A DNA stretch of 64,000 bases from a virus. The translations under genes and the position numbers were made by a program. The DNA lies in the IMG/VR virus record IMGVR_UViG_3300045240_000051, positions 4,212 to 68,211 of that record; one strand, given 5' to 3'. The notes under the pieces are model-generated. The model did no database searches. It was not told the DNA's origin and saw nothing but the letters and a program-made list of their open reading frames with translations. Shown here one piece after another: positions 1 through 64,000 of this stretch (position 1 is its first letter; every line of letters starts with the position of its first letter).

Positions 1-1899
1 GATAAAGACCTTGATCTGCCACGGCGTTACGACGATGGCACGGTGGCCTTCCAGCCGTTGCTGAAAGAGGGTTCGCAAGTATTCGACCGCGAGAAGGAGA
101 ACGATCCAGTTACCCGCCTTCGCACCTTGTCGGATTATACCGGGCCACTGCAAGAACGTAGCTACTTCGCTTTGGATAATGGCCAGGGGCGGCGTATCAT
201 ATTCAAGCCGGGTGACGGTGAGATATCGATCTATAAGATCAGCCCCAAGACCGGCAAGACTACTACGTCCAAAGTTGCCACGGTGGATTTTGACGGCGAT
301 CCCGGCGATAGAATAACGTTAAAGATAAATGGCAATACTGACACCTTTTCGGTGGACAATGCCACAGCCAAAGAAATTATGGCCAGTGTCAAGAACGAAG
401 ATGGAACGCCGCTTAAGTACCACGAGAGCCCGCTTACCGCATGGTCTAATGCAGTTCGCGGCGTAGGGCAGGTGCGCGACAATGTAATGCTGTTGCAGAA
501 AATAGAGAATTCCAAACCGTTCTTAGAGAACGCCACTAAGAACGCCAAGGAAGCCGAAGCAAAAGGGTACATCAAGACCACCCTGCCACAGATGAAAGAC
601 TGGTACATGGAGCCGCGGATCGCCGAGGCCATGGATGATTTCGCTGCCCCCGGGTTTAGCGATCTGCACGTCCAGGGTTTGCGCAATGCAGCTACCGGGC
701 TTATCAAAACCATGTACACGTTCGGCCCGTTCGTCCATGCGCTTAATGAAGCTGATCTGTGGGCCACGTCCCGTGGCTTCGACTGGCTCAATCCGAAGGG
801 TTACCAGTCCATCGTGAAAAATGGATACAAAGCCATCAAGTCTGTCAATACGCAAGACGATTTACAACGGCAAATACGAGCCGTTGGCGGCAACCCCATG
901 TTGGGCGCGGTGCTTACCCGCGACCTAATTACGCAAATTGCAGAAAAGTCCGGGCTTGAAATTACTCGCAACGCCCCCGCCTGGGACCCGATAGCCAAGT
1001 CGTTTGGCATAAGCACCGCCGACTTGGGGCGTGGTGTGTATAAAGAGTCCAGCAAGATCATGTGGAAGTTGAGCGACATTCTCCTTACGCAGAAGGTTAT
1101 AGAGAATATGGACATACATAAAATGTCCTTGACCGATGCTGTTAACGACGCTCACAAGTTCATTTCGGATTATCGCATTGGGCCACGGGTAGCCAACTCT
1201 AGGTTCATTGCCAAGTTTCTTGCGGACCCTGCCACATCTTTGTTCGGCCGATATCACATGGGGCTGTGGAACTCCATGGGCCATATGAGCCGTAATCTTG
1301 TCAAGGGTACACCGGAGGAACGTACCAAGGCGGCTGGACAGCTTATCGCGTCTGGCGTCATGGCGTACTTGATCTATCCGGCGCTGGATAACGCGGCCCA
1401 GTATATCACTGGCAACAACGACGCAAGTTTTGGCCGGCGCGGGTTTGCCACCATACCTAATTCCTTGTCGGAACTGGCCCAAGGTAAGAGGGATTATACC
1501 AAGACCGCGGCGGACGTGTTCACGCCGTCCCTGCCGCTGAATGCCCTTGGCCAAGCCCTCCATAACACCGACTGGAAGGGCCAGCCGATCATCCAGAAAA
1601 TGGATTACACCAAGCATCCGGAAAGAGCTTTTACCGCGGCTGGTGAACTGGCGGATACGGCTGGCTCGGCCCTGGTAGCACCGTATGCTACGCTGGCTAC
1701 GGGACTGCACGAGCCAGGAGCCACCCCTGCGTCTGTGGCCGGTAAGTTCGCCACTGCTGCTGTGGGTATAACCAACCCGACGGATCAGGCGCGGAAGTAC
1801 ATGCACAACCAGCCTAAGTACAACGAGCAGGACTTGAAAAAGCGAGCGCAGAAGAACGCCGGGCCTATTGAACGCCTTACCAATTACTTAACGAGGTAA
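1..1899 (+). CDS. C-terminal part of a large internal virion/ejection protein (probably starts before the window)
   Basis: The frame is open from the window start and gives 618 aa from position 43. It is helical and A/G/K-rich with a hydrophobic segment, and ends the late operon. Confidence 0.55.
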   Translation, partial: DKDLDLPRRYDDGTVAFQPLLKEGSQVFDREKENDPVTRLRTLSDYTGPLQERSYFALDNGQGRRIIFKPGDGEISIYKISPKTGKTTTSKVATVDFDGDPGDRITLKINGNTDTFSVDNATAKEIMASVKNEDGTPLKYHESPLTAWSNAVRGVGQVRDNVMLLQKIENSKPFLENATKNAKEAEAKGYIKTTLPQMKDWYMEPRIAEAMDDFAAPGFSDLHVQGLRNAATGLIKTMYTFGPFVHALNEADLWATSRGFDWLNPKGYQSIVKNGYKAIKSVNTQDDLQRQIRAVGGNPMLGAVLTRDLITQIAEKSGLEITRNAPAWDPIAKSFGISTADLGRGVYKESSKIMWKLSDILLTQKVIENMDIHKMSLTDAVNDAHKFISDYRIGPRVANSRFIAKFLADPATSLFGRYHMGLWNSMGHMSRNLVKGTPEERTKAAGQLIASGVMAYLIYPALDNAAQYITGNNDASFGRRGFATIPNSLSELAQGKRDYTKTAADVFTPSLPLNALGQALHNTDWKGQPIIQKMDYTKHPERAFTAAGELADTAGSALVAPYATLATGLHEPGATPASVAGKFATAAVGITNPTDQARKYMHNQPKYNEQDLKKRAQKNAGPIERLTNYLTR

Positions 1900-1926
1900 G
1901 TTTACCGTCACGGTAACGAGGGTTAA

Positions 1927-2286
1927 ATGCCGTTCAAGAAGGTAGGCTCTAATGAATATAGTTCTCCTTCTGGTCGTCATTTTAATGGCGCGCAGGTACG
2001 CCTCTACTACGCAAACGGGGGGAAATTCCCAGGAGAGAAAACTATGAGCAATAAAGGCTATATGGGTAAGAGCACGAGCTACGCGCAGGGGGGGCCTGTC
2101 CTTGGCAAAGTGAGCGAGTTCCTTAAGGCCGAAAACGAGTTTACGGACCCGGACGAAGGCGAGAAGGGCGACAGCGCCGACGAAGACCAGAAGTACGGTA
2201 AAACCGGCGCTGGTGCGGGTAAAGGCTTTACAAAGCCCCCCAAGGCTGCTGGCAAGTCATTGAAACCGGTCAAACCGCGTAGTTAA
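1927..2286 (+). CDS. Small K/G-rich protein with YxxGG motifs; possible second in-frame start at 2044
   Basis: ORF with YANGG and YAQGGPV motifs; AGGAG precedes the internal ATG at 2044. Confidence 0.6.
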   Translation: MPFKKVGSNEYSSPSGRHFNGAQVRLYYANGGKFPGEKTMSNKGYMGKSTSYAQGGPVLGKVSEFLKAENEFTDPDEGEKGDSADEDQKYGKTGAGAGKGFTKPPKAAGKSLKPVKPRS

Positions 2287-2364
2287 GTATCCTTATCCGC
2301 GGGGGGCGTGCCGAACATCCAGTCGGCCAAATAATCGTCGTCCCCAAAATTGCGGGTGCGCTTT

Positions 2365-5300
2365 CTAAGCCTTTGATACTTCTTGCGAAGTTGGCGCATT
2401 GGAACCCTCCTGGGAAGGTACTAACCCTACCACGTCAGACTTAAGGACCTGTGCCCCCGGTCGTTCGTCCATGGGCGTATGGGCGAAAAGCTGTCCCTCC
2501 AACTCGCTGCCGGGCGGTATGGGTATCTGGATGATGGTCTCCTGGCCACCGGACAGTGTAGTACCCGCGGTAAGGTCTACTCGCTTTACCCCTATCTCGG
2601 CCAAGAAGTGCTTCTTGAGACCGTTGAACACCGCGGTCTTTTCGTAGCTGGTGGCGTCCAGGATTTCCTCGAACTTGGTCTTGGATATACGCACCCGCCT
2701 GTGCGTGGTGTCCCACTCCACATGAACCTGCCCAGGCCGTGGTAGTGTCTTGAGCACCGTCACCACCGGCTTACCACGCCCCAAGTGCCGTCCTGCTGTC
2801 CATATCATATTCTCCACCAGGGACTTCATCACCAGGGTAAGCACGTCGCTTACGTGTAACTCGGTATTGCTGACGGTGGAGCTACCTTTGACATGCTCCC
2901 GCTGCATGGCGAACTGGCGAAGAAGATACCTATACATTTCCCCCAGGTTGAACTGTGCCAGCCCAAGCTTGTTGGCAAACGCAGCCCCCGCTATGGTAGT
3001 GGCGCATGTGGCCGTCCAGAACCGTTCCTCACTTGCCACCTTGATCTGGTCTTCGAAATCGTTGAGAATAGCTCGCGTATCCCGTTCCACCAGTTCCGTA
3101 TTACGACCCAGCCACTCGGCGTATTGCTTACCGGCCCAGCCAAAGTTGTAATCTAGACTCTTGATAAGGTGCTCTACGTCGGACGCACGCTGCGTATCCG
3201 GACGCTTCTCCACTTCGATTTGAAACACCCTGCGAAGCTGTGCGTCCGTGTTCTTGACGTGCTTGGTTATCTCGTCCCACAGGGAAAGATTAGACCCTAC
3301 GCAAATCATCGCCTGCCAATTACCCGACTCCCTGAACGACCTATCGGAGTGCAGCTTGTTACCTTCCACACCCTCGGTCAATGACCCCAGGATATGCCGC
3401 ACATTCTCAATACGCTTCTTGTCGGATATCTCGTCCCAGTATGCCGGAAGGTTTCGCAATTCTCCAAGCTTCTTCATCAAGGCCAACGGCGACGCGGTAG
3501 GCGTGTCCTTGGTCATCTTGGGATTGCCCCACACCGCGGAGCCGATACTAATGGCCGTGGACTTGTGCGCCCCCGACTGTGCGCTCATGGCATGGAGCAT
3601 GCCGTTGTATTGAGCCGGTACGTGCATAAGCGGCGATCCGAATGCCACCGCTATGATCGTCTCTAGGTCCGGACGCTTCTGATCGGTGACGATCTTGATA
3701 GCCGCGCGCCAGTTATCCATCTTGCCAGACGGCGTGTAATGCTGCTGTAGGCGTTCGTCGGCATAGCCTGCTTGGTGGTCCTGGCCATCCTTGCGGTACA
3801 CCTGTCCACCGTAGGCGAAGCCTACCTGCTCGCCGCCCTCGTATATCCACCCGTACGGAACCGTGTTAATGCGCGCCTTGGCTGCGTCAAGTTTTTCTGT
3901 CCAGCTACTCATAAAAGCCCTCACTCTTTTTTCGTTCTTAACGTATGGTTTGATACGCCGGCTGCGCAAAGCTACCATAAGCTTCGTGTCCGTGGCAAGT
4001 TCAGTCTCGGGGATAGACACGCGCTGTTCCCGTTCCAAGTCCAGCGAAGTCGTAAGGTTCATTGCCGCGGGGCCGTTCTGCATCCACGGCAGGGTAAGCC
4101 TACACTCAAACAACTGCGCGTACTCGTCCTGTGTGGCGCCACTACCGATTTGCTTCTGCACTAATTCGCAAATATAGCCCGTTTCAGCATCTACGATGTA
4201 CCCGTTTGGGAGGTACATATCGGGGGGTGAAGGGGGCGCGGTGGCAGGCTGCGGTATAATTTTAGGGGTGCATAGGTTGAGGGGCGACCGGATGCTGCCG
4301 CGGAGCGGACACGCTGCACAAGATAAGCAACCTGCATTCTCGAAAGCCGCGCAGCTTGGCCACCCAATGCCATTCTCCCTGTCCGTCTTTTTACGCGCAA
4401 ATAATGCTTCGGTTTCTTCCGGAGTATAAGTCTTGTACCCACGCGAAAGAACGTGGGACAGCGCGGGCCCGTCTTCAAGGAACGTACACGCGAGTACGTC
4501 GAGCATCCATAGGCCCTGTTCATAGTTCGCTCCATGCGTCTTATAGGCATCCTGAAAGTGCGGGCATCCCTTGAACAGTCCTGTGTAATCAAGCGGGGTG
4601 TCGTCCCGCAAACTTAAACCCTCGGCTAGGCTTTCGATCCCACCAGTAGGTATTGGTCTGGCGGGGAATTTCGACAAATCAAAAACTGGTTTTGTTACCG
4701 GGCCGGTAATAGACGTTAGCGATGGTGATGCCCGAATACTATCAAAGACCGCAAAATCATAGTCCATACCAAGAGCAGCAAGCCGTACAGGCCGTGGCGG
4801 CGCTGTTTTTCGGTTGAATGTTCCGGGAACACGAAGCACTCTTGCGCTGTCAGTGGTGATCCCGTGGTCGCATTTGAGTCCGTGAAGGCGTGTAAGTGTT
4901 TCAAGACCATCGGCGTACGGTTGCCATTCTTCTTTTGTGAGGGGCCGGTCGCTGATCCAATAGACGTGGCACCCTCCGCTTCCGGAGAGGACGAGCGCAC
5001 TGGGCGCGGGTAGTTTCGCCTTCCCAACGAAGTCCGTAACGGCGCTGATTGCTTCTGCGGTTGACCCATATCCATTACCATCTTTAACGTCTACGTCGAT
5101 CCATAGCGCCTTGAGCCTATGCACGTTGCGCTGGTTTCGCAACGCCGTTGCGTGGCCCTGGTATATTTTACCGGTGGCCCGCTGGCTGGACATACAGAAG
5201 TAGATATCTTTAGCTACGCTCGGCTTGACAGCCAGCCACTGCGCCATACCCAGGAAGTCTTCCACCTTGGTGTACGGGCGCCCCCGCATACCAGGAGACT

Positions 5301-5394
5301 TGTCCGTTGTCCAGTGCAGATTGCAAAACCCCGGCTCGCCATCGGCGGGCCAGGGTAATACTCTACGCAGGAATTCAGTAATATTTCCTGCCAC
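2365..5394 (-). CDS. Primase-helicase (RepB/AEP-like primase, Cys-rich region, DUF927 ATPase)
   Basis: N-terminal WIDVD, SGSGGCHVYW and ARVLRVPGTFN primase motifs; CxxC cluster; C-terminal SGAHKST and YWDE ATPase motifs. Confidence 0.85.
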   Translation of the reverse strand: MAGNITEFLRRVLPWPADGEPGFCNLHWTTDKSPGMRGRPYTKVEDFLGMAQWLAVKPSVAKDIYFCMSSQRATGKIYQGHATALRNQRNVHRLKALWIDVDVKDGNGYGSTAEAISAVTDFVGKAKLPAPSALVLSGSGGCHVYWISDRPLTKEEWQPYADGLETLTRLHGLKCDHGITTDSARVLRVPGTFNRKTAPPRPVRLAALGMDYDFAVFDSIRASPSLTSITGPVTKPVFDLSKFPARPIPTGGIESLAEGLSLRDDTPLDYTGLFKGCPHFQDAYKTHGANYEQGLWMLDVLACTFLEDGPALSHVLSRGYKTYTPEETEALFARKKTDRENGIGWPSCAAFENAGCLSCAACPLRGSIRSPLNLCTPKIIPQPATAPPSPPDMYLPNGYIVDAETGYICELVQKQIGSGATQDEYAQLFECRLTLPWMQNGPAAMNLTTSLDLEREQRVSIPETELATDTKLMVALRSRRIKPYVKNEKRVRAFMSSWTEKLDAAKARINTVPYGWIYEGGEQVGFAYGGQVYRKDGQDHQAGYADERLQQHYTPSGKMDNWRAAIKIVTDQKRPDLETIIAVAFGSPLMHVPAQYNGMLHAMSAQSGAHKSTAISIGSAVWGNPKMTKDTPTASPLALMKKLGELRNLPAYWDEISDKKRIENVRHILGSLTEGVEGNKLHSDRSFRESGNWQAMICVGSNLSLWDEITKHVKNTDAQLRRVFQIEVEKRPDTQRASDVEHLIKSLDYNFGWAGKQYAEWLGRNTELVERDTRAILNDFEDQIKVASEERFWTATCATTIAGAAFANKLGLAQFNLGEMYRYLLRQFAMQREHVKGSSTVSNTELHVSDVLTLVMKSLVENMIWTAGRHLGRGKPVVTVLKTLPRPGQVHVEWDTTHRRVRISKTKFEEILDATSYEKTAVFNGLKKHFLAEIGVKRVDLTAGTTLSGGQETIIQIPIPPGSELEGQLFAHTPMDERPGAQVLKSDVVGLVPSQEGSNAPTSQEVSKA

Positions 5395-5403
5395 CGTGTA
5401 ACC

Positions 5404-6498
5404 TTACCCGGTTTTGATAAGGCCAGCGATCCTTGCATCAAGGTCCGCATCGGAAGCTTCCGGCTCCCCGGTGTCCGAGAATGTCTGTGTCGCCGGCTGC
5501 ACGGGCTGCACCTTCTCGGCAACCACGTCCAGCGTCACACCACCAAATCCGGTATCTACCGGTGTCGGAGAAGTGGATTGCGCTGGCGCGGTCGTCTCTG
5601 CCATAGTAGTCCGTGTAGCAGGCTGGGCAGATGCCGTGGTTGCGGAGGTAGAAGGCTGGGTCTGCTGAGACCGCTGGGGGGCCGCGGTAGCGAGCGTAGA
5701 AGTAAGGCCCGTTTCCACGTTCCCAGGCGGCGTCAATGCCTTCGGCCCCTGTGGTGTTCCCCCGCCCGTTATCCGCTCCACCAGATCGTTGTTGCGCAAC
5801 TCCTGAATGATCGGGGCTTCCTTGTCGGTCAGTCCCTGTAGCGGTCTGAATACCATTTCTGGCCATGAGGTCTCCGGGTTGAAAGTGATCCTGGTGATAT
5901 ACGAGCTAAAGTGCCAACCCTGGTTCGCCATAGTCTCACCAAGCACGGCAAGACTGTTCAACGAAGCAGGCGGGACACGCAGGAATACCGGCTCCATGAG
6001 CGCCTGTCCAAGGATGGCAGCCGACTGCGGAGGCAGTATAAGCACCGCCAACCGTTTGAAGTCGGTGCATTCACGGGACATGCGGCCGGTCTCGGCGTTC
6101 ATCTTGCGAACGTTACGCGGGCACGTTGCGCAGTTGTCCGACTGTTTAACCTGCACATCCAGATCAGGGGTAATACCATCGGCAGACGCACATATCGGAC
6201 GCTCCCCTTCGCTACCACCGCCTTGGTCATATTTCTTGTAGTACGACTTCGACTTATGCCGGGCTTGACCCAGGATCACCACGTCCAAGTGCGCCACTGG
6301 TGTGCCGTCATCTGGCCGCACAAAGTTGTGCTTCTCGCCGCGGTAGCGCAACGACCACACTTTGCCCTTATAACCGATCACACCGTAGGACTGGCCGATG
6401 CCTTCGGACAAGTTTTCAGCGGTGGGATCGAGATAAGCGAAGCCTTGCGAGGGCTTGCTGGTCTTGAAGTTTTCGGGAATTTGAAGTTCCTGGCCCAT
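5404..6498 (-). CDS. Putative ssDNA-binding/annealing protein
   Basis: Lies in the replication module; CASADG..CATCPRN motif, PPASL motif, low-complexity linker and acidic C-terminus. Confidence 0.55.
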   Translation of the reverse strand: MGQELQIPENFKTSKPSQGFAYLDPTAENLSEGIGQSYGVIGYKGKVWSLRYRGEKHNFVRPDDGTPVAHLDVVILGQARHKSKSYYKKYDQGGGSEGERPICASADGITPDLDVQVKQSDNCATCPRNVRKMNAETGRMSRECTDFKRLAVLILPPQSAAILGQALMEPVFLRVPPASLNSLAVLGETMANQGWHFSSYITRITFNPETSWPEMVFRPLQGLTDKEAPIIQELRNNDLVERITGGGTPQGPKALTPPGNVETGLTSTLATAAPQRSQQTQPSTSATTASAQPATRTTMAETTAPAQSTSPTPVDTGFGGVTLDVVAEKVQPVQPATQTFSDTGEPEASDADLDARIAGLIKTG

Positions 6499-6528
6499 GC
6501 GGGTCTCCTGTTGTTACCGTGCGGTAAA

Positions 6529-6924
6529 TTACTTTCCGGTTGGTCGTCTAACCCCGACGGTGGTTATCCCGTTCAAATTGCAGCCGGGGGGTAAATTATT
6601 ATGCTCGTTTACATACTCCTTAACCGCTGTACTGTTTGCTCTGCGGTCGAGCAAGTCGAACTGGTTATTGCTGATAACGAACCGCATGAACGCATCAGGA
6701 TCGGCAAGGGAAGTGGTATAGCGTGTGCTCTTATAGCACGTTCCGTGCTCCGTCTTCAAGCTCTCCATGTTGTTGTCATCGAGAAATTTTTGAAGACGAC
6801 CAGATAATGCCGCTTGAAGTTCAACAAGTGGTTTACGTGCTGTCTCGTGCGCCTCGTCTATTTCTTTCAGCTTGTCCCTGATCTGGACATACTGCATTAT
6901 TCTCTTGTTCATGTCTTCTGGCAT
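6529..6924 (-). CDS. Conserved phage replication-module protein (coiled-coil N-terminus)
   Basis: Coiled coil followed by KTEHGT and a PPG C-terminus; sits between the helicase and the SSB-like gene. Confidence 0.6.
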   Translation of the reverse strand: MPEDMNKRIMQYVQIRDKLKEIDEAHETARKPLVELQAALSGRLQKFLDDNNMESLKTEHGTCYKSTRYTTSLADPDAFMRFVISNNQFDLLDRRANSTAVKEYVNEHNNLPPGCNLNGITTVGVRRPTGK

Positions 6925-7075
6925 TGTGTATCTCGCTGTAATCCAAACCTACATATGGTAGCTACGCGGTTGCGCCAACTACCAAAACAAGCGTCCAAAG
7001 CAAGCTGGTAGACGGATTTTAATGCTGTTCTCATACGTTCGTTTTCACGAACAAGCTGCATTATTTGATCTTCTG

Positions 7076-8623
7076 TCACTTTAAGTCCTCCGTAGCCATT
7101 TCAAAAAGTTGCAAAAGCTGATCCTGTATTTTCTGTTTGGAGCGCAACATACTATATATGCGTTTTTCGATCCCAGTTGACTGTAGATGTAGTAGCTGCT
7201 GCTTGTGCGCCTGCCCTACTCGTCTTATCCTGGCATTAGCCTGTTCGTATGTTTCCAGACTTGTTATTGGGAGATACCAAATAATCGTATCCGCTGCGGT
7301 AAGTGTTAACCCGTGTGACAGCGTACCAGGATGAGCCAGTAGAACTTTTGGCTTGTTCGTGTTTTGGAACCTGGCGAATACCTGCTCACGATCTTTTGTA
7401 TCCCCATGGATAATATCGTGGTCGATTTTCACCTTGTCCAGTTCGAAGATTTTAGACAGCCCTTCGATGGCGTGCCTATAAGGAACGAAAACTATCACCT
7501 TGTGTTCCGCGGACTCGATCAAATCTATGAGAGCGACTATACGCGGGGCCGCATCCAGGCGGACGAACTCGGGCGACTGCGTATACACCCAACCGCCTGC
7601 GACCTGTAACAACTTGCTCATGACCACGCCAGCGTTTACCGCCGTTACAGTCTTGTCCTTAATCATCGCTTTGCAGTCTTTAAGGATACGCTGGTACACG
7701 GTGTTCTGTTGTGGGGCCATATCCACGTCGATCATGCGCGGGATCATGGGGGGCAGTTCAACCACATCGTCCAACGCATACCTGACCGCGGGCTGCATCA
7801 TCTTGAACGCCATGTCCACAGCATTGGGCTTGGGCACCCACTTGAACGTACTAACTTTGGTCATCAGCATATCGCGGGCATGGGTCTGTCGATTAGGCAC
7901 CGTGTTAGGCGTGACGATCTTGCACTGTGCCCATACGTCAGTAGGCTCGTTGGGCATGGGGGCACCGGTCATTCCCCATACTATACTGAACCTTGCGGCG
8001 AACTTGCGCATCAGTTTGCTGCGCTCGGAGTTATTGCGGTACACCGCCAACTCGTCAAGGATTAAAGTGTCTATATCGGCACGGGTATGAAGCGCCTCGG
8101 CTATCACCTTCAATCCGTCGTGATTGATAATGTATATATCCGCATCCTGAGCCAGCTTGGCCAAGCGTTCAGCCCGCGTACCGTATAAGACCTGGACACG
8201 ACGGCCGGGGATAGTCTCAAAACATTCCCTCGCCCATACAAAGTTAAGTGTCGATAGCGGACCGACCACCAGCATTTTCCCCGCCATTCCCGAGCAATTA
8301 AGAAAATCCCATGCCCATAGAGCAGTCTTAGTTTTGCCGGTCCCCATATGATTGAGTACATATGCATGTGGGTTCTCCGTTAGCATTTTGCATGTAGCGC
8401 GTTGCACGGCGAAAGGTTTACCTTTGCACCAGTCGTAATATAGCAGCATCGGATTAGGTACTTTTTCAAATCCAAGATGCTTAAGCAGCAGCACGCTACG
8501 CATGTTGTGCGGTACGACCAAATTACCGTCCGGTAACTTCGGAGCAGACGGAAATAAAGAGAGTGCCCCCAGTATAGGGGGCACCACTAAAGTTTGCGTT
8601 GCTTTGGAAACGATTACTGGCAT
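7076..8623 (-). CDS. SNF2-family SF2 helicase
   Basis: MGTGKT Walker A, ILDE, MTGAP, HGLTLT and QANARIRRVGQ motifs. Confidence 0.9.
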   Translation of the reverse strand: MPVIVSKATQTLVVPPILGALSLFPSAPKLPDGNLVVPHNMRSVLLLKHLGFEKVPNPMLLYYDWCKGKPFAVQRATCKMLTENPHAYVLNHMGTGKTKTALWAWDFLNCSGMAGKMLVVGPLSTLNFVWARECFETIPGRRVQVLYGTRAERLAKLAQDADIYIINHDGLKVIAEALHTRADIDTLILDELAVYRNNSERSKLMRKFAARFSIVWGMTGAPMPNEPTDVWAQCKIVTPNTVPNRQTHARDMLMTKVSTFKWVPKPNAVDMAFKMMQPAVRYALDDVVELPPMIPRMIDVDMAPQQNTVYQRILKDCKAMIKDKTVTAVNAGVVMSKLLQVAGGWVYTQSPEFVRLDAAPRIVALIDLIESAEHKVIVFVPYRHAIEGLSKIFELDKVKIDHDIIHGDTKDREQVFARFQNTNKPKVLLAHPGTLSHGLTLTAADTIIWYLPITSLETYEQANARIRRVGQAHKQQLLHLQSTGIEKRIYSMLRSKQKIQDQLLQLFEMATEDLK

Positions 8624-8755
8624 TCCATTTTCACGATTTTTAGGCCATCGGATTTCATCACAGCTTCAAGGCCGGCTTGTTCTATGCTGGTAGGCGCAAC
8701 TACGACGCCAACAGCATACGTTCCTTTGCCATCCGTGAAGACAACGCGCCACTCT

Positions 8756-9097
8756 TTAGTGGGGTTCCACCGGATTATGCTCATTTGTGCGTATTTCGTT
8801 TGCCAAGGAGCAACATTGCGATATTACTTTGATCGCCGCGGCTAGAGATACATCATCGTCCACCAGATACACAAGGCCATGCGCTTTTTCTATGGCTTTC
8901 TTTGTTTCTTCCTGGCGCGGTGTGTACCATTTACCGGGGGCCTTTGTCTCTATGGCTATGAACCAACCGCCAGCACATACCAGCACATCAAGCGAAGGTG
9001 CACCCATACCGTTTTGCACGGGGCGAAACTGATACAAGCATGGCAGCTTGTCCAGTTCCTTTTTAAGCTTTGCTTTTATACGTCCTTCGGGGGTCAT
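8756..9097 (-). CDS. VRR-NUC family nuclease
   Basis: TPEG..K, GAPSLD, IETKAPG and TPRQ motifs. Confidence 0.85.
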   Translation of the reverse strand: MTPEGRIKAKLKKELDKLPCLYQFRPVQNGMGAPSLDVLVCAGGWFIAIETKAPGKWYTPRQEETKKAIEKAHGLVYLVDDDVSLAAAIKVISQCCSLANEIRTNEHNPVEPH

Positions 9098-9099
9098 AC

Positions 9100-10235
9100 C
9101 TGTTTATCGGCGGTTACTCGGCAGCTTTAGCGAGTTGCGCATTTTTGAAGGCCAGATATTCTTCGGCTCGCTCTTTGCTGTCTGGGCCATAGAAGTTTGT
9201 CACCCAACAACCGCCATCGTAATCAGAGTTTTCAACCGACCACACTCCCGGCTCGTCCTTCCGCTCGCATATTTCATACATCGGCTTCTCCTGTTAATCG
9301 TCTTGCTCTATCGTTCCTGTCGGCGGCGATGCGCTCCGCTTCCTGTTCGCTGACGCGGAACGCGGCTACGGTTCCCCACGATCCGATCACGCGCCAGGAA
9401 TTTTCTGATCTGAGCGGCTCGGCTTTGAAGGTTTCCATGTTAACGTCCTGTTACTGCCCACAACACCATCGTAGCACCCTGCGCCACAGTGGCGGGTCTA
9501 CCCAACGTAACAATGCACGCAAAGCGTCCGTCTGTGTTATATATGGCCCATGTGTCTGTTCGTATTCGTCATGCCAGTACCACTTCCCCATGTATTTCCA
9601 GGGATTTTCACGAAGAACCATTTTGTTTCCGTAATTGTTTAACTGCTTCCCGCAGCAAATCACACAGTTCTATATTATCTAAATTATATCCTTCTGGTGA
9701 ATGACGGTTATCATCCAAACGTTTCGCCCACCGTTCAAGCTTATCCGCCAAAGTCATAGCTTCACCGCCATATAAGCAAACTCGTTCTTGCCTAGCCGCT
9801 TCTGAAACAGCAACGCCTTGCCAGACTTATAAGCGCCCCACACGATGTTTGCCAAGTCGCGCAAGGTCCGTGCGTCGGGCTGCATACGGTCATATTGCAA
9901 GTCACCGGTGTGATATATGATCCTGTCGCCGCGTCTAGCGTGGAACAGCTTGCGCTGAAACTCTTGCGTTGTCATTTTTCATATCCCATTGTTAAAAGGG
10001 CTTTAACTACTAAATTAAGCACATGCTTCTGTAATCTTTTATGGTTTAAAATTTCCCCTTGGCGCTGTACTTTATGTAAATCCAAAGACGCCCTATCTCG
10101 ACCACGATAAGAAGCACACCTATAGTTTCCTGTATTTGGGTTGGGTTCATCTCCCTTGTTCCATATACCAATTTGGGCAAGTTCACTAACCTTACCTGTA
10201 ATCGCGGAATGAAGTTCAACACGTACAATTATCAT
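9100..10235 (-). other. Cluster of small hypothetical ORFs (e.g. 9451-9663, 9754-9975, 9972-about 10235)
   Basis: Tightly packed short minus-strand ORFs with overlapping start and stop codons. Confidence 0.55.
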
Positions 10236-10891
10236 TAGTGCCTCTTTCCGTGAAACTGGCAATTCATTACCGGGCAGTAACGTGCGCATAATTTACCCGG
10301 CTTGGGTGGATAAGTCATAGTCCTGGCGGCTTGTTCCAACTCGTTAACACGCCCCAACAGCCCGACCCATGCGTTTGCCACGTCCTGGCGCGTATATGTT
10401 TCAGGCGTTGAACAGTCATCCTTGAGCCACACAAACTCGCTGCGAACTTTCTTCACAGTCGGATGAAACGCAAACACACACTGCGCCATCAGCATCAACT
10501 GAACGCTGTCAACAAGAATTTTTCCAGTTTTCCAGTCAAGTACAAGAGCCACAGGGCCGTCAATGCGGACAACATCGCCAATGCCACGATACCAAACCCG
10601 CGGGGAAAAATACTCCGTAGGCTGCAAGTTTTTCGTGAGCGCATATTTCTGCTCCACTAACAGTTCACCTGGGCCGGCTATAACCCGATCAACCCAGTGC
10701 TGATAATCAACCATTTCAGGTGGCAGGGGCTTCTTACCAGAGCACGCCTTGGCAAGCGCATCGTGTACTTCGTTACCCCACTTCATCTGCGATGTGTCGT
10801 CGGTGAAATTTTTTGCTAAATCTACTTCATAGTGCTTCTTAGGGCACGTCTCGAAATTCTTAATCTTTGAATAGCTCCAAGAAAACGCCAT
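10235..10891 (-). CDS. PD-(D/E)XK (Cas4/RecB-like) exonuclease
   Basis: WSYS..FETCP, GNEVH, RGIGD..LDWKTGK, Q motif and C-terminal CxxCP..C; likely start at MAFSWSYS. Confidence 0.85.
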   Translation of the reverse strand: MAFSWSYSKIKNFETCPKKHYEVDLAKNFTDDTSQMKWGNEVHDALAKACSGKKPLPPEMVDYQHWVDRVIAGPGELLVEQKYALTKNLQPTEYFSPRVWYRGIGDVVRIDGPVALVLDWKTGKILVDSVQLMLMAQCVFAFHPTVKKVRSEFVWLKDDCSTPETYTRQDVANAWVGLLGRVNELEQAARTMTYPPKPGKLCARYCPVMNCQFHGKRH

Positions 10892-10982
10892 CACACAAAC
10901 ACCCATCTGGCCCAACATACAGCAAGACCGCCCAAACCAAATCCAGCAAAAAACGCCATACCAACTAATGCAAAATCTGTCA

Positions 10983-11357
10983 TCACATAGCCTCTCGAAT
11001 AGCTTTGGCAACTTGGCCATTATACTTAGGGTGAACATGATCGTTGCTCTGCGTAAACGTTACCACCTTGTCGTTGTGGTCCCTGGCAACGGTAAGCACG
11101 GCCCTGGCGGCTTTCGGGTTCAACGGCACAATCCATATCACCTTGCCTGTCGCCTTGGCGCGGATCGCCTGTAAGTTCTGCAACAGCTTGGGATTATCGG
11201 GGTCGTTGCTGCCGGCGCTGACTATGAGCGTGTCCACAGCATGAACCCGACCAATCACAGCGGCGCTAGGAATACCTATTTTGGCGTCATGTATGCACGC
11301 CGGGAAATAAGTAAACTGCGCTTCCGCTATACTGTCGCCGATCACCGCACAAGTCAT
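10983..11357 (-). CDS. Minimal SGNH/GDSL hydrolase
   Basis: VIGDSI (block I), AGSND (block III) and DHVHP (block V). Confidence 0.75.
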   Translation of the reverse strand: MTCAVIGDSIAEAQFTYFPACIHDAKIGIPSAAVIGRVHAVDTLIVSAGSNDPDNPKLLQNLQAIRAKATGKVIWIVPLNPKAARAVLTVARDHNDKVVTFTQSNDHVHPKYNGQVAKAIREAM

Positions 11358-11596
11358 TTCATATCCCTCAAAAAATTTTCAATCCATGCGTGTAGACGGT
11401 TCTTATGCACAGAAGACATTCTCGTGTTATACTCGGACACCAGTATGGCTCTACGACCAACGTACATTTCCTGTGCTCTTTTTCGATCTCTGTACGGGTT
11501 TGGTTTAGGTTTTTTCGGTAGTGGATTATTGTCCGATCCTACCGGGTAAATTTCTGGCCATCCTACTCCTGCACGAGGCATGTTACCGTCCGGTAA

Positions 11597-11959
11597 TTAT
11601 TTGCAGCCGCGCGGCATTGATAAACCTAGTTCTTTTTCCAGTTCTTCCTGTAACAGCGCCAGTGCCCTCCAGGCCAACTTGGCCGAGTGCCGCAGTTTAT
11701 CTGTGTCCAATGTACCACGTTCGGTAAAGTGACGCACGATACAATTTTCATGGTCCATAGACTTACCGCGGGCCCAGTGTGTCGGCTGTCCAGGGTTATG
11801 TTGCTGGTTCCCCACATACGATACATTGGCAACAGCCGCCAGTGCATCGGGAAAATAGTCCAGCACCCCTTCTCCTATGGGGTATTCCTTACGGGCTTTC
11901 GGGTTGGCTGGCAGCAAACGACGCGGAATTTCTGGCACAACTTCTTCTGTATCGATCAT
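11597..11959 (-). CDS. dATP/dGTP diphosphohydrolase-like protein (DUF5664)
   Basis: YFPDALAAVANVSYVGNQQH..W.RGKS..RH..HSAKLAWRALA pattern. Confidence 0.75.
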   Translation of the reverse strand: MIDTEEVVPEIPRRLLPANPKARKEYPIGEGVLDYFPDALAAVANVSYVGNQQHNPGQPTHWARGKSMDHENCIVRHFTERGTLDTDKLRHSAKLAWRALALLQEELEKELGLSMPRGCK

Positions 11960-12315
11960 TATGTGTACTCGCCTCCAAGGATGATGATGGTATGGCGTAG
12001 CGTATGTGCTAGTGCATGTTCGGCGCGGGCACCGCCGCTGTTTTCCCATCCGGGCAGCAGCGCGATTGCGTTCGCGTGTATACATATATAATGTGTGTCC
12101 GCGGCGAGCGCGTCGCGCAACGAAAAACCTTTCGCGAGCGCCGTTGTCATGTCGCCGTCCGGATGCTCTTTTGAGTTAAACCCTGTTTGTTCGTCCCGCT
12201 CCGCTGGATTGAACACTTCATGTCCTTCGGCGCGCAACAGACGGGCGGCTTTATGGAACGCCGGAAAATTGAACTCTGCTATACCCCGCATGGGGCCTGC
12301 TAGGTAAATATTCAT
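11959..12315 (-). CDS. DUF4406 / nucleoside deoxyribosyltransferase-fold protein
   Basis: IYLAGPMRG..FNFPAF..VFNPAE..LLPGWENSGGARAE. Confidence 0.8.
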   Translation of the reverse strand: MNIYLAGPMRGIAEFNFPAFHKAARLLRAEGHEVFNPAERDEQTGFNSKEHPDGDMTTALAKGFSLRDALAADTHYICIHANAIALLPGWENSGGARAEHALAHTLRHTIIILGGEYT

Positions 12316-12833
12316 AGCACCCTCCTAGCTCCTGGTTGTCTCAACTCACTAATAAGTTTGTTCTTGTCCAAGAACAGGCCAGTAGCAAACTGATACATTA
12401 TGTCCCAACGTTCTGGCTCTTTGTCAAACAGCACGTACCCGCGCTTGCGCTGTCCCAGCATATACCCAAGTTCCATATGCCCCGACTTACCAGCCGGTAA
12501 CATCAAAATTCCAACGCTTGAGCGGTTGATATTACGCTCGTCGAACTCGAACACGCATTTGGCGTGGGCACCGTAGATGGCTTCCAGATAACTTCTGCCA
12601 CGGTCCTGCTCGTATTTCTGCCAGATATCGTCCGCCTCCGGTCCGGCAGCGTGCCAATCGTCAAACACATCAAACCCGGCTGCCCGTAGCTCCTTGGCGA
12701 ACTCTCTCACCGATGGTAGACGCAGCGAGCCGATCAGGTAAATGGTTTCTGTTTTCAGGGGGAAGCTAGCCCTAATTACTTCAAGCTCTCTCACTACGGA
12801 CTCCAATAGTAGCGCCACATAAGCGCGCACCAA
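12312..12833 (-). CDS. Nucleoside 2-deoxyribosyltransferase/nucleotide N-hydrolase-like protein
   Basis: IYLIGSLR..FDVFD..LPAGKSGHMELGY. Confidence 0.65.
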   Translation of the reverse strand: MVRAYVALLLESVVRELEVIRASFPLKTETIYLIGSLRLPSVREFAKELRAAGFDVFDDWHAAGPEADDIWQKYEQDRGRSYLEAIYGAHAKCVFEFDERNINRSSVGILMLPAGKSGHMELGYMLGQRKRGYVLFDKEPERWDIMYQFATGLFLDKNKLISELRQPGARRVL

Positions 12834-13515
12834 GCTGCAAAACCTTTATTTGTATGCACCGTCATACCCACTTACCGTTTCTCATGTCCCAACGTTTACC
12901 GGGGGCATATTCAGATCGCGCGGCTGCACGGGCCTTCATGGTAGCTATGCGACCTTTTGCTTTTTCCACCTTAGTACGACCCTGCTCGCTTGTCAACTCT
13001 TTTATCACGGTCAAATCATGCTCTGTAAGCGGGTAGCCATGCTTACCAGATAAACTTGTGGGGGGAGTGTCTTGCTGACAAGGCTGGTCACTCCCCCCGC
13101 TCCGCGTCGGATGGCCCTCTGTCATTGGCCCAACCTTCGGAGCATTGGGATCAACTGGTTTACGTTGCAGGAACTCGGGAATAAGTTCGCTATCGTTTAC
13201 CGGCGCGGTAACTTCTGCCGCGGCATCTATGGCCCGCAGGCAATCCGGGCACGGATCAACGTCGAATATGGGCCAACCGTGCTGGCATACGGGGGTGGCG
13301 TGCGGATCAGTCATTATTGGTCATTTTTGGGTTATGTTTTTCTATACAATCGTGGGATACACATTTCCCGGTATGATCTACCTGTATTGCTCCGCATCCT
13401 TCACATAATACCACCGGAAACAACCCTTTATTTGTGTCATCTTCTGTAGACAATCCAGCCATATCTCCGAAATCTTCGCCAAATATAGCGGTACTACATT
13501 GCTCGCAGTAATCGC

Positions 13516-15405
13516 TCATTTCGCGTCTCCATAAGACTGCCCAACGCCTATGTCGGCGCTAAGAGGTAGATCGGGTGCCCAGGACGGGCGTTTGGTAACT
13601 TCCTCGTAAATTATTCGCTTGGCATTGTCAACGTCCGCATCAGGTACAACGAACGCCAGGGCGTCGTGTTCCTGCAATTTAAACTTATATCCCTTGTCCC
13701 ACAGCCGCAGCGCGGCGTTCATTATTACTACGCGCGCTAACGCTTGAACTATGTTCTCTAAAAATTTACTTCCGTAAATCTTATGCACGAACTTACCATA
13801 CCGGTAAGTAAGACCTGTTTCAGACCTAGGATCAAGCGACACAGGCACATAGTTAAGCCGCATGCCGTTGGGCATCAGCACTGCACCGCGCTCGATTACC
13901 ACAGGACCGAATTTCTGCGGTAAACCGTTGCCGCACCACGACGTTTCCAGCAGCCAATCCAGGCGCTTCCACGCCGCCACGGTGGCCCTGTTCATTTGTC
14001 TATACGTGTCCACGGTCTTTTGGGCCAACGCGGGCGTCCATACAGCCTTCAACCTTGTCATGTCCATACCCATACGGCGGGCACTCTCAAGGACCATGTT
14101 ATAGAACCGGTCTGCGCCACAGCCAAACCCTAGTCCCAGGACACCGGACTTCCCTATGAACCGTTCCAGGCTGTCCTTGGTTACACTTTCCAGGGTGAAC
14201 ACTATGCAAGCCAGGGCAGCATAAGGGTCGATCTTGTTGGCGAACTTGTGCAGCAGGTGTGCTTCACCTACCAGCCATGCAGTTATGCGGGCCTCGATCT
14301 GCGCCAAGTCAATGACTATCACCTTGTGCCCGGCGTGCGCAATAATGGCCTTTCGCAGCTTGGTCTTCTGCCCACCACGACCAGATGGCAGGTTTTGCAG
14401 GTTTATCTTCCACTCCCCACCAAGTCTATGGGTGTGCGCCGCGCCATACTTCAACGGCACAGGCAGCGGATTAACTCCGTATCGTTCGGGCCACGGCAAA
14501 TCCACGATAGATATAAGCCGCTCGGTACGAGTCTGCTCTATGGTGCTCTTAGCACCAAGTCTAGCCGCGGCCAGCGCCTGTACCTGCGGATCGTCGTGTT
14601 CCAGCAATCCTTGCATAAAATCATCGGTCTTGGCCAAAGCGGGTATTTGCTTTCCAGTTAGGGAAGTCTTGTATTCTATAGGCACGCCTAGTTTTTCCAA
14701 GGCGGCAGAAAACTTGTTGGTAGACATTAACTCGGACGTATCCGACAAACCACAGGCTTGCAAAAGCAAAAGTTTATCGTTTTCAAGGTCAACCAAGTGC
14801 CCTTCAAGCATTTTTTTATCGACCTGAAACGCCGGCTCCACGGCACAGCGGAGGACCCGATCCATGATTTTGCGCTCACTAATCGGGAAATTTGGGAGCA
14901 TGATTTTGAAGACACCACGCATCAGGGCTACGTCCTGGTTGGCGTAGTCGCAAACCTGTTTCCATACAGCGGGATCGGCGCGTAACTCCGCGCGATGCTT
15001 ACCCTTCATATTCTGTATGTAGTCACCCTTCGCGCCCAGGCGGAAGAAATCAGCGACCGCGCGCAATGAAACACTTGACAGCAAGTGCCCATGGAGAGCC
15101 CACGCCATACCCATAGGATCGAGCATACGCTGCGGCACAAAACCGTAGCGCCACGCAAGTATGCAATTATCGAAAAGCGAGTTGAATGTTACCGTCGTGG
15201 TAACTTTCGGATCGAACTGTTTTAGGTATTCCGAAAAATCTGGACCGTCTATTGCTTGGGGGCGGTCATCATCCTCAGCCACCGAAACCATAATGGTCTC
15301 AAAACGCGGGTCAAGGATATAATTAGGAGTCGCCATACGGGTAAGGTTGTACTCCGCGTCATAATAAGTTTCGTAGTCCAGATAAAGCAATCTATTTTCT
15401 GGCAA
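13516..15405 (-). CDS. polA: Family A DNA polymerase with 3'-5' exonuclease domain
   Basis: LDYET (ExoI), NLQNLP, DLAQIEARI (motif A), RFIGKSGVLGLGFG (motif B), ENIVQ and QEHDA (motif C). Confidence 0.92.
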   Translation of the reverse strand: MPENRLLYLDYETYYDAEYNLTRMATPNYILDPRFETIMVSVAEDDDRPQAIDGPDFSEYLKQFDPKVTTTVTFNSLFDNCILAWRYGFVPQRMLDPMGMAWALHGHLLSSVSLRAVADFFRLGAKGDYIQNMKGKHRAELRADPAVWKQVCDYANQDVALMRGVFKIMLPNFPISERKIMDRVLRCAVEPAFQVDKKMLEGHLVDLENDKLLLLQACGLSDTSELMSTNKFSAALEKLGVPIEYKTSLTGKQIPALAKTDDFMQGLLEHDDPQVQALAAARLGAKSTIEQTRTERLISIVDLPWPERYGVNPLPVPLKYGAAHTHRLGGEWKINLQNLPSGRGGQKTKLRKAIIAHAGHKVIVIDLAQIEARITAWLVGEAHLLHKFANKIDPYAALACIVFTLESVTKDSLERFIGKSGVLGLGFGCGADRFYNMVLESARRMGMDMTRLKAVWTPALAQKTVDTYRQMNRATVAAWKRLDWLLETSWCGNGLPQKFGPVVIERGAVLMPNGMRLNYVPVSLDPRSETGLTYRYGKFVHKIYGSKFLENIVQALARVVIMNAALRLWDKGYKFKLQEHDALAFVVPDADVDNAKRIIYEEVTKRPSWAPDLPLSADIGVGQSYGDAK

Positions 15406-15630
15406 GTTTTATTCCTTCATCCATCCAATTGCGAAATCTATACCATTGCCGGGATGAAGCGTAAAGAGGGGCGCAGTTGGTGTATCGCTCCAACAGTTTC
15501 ATTTCCGGCAATGATATAGCCTTCAGACCGCCTAGTTGTGCGTTTCTTGTAGACCATCTATTATTTAAGAACCTAGCTCTAGTCTTACTACGCTCAAAAT
15601 CCTTAAACTCTCTAAGCTTGCCAAATTCCA

Positions 15631-16305
15631 TTACAGCAACCCTACCGTCTTTTCACCTTCGCCATAGTGTAGTATAACACTGTTCCGACCGTCCTTCTTT
15701 TCGGGAAGCATCGCGGCACCAGCCACGATTGGGGCAGTTTCACGGAATTTGTTAATCATAGAAGACACACCGGGTATATCGCGAAACTTGTCACCACCGC
15801 ATGAATGTATGTCGTGTTCGGCGGGAAGCAAGGCACACATGGACGGCCAGTAATACCTTGCCGCGCCAACCGTTGCGTTTTTGTTAAACCACTTAACTAC
15901 ATCACGCACTCGGTCATACTTATTAGAAATGTCCATTATTTGGTCTAGCGCCACGCCCAACAAACTATCCTTGGGTACTTCTTGGCAAATGCTTGGGTCA
16001 AACCTAGCCATTTTATAGTCGTCCTGGTCGAAATTTATAATTGCGTTATATGGCGCAAGATATATGACCTGCCGCCCGTAACTCGTAGTAACAATCCCAA
16101 ATGCCCGCTTAACTAAGTCTTTATGCTCCGGGCTAAGGACTATATCAAACACGTCCTCCATGGTAAAATTTATAGGGACAAGCGCGTGAATGGCGCGTTC
16201 CTCTATCAAACCCACAGTTTTCAACGCTTCGGTAAAAGGACCAAGCAAGCCTTTTTCCTTCTTAGCGTCATTTCCAGCTTGTTTCCACTGGTTACGCCTT
16301 GCCAT
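15631..16305 (-). CDS. Hypothetical protein
   Basis: 224-aa ORF in operon orientation with GGGG RBS. Confidence 0.6.
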   Translation of the reverse strand: MARRNQWKQAGNDAKKEKGLLGPFTEALKTVGLIEERAIHALVPINFTMEDVFDIVLSPEHKDLVKRAFGIVTTSYGRQVIYLAPYNAIINFDQDDYKMARFDPSICQEVPKDSLLGVALDQIMDISNKYDRVRDVVKWFNKNATVGAARYYWPSMCALLPAEHDIHSCGGDKFRDIPGVSSMINKFRETAPIVAGAAMLPEKKDGRNSVILHYGEGEKTVGLL

Positions 16306-16749
16306 GTGTTGCCCCTATATTTTGCCTGTTAGTTTTTCCAAAACTGTTTTAACCGGAATACCAGCGTTAATCATTTCCTGTGCTTGTTGCGCACATGACG
16401 AAGGTATTGGCGGCGCTGTCTTGTAAGCATTAACTATTGCGGCCTGTTGTAACGCCTGTGCTGCCATAATATGCTCGGCTTCCTGCGCCCGATCAACCGA
16501 CTCGATCATGCGAAACATGGCACGGGCGTTAAGTACTTCTTCATGTGCTTCGCGTTGCTGATTGCCCTTGGTGAACGTGCTGGCACGCTCAATCAAGTAA
16601 CGCTCGGCAAACGAACGAAAACGCGTTGTTTCGTTATTCATCATATCCATTCTCGCTATATTCTTAATTCTTATGCTCTGCATTAATCATACTCGCCCCT
16701 ATTTTATGCAAGTGCTTATATGTTTTGATATAATTGCTTCCAAGCTTGC

Positions 16750-18054
16750 TCATGGTACATCTTGATTGATCTTGTTAACGCGCACTACCTCGCCCCACGG
16801 ATAGTCCTTCTTGTCTGTGCTGCTGGCCCATATCACCGGGTACGGCGGCTCCTTGCGGGGAAACGTCACATACCCATCGGTGAAGCCTATGAACATATCA
16901 GGCGGCTCATAGGCGTTGTCGTGTATCCATTTGAACACCGGGTCGCAGCTAGTACCGCCACCACCCTTGGTGCCGCGGGCAATAACTCTGGCCAAGTCAC
17001 CGGCATCTTCCAACTCGTCGATGTAGTCAATGGCAGCGTCGCACCATAATATCGTTAAACGTTTAGGACGTACACCTTCAAGGATACCCGATAGCTCGGC
17101 CATGTTGCTGGCAATCTCTTGACCGCTACGCGATCCAGACGTATCGCCCCAACACACTACCCAGTTAGCACCATAGCCTGACTTGCTCGGCAGGTACAGA
17201 TCACGCCCAATGAACCGGCGATCAGGTCGGCACCAGTCATAGCTGCCGCTTCCCACCTTGCGGTGAATGATACCCTTGATATGCTCGGTCCACGGTATCT
17301 CCGGGGAGAGTATCTTCTCGAACGCTCGCTTCAACCCGCCAGCCATATCGCCTTGGGCGCGCTGCGCCATAAGCGACTGCGCCACGGCAACCTCCACAGC
17401 CCACTGTTGCGGATTGCGCTGCGCTGCGGCTTGCTGCGGGTTCTGCCCGGTCGATTTACCGGGCGGTAACAAATTATCGAAGCCCGATGCGCCGCCACCG
17501 GAATTGTCCTCGTAAATCTTCTTGTAGATATCTACCACGCTGTCCATTTGCGTGGCGATCTTTGGGTCGTATTGCCCGTCTTTCGGGCACTTGCCGATGT
17601 TACTCTCCACCAGCATGGCGTTAATGCGCAAGTCCATGGCGCGTTGCATGGACGAATTGTCGAACGGCATGCTTGTACCATCCGACATTGGCACCCTGCC
17701 GGTGTTGTTACACCTGTGCAGAAACTCCACGTCCGCCAACATATTATGTACCACTTCATGGCACATGATGAACGTGCGTTCGGGCAGGCTGTACTCGAAG
17801 AACGTGTTAGGATTGAGCAAGATGTTAGCCGCGTCAGTGGCGGCCACTGGCACCTTATCCGTCATAACGGCGGTATGCTCGCCGTTGTTATTGGCTAGCA
17901 GCTTATAGAACAGATGACGGAAGCCCGGAGCGACCCACATCATCATTGACATGGTGTCCTCCCACTGCTGCTTTTGCTTCGCTGTTAACTCTAACGGTTT
18001 CGCAGTATGCAAGCCATTCAAATCGCCACTGTTTGAACTTGTCGAATTGCTCAT
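16750..18054 (-). CDS. Metallopeptidase-like plus VWA domain protein (DUF2201 type)
   Basis: AATD..HEVVH (HExxH); DTSGS MIDAS, GGGGT and FTDGY. Confidence 0.85.
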   Translation of the reverse strand: MSNSTSSNSGDLNGLHTAKPLELTAKQKQQWEDTMSMMMWVAPGFRHLFYKLLANNNGEHTAVMTDKVPVAATDAANILLNPNTFFEYSLPERTFIMCHEVVHNMLADVEFLHRCNNTGRVPMSDGTSMPFDNSSMQRAMDLRINAMLVESNIGKCPKDGQYDPKIATQMDSVVDIYKKIYEDNSGGGASGFDNLLPPGKSTGQNPQQAAAQRNPQQWAVEVAVAQSLMAQRAQGDMAGGLKRAFEKILSPEIPWTEHIKGIIHRKVGSGSYDWCRPDRRFIGRDLYLPSKSGYGANWVVCWGDTSGSRSGQEIASNMAELSGILEGVRPKRLTILWCDAAIDYIDELEDAGDLARVIARGTKGGGGTSCDPVFKWIHDNAYEPPDMFIGFTDGYVTFPRKEPPYPVIWASSTDKKDYPWGEVVRVNKINQDVP

Positions 18055-18388
18055 TTGGTGCTCCTATAGGAAACTTACGGTCCTTATTGGCCCATCCGGC
18101 ATGATAGTGCCGCCACAAGTCGCGGGCTATAACGCCGCGTTTTACAAGCGCCTTCTGCTGCTCTGTGTCCACGTTTTCGGGTCGAAGTCGTCCACCCATT
18201 GCAAGTACCTTGTTATTTCTGTTTCGCTGGCGCCGGGCCAGTTTAGATCAACCTTTACAAACGTAGCACTCGCTTTAGTTAAATTAGGCCAGCGGCAAGG
18301 ACGCCCAGGATATTCTAGGCGCTTCTTGCGATACTCAGCCATAACCTTCCGGCAAAAACGCCTGTAGTTTCGACTACCAACGGCATAC

Positions 18389-18814
18389 CTACTTGATTCC
18401 ACCGGACATTTCCTTGGCCGCAGCCATAAGCTCGCTGCTTACGCCGCTTTCCTCGGTGGTGTCGGCTTCGACCGCCTTGCCGATCACATCATCCAGCAAC
18501 TCAATTTCCTCATGTCCTGTGAAGAAATCATCGCTGAACAACGCAATCTTGGGCTTCTGGCCTTGGGACAACAAACACGCCTTGGCGTACACATGCCTTG
18601 CTGCCGCTGTCCACGCCTTGCGCATAACTTCGTTCTTGTCTTCTTCCGGGCCATAGTCAACCCGTAACTCCATGGTGAATTGTCGTTGCATCTGTATGCT
18701 CCGTTGGTTGTCTTTAGAAGTAAATCTGTTGTCACCCATACGCCAGTCAATTAACTTGTCCAGCGTATTGGGTTCCAACATCGGCACATCCCAAAACGGA
18801 TGCTTATCCGTCAC
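18389..18814 (-). CDS. Hypothetical acidic protein
   Basis: ORF overlapping the stop codon of the AAA gene. Confidence 0.6.
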   Translation of the reverse strand: MTDKHPFWDVPMLEPNTLDKLIDWRMGDNRFTSKDNQRSIQMQRQFTMELRVDYGPEEDKNEVMRKAWTAAARHVYAKACLLSQGQKPKIALFSDDFFTGHEEIELLDDVIGKAVEADTTEESGVSSELMAAAKEMSGGIK

Positions 18815-19929
18815 GCAAGACTCGCAATCAGCGAGACCAGCGTGGCGTTCTTGTTAACCCAAGCGTCCATAGCGGGCATGTTGTAGAACGTCTTGTAGTC
18901 ACGCCGCAACAGCGAACTGATATACGTCACACTCATGTCCTTGGGGAACCGCGTGATATACTTGATGATATTACCAAGATCATCCGGCTCGGTCTGGTGC
19001 GCCATCTTGTAGGCCATCAACAGCTTTAAGTCGGCCTTGCTTGGCACAGGCGTGCCTTCCGGGTCTTGCGCTACCAGCTTGTAAGACGGCAGTTCAAGCT
19101 CGAACTTGGCGAACTCCAAGATGCTTTGCGAACCGCCAGCACCTACATATCCTTGTGTGCTCTCCATGAACCCGGTATCGTTCAATGGGTATTCGCCGTT
19201 GTTGTCGTCCTTCATAACCGTCATGTAACGGTCAAGGCTGGTAACACTCCGCGGATTGCACCACGGTCCCTGCACCTTGGGCTTGGGCTCAAACATGACT
19301 TCCGCATGGTTCTCGGCCCACACCTTCATAAGCGGGGACACTTGCCACATCTTGCCATCCCACTCGTAGGGACGATCAGCGAAGTCATCCAGCCACACCT
19401 TGACGCTGGCCGTTATTGTCTTTTCGGTACGCCGGCCGATCACAAAGTCGAACTCCTTGGTAACGCCATCGGCGCTGTCAATGTTCGTCAAGGCTATCTT
19501 GGGAGACCCAGGCGGAAGATAGAACCCCGGCACGCCACCTTCCAGCATGACACTGGCGTAGGCACGCTTGGTCTCCGCTTCGCCTTGTCCCCATTCCTCG
19601 AACACCATGAGAACTTTGTCGTACACACAAGCCGGTAGGCCATCGGTGGTTATGTACCACCGCGGCATGGCCGGGTCTGTAATCGTGTACCTCTTGCCCA
19701 TGTACTCGACTTCACCTTTCCAGGGAAGCCCAGTGGCATCAACGCTGCTCTGTGTCGCCATGAAGGCACGGCACATTCCCACCTTCTTGCCGGGATTGTT
19801 GGCCTTCAACTGCTTAAACAAGTCGAACGTCGCAGCAGTCTTAGCCATACCGGGCTGGCTCTTGAAGATAACGGTGTTGCTTGCCTTGAAGTCCGCCATG
19901 GCATGGCGCTTTGCGTCACGAATGTGCAT
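18811..19929 (-). CDS. MoxR-like AAA+ ATPase
   Basis: SQPGMAKT Walker A-like, VFEEW Walker B-like and NPRS sensor; adjacent to the VWA gene. Confidence 0.75.
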   Translation of the reverse strand: MHIRDAKRHAMADFKASNTVIFKSQPGMAKTAATFDLFKQLKANNPGKKVGMCRAFMATQSSVDATGLPWKGEVEYMGKRYTITDPAMPRWYITTDGLPACVYDKVLMVFEEWGQGEAETKRAYASVMLEGGVPGFYLPPGSPKIALTNIDSADGVTKEFDFVIGRRTEKTITASVKVWLDDFADRPYEWDGKMWQVSPLMKVWAENHAEVMFEPKPKVQGPWCNPRSVTSLDRYMTVMKDDNNGEYPLNDTGFMESTQGYVGAGGSQSILEFAKFELELPSYKLVAQDPEGTPVPSKADLKLLMAYKMAHQTEPDDLGNIIKYITRFPKDMSVTYISSLLRRDYKTFYNMPAMDAWVNKNATLVSLIASLA

Positions 19930-19962
19930 AGGATGCTCCTAATGCTTGCTCCGGGGGTGGTT

Positions 19963-20028
19963 GGGGCTGTGGCGGGAGCATTGCACCACAGCCCCGTAGG
20001 GCCAGTACGCGAGACTTTACTGGCCTTT
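19963..20028 (-). promoter_or_regulatory. Two tandem hairpins in the leader of the AAA gene
   Basis: ggggctgtgg/ccacagcccc and ggccagta/tactggcc inverted repeats. Confidence 0.45.
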
Positions 20029-20030
20029 CT

Positions 20031-23000
20031 CTAAGCTGACTTTATGGCTTTCTTCCAGTTCGGCTTCCCTGTTTTAAGCCAATTATCTATCGCAACAACC
20101 GATTGAGCAGGAGTTATATCTTCCCAATTAACCCTAAGGTCTCGAATGGGGGGCGGAAAAAACAACTCTTGAAACGACTTCGATGCTGTACCAATATGGT
20201 TGCATGTGCCAACGTAGTATTTAGCGTCTATTTCTGATTTTCCCATGATAAGGGCCATGGTGCCGCCGATGCAACCTACACTGCCACACTCATCCAACTT
20301 ACATTGGACCGCCATATTAAATTGGTGTTTATGGGGTTTAACATCCCGTTTTTTGGTGTGTGTTAGTGCTTTCATGACAAGCATCGCCCTTGTGCCAAGT
20401 AATGCTCCATACTCAGCAAACGTAATTTTACGGCGTTCGTGAAGGGGTAAACTCATTTCAGTTACTCCTAGTTGGGGGTTTGTAGTTACGGTGTGGTAGT
20501 TCCAGAACGCGACTTCGCTATGGCAACAAGACGCTTGGTGCAAGTACGCACAATGTCGTCCACCAAGCTATCGGTGATATGTATGCCACCCTTGCCAGCC
20601 TTCGCGCGTTGGGCTTTCTTGCGGACACCTTCCCACCATTCTTCCTCGGTTTGGGCATCTGCTTCGGGCTTGAACATGAGCGGCTTGTACTCGTCAGGCA
20701 ACAGCAACTGGTCACGCTTGACTTGGACGCGAGCATAACGCAGCAGAGCGTTGGCAGCATCGTCCAGCTTCTTGGCATTGGCAGGGTCTTTACGCAGGGA
20801 CTGGCGCAGCGTGATAAAGCTATTCACCGTTGCCAGAGGCTCGCCAACCCCACCTTTCGGCCACATGCCGAGTTTAATCATGGCACGGGTGCAGGATATG
20901 GTCTTGCGCTGATTAGGCGCCTTGGCATCGAATATGGTTGCGCCAGTCTGACCCTTGACATAAGCCTCGGTCAGCTTGGTGGAGTCGTCAACGCCAGCAC
21001 CATGCTTGTCAGCGTCCTGGTCGATCACGCCAAGAAACGCAGCCTCATGGATTTTCAGAAGGAACTTTATCTGCGTATCCTTGCCTTGGCCGGCTTGCTT
21101 GCCAAGATCATCGGCGACTTGCAGTAAAGACGCCAGCGTTGGCGCGTTTGTCTGTTGGGCTTGGGTTGGGGGGTTCATTTCACGCTCCTGGGTTAGAGAT
21201 TTTGCAAAGTGCGAGCGGCATCGGCCGAAACCATTACCGCGCCGGTAACAACGCCGCGTTTTGCAGCGCCACAGGCTAATAGGAAGCGTGTGCGATCAAA
21301 GTTAGGGTTCGCTTCCTTAAACAAGTTACACATATGAGAAGCAATGTGCAAACGCATACCTTCCGCATCAGCACTGGTAGCGTGCTGTGCTGCGGCCTTG
21401 AAAACCCTGGCCACACGTTCAAAATGTTTGGTCGCAATGGTTTTGCTTGGCGACATGTCAGCACCACACCAGCAAATACAGTAAGAAGCCAGCAGCAAAC
21501 GCCACCATAATGTAGTCATACCATCTTAACTTGACGATAGGGCTGTTTAAGTGCATGGCGTTTGCTCCGTAGGGTTGACTACTTGAAACCTTCGACACCT
21601 GTCATTTTCATGACGATATCACAACGAAACAAGCGGAACTTGCTGCATTGTATACCGAGTTCATGCGGCAAACAAGCAATGTCGCCAGCCTTGAACGCCA
21701 CAAGCCACAATACTAGACTATCTTGATCTTTCGCCGTGTAACGGTTGTTCATGCACCAATCAAGCGTGCCAACATTGACACCAGAACCGCAGTCTCGAAT
21801 GGGGGACACGCTGCACATTGGCACCCTAAGCTCCGCGCCGGCCCTATGCACCAGCTTTGGTTTGTGGTTTGTTTTGATAGCTGACCCACCTTCCGATGTA
21901 GAGAATTTATACGCCAAAAATACCGTATTTTGCGGGTAGGCGTTGCGGTCCTTGCTCAATCGCTTAAGCACAGTATAAGTTACCGTCACGGTAAGCCTCG
22001 CCCGGTCTTTCAATTCTTTGGCCTGCATTCGCCAGTAACTACGCATGGGAGTAGCTCCTTGTTTGGGTTCGATTACGCTGCTTCCAGTATGCGTATCAAG
22101 CGTGAACAACGCTCGGCAGCATTGAACCAACGCTCTGCCGACGCAATTCGACGCTTGATCCAGCATATCTGATATCGCCGCATCGCATAACGCTGCAACG
22201 CGTGTACCCTGTCTTTGTCGTTATAGTACGGCCGGTATGGCCGGGTTACGTGGATGGTAGTACGTATTCCACGGTGGGGTTGAGTGTAGGCGTTCATGGT
22301 TTGCTCCTAGACGCGCTGAATGTTGCGATACCCAATGGCAAGATACTCCCTGCCATCTGGCAGCAGCCTTACCTCTGTGGTAGCCTCTGCGTTGTAATGC
22401 CCGTTCCCACCATCAACCAGCGGCCTGCATAAGCCTTGGTTGATGTGTGTCATGCAACGGGCGAATGTGAACGGATCGGACTTGTCCGCCGCAGCATACG
22501 CCACGGCCCCACGGACTATACGATCACGGTTGGCTTGTACCGCACTCATTTTGTCGCTCCTTCGTTACCGTCCTAAATGGACAAACAGGCGTGGTTTGCC
22601 AGACCACGCCGTTAAATACTACAGGTTCGCCTCAATGTAATCGGCTATTTGAGCAAATGACTGCGCTCCAAAACGCACATCATTGTATAAACCGCCGTCA
22701 TTACGCGCAGCAAGTTCATCCATTTCGGGTTGTGTTAGACCGGCATTAAACTGGTACGGCACGGTGGACGACCGCAAAGCATCCTCCACAAGATCATCCC
22801 TATCCGCTTCGTCTTGCTCTTCTATAACGGCTTCATTCTCGAAGTACGCTTGCGGGGCATGTCCCTGGCACGCCATAAGCACGCCAAGGCAACAAAACCC
22901 ACCGTTGCCCTCTAACACGGATTGGGTTTGATTGTAGACACCACTACGCAACGCTTCGATCCACTTGACCTTGATTTCGGTATTCATCGTCATGTTCGTA

Positions 23001-24512
23001 GCTCCTTCGTTACGTCCTAAATGGACTAATGGGTGGGAGATTTTACCCTCCCGCCTTACAATGTCAACGCTTTGCCAGTCGTTCACCGTTGTAAAACCCC
23101 ATAGCCATAGCGTGGTCAACAATCTGTTTCTGCCACGACCTAGGCCATTTCTGGTTCTCTTTAGGCGGTCCCCAACGCTTAATACGCGAAAACGGTGTCG
23201 GGAACGGATCGCTTTTCTTGTTGGGGAAATACAGGTTAGCTTCACTAACCGTATTGTCTTTTTCCCTGGCGGGATACCAGCCCATCAGACCATTCCTTGG
23301 TTGTACGGCAAGCCAGCGGCTTCACATGCCACCTTGCCACGTTGCGCCACAGCCAGTTCAAAGTCGGTCTCATAAGCAAGTGAGACCCTTAACGGGACAG
23401 GCCGTGGCTTGTGCCCCGCCAAGTATGCGTGATGTGCCATGCGATGACGGCGCGGCCATCGCTTATCTTGTGCCGTGTTGCGTATTTCTTTACGCATTTT
23501 GGTGGTCCTCTGGATCATGCACTTTGCCATCCCTGGCCGATGCTTCAATTGCCCGTAATGCCTCTCTTTGACGTTCGGCATAGTTGGCGTAGCCCACATA
23601 CTCTACCGCGGCAATGGCCGTCTGTTCAAGGGCTTCAATGGGGTCCATGTCACCCTCCCGTGCATTGCGGGATAGTCTCTACCCCACTACAATGCCAGCA
23701 GCAATCCCAACCACATGCCGCGCACTTTGGGCCATTATGGAAGCCTTGCATGTCCGCAGCAAAAAAGTCCAGATGATCGTGGTTCATTATCGGCAAATGC
23801 CCTTGTGCTTCCATGGCCTTCTGCCATTTGTCGCACAATTCATCCAGGTATTCGTCCGCCATGTCACCCTCCCACCTTGTCGTTATCGTTCGCCGGGACC
23901 ATGTTACGCAAATCAGCGGTGACGGGAAAGTACTGGTGTCCATCCTTACGGATTTTATTGTTGCGAACCAAGGCCGACATGATCTGCTCGAAATGGTCCA
24001 AGTCGAGCATAGCCATACAGCCGGCATACAGATGACCGGCAGGGGCACCTTGCGGGCACTCCTGCACGGTGTCAAGTATCGCCTGGGCGATGAAGCCTAG
24101 TGCAAGTTTGATACGGTTCTCGTTTGGATCAGTCATTGTCTTGTTCCTACCAATATATTGTTATACAAAGCACACGGCCGCAGTGAAAATAGATGTTTAC
24201 CATCCTAGACCGCCTCGGATGCAAAATCCAAGGCCATCCCCATCCACCACCATGCGCTATGACAGCCCGTATTTTCACCTTGGGTCACCCGTTGATTTTG
24301 AGTAGCTGGCGCAACTCACTGCCAAGCCACTTGGTGAAGTGCGGAGTTGTGTCGGGCATCTGACTGTGAACCCATTGCAGATAGTTCTGCACAGATTGAG
24401 TGATCCACCCGTACTTGGTGCTCATAGGGAGTGGCATGGGTTCTGGCGACTTGATCGCCATTGCCGAACAATCACCGTCGAAAACTCCGAATTGCCAAAC
24501 ATCTAAGCGCAT
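20031..24512 (-). other. Early region of many small hypothetical ORFs (e.g. 20031-20456, 21579-22046, 22073-22297, 22307-22549, 22619-22993, 23285-23599, 23864-24136, 24285-24512)
   Basis: Densely packed minus-strand ORFs, most preceded by a GGAG RBS. Confidence 0.65.
20486..21178 (-). CDS. Hypothetical early protein (230 aa)
   Basis: Strong AGGAG RBS and biased codon usage. Confidence 0.7.
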   Translation of the reverse strand: MNPPTQAQQTNAPTLASLLQVADDLGKQAGQGKDTQIKFLLKIHEAAFLGVIDQDADKHGAGVDDSTKLTEAYVKGQTGATIFDAKAPNQRKTISCTRAMIKLGMWPKGGVGEPLATVNSFITLRQSLRKDPANAKKLDDAANALLRYARVQVKRDQLLLPDEYKPLMFKPEADAQTEEEWWEGVRKKAQRAKAGKGGIHITDSLVDDIVRTCTKRLVAIAKSRSGTTTP

Positions 24513-24542
24513 TTTCGTTACTCCTGTTAGCGTGTGCGGTAT

Positions 24543-25199
24543 CTAGAACATCAGTTCTTTCCCATTCCAAGCGCAGTCGGGAATGTGGGATTTTATGAAG
24601 GAAACTATCTCGGCATCGAGCGGGGCGTGCTTGGCGTTGTAGTCGGCATCGAGCGGGGCGAGCTTGGCCCTGTAGTCATCATAGAGCGGGGCGTGCTTGG
24701 CTTTGAAGTCGGCATCGAGCACGGTGCACTTGGCGTTGTAGTCGGCATCGAGCACGGTGAGCTTGGCGTTATAATCGGCACGTAGCGGGGCGTACTTGGC
24801 CATGTAGTCGGCATCGAGCACGGCGAGCTTGGCGTTATAATCGGCACGTAGCACGGCGAGCTTGGCGTTATAATCGGCACGTAGCACGGCGAGCTTGGCC
24901 CTGTAGTCGGCATCGAGCGGGGCGAGCTTGGCCCTGTAGTCATCATAGAGCGGGGCGCGCTTGGCCCTGTAGTCGGCATCGAGCACGGTGCACTTGGCAG
25001 CGGCCTCGCAATCTCCCAGATATATCATGTTATGAAGCCGTATGGCTATTTCATGCTTAGGCTTATGTTTTTTAATATGTACGACACGTTCCGTAACGTC
25101 ATGCGACGTTTCGACAAGCGTATTGTGATGTAGTAAGCCGAATATGCCTTTTGTCGGCCCAGTGTAGTTATCTCGTCCGGGAAACATGGTATTGAGCAT
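24543..25199 (-). CDS. Protein with about 12 tandem 11-aa repeats (AKxAxLDADYx)
   Basis: Repeats are visible in both protein and DNA; AGGAG RBS. Confidence 0.85.
   Translation of the reverse strand: MLNTMFPGRDNYTGPTKGIFGLLHHNTLVETSHDVTERVVHIKKHKPKHEIAIRLHNMIYLGDCEAAAKCTVLDADYRAKRAPLYDDYRAKLAPLDADYRAKLAVLRADYNAKLAVLRADYNAKLAVLDADYMAKYAPLRADYNAKLTVLDADYNAKCTVLDADFKAKHAPLYDDYRAKLAPLDADYNAKHAPLDAEIVSFIKSHIPDCAWNGKELMF
24610..24999. repeat. 33-bp coding tandem repeat
   Basis: Recurrent gtagtcggcatcgagc..gcttggc units at a 33-nt period. Confidence 0.9.
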
Positions 25200-25254
25200 C
25201 GTAATTGCTCCTGTTGAAATGGTGGCAGAGTGTCACCCTGCCACCTTGTGTGAG

Positions 25255-25590
25255 TTACTTGCAGAAATCCACAAAGCCGCAAGCTACACCCTTCCATTTC
25301 ACGGTTTGCTTGTTAACGTCAACGGTAATGACCTGATCCTCGCCATCGCCGATGATTGAGGATATGCCATAACCCGTTTCACCTCGCCATTGGTCTTGTG
25401 GCACAAGATGGCAGAACAGGATACGCGCAAGATAATATCCATCATCCCACCTTTTGCGCGCTTCCTGGGTGGAGAGTGCTTTCTTCACAATAGTTGGCAG
25501 ATCGCTGCCTGACCAATGTGTGTAAAGAAACACCTCGGATTTACGTGGTGCTTCGCCTGTGATTATTCTGATATTGCCTCGGTCACCCAT
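25255..25590 (-). CDS. Hypothetical protein, first gene of the leftward arm
   Basis: MGDRGNI..LYTHWSG..RWDD.YLAR; GGAG RBS. Confidence 0.75.
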   Translation of the reverse strand: MGDRGNIRIITGEAPRKSEVFLYTHWSGSDLPTIVKKALSTQEARKRWDDGYYLARILFCHLVPQDQWRGETGYGISSIIGDGEDQVITVDVNKQTVKWKGVACGFVDFCK

Positions 25591-25909
25591 GATCTCGCTC
25601 CGAATGTTACCGCGCCGGTAAGTTTTCTAGCGGCGGTCGCGCGGCGCTCAAACCCGCCGCGTTTTGCAAAACGCCTAATAGCTTGATATGACTAAGCAAT
25701 CCAAGCTCACGTGCTGGCGCATGTGAAGGCTCTTGGTTATTCATCACGTTGCCGTGATGCGAATACACTTTCTTGTGATCTAATTAATTCTCTTTCACAT
25801 AAAGCGCAATACAAACAATCGGATACAGGCAAGCCGCTCTCAAATTGCGCGCGTAAATTCCAAATACGTTTGGATAATTCGGCGTGTTGCATACCACGTT
25901 AATAGTTGC

Positions 25910-26301
25910 ACCTTTTCACCTTGTCAAGGTAGGCACAAAAGTATATTGGATTGTGGCAATGGAACTCGCTTAATGGTAAATCGCGAGCGGCCAGAGGGCA
26001 TTGACCCTAGGGCAAGAACGGAGTGGTGCGACAAAGTGAAGCATGGCTTCCCTGTGGTTTGTAGAAAAATGGCATTACAACTCCTAGCATGAGTTTAGGT
26101 GTTGTTTTGTTTATATTTTTAGCAATCGTAAGTATATTTATTAATTTTCACCTTGCAACTTCTATGATTAGATTTACAACCCCTGTTTAGCCCTGCTTCA
26201 CTTTGCCGCATCACCCCGTTTTCATATAGGGCCTCTCACCCAAAAACGATTTGCGATTTACCACTAACCTCACAATGCCGTGATTTGAAAGGTGAAAAGG
26301 T
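25910..26301. repeat. Large imperfect inverted repeat around an AT-rich core (candidate origin or divergent control region)
   Basis: Arm pairs 25910-25922/26289-26301, 25974-25984/26253-26263 and 26015-26048/26189-26222. Confidence 0.8.
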
Positions 26302-26550
26302 AACAATTACAACAACTTACTAATTAACATGACCAAATTTCGAAATTGCAACATTAAAACCTAAATAACGGACACAATTGTAATTAATTGCGGCGGCACC
26401 AAGGCGCACTGAAACGGTAGCATACTCAGTACCTTATAAATAACAGTCCTCTCTATCAGACCTTTCCCTGGCCACGCATCGCGCGTGTGGCTGCAAAACG
26501 CGGCGAGTGCGACGGCCGGCGCCGCTGGCCGCTTACTAGGAGCAACGAAA

Positions 26551-26748
26551 ATGACCATTAAGACCGAAATGAAGGGTGACAACCTTGTTATCACGGTTGA
26601 TTGCTCGCAAGCCGCCCGCGACGCGGCCACAGTGTCGAGCACTGGCAAGACCCGCATGCTTGGCACCACGTCAGGGTTCACGGCTCTTGCGACGCCGCAT
26701 GGCATCGTCAAAGCGTCGCTGAACGTGACGGTTCCTCTGGCCGGCTGA
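26551..26748 (+). CDS. Small conserved hypothetical protein
   Basis: AGGAG RBS; LVITVD..SSTGKT. Confidence 0.75.
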   Translation: MTIKTEMKGDNLVITVDCSQAARDAATVSSTGKTRMLGTTSGFTALATPHGIVKASLNVTVPLAG

Positions 26749-26759
26749 TACCCTGACAC

Positions 26760-26801
26760 CCTGTCTGGCTTGAGGGCGACCCCGCCCCCAGGCTGGACAG
26801 G
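26760..26801 (+). promoter_or_regulatory. Long RNA hairpin (processing or termination element)
   Basis: 19-bp stem with three G-U pairs and one mismatch on the + strand; no U-tract. Confidence 0.5.
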
Positions 26802-26861
26802 CCGGTGCCTTCCGCGCGAAACAAACCCAAGCGAAACTTACGGTTGAGTGGTTTTTGGTTC

Positions 26862-26876
26862 TTAACCAGTTGTTAA
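26862..26876. promoter_or_regulatory. CtrA-box consensus TTAA-N7-TTAA
   Basis: ttaa ccagttg ttaa, intergenic, upstream of the ORF at 26914. Confidence 0.55.
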
Positions 26877-26913
26877 GGTGACAATATTAAAAGGTAAATA
26901 AAGGAGACCCCCA

Positions 26914-29309
26914 ATGGCAAAAACCAACAGCCAAAAGTGGTATGATGATTTGGAGGCACTTATTGACAAGTATCCACATATGAAGGTGTCACAGGTAATG
27001 GTGACAACGCAACAGTGGATGGATGCAGTTTGGCGCCGGTTGGAACCCGCGGGAAAAACAAAGGTTACTATATTGAAGGACGTAAAGGGGCGTTATCGTC
27101 TTGGGTGAGCACTATTGAACACTCAGTTAATTAACTGCGGTGTGCTACCTTGCCAGCCTATAAGGGGTGAACCATGAGTGCAATAATCCTCGGGCTGTTG
27201 TGGGCGTTGTTCTGGTGCATCGTGCTTGCGGGTGTGGTGTATCTGGTGCTGTACGGTATTAATAAGTTCATCTACGAACTGCCGGAAAAACTTGTGCAGG
27301 GTGTATGGTTTTTGTTCTTGCTGTTGTGCATTATTGCGCTGGTGACAGTATTCGCGGGTGGCGGCGGGGGGTCTGCCACCTTTGTACCTCACTTTCGGTA
27401 ACCAGCCAACGCCAGGGGTTAACCATTTGATGACACCCAACCCCCCTAGTATTTGCAGGGGAGTAAGTGGATGCGAGTAATTGCCTTCGACGCGAAGAAC
27501 GCCGGGAACTTAAAGACGGTGAACATTGTTACGTCTTTGCCCGCGGGCGGTCAGACCAAGACGGGCACGCAGAACACTTCTGCATTTGCCGCCGCCAATC
27601 CGAACGCACAGCCAACGTATATGGCATCCGCCTCCCCCGTAGCGGGCTTGCCAACGGTGTTCATTTCGGGGTATAGTGCGCCGAACTAACCAACCAAAGG
27701 AACCGCCCAATGAGTATTTCACAAGAAACAGACAAGGTTAAAGCCTCTCTTACATCTGAGGCCCAGTCGCTAGTGTCTCGCCTTGAGGCATTGTTTGAAC
27801 GGCTTCGTAATGCAGTAAATCGCGTGCATGGTGCGGCGCCACAACCAGCGGCTCCACAGTCCGCGGGCACTGCCGTGCCGACTGCTATTCCGGCTGTCGC
27901 TGCTAGTGTTGACGCAGCGCACTCTGCGATATCCAGTTTGGATAATCAAGTTGCAAGGCTTGAAAACAGCCTATAAGGGTTTACTCTATGGACGTTTTAA
28001 TGTGGCTGTTCGTAGGCGGCTGTGCTGTGCTGCTTATTTATGTCATCCCCAGGATCAAGTACCCACGATAGGAGACACCCCATGGGTGGCGTTACAAGAG
28101 CCTTCATATATGGAATAGCCGTAGGATTTTTCCTGCTTGGCGTTATGACTGGCGTGTTTATAAGCGTGCTGGTTACATCCACCCATGCCAGAGCCGACGG
28201 CACCACCATGGCACCGCTTAGTGACATTCATCCACCCGTTGCCCATGAGCCTGGGCCGCAGTGGAAACTTACCGTGACGGTAACGGATACGGAAGGTAAA
28301 CCAGTGAACAAGTTGCGGTATACCGGCCGCACATGGGATACCCGCGACTACTGCCAGAAGTTCGTTGCCACAGATGACTTTTCCAAATCGTTACCGCCGC
28401 TGGTCAATTTTATGATCCAGCAAGGGTACGAGGCGTACACGGTGGACTTCGCTTGCGAACCGATGGTGGATAGAGGGCGATGACCGGTGGTGGATAATGG
28501 TCATAGGCCGCATGGGGTTCACGTCGCAGCTTGTACGGATAAACTTTCCGCGCAAGTGCGATATACTGGCAATACAGGCAGCAGAGCGGCGTAGCAGCCA
28601 GCTTGCCGGCGATAGTCTTGTTCGTGGCACCAACGGCATAGATGCGTTTGCGTTTTCAACTAGCTCCCTGCCGGGCTACACGTCCGGATTTAGTTTTTGC
28701 CAAGCCATACCCAACGCCACACCCGGAATGGTGAATAGTGCCATAACTGCGCAAGGTGGCATGGGTGTGTATAAGGGACCGGCTCCTGTTTTCAATTTTG
28801 GAGTTGGTGGCGGGTTCACTGGTAGTGTCATAAATACCGACTTGGTGTTCACACTTGGCGGTGCGGCAAAGGATGCGTGGAATTGGAACGGGGCGACGCC
28901 GAAGTATAACTACGACTTGCGGGCATATATGTTTATAAACATGACACTGTTCCGCAAGTTGTTCGGCGGAAACACTTTGAATTTTGCTGTTAAGTTCGGG
29001 GGAAGTACTTACTCTAATTATGGGTTGTGGGTGGAAGTACTTCCGAACCAAAGGGGGATTGGGTTCGGAAATAGCCTTGTGGGGTTTGGCGGGGTGGGGT
29101 TGCAGACCGCCAGAAGCATGGGGTGGAACTGGCAGGCCATGAGTTCGTACGTCAAGGGGCTTGGAACCCCCTCCGGGTCTGGATCGTTAGCAGATATGAC
29201 CCCCACCATGAACGTGTTTGTGCCGGTGTCCGGGCGGCCGTCCATGTCCGGATCGGGGTTCGCGTCGAACAACGTGTTCTCCACCACAGGGGCGTTTGGC
29301 AACGATTAA
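26914..29309 (+). other. Small hypothetical and membrane ORFs (26914-27108, 27174-27401, 27471-27689, 27710-27976, 28082-28483) and a G-rich 270-aa protein (28497-29309)
   Basis: Plus-strand ORFs with RBS; several have transmembrane or signal segments. Confidence 0.65.
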
Positions 29310-29474
29310 CGCGTCTAGCGTAGTAAGAGTATGGGCCCTGGCGCTTTTACGTGCGTTGAGTTATCTCCGCACACACGGGGGTGGGGGGCGCTGGGGCCCA
29401 CTTGCCTGCGTTTAACTTATCTGTTACCATACGGTAATAAGGTGTGAACTTAAAATTCACCCTGGAGTTACCCC

Positions 29475-30074
29475 ATGGACCCGTCGGAACAAGAACTCCC
29501 CCCGCTTCAAACCCATATCGCGCAGCGCATGGCCTTGGAAGGAATTCCGGTGCGGGCCATAGCGCGTTCGCTTAAACAAGAGGCTACGTTGGTCTATGAA
29601 ACGCTTGAAGCGGCGCAAGGGCAAGGCATCATCATCGACATGCCGAAAGACGACTGGGCGCCGACGGCGAACCGCGCGGACCATGCCCCCTCCTTCAAGC
29701 CGGGACTTCGTGACGATGATCTGGCGTTTACCTGCCGGCAGGTGTTCAAGCTTACGCCGCTACAGGCTGCGTTTATGGTGGCGCTATTGAAGAATTCCAG
29801 GGTGGATAAGACTAAATTTCATCTGTTGATCGAGAATATGCGCAACCGCAAGCCGGGGACTTCGCCCAGCGACAAGGACCCGACCGAGCCTAAGATGGTT
29901 GACGTGGTGATTTGCCATCTTCGAAAACGGCTTAAGAAGGTGGATCAGGCTATCGAAATAAAGACGAATTGGGGGGATGGTTACTTTATCGAGCCTACGT
30001 GTCGGTCGTACGTGATGAAGACGTATTTTCCCAGTCCGCGGGAGCAAGACGATGCCAGTGCCGATACTGCATGA
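29475..30074 (+). CDS. Transcription regulator: N-terminal HTH plus CtrA-like OmpR winged helix, no receiver domain
   Basis: LTPLQ..EPKMVDVVICHLRKRL..IKTNWGDGY resembles CtrA KIIDVFICKLRKKL..IETVWGRGY; GIPVRAIARSL HTH. Confidence 0.8.
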   Translation: MDPSEQELPPLQTHIAQRMALEGIPVRAIARSLKQEATLVYETLEAAQGQGIIIDMPKDDWAPTANRADHAPSFKPGLRDDDLAFTCRQVFKLTPLQAAFMVALLKNSRVDKTKFHLLIENMRNRKPGTSPSDKDPTEPKMVDVVICHLRKRLKKVDQAIEIKTNWGDGYFIEPTCRSYVMKTYFPSPREQDDASADTA

Positions 30075-31126
30075 AGATGTGATTTTGCAAAACATCCACC
30101 CGTCGATGCCGTTGGCCCCGGACGGCCTTCGCATTTGTCTCAAGTTCATATTGTCGGCGTGCAGCGATAGACAGCTTACCCACGAAGGGTTTCTGGATAT
30201 AGCCGAGCAGGTTACCGATACTATGGAGTTGTTAACCCGCATGGAGACCACGGGGTTGTGCAAGTATGCGATTGAAAAATCAGGCGGGGATACGCCAAGC
30301 ATGGCGGAAGCGATTGCGGGGATGCAGAAGGAACTTATTGCCAAGAGGTTGGGATTAGTGGAGAAATTCTCCTTGGTTATGCAGTGCCCTGTGGATAAAT
30401 TAGAAGTTAATTAGTTGATGACAGGGTTCCCATAGTTGTCGCGGTATATCGGAGCGACCATGGGTGTATTATTCCAAGTGGAGCCTGTTTTGGAAAACCA
30501 GTTTGATCTGTCTCACTGGATAGGACATGTTACATCTATTATTGCAGCCCTTGGTGCCTTTATGGGGCTTCTGCCATCGGCAGTTGCCCTAGTTGCACTT
30601 ATTTGGTATTCAGTTCAGTTATATGAAAGCCGGACAGTTCAGCACTATTTACGTAACCGAAAGATGGTGCGTAAAGCTAAAAAAATAGCAAGGTTGCGGG
30701 CCAAGGAAAAAGTCATCATAGCGGAGTTGGAGGCGCTTGAAGTAATGCGCGAGGCCAAGGCCACGGCCAGGGAAAAAGTTGCAAAAGCTTCGCACGAAGC
30801 CGAGGTTCTTGTTGTTCACGAGACCGCGGATCAAAAAATAAACCTTCCTCCGGTGTAACATGTTTGGTTTTTCGTTAGAGCAAATAAATAGTACGGCGTT
30901 TCTTGTTATCGCCGCGCTTAATTTATGGGTGGCGTATTTGACTTTAAGGACGCATAGAAATGTCGCCTTGATTGAAAAGGCCACCAATAGCATGAAAGAC
31001 GAACTGGTTAAATCCACCGCGCTGGCGTCATATGCCGAAGGTCATGAAGTGGCCCAGGTTGCCGGGGAGAAGAAGGCGGCTATTTTAGCGCAAGGTGTAG
31101 TGCAGGGAAAAGCCGACGGTGCTTGA
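30052..31126 (+). other. Three small ORFs (30052-30414, about 30461-30858, 30860-31126), two with transmembrane helices
   Basis: Adjacent or overlapping ORFs; hydrophobic N-terminal segments followed by coiled coils. Confidence 0.6.
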
Positions 31127-31276
31127 TGCGTATATTAGCTGGGCGCAAAATTTATCTGACGAACAGCGCGTGTTTATATGGGGAGGCTGTTTGGGTCTTG
31201 TGTTTTTGTACGCTATTGTGGCTTGCTGGGGTGAATTAAAAGACCCGCCCGATGATTACCAACCGCCCCTTGCGGG

Positions 31277-32746
31277 TTAAGTCCAGCCCTTTGATTGTAT
31301 GGTGTTACGTGCAGTTGGTCGTTGGACTAATCTGGTTGTTATATAGCCCACCATATTTCCGTGTACAATAAGGCTCGCGTATTGTAGGCAGTCAGCTACG
31401 TGCGAGAAGCCTTCCTTGTCGTTCTTTTCCGGGACGACGCGCAGCGCACCCGCCTTGGTTTTGGTAAACCTGTAGCCTCCAGACATAGCTCTACAGAGCC
31501 AGGGACAACCCTGCCTACTAATAATGAGCGTAGGACCGCCGTTTGTTTGCCGGCCAAGTAGGCTCTCGACTGCACGAAGGCGGGGTTCAATGTCGTTTGT
31601 AGGTGCTGGGAAAGCAGGAAATCCAAATCGTTTAAGAGCGTCAAAACAGCTTTCCTCTGCGATGGAGCCTTTAGCAACGCCTGCTGGATCGCCGACCACG
31701 GCGATACGTTGTCCGACGTATTTGTTCGACATGAGTTTGGGGCGAAGCGATTGGTTGACATGTTTTTCCAGTCCTACGTTGATGGCGGGTACTTCTTCGT
31801 GAACGATCAGCCTTCCAAGATGGTCGGGTTGGCAGATAAGGGACCAAGGATTACGCCCAAAGTCCTGCGCAACAATAAGAGGGTATCCGGGTATGATGCC
31901 GTGCCACTTTTTGTCCGTTTCATCCATAATGTGGAAATCGGAACGAAAGGTATTCTTGAACACAGCCATACCCGATGGGTCGTCACCGTATTGGGCGTAG
32001 ACATACCGTTTAACCCAGTCGGAGTCTTCTCCGTACATTTCGACAAAACGCTCATAGTATTTTCTCCCTTGGGCGATACGGGCAGGGTGGTCGATGGGCA
32101 ATTTAATGGTTTGCTCGTTCTGCACCAGATAGGCAAGGTTTTCGGCGTTAGGGGATAAGCCGGATGGCTGGATGAATTTTTGCCAGTCAGACGGTAGATT
32201 TTCCATAAATGTGTGCCATGGGGCGAGTTCTGTGGGCATGTTGGTGTCGGCTATGATACCATGCCAAGTAGGTGTTCCACGTATGCCGCTAGGGTAGCGT
32301 CCGCATCGTCCGGATACAGGGCCAAGCACGCTAATGTCCATTTCAATGCACTCTGAGAGCCATGCGCCGGTAAGCTGCATGGAAAGAAGTCTTGCTTGAT
32401 CTTCGGAGTTTTCGAGCGGGATGAAGACCCATTCACTTCGCACATCGTCAAAATTAACATGAAATGTTCCTTCGCTGACCTTCCAAATGCCCAGTCCGCC
32501 AAGCCATGTTTCGCAGTCCTTAAGCACAGTATCTTTAAGTTGTTTTAGCGTTTGGCGTACAACCGAGAAGCGTGTATAACGTTTGCCGTCTGCACCGGGG
32601 GTTTGGGCTACGGATCGGCGTAACAGTTCAACGATGGCCGCAGTGGTCTTACCGGAACCGACCGGCCCCGCGGCGATCCTCCCGAACGCTTCCGACTTCA
32701 TAAAGCTGGCAAGCGTAGGGGGTGCGTTGAATGTAAATCCGCTCAT
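31277..32746 (-). CDS. terL: Terminase large subunit
   Basis: GPVGSGKT Walker A, WLSE, DTN coupling motif, QDFG, GDPAG and SHVADCLQY nuclease motifs. Confidence 0.92.
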   Translation of the reverse strand: MSGFTFNAPPTLASFMKSEAFGRIAAGPVGSGKTTAAIVELLRRSVAQTPGADGKRYTRFSVVRQTLKQLKDTVLKDCETWLGGLGIWKVSEGTFHVNFDDVRSEWVFIPLENSEDQARLLSMQLTGAWLSECIEMDISVLGPVSGRCGRYPSGIRGTPTWHGIIADTNMPTELAPWHTFMENLPSDWQKFIQPSGLSPNAENLAYLVQNEQTIKLPIDHPARIAQGRKYYERFVEMYGEDSDWVKRYVYAQYGDDPSGMAVFKNTFRSDFHIMDETDKKWHGIIPGYPLIVAQDFGRNPWSLICQPDHLGRLIVHEEVPAINVGLEKHVNQSLRPKLMSNKYVGQRIAVVGDPAGVAKGSIAEESCFDALKRFGFPAFPAPTNDIEPRLRAVESLLGRQTNGGPTLIISRQGCPWLCRAMSGGYRFTKTKAGALRVVPEKNDKEGFSHVADCLQYASLIVHGNMVGYITTRLVQRPTARNTIQSKGWT

Positions 32747-32776
32747 TTTCTATGATGTGTTGCTAGTCGCCGTTTT

Positions 32777-33943
32777 TTATTCTTGCCACGAAACCCATAC
32801 TTTTTCGCCTTGGGAGACTTTCTTGGGTTCAAGGAAGACTTCCCAGCGCGCCGTAATACCGTGCTCGGGGTGATTGAACCATAGGGCTTGAGAAGGTTTT
32901 GTGTTGGGAGCACGGAGTCCCAGGTGCCCATATTCGTTAAGACCCATGAGGGAATTATTGACAATAATCCCTGAAAGGCTGACGTATTGGTGCCAGTGTC
33001 CCATAACAAGCGTATCAAAGTGGCGCCCGATTTCCGCTTCGCTTCTACCGACTTTAAGTGCTCCACGGAGAATGGGCCCCAAAGCCCCAATGATCCCATC
33101 GCCTCCTTTAACGCCGAGGCTATCCCCATGTGTAAGGAGATAACGGTGACCGAACACTGCAAAGTAGGCATCTGCCTCTCCTGACACTAGAAATTGAATG
33201 TTTTTGGTTTTTCGGAATTCGCGTTCCAAATTGCAGTAGATGTTCCACTCGTAGTTGGTGTGGACACGCCCCTTCATCCTAGGTTTGCGAGTAGAGCGAC
33301 CATGATTACCAACCACGCAAGGAACAAACAGCTTCCCAAAACTAGACGCCATTTTGTCGAGCGAAGCTGCCAGTATGTCGGTAAGATCGTTGATGGCTTC
33401 TTGGGGGGTTCGGTCATTGGTGTTTTGCAATTCTTCATGGATATCCCCCGTAATCATGTCGCCGCCCAACATGATAACGGCTCCGGGGTACTTTTGTGCC
33501 GATCTGCCCATATGGTTGTAGGATAGGTCAATGGTGGTGTCTACCAGTTTATGCACGCGCTTTTTGGCCACTTTAGCGTTGAATTCATTGACGCCGCCCA
33601 CATCGTCCGGATTAACGACTTCCCCGTAATGCCAATCACTCCAAATAGTTACGGGGCATCCGCGTTTGCCTGATGCGCCGCCAGGACCAGTGATCCATTT
33701 CGGGGGTTCAGGGGTATGAGCAGACAAACCATAAATTTTAGTTCGTATGATTTCCTGGGTGTCATTGTCACGCCTGATCTGCCGGATGGTTTGATTGGCT
33801 GCGTTTAATTCCGCGTTCTTCTTGCGGATTATCTCCATGGCGTCGTTTAGGCGGTCGTCGTTTGTTTTTACGGGTGCCATGGTTATATTTCCTTTCGATC
33901 TCTCGACCTTTGGGGGAAAGTTTGTACTGGCGTTGGGCTTCAA
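32777..33943 (-). CDS. Calcineurin-like metallophosphoesterase
   Basis: SDWH, GD, GNHGR, HGD and GHWH motifs. Confidence 0.85.
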   Translation of the reverse strand: MKPNASTNFPPKVERSKGNITMAPVKTNDDRLNDAMEIIRKKNAELNAANQTIRQIRRDNDTQEIIRTKIYGLSAHTPEPPKWITGPGGASGKRGCPVTIWSDWHYGEVVNPDDVGGVNEFNAKVAKKRVHKLVDTTIDLSYNHMGRSAQKYPGAVIMLGGDMITGDIHEELQNTNDRTPQEAINDLTDILAASLDKMASSFGKLFVPCVVGNHGRSTRKPRMKGRVHTNYEWNIYCNLEREFRKTKNIQFLVSGEADAYFAVFGHRYLLTHGDSLGVKGGDGIIGALGPILRGALKVGRSEAEIGRHFDTLVMGHWHQYVSLSGIIVNNSLMGLNEYGHLGLRAPNTKPSQALWFNHPEHGITARWEVFLEPKKVSQGEKVWVSWQE

Positions 33944-34503
33944 GATGGGCTCGGGAGTGATTGTAACGGTCCTGGGTTGCTAGACCCTTCGGGGAGTGGT
34001 GATACCTCGATTGCCTCGCCCTCGATAGGAGTAATTGCTTTGTCGATTTTGATTTGGTCGGCCCCCAAGTTGATTGTGATTTGGACACGTTCTGTGCTCT
34101 GCTCTTTCTGTTTTTCGCCGCCGACGCCGGCCATGTCTGCCAGTACTTTAAGCGTTCCGGTTACACTTGACAAGGCTTCGTTCTTGTCGCCCATTCGCGC
34201 AACAACGTCCGGAAGGCGGTCTTCGATCCCGCATGCCGCTTGGAGGGCGATGCGCTGTTTGGTGGATTTGATGCTCTCCCATTCGGTGACGGCTATCTTG
34301 AAAGCATCTTGGAAATACTTGTTTTCTTTCAATAGGTTAAGCTGGTCTTCGGTTATTTTGTATCGGGCGCAAACAACCTTTACTGGATGCAAATTAGCTG
34401 CGAGTTCGCGGACTATGGCTGCTACGGTATTCAGGGGAATGTCTGGCATTTCCGCGGGGGGGTTTACCGCGACGGTAACAAGTTCGGTTGACGGATCAGG
34501 CAT
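33940..34503 (-). CDS. Putative terminase small subunit
   Basis: Upstream of terL; helical with a C-terminal VQITINLG strand; GGAG RBS before the ATG at 34503. Confidence 0.55.
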   Translation of the reverse strand: MPDPSTELVTVAVNPPAEMPDIPLNTVAAIVRELAANLHPVKVVCARYKITEDQLNLLKENKYFQDAFKIAVTEWESIKSTKQRIALQAACGIEDRLPDVVARMGDKNEALSSVTGTLKVLADMAGVGGEKQKEQSTERVQITINLGADQIKIDKAITPIEGEAIEVSPLPEGSSNPGPLQSLPSPS

Positions 34504-34615
34504 TTCGTAAACTCCTTCTAGTGTGCTATCATACGCTTTGCGCAAATGCAAGCGTTAGCGCCGCGTTAACGACCGTTCGATACGGTTGACGATTATGGGA
34601 TAAATCGGGTCCAGC

Positions 34616-36880
34616 ATGTCAGACATGGCCTTGGGGCAGCAAGGGGTTCTACAGGTCATACCGCCCGCTGCCCTTGAACAACAGCTTCAACAGCAGGCGT
34701 TGGATAAGGCGCAGGCCAACCAGCAGCAACAGGACCAGCAGGCCCCGCCTGACCTTGTGGGGTATATTAAAGGCCAATTCGAAATTTTCCGTAACCATCG
34801 CAATACTTCTGCCGGATGGTCAAATAGGCTTATCGACGCGCTGCGTATATTCAATGGACAGTATGACCCCAATAAATTGAATGAAATACGAAAGTTTGGC
34901 GGAAGTGAAGTGTACGCGCGTATTATAGCGCAGAAATGCCGTGCGGCCAGTTCGCTGTTACGTGACATTTATCTTGGGCAAGATCAGGCGTGGTCTATAC
35001 GGCCGCCATCCGATCCGGATGTGCCGTCAGAGATTTTGCAAAACATAGACCAGTTGATGCAGCACGAGCAGGTTATGGTGCAACAGCAGATGGGGCAGGC
35101 GCCGCACCCGTCTGACGTGGCAAATCGTAGGCGCATGCTGTTGGAGTCAGCGGAAGATGCGGCTAAAAAGAAAGCATCACAGCAGGCACGTACGTCCGAA
35201 AGTAAGATTGAGGACATGTTGCGCGAAGGAGGGTTCTATCATGCGCTTGCGGAGTTTTTGGTGGACCTACCCGTTTTTCCTTTCGCCGTTATCAAAGGTC
35301 CGGTGGTTAAAGTAATCCCGGAAGTAGTTTGGCCACCCAACGGGCAGGGCGCGCCATCCGTCAAGCAAAAGCCCAAATTGACATGGAATAGAGTGTCGCC
35401 GTTTGATTTGTGGTTTACTCCTGGTGTAGCGGATATTGAGAATGCCAATTGCATCGAAAAATTGCGAATTACCCGTGCTGAACTCAACGATATGCTTGAT
35501 TTGCCAGGGTATAACCAGGATGAAATTAGAGCCGTCCTGGAAGAATATGGGCGGGGTGGACTTTACGATAATTGGGACACCACCGACGCAGAGCGGGCTG
35601 TCCTTGAGAGCAGAGAAAATCCGGCATGGAATAGGTCCGGCTTGCTGTCAATGATGGAGTTTAACGGCAATGTACAAGGTCGGACGCTTCAAGATTATGG
35701 CATGGCCGTGGAGGATGAACTTCGAGATTATAACGTGCAGGTTTGGTGCATCGGAAGTCATATCATTAAGGCTCACCTTGCGCCGTCACCGCGCCAGAGG
35801 CACCCTTACTTCATTACGTCGTTTGAGAAGGTTCCGGGTACACCGGTTGGAAACAGCCTCTCAGACCTGCTTGGTGACATACAGGAAGTCGCTAATGCAA
35901 CACTCCGTGCGCTTGTAAACAATCTATCTATTTCGTCTGGCCCCCAAGTCGTCGTTAACGATGAACGTTTGTCGCCTGGGGAGACGGGAGAGGACCTTTA
36001 CCCATGGAAACGATGGCACGTACGCAACGATCCTGTGGCGAACAACACGCAGGAGCCGATCAAGTTTTTCATGCCGACAAGCAACTCGCAATCGCTGATG
36101 GATGTGTACAACGCATTTATTGGCATTGCGGACGATGTATCGGCGATCCCGAAATATGTTGGCGGTCAGGCAGGTGCTGGCGGCGCAGGGCGGACGGCGA
36201 GTGGATTGGCTATGTTAATGGGGAACGCCTCCAAGATATTGCAGTCGGTGAGCGCCAACATAGATCGCGACGTGCTAGAGCCCGCGCTATTGCAGTTGGC
36301 CGACCTGATTATGCTGACAGACACTTCCGGGTTATTGACGGGGGAAGAAAAGATTAGCGTGCAAGGTGTGGCGGTGGCCATCCAGCGCGAGACGTTGCGT
36401 CAACGCCAGATCGAGTTCTTGCAAGCCACGTTGAACCCGACCGACCAGAAGATCATTGGCCTTAAGGGCCGAGCTTCGCTGCTGCGGGCGGTTGGCACTA
36501 CGATTGGCCTTCCTGGGGAGGAAATTGTTCCTCCGGAACAAGTTATCGAGCAGATGGATGCTAACCAGAAGAAAGAACAGCAGCAAGGTCCGATGTTGGA
36601 GCAGGTTCAAAAGGGTGTTATGAAGGGCGTTGAACTTGGTGTGCAAACTATATCCAAGGAATTGACCGCTGGTGAAATAGCTGCTAGAGCACAGATGCCG
36701 GAAGGCAAGCCTACACACATAGGAACGCTGCCGGGTGGCTCTCAGGAGCAGGATGCGGCGCAAGGACAAGGCACAAGACAAGGCCCGCTCGTGGGTGGTG
36801 GAATGGCCCCTAATTCTGCTAACGTAGTCGGCAATCAACCAGGGCGCGGGGCGCACCCGATAAGTCCAGGCGTTGGGTAA
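34616..36880 (+). CDS. Portal protein
   Basis: 754 aa; RVSPFD, PYF..GTPVG..DIQ..N and GRTASGLAMLM portal-type motifs. Confidence 0.85.
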   Translation: MSDMALGQQGVLQVIPPAALEQQLQQQALDKAQANQQQQDQQAPPDLVGYIKGQFEIFRNHRNTSAGWSNRLIDALRIFNGQYDPNKLNEIRKFGGSEVYARIIAQKCRAASSLLRDIYLGQDQAWSIRPPSDPDVPSEILQNIDQLMQHEQVMVQQQMGQAPHPSDVANRRRMLLESAEDAAKKKASQQARTSESKIEDMLREGGFYHALAEFLVDLPVFPFAVIKGPVVKVIPEVVWPPNGQGAPSVKQKPKLTWNRVSPFDLWFTPGVADIENANCIEKLRITRAELNDMLDLPGYNQDEIRAVLEEYGRGGLYDNWDTTDAERAVLESRENPAWNRSGLLSMMEFNGNVQGRTLQDYGMAVEDELRDYNVQVWCIGSHIIKAHLAPSPRQRHPYFITSFEKVPGTPVGNSLSDLLGDIQEVANATLRALVNNLSISSGPQVVVNDERLSPGETGEDLYPWKRWHVRNDPVANNTQEPIKFFMPTSNSQSLMDVYNAFIGIADDVSAIPKYVGGQAGAGGAGRTASGLAMLMGNASKILQSVSANIDRDVLEPALLQLADLIMLTDTSGLLTGEEKISVQGVAVAIQRETLRQRQIEFLQATLNPTDQKIIGLKGRASLLRAVGTTIGLPGEEIVPPEQVIEQMDANQKKEQQQGPMLEQVQKGVMKGVELGVQTISKELTAGEIAARAQMPEGKPTHIGTLPGGSQEQDAAQGQGTRQGPLVGGGMAPNSANVVGNQPGRGAHPISPGVG

Positions 36881-37677
36881 TGATACATTTTATATCGGGT
36901 TTGCCGCGGAGCGGATCAACGTTGCTTGCGGCCATACTTCGACAAAATCCGGATTTCACCGCTAGTATAATGTCTCCGGTGGGACGTGTTTTTACGGACA
37001 CGCACGCGGCCATGAGCGTGGATAGCGAAGCGGAAATATTTCTGGACGACGATACCCGAGTGCGGATACTACGGGCATTATTCTCCGCATACTACGCCGA
37101 CAAAGGGGCGGATGTAATATTTGACAACAATCGGCGGTGGACGGCCAATGCCGATCTACTTATGACGCTGTTCCCTATGTCGCGAATTATATGTTGTGTA
37201 CGGGACCCTAAAGCTATTGTGGATAGTTTTGAACGGTTACTGCGTTCACATCCATTGGCGGTTAGCAAGATTATAGGAATGCAGTCTAACTTGAACGTAT
37301 ATTCCCGGTTTGACCACTACATGTCCGCGGAGGGTGTATTAGGCTTTGCTTATTATGCGTTGCGGGATGCTTTTTGGGGGCCGGCTAAGGATCGGCTCTT
37401 GTTCATTGAATATGACGATCTTTCGCGTTTTCCGAAGGAAGTTTTGGAGGATTTGCACAAAGTCCTCAACCTGCCTAAGTTCAAGTATGATTTTGAAAAT
37501 ATAGAACAGTTACCGTTGACAAAAGAATTCGATGCCAGAATAGGCACACCAGGGCTTCACGACTTGAAAGGTAAAGTGGTGTACGAACCACGTACGACCA
37601 TTTTGCCGCCTGATATCTATAATCGGGTGCCGGGTCCGTTCTGGCGCGTTAATAAAGAAGCAACCAAGGCACCGTAA
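36880..37677 (+). CDS. Sulfotransferase family protein
   Basis: ISGLPRSGSTLL 5'-PAPS loop, VRDP..S 3'-PAPS motif and IEYDDL..P. Confidence 0.85.
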   Translation: MIHFISGLPRSGSTLLAAILRQNPDFTASIMSPVGRVFTDTHAAMSVDSEAEIFLDDDTRVRILRALFSAYYADKGADVIFDNNRRWTANADLLMTLFPMSRIICCVRDPKAIVDSFERLLRSHPLAVSKIIGMQSNLNVYSRFDHYMSAEGVLGFAYYALRDAFWGPAKDRLLFIEYDDLSRFPKEVLEDLHKVLNLPKFKYDFENIEQLPLTKEFDARIGTPGLHDLKGKVVYEPRTTILPPDIYNRVPGPFWRVNKEATKAP

Positions 37678-37708
37678 CGTTCGATTGCCACCATTTTAAG
37701 GGCGCTCC

Positions 37709-38287
37709 ATGTCTGTTACTGGGTCATATAAATACGACCGAAATACACTAGGGAACGTTCTCGCCCAAGTGGTTACAGCCATCAACAAGGGTACAGGTGG
37801 CGGAAATACCGGTCCTACGGGGGCCACAGGTTCGGGCGTTGGCTCTACTGGCCCTGCGGGCCCTGGTGTGACAGGTCCTACTGGCGCTGTTGGTTTGGGC
37901 ACAGGTATTCAAGGGCCGCAAGGCAATTACGGTAACACGGGTAATACTGGCCCCACTGGTAATACTGGCCCTACGGGCCAGACCGGCACGGGTGGGCCGC
38001 TTGGTGCGACTGGTCCTGGTGCTGGTGTTACCGGGCCTACGGGCCCGACCGGTTCGAGCACCGGCATTGCCGGGTTCGCCGGTAATACTGGCCCCACTGG
38101 TAATACTGGCCCGACCGGCGCAACCGGTTTAACTGGTTTCAAAGGACATTGGGGCCCCACGGGTCCTACGGGTCCTACTGGACGAGCTACTACGTTGTTT
38201 GTTCCGCCCACTTCAAGTCCGGGTGTTACGGGTCAGGTGTGGAATAAGAACGGCGTTCTTACAATTTCTGCCGGTCCAGGGACGTAA
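37709..38287 (+). CDS. Collagen-like protein 1
   Basis: G-X-T repeats; C-terminal [13 protein letters not shown]. Confidence 0.9.
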
Positions 38288-38297
38288 GGAATAAGTC

Positions 38298-38891
38298 ATG
38301 GCCGCTAAATATGTAGATGGACCGCTTGTTGAGTCCCCGGATTTTGACTTTCAGCTTTTTGGCGAGCATTTGCATCGCGTTGTTGACACTTTTAACCAAG
38401 GGGGTATTGGCGGCGCCACTGGTGTTACTGGTCCTGCTGGTTTGGGCGGTGGAAACACTGGCCCTACTGGCCCTACCGGTGTAACCGGTCCTACTGGTTC
38501 TGCTGGTGGCCAACCGGGTCCGGTTGGTAATACCGGTGCGACTGGCCCTACTGGTGCGCAGGGTAATGTTGGCACTGCTGGTTTAGCCGGTCCGTTGGGT
38601 CCGACTGGTCCGACTGGTCCGACTGGCATAACCGGTGGTAACACTGGTCCTACTGGTATTACTGGATCGCCGTCTGGTAAACAGGGTCCGACGGGTCCGA
38701 CGGGTCCGACTGGCGCTACTGGTGGTGCTGGGCTTGCTGGTTCGTCTGGACCGATGGGGCCGACTGGTCCGACAGGTAACACAGGTAATACGGGTATCAA
38801 CACGTCCGTTTTCACACCGGCTACCGCTGATCCGCATGTGGTTAATCAGGTGTGGAGTAATAGCGGCGTTCTCACAATTTCGGCGGGGTAA
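38298..38891 (+). CDS. Collagen-like protein 2
   Basis: G-X-T repeats; C-terminal [13 protein letters not shown]. Confidence 0.9.
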
Positions 38892-38896
38892 GGACA

Positions 38897-39622
38897 ATGG
38901 CAACCAACATCCCGTTCCCTACTGTGGGACCAGACACCTACGACGACAACGACCTGAGTACCATTCTCACGCAGGTTACGCACGTCATTAACACTGGTAC
39001 GATTACTGGTCCGGCTGGTCCCGCGGGTCCTACCGGTCCGGTAACAAGCACTGGCCCGACTGGTACGACCGGTTTGGGAAAGCTGACCACTTTTGTGCCG
39101 ATTACTGGCGGCACTGGTATGACTGGTGTGGTTTCGTATCCGGGAGCCACTGGGCCTTGGGGGTCATACACCGGTCCTACTGGCGTTACTGGGTATACAG
39201 GCCCGGCCGGTGCGCAAGGTCCGTCTGGTCCGCAACCGGGTACAGGTAATACTGGTGCGACGGGTGGTACTGGGTATCAGGGTCCTCCGTATTTTGTTGG
39301 TCCGCAAGGTCCGACTGGCGCGACAGGTATCACAGGTCCTACTGGTGCGACAGGACCAAGTGGCCCTGCTGGTTTTGCCGGTAACACGGGTAATACTGGC
39401 CCCACAGGTCCTACTGGCGGAAGTACTACGTTCAAACCAACGATTGGTACTGGCGGGTCTGGTAATACTGGAACAACGGTTTATTGGGGTCCGCAAGGTC
39501 CAAACGGGCCTGTCCTGAATGACCAGTTTATTGCGCCGACTACCGATCCGAACGTGCGCGGTGCGGTGTGGAATAGAAGCGGGACGCTTGTGATTTCTCC
39601 GGGCGTTGTTGGCGGCGGGTAA
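38897..39622 (+). CDS. Collagen-like protein 3
   Basis: G-X-T repeats; C-terminal [13 protein letters not shown]. Confidence 0.9.
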
Positions 39623-39673
39623 TTGACATTGGAAGGCGGGTGCTGTACAAACGGGGCATAAGGGAAACATCCC

Positions 39674-41698
39674 ATGCCCCGTTTGATTTTGAACAGTATC
39701 GTGAAGAACGAGAGCGCGCGTATCGAGCGCATGCTTGAAAGTGTTGTGGCGTTTATCGACTGCGTGGTTATTGTAGATACCGGCAGTACGGACAATACGC
39801 AGGACTTGATTAAGTCCTTTTGCAATAAGCACAACCTGCCGGTCCACATCTACGAAGTTGGGTTTATAGATTTCTCGCAGGCGCGCAATAGCGCCCTGCG
39901 TAGTGCTCGTATGCACGCGAAGGCCGCGGATGATTACATCCTTCTTGTAGACGCGGATATGGAATTGAAGGTTGAAGATAAAACGTGTTTCGATAATTTA
40001 ACTGGTCAATCCTACGACATGTATCAGGTGGCCGGTACGCTGCATTACCAGAACCGCAGACTTGTTCGTGCCGGCTCTGTAGGATGGTATCGCGGTGTTA
40101 CGCATGAATATCTTGACGTGGAGAGCGCGGGGTTTATTCCGGAGGAAAAGGCGTATTTTTTTGACCACGCCGACGGCGCCAACCGCCCCAACAAGTTTAC
40201 TAGGGATATCAGCCTGCTTAAGCGGGGGTTGAAAGATGAACCCAATAACGAGAGATATTTCTACTACTTGGCGCAGTCGTATCGTGACGCTGGAAAATAC
40301 ATGGAGGCTATACGGTGGTACGATAAACGAGTTAAATTTGGCGGCTGGCCGGAAGAACAGTGGAGCGCACAGCTTCACAGTGCGGAGTGTTACAAGGCCC
40401 TTGGTAACGAGGCAGAGTTTATACGCAGATCGTTGATTGCGTATAACATGCGGCCGTCCCGTGCGGAGAGTGTATACGGGCTGGCCAACCATTTTAGGCT
40501 TAAGGGTGAGAATGCGCTGGCTTGCTTGTTTGCCGAAGAAGCCATGCGTATTCCACGTACCAAGGATGCGTTGTTTGTGAATGATTACGCCTACACTGTG
40601 GGCCCACTGGAGGAATTGTCCATATCCGGGTTCTACGTCGAAAGCAAAAAAGAGCATGCGTTTAACGTTACTAACAAGCTATCTCTTACAGCCGGCCCCT
40701 ATGCCGGGGCGAGAGAGTTAGCGCGTAACAATATGTTTTGGTACGTCTCGAAATTGTCGGAGGATTGTCCGTCGTTCAAAAGCCAGAAATTAGGGTTTAC
40801 GCCGGAAGACGGTTGGACGGCTATGAACCCCAGCATTGCTAGATTGGGCGAAGCCATGTTCTGCGTTGTGCGGACAGTTAATTACACTATGGATGACGAA
40901 GGGCGCTACTTGATAAAGGGGGTTGAGGACGACGGGAAGGTTGGTTGCAACGCTAACGCCACAAACCCTATTCACACTAGAAATTGGCTGGTGCGGATTG
41001 AGAATGATTTGAGCGCAGAAGTACGCAATGAGTTGTTACCGCCCGGTAACATGCCGGTCGGTTGGCCGCTGGTTATTGGGTTTGAAGACATGCGTTTGTT
41101 TTCATCCGACCGCTCTATGTGGACTTCCTCTACTGTGCGGCAAATTCATCAAGACGGGAACTGCGAACAGGTTCTAGCCCGTATAGACTTGAACAAGGAT
41201 GGTTATGTTGTTGGCGATGACTACAAACGAATGTTGCGCCAGCCGCGGGTTACCGAGAAGAATTGGATGCCTATTGACGGTAGCAATCCGATACGGTTCA
41301 TGTATCGTTTGGGTCATGTGGTGGATAGTGACGGTAAGGACATTGTTGTTAATAAGCCACCGGTAGACGTTGGACAGATTAGCGGCGGTTCGCAGGTAAT
41401 ACCGTGGATGGGTGGATGGCTGTGTCTTGTACACGAAGCACGCCCCTTACCGGATAAGCACTACAAGCGGTACTATTGGCATCGTTTCGCCTATCTCAAT
41501 CACGAGTTCAAACTTATCAATATAAGTCACCCGTTTGTGTTTCAGGAGAAGCAGATAGAATTTGCTGCGGGACTGTGCTGGCACCCGGACGGTAAGCGGT
41601 TTGTGATTTCGTACGGTGTGCAGGATAAAGAAGCACATATAGCGATAGTGAACGAGTCCGAAGTAGGGAAGATGCTATGGTTCGCACCAAAGTTGTGA
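39674..41698 (+). CDS. GT2 glycosyltransferase plus TPR plus five-bladed beta-propeller (GH130/GH43-like) domain
   Basis: IVKNE, VDTGSTD, DFSQARN, DADM; YYLAQSY TPRs; NPSI, EDMRLF, EKNW, IEFAAGL and SYG. Confidence 0.85.
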   Translation: MPRLILNSIVKNESARIERMLESVVAFIDCVVIVDTGSTDNTQDLIKSFCNKHNLPVHIYEVGFIDFSQARNSALRSARMHAKAADDYILLVDADMELKVEDKTCFDNLTGQSYDMYQVAGTLHYQNRRLVRAGSVGWYRGVTHEYLDVESAGFIPEEKAYFFDHADGANRPNKFTRDISLLKRGLKDEPNNERYFYYLAQSYRDAGKYMEAIRWYDKRVKFGGWPEEQWSAQLHSAECYKALGNEAEFIRRSLIAYNMRPSRAESVYGLANHFRLKGENALACLFAEEAMRIPRTKDALFVNDYAYTVGPLEELSISGFYVESKKEHAFNVTNKLSLTAGPYAGARELARNNMFWYVSKLSEDCPSFKSQKLGFTPEDGWTAMNPSIARLGEAMFCVVRTVNYTMDDEGRYLIKGVEDDGKVGCNANATNPIHTRNWLVRIENDLSAEVRNELLPPGNMPVGWPLVIGFEDMRLFSSDRSMWTSSTVRQIHQDGNCEQVLARIDLNKDGYVVGDDYKRMLRQPRVTEKNWMPIDGSNPIRFMYRLGHVVDSDGKDIVVNKPPVDVGQISGGSQVIPWMGGWLCLVHEARPLPDKHYKRYYWHRFAYLNHEFKLINISHPFVFQEKQIEFAAGLCWHPDGKRFVISYGVQDKEAHIAIVNESEVGKMLWFAPKL

Positions 41699-42375
41699 CA
41701 GGTTTCGTGCCGATACCAAGGCACCCGCGTACAGCCGAAGAATACGGTAAACTGGGGGAACACTTCAAAGAGTTGATGACTCCCGTTCATCCGTTCTACG
41801 AGGGCATCGAAGATTGCTGGCTTACTCGATATTTGCGGAAGCACAAGATACATCCTAATCATTCCGAAGGGGACAACCCCCAAAAGAACACGTTGGCATA
41901 CCACATAGTGCAGCACCAGAAGTTTGAATGGCTATGCAAGGCTGCTATGTACGACCGCGGGCCTGATGTTTTTATTTGGATGGATTACGGTATATGGCAC
42001 GTACCTGGAGTTACTTCGAAGGTGGTTCGTGAATTCCTTGCCAGCGTGAAGCCGTTTGATTTAGCTATTCCGGGGTGTTGGAAGTCAGGTGATCCGCGTA
42101 TAGAGTCGGTTGGTAACGACTGGCCTAACTGGCGGTTTTGTGGCGGTCTTATGGTGGTGCCTAGGAACCAGCTTATACCGCTTTATAAACGGGTGCGGCA
42201 GGCTGTGGCAATAAAGCTTTCGCTGGAGCACCATATAACCTGGGAAGTGAATACACTTGCCGATGTGGAGCAATTCCTGCCGATACGTTGGTATGAAGCG
42301 GACCATAACGAAACAATGTTCACGGAGTACGAACATGGTGCAGACGTTTCGAGAGTTCCAATCCTCACGGCTTGA
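41677..42375 (+). CDS. HtrL/WlaTC-like glycosyltransferase
   Basis: VVTGF, K..W, FIWMDYG, WRFCGG and WY.ADH motifs. Confidence 0.65.
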   Translation: MVRTKVVTGFVPIPRHPRTAEEYGKLGEHFKELMTPVHPFYEGIEDCWLTRYLRKHKIHPNHSEGDNPQKNTLAYHIVQHQKFEWLCKAAMYDRGPDVFIWMDYGIWHVPGVTSKVVREFLASVKPFDLAIPGCWKSGDPRIESVGNDWPNWRFCGGLMVVPRNQLIPLYKRVRQAVAIKLSLEHHITWEVNTLADVEQFLPIRWYEADHNETMFTEYEHGADVSRVPILTA

Positions 42376-42880
42376 GGAAGTTTGTTGTACTCCCCGTTGT
42401 CCTGGTGACACACTTAGCGAGGCCGATTATTGCGTAGGTCTCGTAGAGTTGATAAACTTGGTACGACCAAGATCAGTTATAGAGATTGGTTCATGGAAAG
42501 GTGTATCCACGGAAGCGTTCTTGTTGACCGTCCCGCTTGTTTTAGCAGTTGATCCTTGGGACTATCCGGATGGTATTTTTGAGGAATTTATGGAGCGGTG
42601 TGGTGCGTATCCTGGATTGGGAGTGCGTCGTGGGAAAAGTCCGGAAGCTTTGGAGGGTTTTAACAATCGTTTTGAAATGTGTTACATAGACGCCGAGCAC
42701 ACATATGACGCCGTGCGGGCTGATATTCTTGCGGCTAGCAAAATAGTGAAAGACGACGGGTGGATAGCCGGCCACGATTTCCAAATGCCGCAGGTGGAGA
42801 AGGCGGTATTATCCAGAGTAAAGGCGCCTATACTTTTTAGGGATGGGTCTTGGTTGGTCAAAAACAGGATAATGGAATAG
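42335..42880 (+). CDS. Class I SAM methyltransferase (Methyltransf_24-like)
   Basis: IEIGSWKGVS, VDPW, YIDAEHTY and GWIAGHDF. Confidence 0.85.
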   Translation: MVQTFREFQSSRLEEVCCTPRCPGDTLSEADYCVGLVELINLVRPRSVIEIGSWKGVSTEAFLLTVPLVLAVDPWDYPDGIFEEFMERCGAYPGLGVRRGKSPEALEGFNNRFEMCYIDAEHTYDAVRADILAASKIVKDDGWIAGHDFQMPQVEKAVLSRVKAPILFRDGSWLVKNRIME

Positions 42881-42881
42881 C

Positions 42882-43076
42882 ATGTTGTCCAAGGTACACG
42901 TCAAGTTTGGTGATAATAACTTGTCTTATAACGAGCAATGCAAGTTGCTGTTCGAATTTGAGAAATTTGCCCGTGTCCTATATCCTGATAAAGGGGTGGA
43001 AATTTTCATGGATCGTATGGGGGATGATAGTAAGCTTAGGGTCAAAATGACACCTGAACAAAGGAATACGCTGTAG
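42882..43076 (+). CDS. Small hypothetical protein
   Basis: 64-aa ORF translationally coupled within the operon. Confidence 0.55.
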   Translation: MLSKVHVKFGDNNLSYNEQCKLLFEFEKFARVLYPDKGVEIFMDRMGDDSKLRVKMTPEQRNTL

Positions 43077-44191
43077 TGACTGTTATATCGCCGTATGATC
43101 TTGAGTTAGACGGCACCAAGGTTGGTTGGTGGAAAGATCGCGTGGAAGCATGGGAGCGCGGCGAGAAGTTTGCTCCTATTACAATGGATGTAGCCTGGAC
43201 CCGCCAGTGCAATGCTGCGTGCGTGTTTTGTTATGCCACGTTACAAGCTAGTCAAGGGGGCAAGATTGAGAAGAAGCACGCGTTTGATTTCTTGGATGAT
43301 TGTGCCGAAATTGGTGTGCGGGGTGTGTCGCTTATCAGCGATGGCGAGAGCACTATTGTCCCATGGTTTGCCGACAGCATAGAGCATATGGGGTTGCTTG
43401 GACTGAAAGCGGGTTGTAGTACTAACGGTGTACGGTTGAAGCGTCCGTTGCTGGAACGTATCCTCCCCCATATGACCTACTTGCGGTTTAATTTTAGTGC
43501 CGCGGATCAACCGCGGTATTCTGCGATCATGGGGTTGCAGAAGCGAGACTACGAACAGGTGCTGCAAAACGTTAAAGACGCTATGGAGATAAAGCGGCGC
43601 GACAAGCTGCCGGTTACGATAAACATACAAATGGTCACCATGCCATCGTCGTTCGATCAAATTTTGCCGTTGGCGCGATTGTGCAGAGACGTATTGCGCC
43701 CGGATTATTTGATCTATAAGCATTGCTCAAGTGATAGCGAGAACCAGCTAGGTATTGACTATTCTGAATATTCCAAGTGCCATGATGATTTGCGCCGGGC
43801 AGAGGCTATGGGCGACGATGAATTTCGTGTTGCCGTTAAGTGGTCCAAGATAGAGAACGAGGGTAAGCGGGAATATTCAAAGTGTTTCGGGGCACCGTTC
43901 ATCTTACAAATGAGCGGTAATGGTCTGATTGCCCCCTGCGGTATGCTGTTCAACAGAGAGTATGCTAAATTTCACATCGGCAACATTATAAATGAGCGTT
44001 GGCGGGATATATTCAATTCTGATCGCTACTGGGAAGTTATTCGGTATCTGGCTAGTGACCAGTTTAACCCACAGAAGCGGTGCGGTGCCAACTGTTTGCA
44101 GCATCATACCAATGACTGGCTTTACAAGTTTAACCAGGGGCGCGTGCAGCTTCCGTCTTCTTCCATGCCAACCCACCCGGAGTTCATTTAA
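43076..44191 (+). CDS. Radical SAM enzyme with SPASM/twitch domain
   Basis: CNAACVFC, DGE, TNG; C-terminal C..G.I.PC..IGNI..CxxxC. Confidence 0.88.
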   Translation: MTVISPYDLELDGTKVGWWKDRVEAWERGEKFAPITMDVAWTRQCNAACVFCYATLQASQGGKIEKKHAFDFLDDCAEIGVRGVSLISDGESTIVPWFADSIEHMGLLGLKAGCSTNGVRLKRPLLERILPHMTYLRFNFSAADQPRYSAIMGLQKRDYEQVLQNVKDAMEIKRRDKLPVTINIQMVTMPSSFDQILPLARLCRDVLRPDYLIYKHCSSDSENQLGIDYSEYSKCHDDLRRAEAMGDDEFRVAVKWSKIENEGKREYSKCFGAPFILQMSGNGLIAPCGMLFNREYAKFHIGNIINERWRDIFNSDRYWEVIRYLASDQFNPQKRCGANCLQHHTNDWLYKFNQGRVQLPSSSMPTHPEFI

Positions 44192-44850
44192 TGTGGTTTA
44201 TGCCAACATACGGCCGTCCGCACCACCTGGAGCAGTTGGAGGCTTCCCCTGGCGGTATGCCGCCTTACGACGATTTTGTACTTCTGCTTACCGAGTCTGA
44301 TCCTAAGTTGGTGGGGTATGACAAATGGCCGTACCGAAAAATGATACGGCCTGCGCGTTCGCTTGGGGACCAACTCAGGTATATATTACCGTGTTTCCCT
44401 AGAGAACGTAGCTACGGTATTTTGACAGACGATCATTACCCGCAGACCAAATACTGGTGGAATTTTATGGAAACGGCCGCTGGGGACCGGTTGCTTGCTA
44501 TTGCTACGGCACCGGGGAGTACTGCGTCGTTGCCAGGAGAACCGTGTTTTGGTGGTGGCCTTGTGCGGGCTATGGGCAGCATAATGCCGCCGAAAGATGT
44601 GCATCACAACTCCACCGATGTTGTATGGAGAGAAATTGGGGATGCGTTTAAGTTGATTACGGTTGTTCCGGAAGCTGTTATTTTGGAAAAGCACCCTATA
44701 CACGGCACCGCGGAAATGGACGATACTTACAAGCGGGGGGCGTTTAACCCGATGTTTAAGGACAATGATCCGGCCAACCACCACAAGTGGTCTGTCAGTA
44801 AGGCCCATGACGATATGTATACACGAATTAAAGTGTTTCTCGAAAATTAA
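44191..44850 (+). CDS. Putative GT-A fold glycosyltransferase
   Basis: MPTYGRP, LTDD and H..D..H pattern. Confidence 0.55.
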   Translation: MWFMPTYGRPHHLEQLEASPGGMPPYDDFVLLLTESDPKLVGYDKWPYRKMIRPARSLGDQLRYILPCFPRERSYGILTDDHYPQTKYWWNFMETAAGDRLLAIATAPGSTASLPGEPCFGGGLVRAMGSIMPPKDVHHNSTDVVWREIGDAFKLITVVPEAVILEKHPIHGTAEMDDTYKRGAFNPMFKDNDPANHHKWSVSKAHDDMYTRIKVFLEN

Positions 44851-44917
44851 CAGGTTATCTACTTTTGCCGGGTTAGATGGCCCCAAGGGTTTAGCTAGCC
44901 CTACAGGAGATTTTCCA

Positions 44918-45868
44918 ATGGCCAGTGGCGCAAAAAGTGGTTCCAAAGATACCGGTAGCGTTGCCGATCTAAAGGGCAGCGGTAAAGTTGACCGGCACGA
45001 AAAAACGCATAACGTAGAATTTGCCAAGGGCGGCAACACCAAGATGTTTGGCGAGCAAGCGGCCGGTGAACAGAAGCCGGAACACACCGGTAAGCAGCCT
45101 ACGTCGGCTCCCGGTGCGGAGTTCGCCAAGGGCGGCAGTGGTAAGATGTTTGGCTTTACCGCGGCCCAGCCGGCCCAGTCGGGCATTACGAGTGCTCGAT
45201 AATGGCCATCAAGGTCACAGGCGGTAAGGTTAAATCTGCGGGTGCTCCGGAAGGTAGAGAGTTTGCTTTGGGCACACGACCACCCAATTTGCGTGACTTT
45301 CCGATCCAGCGCACCATGCCTGTGAACAGCGGGGCTGGTACACGCAATTATGGTAAGGCCCAGCAAGGCCCACGTCAGCCGGCGTTTGGCGGCGGGTTTG
45401 GCACTACAGGCCAGATTGGAAGCTAACCATGGTTTTCAAGAAAGATATTAAGCCGTTTTCCAAAGGCGGGGCAATTACCAAGCACCAGGGTAAGGGCTCG
45501 CAGATGGCTGCTATGCCAAATCGGAATACCTTGTCTGCGCTGCAACAGCCAGCAGGTCAGTCGATCAACAACTACGCAAAAGCCACCCCCATGGCTAACC
45601 CGACTGCCGGTGCTCCGGACGGTTTGGGTAGTGGGAGTTGGGCTGGAAACGGACAATAATGGCCCTTCCGCCTTCTCTTAAAGACACAATAGAGCGTTTG
45701 AAGAATAACGCTGGCGAGGCGTACGATATTTTTGTTAACGCATTTGAAACCCATACCGCCGAAGTTACCGCCACGGTAATAATAGCCTCTCCTTCCGATG
45801 TGCAGAATAAGCAAGGACAGGCCCAAGAAGCGACTAAGTTGTTGAGGATGTTCAAAGAAGCCAAGTAA
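44918..45868 (+). other. Four small head-region ORFs (44918-45202, 45202-45426, 45429-45659, 45659-45868)
   Basis: Coupled G/K-rich ORFs, two with FAKGG/FSKGG motifs. Confidence 0.7.
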
Positions 45869-45907
45869 GCCCGGACCGTATAGCCGTCCGCGCCAAAGGA
45901 GACGAAA

Positions 45908-46972
45908 ATGGCAGCGCCCCTTCCGCCTGTGGATACTAGTGTTTCACTCCCCCCGTCTGTGCTTAGAGCCGCGGAAGTAGCCAATGCAGCCCATGCGCAA
46001 GCGTACGGAGCCCCCGAACCGCAACCAGCAGCTACTGAACCAGCGCCAGCTAATGCAGGGTCACCTGACCCCGCCGCCCCGGCTACAGAGCCAGTCCAGC
46101 CACAACCCGTTGCCCAGCTCGCCGCTACACAACCCCAGTCAGAACCACAGCACCAGGAGCCCGTAGAGCCTGCGGAATGGGAGCATCGCTATCAGTCCAT
46201 GAAGGGGCGCTTCGATCAATCGCAGCGCACTGTTGGATCGTTGCAGCAACAGCTTTCGGAGTTGGGAGACGAGCTTATTCGAACCCAGCAGTTAATAACG
46301 CAGCCCCGCCAACAGCAGCAACCGAATACACCGCCGCAGCCGGTTAGGGTATTGACAGACGAAGATCGTGCCAATTATGGTCCGGAGTTGCTGGATGTTA
46401 TCCAGCGTGCTGCACGTGAAGCTATAGAGCCTGAAATCAATCAGGTTAGGCAGCAAAATCGTAATATAGCTCAAAGGGTTGCAACACAAACGCAGCAAGG
46501 TGTTTACCAGACCCTTAGCGCCGAAATACCTAATTGGAACGAGATAAATAACAGTCCACGATTCAAGGCGTGGTGCCGTTTACCAGACCTTTACTCAGGG
46601 GTGGTACGTGGTAAGTTGTTAATGGACGCCTTCCAAGCCGCTAATGCGCCTCGGGTAGTCGCGTTCTTTAGGGGCTTCCTCGCAGAGGAAGTAGCCACGG
46701 GCCAGCAACCAGACCCGTCGGGCCAGCAGCAGCAAGAACCCGCTCCTGCACGGCAACCGGCGATCCCCCTGGAAACTCTTGCGGCTCCTGGTAGGGCGAA
46801 GCCGGCGACTGGGAACACTCCTGCGCCCGCGGATAAGCCGATTTACACACGCGCTCAAGTTGCCGGGTTTTACGATGACGTACGCAAAGGTGTGTACGCT
46901 GGTCGTGACGAAGACAAAAAGCGCGACGAGGCATTGATTTTCGCGGCCCAACGTGAGGGTCGCATTCGATAA
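45908..46972 (+). CDS. Capsid scaffolding protein
   Basis: P/Q/A-rich N-terminus, coiled coil and AQREGRI C-terminus; directly upstream of the major capsid gene. Confidence 0.75.
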   Translation: MAAPLPPVDTSVSLPPSVLRAAEVANAAHAQAYGAPEPQPAATEPAPANAGSPDPAAPATEPVQPQPVAQLAATQPQSEPQHQEPVEPAEWEHRYQSMKGRFDQSQRTVGSLQQQLSELGDELIRTQQLITQPRQQQQPNTPPQPVRVLTDEDRANYGPELLDVIQRAAREAIEPEINQVRQQNRNIAQRVATQTQQGVYQTLSAEIPNWNEINNSPRFKAWCRLPDLYSGVVRGKLLMDAFQAANAPRVVAFFRGFLAEEVATGQQPDPSGQQQQEPAPARQPAIPLETLAAPGRAKPATGNTPAPADKPIYTRAQVAGFYDDVRKGVYAGRDEDKKRDEALIFAAQREGRIR

Positions 46973-47011
46973 CCAGGGGCATGAGGGTGCCCCGCAATAA
47001 GGGGTAGTACC

Positions 47012-48022
47012 ATGCCTATCGGCTCTGGCGCATTTCCGGGTGCAACGTCTGGCTCAACACCGGCTATTTATCCGGTCGGTTCGAGCGGCAACAGCTTGCA
47101 GACTACCGGTTTCATTCCTGAAATCTGGTCTGGTAAGCTTGTTGAGAAATTCTATGCCAGCACTGTGTTGGCTGCAATCAGCAACACGGACTATGAGGGT
47201 GAAATCAAGAACAAGGGTGACCGTGTGAAAATTCGCACGAAACCCACGATCACCATTCATACGTACGATGCCGACGGCTTGCTCGGTCTCGACCGTCCGA
47301 CTGGTGGCACCGTGGAACTCTATATCTCCACGGGTAAGTACTTCTCGCTGATCCTCGACGACGTGATGGAAATTCAGAGCGATTTGAACATTCTGTCTAT
47401 GTGGTCGGACGACGCAGCGCAGCAGCTTAAGATCACGGTTGACCAGGACGTTCTTGCCGGTATCGTCGGCGGAATGGCCGCGGCTAACCAGGGTACGGCG
47501 GCTGGTGTCATCACTGGCTCGTTGAACCTTGGTGCGCAGGGTTCTCCGCTTACGGTGGTTGGCCGTAACCCGGCTTCCGGTCAGGTGGAACTGCTTGACG
47601 TGCTCATGCGTATGGGTCAGGTCCTGGACGAACAGAACATTCCGGAAGTCGGCCGATGGGTCGTCATGCCGGCTTGGGCTGGTCGCCAGATCAAGCAGTC
47701 GGAACTTCGTCAGGCTTATCTGTCTGGAGATAGCGTGTCGATGCTGCGGAACGGCCGGCTTGGTATGGTGGATCGGTTCACGATCTACATTTCGAACTTG
47801 CTGCCGAACAACAGTAACGACTCTGCCGCGTTCAACTCTGGTGAGTGGCCTATTTTCGCTGGCCACGCTCATGGTCTGACATTCGCGTCGCAGATTTCCA
47901 AGGTCGAAACGTTGAGATCAGAATTAACGTTCGGGCAAATCCTCCGTGGGTTGCAGGTTTATGGCTATCAAATTGTTGATGGTAAAGCGTTAGTTCAGGC
48001 ACAGGTTACTCCTGGGTCCTAA
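47012..48022 (+). CDS. Major capsid protein
   Basis: FIPEIWSGKL, YEGEIK..GD.VKI, GRWVV, LRNG.LG.VDRF.IY.SN and RGLQVYG; strong codon bias. Confidence 0.9.
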   Translation: MPIGSGAFPGATSGSTPAIYPVGSSGNSLQTTGFIPEIWSGKLVEKFYASTVLAAISNTDYEGEIKNKGDRVKIRTKPTITIHTYDADGLLGLDRPTGGTVELYISTGKYFSLILDDVMEIQSDLNILSMWSDDAAQQLKITVDQDVLAGIVGGMAAANQGTAAGVITGSLNLGAQGSPLTVVGRNPASGQVELLDVLMRMGQVLDEQNIPEVGRWVVMPAWAGRQIKQSELRQAYLSGDSVSMLRNGRLGMVDRFTIYISNLLPNNSNDSAAFNSGEWPIFAGHAHGLTFASQISKVETLRSELTFGQILRGLQVYGYQIVDGKALVQAQVTPGS

Positions 48023-48048
48023 CGGTTCAACCATTGCGAGTGGTGCAG

Positions 48049-48081
48049 ACGGCGGGGCTTGACACCCCGCCGTTTTTGTTT
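48049..48081 (+). terminator. Rho-independent terminator after the major capsid gene
   Basis: acggcgggg-cttgaca-ccccgccgt followed by a T-rich tract. Confidence 0.85.
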
Positions 48082-48111
48082 ATATATTGGCATGACCCAA
48101 AGGAGATTACC

Positions 48112-48600
48112 ATGCCGTATAAAGACGCCGCCCAAAAACGTGCGAATAATGCTGCTTGGCGTGCTGCGCATCCGGATTATAATTGGCACCGGGATAACCC
48201 TGAAAAATCAAAAACGCAATCTGATACGTACAGAAAAGAACATTTAACGCAATACGCAGAATACCAACGCAACTCGCGCGGTAGGCGGCCTAGAGAAACG
48301 TTGGTTGAACAAGCTAGAGGTAGGGCTAAACGAGACGGGCTCCCCTGCGATATAACCGTTGAATTATTGGAGTGGCCTACGCATTGCCCTGTACTAGGGG
48401 TAGAATTGGACTATACCCAAACGCCGCCAGGAGAACGGCGGATTAGAACGAATTCGCCTACGCTTGATCGCCGCGTAAATAAACTTGGGTATGTGAGGGG
48501 TAACGTGTTTGTAATTTCACACCGCGCCAATCGTATAAAATCCGACGCAACTGCTGCCGAGTTGAAAGCTGTTGCTGAATATGCGGCTATTACCGTCTGA
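48112..48600 (+). CDS. Free-standing HNH-type endonuclease
   Basis: CPVLG..SPTLDR..GYVRGNV.VIS.RANRIK. Confidence 0.8.
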   Translation: MPYKDAAQKRANNAAWRAAHPDYNWHRDNPEKSKTQSDTYRKEHLTQYAEYQRNSRGRRPRETLVEQARGRAKRDGLPCDITVELLEWPTHCPVLGVELDYTQTPPGERRIRTNSPTLDRRVNKLGYVRGNVFVISHRANRIKSDATAAELKAVAEYAAITV

Positions 48601-48643
48601 TTAACGAATGGTTGTTACCGTCGGCGGTAACAGGACCGCCGAT

Positions 48644-49045
48644 ATGTCTGAACAACTCTGCACGGTGAAAGACTATATAGACGACGTGCGGACACTGGTT
48701 CAAGATAAACGCCAGCCGTATCGCTATGACGACACCAGCATGGTGCGGGCGCTTAATTTGGCGTTCCTTGAGGGGCGGCGCATTCGACCGGACCTGTATA
48801 TTCATCGGGATGGTCTTAAGGTCCCACATTTCGAAAATCCATCCGATGAAGAAGTCCATATGGAGCAGCAGTTCCGGCTGGCGTTCGTGTTTGGCACTGC
48901 GTCGCATGTTCTCTTGAGGGACGAGGAGGACGTGCAGGATTTGCGTGCTAACTCGTTCGCCAATACTTTCAAGTACCTTCTTACCGGCGAGAAGCCGCCA
49001 CAAGTTCAGGGTGGCACGCCTGGACCTGGAAGTGCCCAAAAATGA
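48644..49045 (+). CDS. Head completion/adaptor protein
   Basis: R.LVQD..RY.D..LN..RPDL pattern; follows the capsid gene. Confidence 0.6.
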   Translation: MSEQLCTVKDYIDDVRTLVQDKRQPYRYDDTSMVRALNLAFLEGRRIRPDLYIHRDGLKVPHFENPSDEEVHMEQQFRLAFVFGTASHVLLRDEEDVQDLRANSFANTFKYLLTGEKPPQVQGGTPGPGSAQK

Positions 49046-49716
49046 TAGCCACTCGCGACCTCGAACAATTTATGAACCAAGCCCGGATCAAGCTTCCGGG
49101 TGCGTCGGATATGGGCCTTAAGGCTGAACTGTACGACGTGCTGGATGAATTTTGTGACGAGAGCGGTGCGTGGCGTGAGGCACTTACGGTGCCAATCTTG
49201 GCCAAGACCAGCACCAATAACAACCTTAACTACCAGCTTGTTCCGCAAAACGATGGTATTATCATACGTCTAGTGGGCGTGTGGGACCCCTTGAACATTC
49301 CACAGCCAGCCTTCATGCCGACCAATGCCAGTGATGACGGCACTGAAATTGGACAGCTTCAACTGGTGAACCCAGTTAATCAGCCTCAGAATTTCACTGT
49401 TGCGGTAATCAAGACTGTTGTGTTGCCTAACGGTAAGGGCGAAGTGCCGGTGTTCGATCAAGTCTTATTTCGGCGCTACCATCGGTATTTGCTGGACGGC
49501 GTGCTTGGCAAGATGATGGGGCAGCTAAATAAATCTTTCTCCAATCCAACGCTTAGTATGTATCACTTGCGTAGATTTGAAAATGGCAAGGCCATGGCGC
49601 GGGTGCAGACCGAACGACAGAATACGCAGGGCGCGCAGGCGTGGTCGTTCCCGCAGACTTTTAGAGCGCGAGGCCAACGTGGCGGTGTATCTACTGCTAA
49701 CCCATCGCAGTTCTAA
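49042..49716 (+). CDS. Head-tail adaptor (tubular protein-like)
   Basis: LPGA..EFC.ES.AW N-terminus; position in the structural module. Confidence 0.6.
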   Translation: MIATRDLEQFMNQARIKLPGASDMGLKAELYDVLDEFCDESGAWREALTVPILAKTSTNNNLNYQLVPQNDGIIIRLVGVWDPLNIPQPAFMPTNASDDGTEIGQLQLVNPVNQPQNFTVAVIKTVVLPNGKGEVPVFDQVLFRRYHRYLLDGVLGKMMGQLNKSFSNPTLSMYHLRRFENGKAMARVQTERQNTQGAQAWSFPQTFRARGQRGGVSTANPSQF

Positions 49717-49727
49717 CGGAGTGATAG

Positions 49728-50138
49728 ATGCCATCGCCCACTAGTGAAAAAGTCGATATTGTTGTTTCAAACAACGCGACTTTTAATGACAGCTTTTGGT
49801 TTGACCCACCGTATCCGTGGGGGGTTACGGGTGCGACTGGTCCAACGGGAACTAACTGGACTTTGACCGGTCAGAATTTTCGCTTGGATATTAAGGGGAA
49901 CAAATACACGCAGGTTAACCCGTTGCTGTCTTTGTTCTCGACAAATGGGCAGATCGTGGTGGATGATGTTAACCAGCGGATACTTCATTTCAATGTGCCG
50001 GAAGCCACGCTTACCGCGGCGCTTATTCCTGGTGAGTATGAATACGATTTTGTCATGTACGACAATTCTAATCCGCCCGTGCGCGTGCAGTTGATGCACG
50101 GTAAATTTAGGGTGGACGAAGGAATTACAGGGGGCTAA
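49728..50138 (+). CDS. Ig/BppU-like virion protein with a short collagen-like insert
   Basis: LTG..D..G.Y.YD..G.F.V beta-sandwich pattern; [10 protein letters not shown] insert. Confidence 0.55.
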   Translation: MPSPTSEKVDIVVSNNATFNDSFWFDPPYPWGVTGATGPTGTNWTLTGQNFRLDIKGNKYTQVNPLLSLFSTNGQIVVDDVNQRILHFNVPEATLTAALIPGEYEYDFVMYDNSNPPVRVQLMHGKFRVDEGITGG

Positions 50139-50139
50139 G

Positions 50140-50454
50140 ATGGTTGCTTATCCGGCTGGTCCAACTCCTGTATTCACGCGCCCTATTGTTATAGCAACAG
50201 GGTTCACCGGCCCTACTGGCCCTGGTGTTGGGTCTACCGGTCCTTCTGGAGCAACAGGCCCTACGTCGGCTACTGGCCCCATTGGCCAAACTGGGCCCAC
50301 TGGCGCTAACTTTTCCAGTTCGTTTTTGGCTGCGGGTGCGGGTGGCGCCACGCCGGTACTGTCTGTTGGTCCGACTGGTGTGCATTCCGCTGTGCAGGCT
50401 TGGTTGTCTATTACTGGCCCTGCGGGTACGCAAGTGTATATCCCTTGTTACTAA
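50140..50454 (+). CDS. Short collagen-like protein
   Basis: GPT repeats; YIPCY C-terminus. Confidence 0.8.
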   Translation: MVAYPAGPTPVFTRPIVIATGFTGPTGPGVGSTGPSGATGPTSATGPIGQTGPTGANFSSSFLAAGAGGATPVLSVGPTGVHSAVQAWLSITGPAGTQVYIPCY

Positions 50455-50463
50455 GGTGCCTAA

Positions 50464-51801
50464 ATGCGTTTTGAAGTTGCCGACGAAGAAAGAGTTCTCG
50501 GGCGTCTAAATCAGGTTGTTGGCGACAGCCTACAGCATGAGATTGATTATTCGGAGTGGTTGCAGAAGGGCGAAGTACTTAGCGCGGTATTTTTAACAGT
50601 TGATGCTGGCACGGCGACTGTTAGCAACCAGACTTATTTTCTAAACCAGAAAGCTGTTAGGTTTTTTCTTAACGGCGGGACACTTGGCGATCAGTTCAAT
50701 ATTATAGTGTTTGCCACCACGTCGTTTGGCCAAAGCCGGTATGATAGTATTCATGTTGGTGTTGAAACGAATGGTGGTGCCGTTGTTTTGTCTTCTAACC
50801 AGCAGCTTATGTTGTCAATACAGGGGAATACGGGGCCCACTGGTATCGGTCCTACTGGTCCGTCGGGTGGTCCTACTGGTGCAACTGGTTCGTCTGTTAC
50901 TGGTCCTACTGGCACGACCGGTAACACCGGTTCTACTGGGTGCACAGGAAACACTGGCCCTACTGGTGCGCAGGGCATACAGGGTATTCAAGGCGTAACT
51001 GGCCCCACGGGTAACACAGGAAACACTGGCCCTACTGGTGCGCAGGGCATACAGGGTATTCAAGGCGTAACTGGTTCTACGGGGAACACCGGTAATACCG
51101 GTCCCACTGGGAGCATCGGTAACGCGGGCCCGACCGGTGCACAGGGCGTAACTGGCCCCACCGGTAACACCGGTCCCACTAGTAATACTGGTCCTACCGG
51201 TGCACAGGGCGCAGCGAGCACAGTTACTGGCCCCACTGGTAACACCGGTAACACCGGCCCTACTGGTGCGCAAGGTAACGCTGGGGCAGCGAGCACGGTT
51301 ACTGGTCCTACCGGGTATACTGGAAATACGGGGAATACTGGCGCTGCTGGTCCTGCTGCCAATACCGGTGCAACAGGTCCGACAGGACCAATCGGCAATA
51401 CAGGTAACACTGGTAACACTGGTAACACTGGCCCAACCGGGTTAAATAATAGCGGTACAGGGTGGGTTCCTACAGATCAAAGTGGGGCGGGTTTATCATT
51501 TACAAATGCTACTGGTACATATTCCCAAATTGGTAATTGGGTTTTTGTGGCAGGCGCGCTAACTTATCCTTCTACTGTTGACACCAGCGCGTCTAAAATA
51601 TCGTTACCTGTTGCGGTGCCTAATACTTTATACGCTGCTGTCCCAGGGGTTTCTACTAATGCTTCTTCTGGCAGTGAAATAAGGGCGGTTCAAAATTCTT
51701 CCACCGCGGCGTTTGTGCTTATTGCTAGTGGCGCTGCGCTTACCAATGCTAATCTTACTAGCAGAGCAATAGAGTTTGCGTTGGCGTTTCCAGTGAGTTA
51801 A
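50464..51801 (+). CDS. Collagen-like tail fibre
   Basis: N-terminal adaptor domain, long G-X-T stalk and a C-terminal fibre tip ([12 protein letters not shown]). Confidence 0.85.
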
Positions 51802-51802
51802 C

Positions 51803-64000: not shown

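Follow-up and report, generated by a model that had tools for sequence, protein, structure and literature searches.

Why would a podophage carry a run of sugar-modifying enzymes and collagen-like proteins among the genes for its particle? The record (IMG/VR IMGVR_UViG_3300045240_000051) is a complete genome of 68,211 bp from an uncultured podophage, and the window analysed here is a stretch of 64,000 nucleotides of it (positions 4,212 to 68,211), to which all coordinates refer. The island in question spans 36880-44850 and holds 11 close-packed genes, all on the + strand, with the portal gene to its left and the scaffold and capsid genes to its right. The portal gene (34616..36880, +) matches PF23899 (3.4e-9), phrog_332 (5.9e-59) and phrog_1216 (3.6e-9), and its homologue in Rhizobium phage RHph_TM3_14A carries a portal annotation, in agreement with PF23899 and phrog_1216. 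The gene at the right boundary (45908..46972, +), preceded by small ORFs at 45202-45659, matches phrog_13678 (2.7e-40), a family with no named function; its name of presumed scaffold is therefore positional, and it sits between portal and capsid in all relatives as well. The first-pass annotation of this DNA had described a co-oriented, largely translationally coupled block between portal and scaffold. The block is present, with intergenic spacing of -41 to +51 nt across 11 consecutive genes from the portal to p11; the portal flank is confirmed by family matches and the scaffold flank is given by position. ORF calls and family scans recovered every gene that the annotation had named, all on the + strand, along with a 64-aa ORF at 42882-43076 that it had overlooked. 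Only one strong terminator-like hairpin was found in 34000-48200, at 48047-48075, directly 3' of the capsid gene. The co-orientation of the genes and the lack of a strong terminator before the post-capsid one indicate that the island is part of the late structural (portal-to-capsid) operon.

One gene of the island (39674-41698, +) encodes an enzyme of 674 aa with three domains, in keeping with the GT2-TPR-propeller architecture proposed earlier. The GT2 (GT-A) catalytic domain (residues 1 to ~170; 39674..40183, +) matches PF00535 at 2.1e-11, with 44.5 bits against a cut-off of 23.3, and its D93-A-D95 (DxD) motif is invariant in 22 homologues. It is followed by a TPR-like helical repeat domain (residues ~174-357; 40193..40744, +), for which the TPR matches in Pfam are sub-threshold and the AF2 model shows helical repeats over residues 174-357 (pLDDT 88.9). 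Sequence matches of the enzyme in the PDB were GmaR (2.3e-10), SunS (3.4e-9) and also ThuS; the SunS family of NCBIfam was matched at 7.6e-10, below the family cut-off, and Foldseek aligned the GT2 and TPR half to SunS/ThuS with an E value of 3e-14. By sequence and fold, the enzyme belongs with the protein and peptide glycosyltransferases. The remaining part (residues ~360-670; 40751..41683, +) is modelled as a five-bladed propeller, with Foldseek matches to the mannoside synthase Uhgb_MS (3.7e-10), beta-1,2-mannobiose phosphorylases (~1e-9) and Leishmania MPT-2 (1.8e-8). An invariant E-D-x-R aligns with the GVEDPR/GIEDCR of GH130, at a profile-to-PDB E value of 0.22 that is not significant. 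Going by its modelled fold, the C-terminal half resembles a GH130/GT108 beta-mannoside propeller. GDP-mannose serves as mannose donor both for GT108 enzymes and for the beta-1,2-specific GH130 enzymes, Uhgb_MS among them (PMC12814180). In the 50 phage records that matched, coverage of the three-domain enzyme was below 80% throughout.

Then, what might such an enzyme act upon? The island encodes three Thr-rich collagen-like paralogues, as had been noted, of 192 aa (37709..38287, +; PF01391), 197 aa (38298..38891, +; PF01391, 2.1e-12) and 241 aa (38897..39622, +; PF01391, 5.2e-10), with 41, 43 and 45 G-x-y triplets, respectively, and Thr at Y in 24, 23 and 23 of them. An alignment of 19 paralogues and orthologues showed a conserved N-terminal Y-D helix motif, in which Tyr followed by Asp is nearly invariant (with acidic neighbours in the third collagen), and a conserved C-terminal motif of ~27 aa. 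The three further collagen genes reported at 50140-53677 are also real, and the Gp77 fibre-tail adaptor domain (PF23148) at the N-terminus of two of them identifies these two as tail fibres. The first is a short ORF of 104 aa (50140..50454, +) with 11 triplets, 7 of them G-x-T, and a PF01391 match below cut-off (0.0039). The second (50464..51801, +) joins a Gp77-like adaptor (PF23148, 5.4e-11) to a G-x-T collagen stalk (PF01391, 1e-21) of 62 triplets, 42 of them G-x-T, and is likely the main substrate of glycosylation. The third (51803..53677, +) has the same adaptor (3.9e-10) and a collagen stalk (PF01391, 1.8e-12) of 50 triplets, including 26 G-x-T, and ends in a non-collagen domain of ~300 aa.

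The relation between enzyme and collagens was examined in 80 loci anchored on the major capsid protein (MCP), 30 of which contain both portal and scaffold. The enzyme is present in 17 of these 30, where the slot measures 4.6-8.6 kb, small collagens occur in 16/17 and downstream collagen fibres in all 15 scoreable loci. It is absent from the other 13, whose slot measures 0.6-2.6 kb; here small collagens were seen in 0/13 and collagen fibres in 0/9 scoreable loci. Across the clade, 25 loci have both the enzyme and collagen-stalked tail fibres, 10 have neither and 0 are discordant. The co-occurrence that the first-pass annotation had asked about is thus perfect in the clade, where one change on the MCP tree accounts for it, so that it counts as one evolutionary event. 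In relatives that lack the enzyme, the Gp77-like adaptor persists as an ORF of its own (~100 aa), and in the cassette-less isolate RHph_TM3_14A no collagen gene was found anywhere in the genome. The collagen proteins common to every scoreable enzyme-bearing relative are the tail fibres, and four relatives (L029, L031, L035 and L175) retain the enzyme without the small collagens; the collagen "coat" envisaged at first is not supported by this distribution.

Independently of the clade event, neighbourhood analysis indicates that the linkage between enzyme and collagen genes recurs in phages, giant viruses and bacteria. A collagen ORF lies within 2.5 kb of the enzyme gene in 21 of 68 giant-virus and jumbo-phage loci, and none is near in 47. 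Counted by collagen ORF, 25/33 are near as against 30% expected, near-duplicate loci included, and 2165 of the 2910 collagen triplets are G-x-T. Proteins that consist of the propeller only have a collagen ORF within 2.5 kb in 14/19 loci. For bacteria, with one genome per species and collagen ORFs of at least 20 triplets, the homologue is near a collagen ORF in 40 of 76 loci, not all of them independent, and has none near in 36. The pairings span Mesorhizobium, Streptomyces, Bacillus, Chlamydiae, Myxococcota and Acidobacteria; in Mesorhizobium genomes the same three-domain enzyme adjoins bacterial collagen genes (1044 and 1108 aa). Near-duplicates among the loci make the p-values calculated from these viral and bacterial counts smaller than they should be. 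Since 47/68 viral and 36/76 bacterial loci have no collagen ORF nearby, collagens may not be the target of every member of the family.

Several other enzymes of the island could extend or decorate a glycan. The sulfotransferase (Sulfotransfer_3; 36880..37677, +) matches PF13469 at 6e-18, with 66.3 bits against a cut-off of 27, and phrog_27463 at 3e-40; this gene, named at first sight, recurs at the same place in three relatives (L125, L129, L131) and beside the glycosyltransferase in L031. No APS kinase gene was found in the phage, so sulfation would rely on host PAPS. The product of p7 (41677..42375, +) is a divergent HtrL_YibB-like protein and a presumed glycosyltransferase. It has no direct Pfam match and does not reach the HtrL model, and the likeness claimed for it holds through its homologues, 7 of 18 of which passed the PF09612 cut-off (the window's own p7 being the 19th protein), and through its ESM Atlas neighbour cluster (score 0.96), 50% of whose members bear HtrL_YibB. 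In 27 of the loci examined there is a p7 homologue that is 180 aa or longer, and the mapped ones are directly 3' of the glycosyltransferase. We know of no tested function for the HtrL family. The SAM methyltransferase (Methyltransf_24; 42335..42880, +; best start ATG 42335) was confirmed by PF13578 (2.9e-14; 54.2 bits, cut-off 26.3), has weak PDB matches to O-methyltransferases (5.7e-3) and falls in a family labelled "DNA methyltransferase" in PHROG. For p11 (44191..44850, +), the gene is real and has a 57% homologue at the same place in L119; its identity as a glycosyltransferase comes from the label of phrog_14945 (6.5e-12), with no match in Pfam, NCBIfam or the PDB. In relatives, three-domain enzyme, HtrL-like protein, small G-X-T collagens and methyltransferase make up a conserved core; after it comes a slot that is hypervariable and holds nucleotide-sugar and glycan-tailoring genes. 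Among 67 of 85 candidate slot ORFs scanned in 25 relatives, an NDP-sugar epimerase/dehydratase was found in 9 loci, UDP-galactopyranose mutase in 1, sugar C-methyltransferases in 2 and DUF4422 in 3, along with many methyltransferases; those at the same slot are non-orthologous.

The radical SAM/SPASM gene (43076..44191, +) proved correctly named, with PF04055 (42.5 bits, cut-off 29.5) and, in its SPASM/twitch-like C-terminal part, PF13186 (25.2 bits, cut-off 21.5) both above threshold, the C45/C49/C52 cysteines and four invariant C-terminal Cys. In structural comparisons of its model (pLDDT 78.9), VIA Z scores were 22.7 for DesII, 21.6 for BlsE, 21.3 for SkfB, 20.6 for PqqE and 19.7 for SuiB; the sugar-acting DesII and BlsE are the closest folds, and the peptide maturase SkfB ties within ~1 Z. 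Its presumed partner by conserved adjacency is the overlooked 64-aa p9 (42882..43076, +), which has no family or ESM Atlas match and the lowest GC of the block (0.405). A p9 lies upstream of the radical SAM homologue in 11/11 other phage loci (L107-L117), none of which has a match (E 1e-5) to the window's collagens, glycosyltransferase, portal or capsid protein. The pair occurs in 0/80 MCP-anchored relatives and, this genome excepted, shares no contig with the enzyme family among the best 120 matches. As judged by this distribution, radical SAM and p9 form a two-gene unit that was acquired, within the clade, by this genome only. Elsewhere the unit is found in heptose-type sugar clusters: in the four other phage loci examined the radical SAM gene lies among sugar-pathway genes (4/4), with a PfkB-type kinase (4/4, a fused HldE-like one in 3), SIS (3), a TPP enzyme or split transketolase-like pair (4/4), a methyltransferase (2) and a phrog_14945 glycosyltransferase (2). 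Modelled fold and context in other phages favour a sugar substrate.

On balance, we think it probable that this block, embedded in the late structural operon, is an island for the glycosylation of virion proteins. Most likely it would modify the phage's own collagen-like fibres with a tailored glycan, and glycosylation of virion fibres is well supported by comparison. The three-domain enzyme would recognise the collagen-like proteins, probably via its TPR domain; both tail fibres with an adaptor (50464-53677) and all three small collagens (37709-39622) would be substrates. The GT2 domain of the enzyme would put the first sugar on Thr at Y of the G-x-T repeats, much as SgtA does on BclA3, and the GH130/GT108-like domain would lengthen or remodel the chain. 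The sugar used in this second step would most likely be beta-linked mannose, with GDP-mannose or mannose-1-phosphate as donor. The HtrL-like p7 and GT-like p11 may append more sugars, the methyltransferase may methylate the fibre glycan, the sulfotransferase may add sulfate from host PAPS, and the radical SAM enzyme, together with the 64-aa p9, may tailor a sugar or nucleotide sugar. We infer the substrate, the sugars and the order of steps, and likewise that the sulfate and the radical SAM product end on the fibre glycan. Downstream of p7 the slot appears exchangeable and its genes vary from relative to relative, so related phages could carry different glycans on the same fibres. The glycosylated and methylated collagens of the first-pass annotation are supported by comparison, the former through the glycosyltransferase family, the SgtA domain plan and adjacency and the G-X-T collagen linkage, the latter through non-orthologous methyltransferases that recur at the same slot.

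A possible but doubtful alternative is that the core (collagens, three-domain enzyme, p7 and methyltransferase) acts on fibres while the radical SAM/p9 unit, and perhaps p11, is an independent passenger, whose product, a modified sugar or small molecule, serves some other end, or which matures a peptide. Its conservation in 11 unrelated phage loci without the window's collagens or glycosyltransferase, its absence from the relatives and from enzyme-family contigs among the best 120 matches, the GC of p9 and the near-DesII scores of the peptide-acting SkfB, PqqE and SuiB are consistent with this. However, the unit is inserted exactly in the glycan-tailoring slot, is translationally coupled to the methyltransferase and p11, and sits in other phages with nucleotide-sugar genes and a glycosyltransferase of p11's PHROG; there is no RRE-like N-terminal domain, the radical SAM core begins at ~residue 40, and a Cys-rich core was not seen in p9.

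Remodelling of the host envelope during infection (LPS, EPS or host collagen-like surface proteins), for superinfection exclusion or to prevent progeny from adhering to debris, with the collagen genes merely nearby, appears unlikely. HtrL_YibB is familiar from LPS-core gene clusters, the sulfotransferase has a weak likeness to the Nod-factor enzyme NoeE (1.6e-9, far under the NoeE cut-off), and the Mesorhizobium enzyme beside host collagen genes means that the phage copy could act on host fibres. Phage glycosyltransferases are also commonly so interpreted, as in PMC7029224. Yet the GT2-TPR half falls among the transferases for proteins and peptides and not among polysaccharide synthases, the adjacency is also seen in contigs of giant viruses, whose hosts have no LPS, the genes are embedded in the portal-to-capsid operon, and in the clade the fibres of the phage itself have collagen stalks where the enzyme is present. 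Less likely still is sulfation of a collagen tyrosine instead of a sugar, for which the nearly invariant Y-D motif of the small collagens would be the candidate site. The best solved relatives of the sulfotransferase are the human protein-tyrosine enzymes TPST2 and TPST1 (E 2e-3 to 1e-2), but the match is limited to the PAPS-binding N-terminal half (residues 3-117), the motif is equally conserved in relatives without a sulfotransferase, and the L031 sulfotransferase adjoins the enzyme with no small collagen there. It is very improbable that the enzymes hypermodify the DNA of the phage through sugar transfer, methylation and radical SAM chemistry, even though glycosyltransferase, methyltransferase and radical SAM genes occur in phage DNA-hypermodification clusters (bioRxiv 10.1101/2023.12.21.572611) and PHROG labels the methyltransferase family as it does. 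A PHROG scan of the 54 other window ORFs found no hydroxymethylase, TET-like protein or transglycosylase; the relatives of the three-domain enzyme act on peptides, and DNA modification would give no reason for a linkage to collagen genes that spans three domains of hosts.

How does fibre glycosylation by this island compare with known systems? The radical SAM enzyme resembles DesII (Z 22.7 over 341 residues) and BlsE (Z 21.6 over 298), which act on TDP-sugar or nucleoside-sugar substrates, at an identity of 11-12% and in the tie with SkfB; to our knowledge, neither has a conserved 64-aa partner protein. The propeller resembles those of GH130 phosphorylases and GT108 enzymes (Uhgb_MS, Teth514_1788, MPT-2; Foldseek E 4e-10 to 2e-8, TM by target 0.5-0.68, with the sequence similarity not significant); unlike them, it comes as the C-terminal fusion partner of a GT2-TPR protein. 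SunS/ThuS (glycocin S-glycosyltransferases) and Listeria GmaR (a flagellin O-GlcNAc transferase) share GT2 plus helical repeats and a protein or peptide acceptor. Of the solved structures they come closest to residues 1 to ~340 by sequence and fold, at just 16-22% identity; their acceptors are glycocin Cys or flagellin Ser/Thr, and none has a propeller. In mycobacteriophages, phage-encoded glycosyltransferases and an O-methyltransferase modify virion proteins (Freeman et al. 2023, cited in PMC11600133), although the targets as cited are capsid and tail-tube proteins without collagen repeats, and the enzyme families and host phylum differ. Giant viruses likewise encode both collagen-like proteins and the enzymes that glycosylate them (PMC9614988); Mimivirus L230 hydroxylates Lys and adds glucose on collagen, a chemistry and enzyme family different from those of the phage enzyme. 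In that review TPR, GH130 and sulfotransferase have 0 occurrences each, so the three-domain enzyme of giant-virus contigs appears undescribed there. The SgtA-BclA3 pair belongs to the spore exosporium of Clostridioides difficile, a spore coat, whereas here the setting is a phage virion operon known from its genes alone, and SgtA (358 aa) has no third domain where the phage enzyme has its fused propeller. As described in PMC7157674, SgtA consists of a GT-A domain and four TPRs, is encoded beside bclA3 and adds beta-O-GlcNAc in vitro onto Thr of GPT collagen peptides. By that domain plan and gene adjacency the phage enzyme is likened to SgtA: an N-terminal GT-A/GT2 domain, then TPRs, beside a gene for a G-x-T collagen, the Thr of whose triplets would be the acceptor.

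The record is 68,211 bp long and 100% complete by CheckV, and the window covers its bases 4212-68211. PHROG and Pfam scans describe a podophage-type genome with its replication genes on the minus strand, and placed the terminase at 31277-32746, the portal at 34616-36880, the presumed scaffold at 45908-46972, the major capsid protein (MCP) at 47012-48022, adaptor-bearing tail fibres at 50464-53677 and the endolysin at 54098-54595. Eleven co-oriented genes run from the portal through p11 before the scaffold, with junctions of -41 to +51 nt. After the portal, the order is a sulfotransferase, three small collagens (37709-38287, 38298-38891 and 38897-39622), a 674-aa glycosyltransferase (39674-41698), the HtrL-like p7 (41677-42375), a methyltransferase, the 64-aa p9 (42882-43076), a radical SAM/SPASM gene (43076-44191) and the GT-like p11 (44191-44850). 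The sole strong terminator-like hairpin within 34000-48200 lies 3' of the capsid gene; it is the only element used from a promoter and terminator scan whose counts were not above those of shuffles. The co-orientation, the tight junctions and the hairpin found only after the capsid gene confirm the enzyme and collagen block that the first-pass annotation had described between portal and scaffold. The genes it named are all present; p9 had been overlooked. The 20-kb region gave no megablast match against phages. HNH/endonuclease VII-type genes lie directly after the capsid gene (48034-48600) and near the lysis genes (55864-56319). A single ORF of ~1,790 codons stretches from within the first kilobase of the record (L281:729 in our locus numbering) into the window, to 1899, and its window part had no PHROG match. 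A nucleoside 2-deoxyribosyltransferase-like gene among the replication genes (12312-12833, minus strand; phrog_12607, 8.5e-13) is the window's sole hint of unusual nucleotide metabolism.

The 674-aa glycosyltransferase is a three-domain enzyme. Its AlphaFold model, with 22 homologues, had a pLDDT of 88.9 and resolved all three domains. PF00535 (GT2, GT-A fold) matched residues 10-101 with 44.5 bits against a cut-off of 23.3. D93-A94-D95 is invariant in 22/22 aligned homologues, and from its position we take it to be the DxD metal/nucleotide-sugar motif. Residues 1 to ~340 comprise the GT2 domain and helical repeats, with helices at 174-357 in the model, and Pfam TPR models scored below cut-off. 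Foldseek aligned 283-381 columns of this half with the glycocin S-glycosyltransferases SunS and ThuS (E 3e-14), and the best sequence matches were Listeria GmaR (2.3e-10) and SunS (3.4e-9). Residues ~360-670 form a five-bladed beta-propeller of GH130/GT108-like fold (Foldseek probability 1.00), with E values of 3.7e-10 for the mannoside synthase Uhgb_MS, ~1e-9 for mannobiose phosphorylases and 1.8e-8 for the Leishmania GT108 mannosyltransferase MPT-2. E471-D472-x-R474 is invariant in 15/15 sequences and lines up with the GVEDPR/GIEDCR of GH130, though the profile-to-PDB match was not significant (E 0.22). Beta-1,2-specific GH130 and GT108 enzymes are able to use GDP-mannose as mannose donor (PMC12814180). 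The search with the enzyme returned 1257 homologues, among them two at 80% and 69% on contigs of 68,046 and 68,186 bp; in the cultured-phage collection, 0/50 matching records covered at least 80% of it. The combination of GT2-TPR with a GH130/GT108-like domain is a previously undescribed fusion enzyme with an unexpectedly wide distribution.

The enzyme gene is directly downstream of the small collagen genes, an arrangement in which a GT2-TPR gene stands beside the gene for its putative protein substrate. PF01391 was above its cut-off of 27.2 bits, at 35.8-76.9 bits, for the genes at 37709, 38298, 38897, 50464 and 51803. Three further collagen fibre genes had been proposed at 50140-53677, and PF01391 bears this out for those at 50464 and 51803; the ORF at 50140-50454 stayed below the cut-off at 17.4 bits. 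All 19 aligned small collagens have in common an N-terminal Y-D...VLKQVVDxIN segment and a C-terminal motif of ~27 residues with the consensus PPTSDPxVxGxVWNxxGVLTxSxG (in the window, the C-termini are at 38180-38284, 38790-38888 and 39500-39619). To us the latter is reminiscent of a foldon-like trimerisation hairpin. At the C-terminal end of the second tail fibre lies a domain of ~300 aa that is not collagen (52800-53677) and had no Pfam match at E 0.01; it is presumably the receptor-binding or depolymerase part.

Identification of p7 as an HtrL-like glycosyltransferase stood only in part. The protein had no match to PF09612 (HtrL_YibB) even at E 0.1, yet 7/18 scanned homologues linked to it by phmmer pass the PF09612 cut-off and its ESM Atlas neighbour cluster carries HtrL_YibB on 50% of members. 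From these comparisons p7 appears to be a divergent HtrL_YibB relative rather than a demonstrated member. Homologues of p7 directly follow the enzyme in phage loci and in several giant-virus loci. The next position is filled in relatives by non-orthologous methyltransferases (Methyltransf_24, _31, _11 and _3). p11 had no relevant phmmer match in the PDB; a 57% homologue sits at the same place in one relative (L119), beside a different O-methyltransferase.

To see the block in its clade, IMG/VR was scanned with the MCP, which gave at least 506 relatives. The best 80 loci were analysed, and 30 of these hold both portal and scaffold. Where the enzyme is present (17 loci), the slot, that is, the portal-to-scaffold interval, measures 4.6-8.6 kb, small collagens occur in 16/17 and downstream collagen-stalked fibre ORFs in 15/15 scoreable loci. 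Where it is absent (13 loci), the slot measures 0.6-2.6 kb, small collagens occur in 0/13 and collagen-stalked fibre ORFs in 0/9 scoreable loci. In the enzyme-less relatives the Gp77-like adaptor either stands alone, as an ORF of ~100 aa, or is fused to a non-collagen protein. The nearest isolate, Rhizobium phage RHph_TM3_14A (capsid identity 65%), has the portal, three small ORFs and then the scaffold, with no collagen-like gene in its whole genome. Co-occurrence of enzymes and collagens had been suggested as a check on the first-pass reading, and on the capsid-protein tree it held throughout: among 35 scoreable rows, 25 had both traits, 10 had neither and 0 were discordant. The trait changed once, on a branch with support of 99/98. 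The association of enzyme and collagen fibres within the clade is perfect, yet it represents a single event.

Beyond the methyltransferase position, the slot content of the relatives is hypervariable. In a survey of 25 relatives, 67/85 candidate ORFs were scanned, the 18 shortest or overlapping ones being dropped. NDP-sugar epimerase/dehydratases (GDP-mannose-dehydratase-like) were found in nine loci, DUF4422 in three, sugar C-methyltransferases in two and UDP-galactopyranose mutase in one, along with a short-chain dehydrogenase, a P4H-type 2OG oxygenase, many methyltransferases and endonuclease VII inserts. Such content is the signature of a glycan-building, glycan-diversifying locus. The P4H-type 2OG-Fe(II) oxygenase, in the slot of one relative (L140:5659-6336; PF13640, 1.4e-13), could be a prolyl or lysyl hydroxylase acting on collagen stalks. 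Endonuclease_7 ORFs lie within the slot of five relatives (L129, L132, L148, L153 and L166), so homing endonucleases may help shuffle it.

The linkage of enzyme and collagen extends outside the clade. The full three-domain enzyme is found on many giant-virus and jumbo-phage contigs, and its neighbours in BFVD are Pithovirus-like, Harvfovirus and Indivirus proteins, all uncharacterised. To call collagen ORFs, a simple rule for G-x-y runs was applied to stop-to-stop frames. A collagen ORF lies within 2.5 kb in 21/68 giant-virus and jumbo-phage loci at a threshold of 10 or more triplets, and in 17/68 at 20 or more; 47 of the 68 have no collagen gene within 2.5 kb of the enzyme gene. Of the collagen ORFs in these 68 loci, 25/33 are near the enzyme, against 30% expected from flank lengths. 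The triplets in these viral collagens are G-x-T in 2165/2910 cases, and single ORFs reach 555/575 and 152/162. Loci of propeller-only proteins have a nearby collagen ORF in 14/19 cases, usually with a p7 homologue too. In bacteria, sampled at one genome per species, 567 relatives of the enzyme were found. Of the 76 best loci, 40 carry a collagen ORF with 20 or more triplets within 2.5 kb, at least 50% G-x-T in 35 of the 40, and 36 have no collagen gene within that distance. Near-duplicates occur among the viral and bacterial loci, so that binomial statistics overstate the significance. The collagen-linked loci span Mesorhizobium, Streptomyces, Bacillus, Chlamydiae, Myxococcota, Acidobacteria and others. 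Two Mesorhizobium loci, L205:1151-8043 (43% identity) and L209:1509-9750 (42%), encode the full three-domain enzyme; in both, its gene is divergent from a collagen gene, of 1108 aa in the first (212/218 triplets G-x-T) and 1044 aa in the second (187/199). These copies hint that the host belongs to the Rhizobiales and that it has similar fibres itself. The cultured Tunturiibacter phage Tunturi_5 (L120:7001-14897) has a GT2-TPR gene, gp35, with 40% identity to enzyme residues 1-317. It is 3.7 kb from the tail fibre gene gp29 (85 collagen triplets, 54 of them G-x-T), and four paralogous genes of ~285 aa lie between the two.

The radical SAM protein matched PF04055 with 42.5 bits against 29.5 and PF13186 (SPASM) with 25.2 against 21.5. 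C45, C49 and C52 of the CX3CX2C motif are invariant in its homologues. The full SPASM motif, as we understand it, has seven Cys for two auxiliary clusters; here only four C-terminal Cys (270, 288, 336 and 340) are invariant in 12 sequences, which would fit one auxiliary cluster. The model (pLDDT 78.9) was closest in fold to DesII (Z 22.7, 341 residues aligned) and BlsE (21.6), tied with SkfB (21.3) and PqqE (20.6), with SuiB within 1-3 Z and BtrN at 14.9. No NCBIfam equivalog came near its cut-off. PADLOC returned nothing beyond a generic viperin-type match to the radical SAM core, and a defence role was rejected. Its 64-aa partner p9 matched nothing in Pfam, PHROGs or NCBIfam, and its ESM Atlas structural neighbours were below the naming bar with no usable feature match.

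Whether this unit belongs to the block functionally is one of several points on which other readings were weighed. Radical SAM and p9 genes are paired in 11/11 other IMG/VR loci (L107-L117, 56-67% identity), and at a threshold of E 1e-5 none of these loci matched the collagens, enzyme, portal or capsid protein of the window. None of the best 80 of at least 506 capsid-anchored relatives carries the unit, and the top-120 lists for the radical SAM protein and the enzyme apparently have no contig in common besides this genome. Because it is paired in unrelated phage loci and absent from the 80 relatives and the listed enzyme-bearing contigs, the unit is a recent acquisition into the tailoring slot. 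Such a newcomer could be an unrelated passenger, a reading to be set beside the company that the unit keeps elsewhere. The four unit loci examined all lie among sugar-pathway genes, with a PfkB-type kinase in 4/4 (fused HldE-like in three), a TPP-dependent enzyme or split transketolase-like pair in 4/4, SIS (GmhA-like) in three, Methyltransf_11 in two and a GT of the PHROG of p11 (phrog_14945) in two. This cluster resembles a modified-heptose or branched-sugar pathway, and context and fold favour a sugar as the putative substrate of the radical SAM enzyme. The phages bearing the unit are unrelated to the clade and ~50-70 kb in size (clusters, for example, at L113:6608-14383 and L109:6973-12945).

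The sulfotransferase assignment was borne out by PF13469 (Sulfotransfer_3; 66.3 bits against 27). Its 5'-PSB and 3'-PB loops for PAPS binding are presumably P-R-S-G-S-T (residues 9-14) and R-D-P (108-110). Tyrosine is one possible acceptor: the solved relatives are tyrosylprotein sulfotransferases, but the match is confined to residues 3-117, the PAPS-binding half (E 2e-3). Homologues occupy the same position in three relatives (L125, L129 and L131) and lie next to the enzyme in another locus (L031). The top-120 homologue lists for sulfotransferase and enzyme apparently have 18 contigs in common, and this indirect overlap suggests that the sulfotransferase is a frequent member of the island. 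A single-protein IMG/VR scan gave one weak, unrelated locus, the homologues coming from MCP-anchored loci and protein search. No APS kinase gene was found in the phage. The enzymes might also modify phage DNA. The PHROG-level scan of the window showed neither an integrase nor a DNA-hypermodification enzyme, and the DNA reading was rejected because the companion enzymes were not found. Remodelling of the host envelope is a further rival for a set of glycan enzymes, to be judged against their pairing with the phage's own collagen-stalked fibres.

On the best-supported reading, the gene block is an island for virion glycosylation, in which the GT2-TPR half of the enzyme would prime Thr in the G-x-T stalks of the phage's own fibres; the propeller, p7 and p11 would lengthen the glycan; and the methyltransferase, the sulfotransferase and the radical SAM unit would tailor it. 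A fuller proposal is more tentative, and we rate it at somewhat less than an even chance. It holds that the fibres and small collagens of this uncultured clade bear an O-linked, beta-mannoside-containing glycan whose composition is set by a swap-in/swap-out slot, an O-antigen-like locus for the virion, and that the glycan is here sulfated, methylated and radical-SAM-tailored. The underlying module (G-x-T collagen, GT2-TPR enzyme with or without the GH130-like domain, and HtrL-like protein) would be an ancient and mobile glycosylated-fibre system common to bacteria, phages and giant viruses. The clade offers a large set for testing, with a dedicated hypervariable glycan island in the head-gene operon that tracks collagen-stalked fibres, and Tunturi_5 could serve as a cultured test of the core idea. 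Because enzyme and collagen are linked across bacteria, phages and giant viruses, many microbial 'collagen-like' proteins and uncharacterised glycosyltransferases of giant viruses gain a function that can be tested. Should the glycans prove real, they would matter for the stability of the fibres, for host recognition and for how antigenic phage particles are, and the slot would amount to a natural toolbox of enzymes that tailor sugars.

Protein O-glycosylation of collagen-like repeats and virion glycosylation are already known in kind. To our knowledge, experiments have shown phage enzymes to glycosylate phage particles in just a few actinophages, and a GT2-TPR enzyme to glycosylate collagen in just one case, a clostridial spore protein. 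Our search of the openly available literature found nothing on O-glycosylated collagen-like phage tail fibres or on phage-encoded sulfation of virion glycans. The small collagens of the window are like the BclA stalk in working but are not members of the BclA family, which we take to carry a C-terminal globular domain of ~130 aa behind the collagen region; the small collagens stop ~30 residues past the last triplet. A 2022 review of giant-virus glycans leaves TPR, GH130 and sulfotransferase unmentioned (PMC9614988). C. difficile SgtA consists of a GT-A domain and four TPRs, is encoded next to bclA3, and in vitro transfers beta-O-GlcNAc onto Thr of G-P-T collagen peptides (PMC7157674). With this architecture and an adjacent collagen gene, SgtA is the closest functional analogue of the N-terminal half of the three-domain enzyme.
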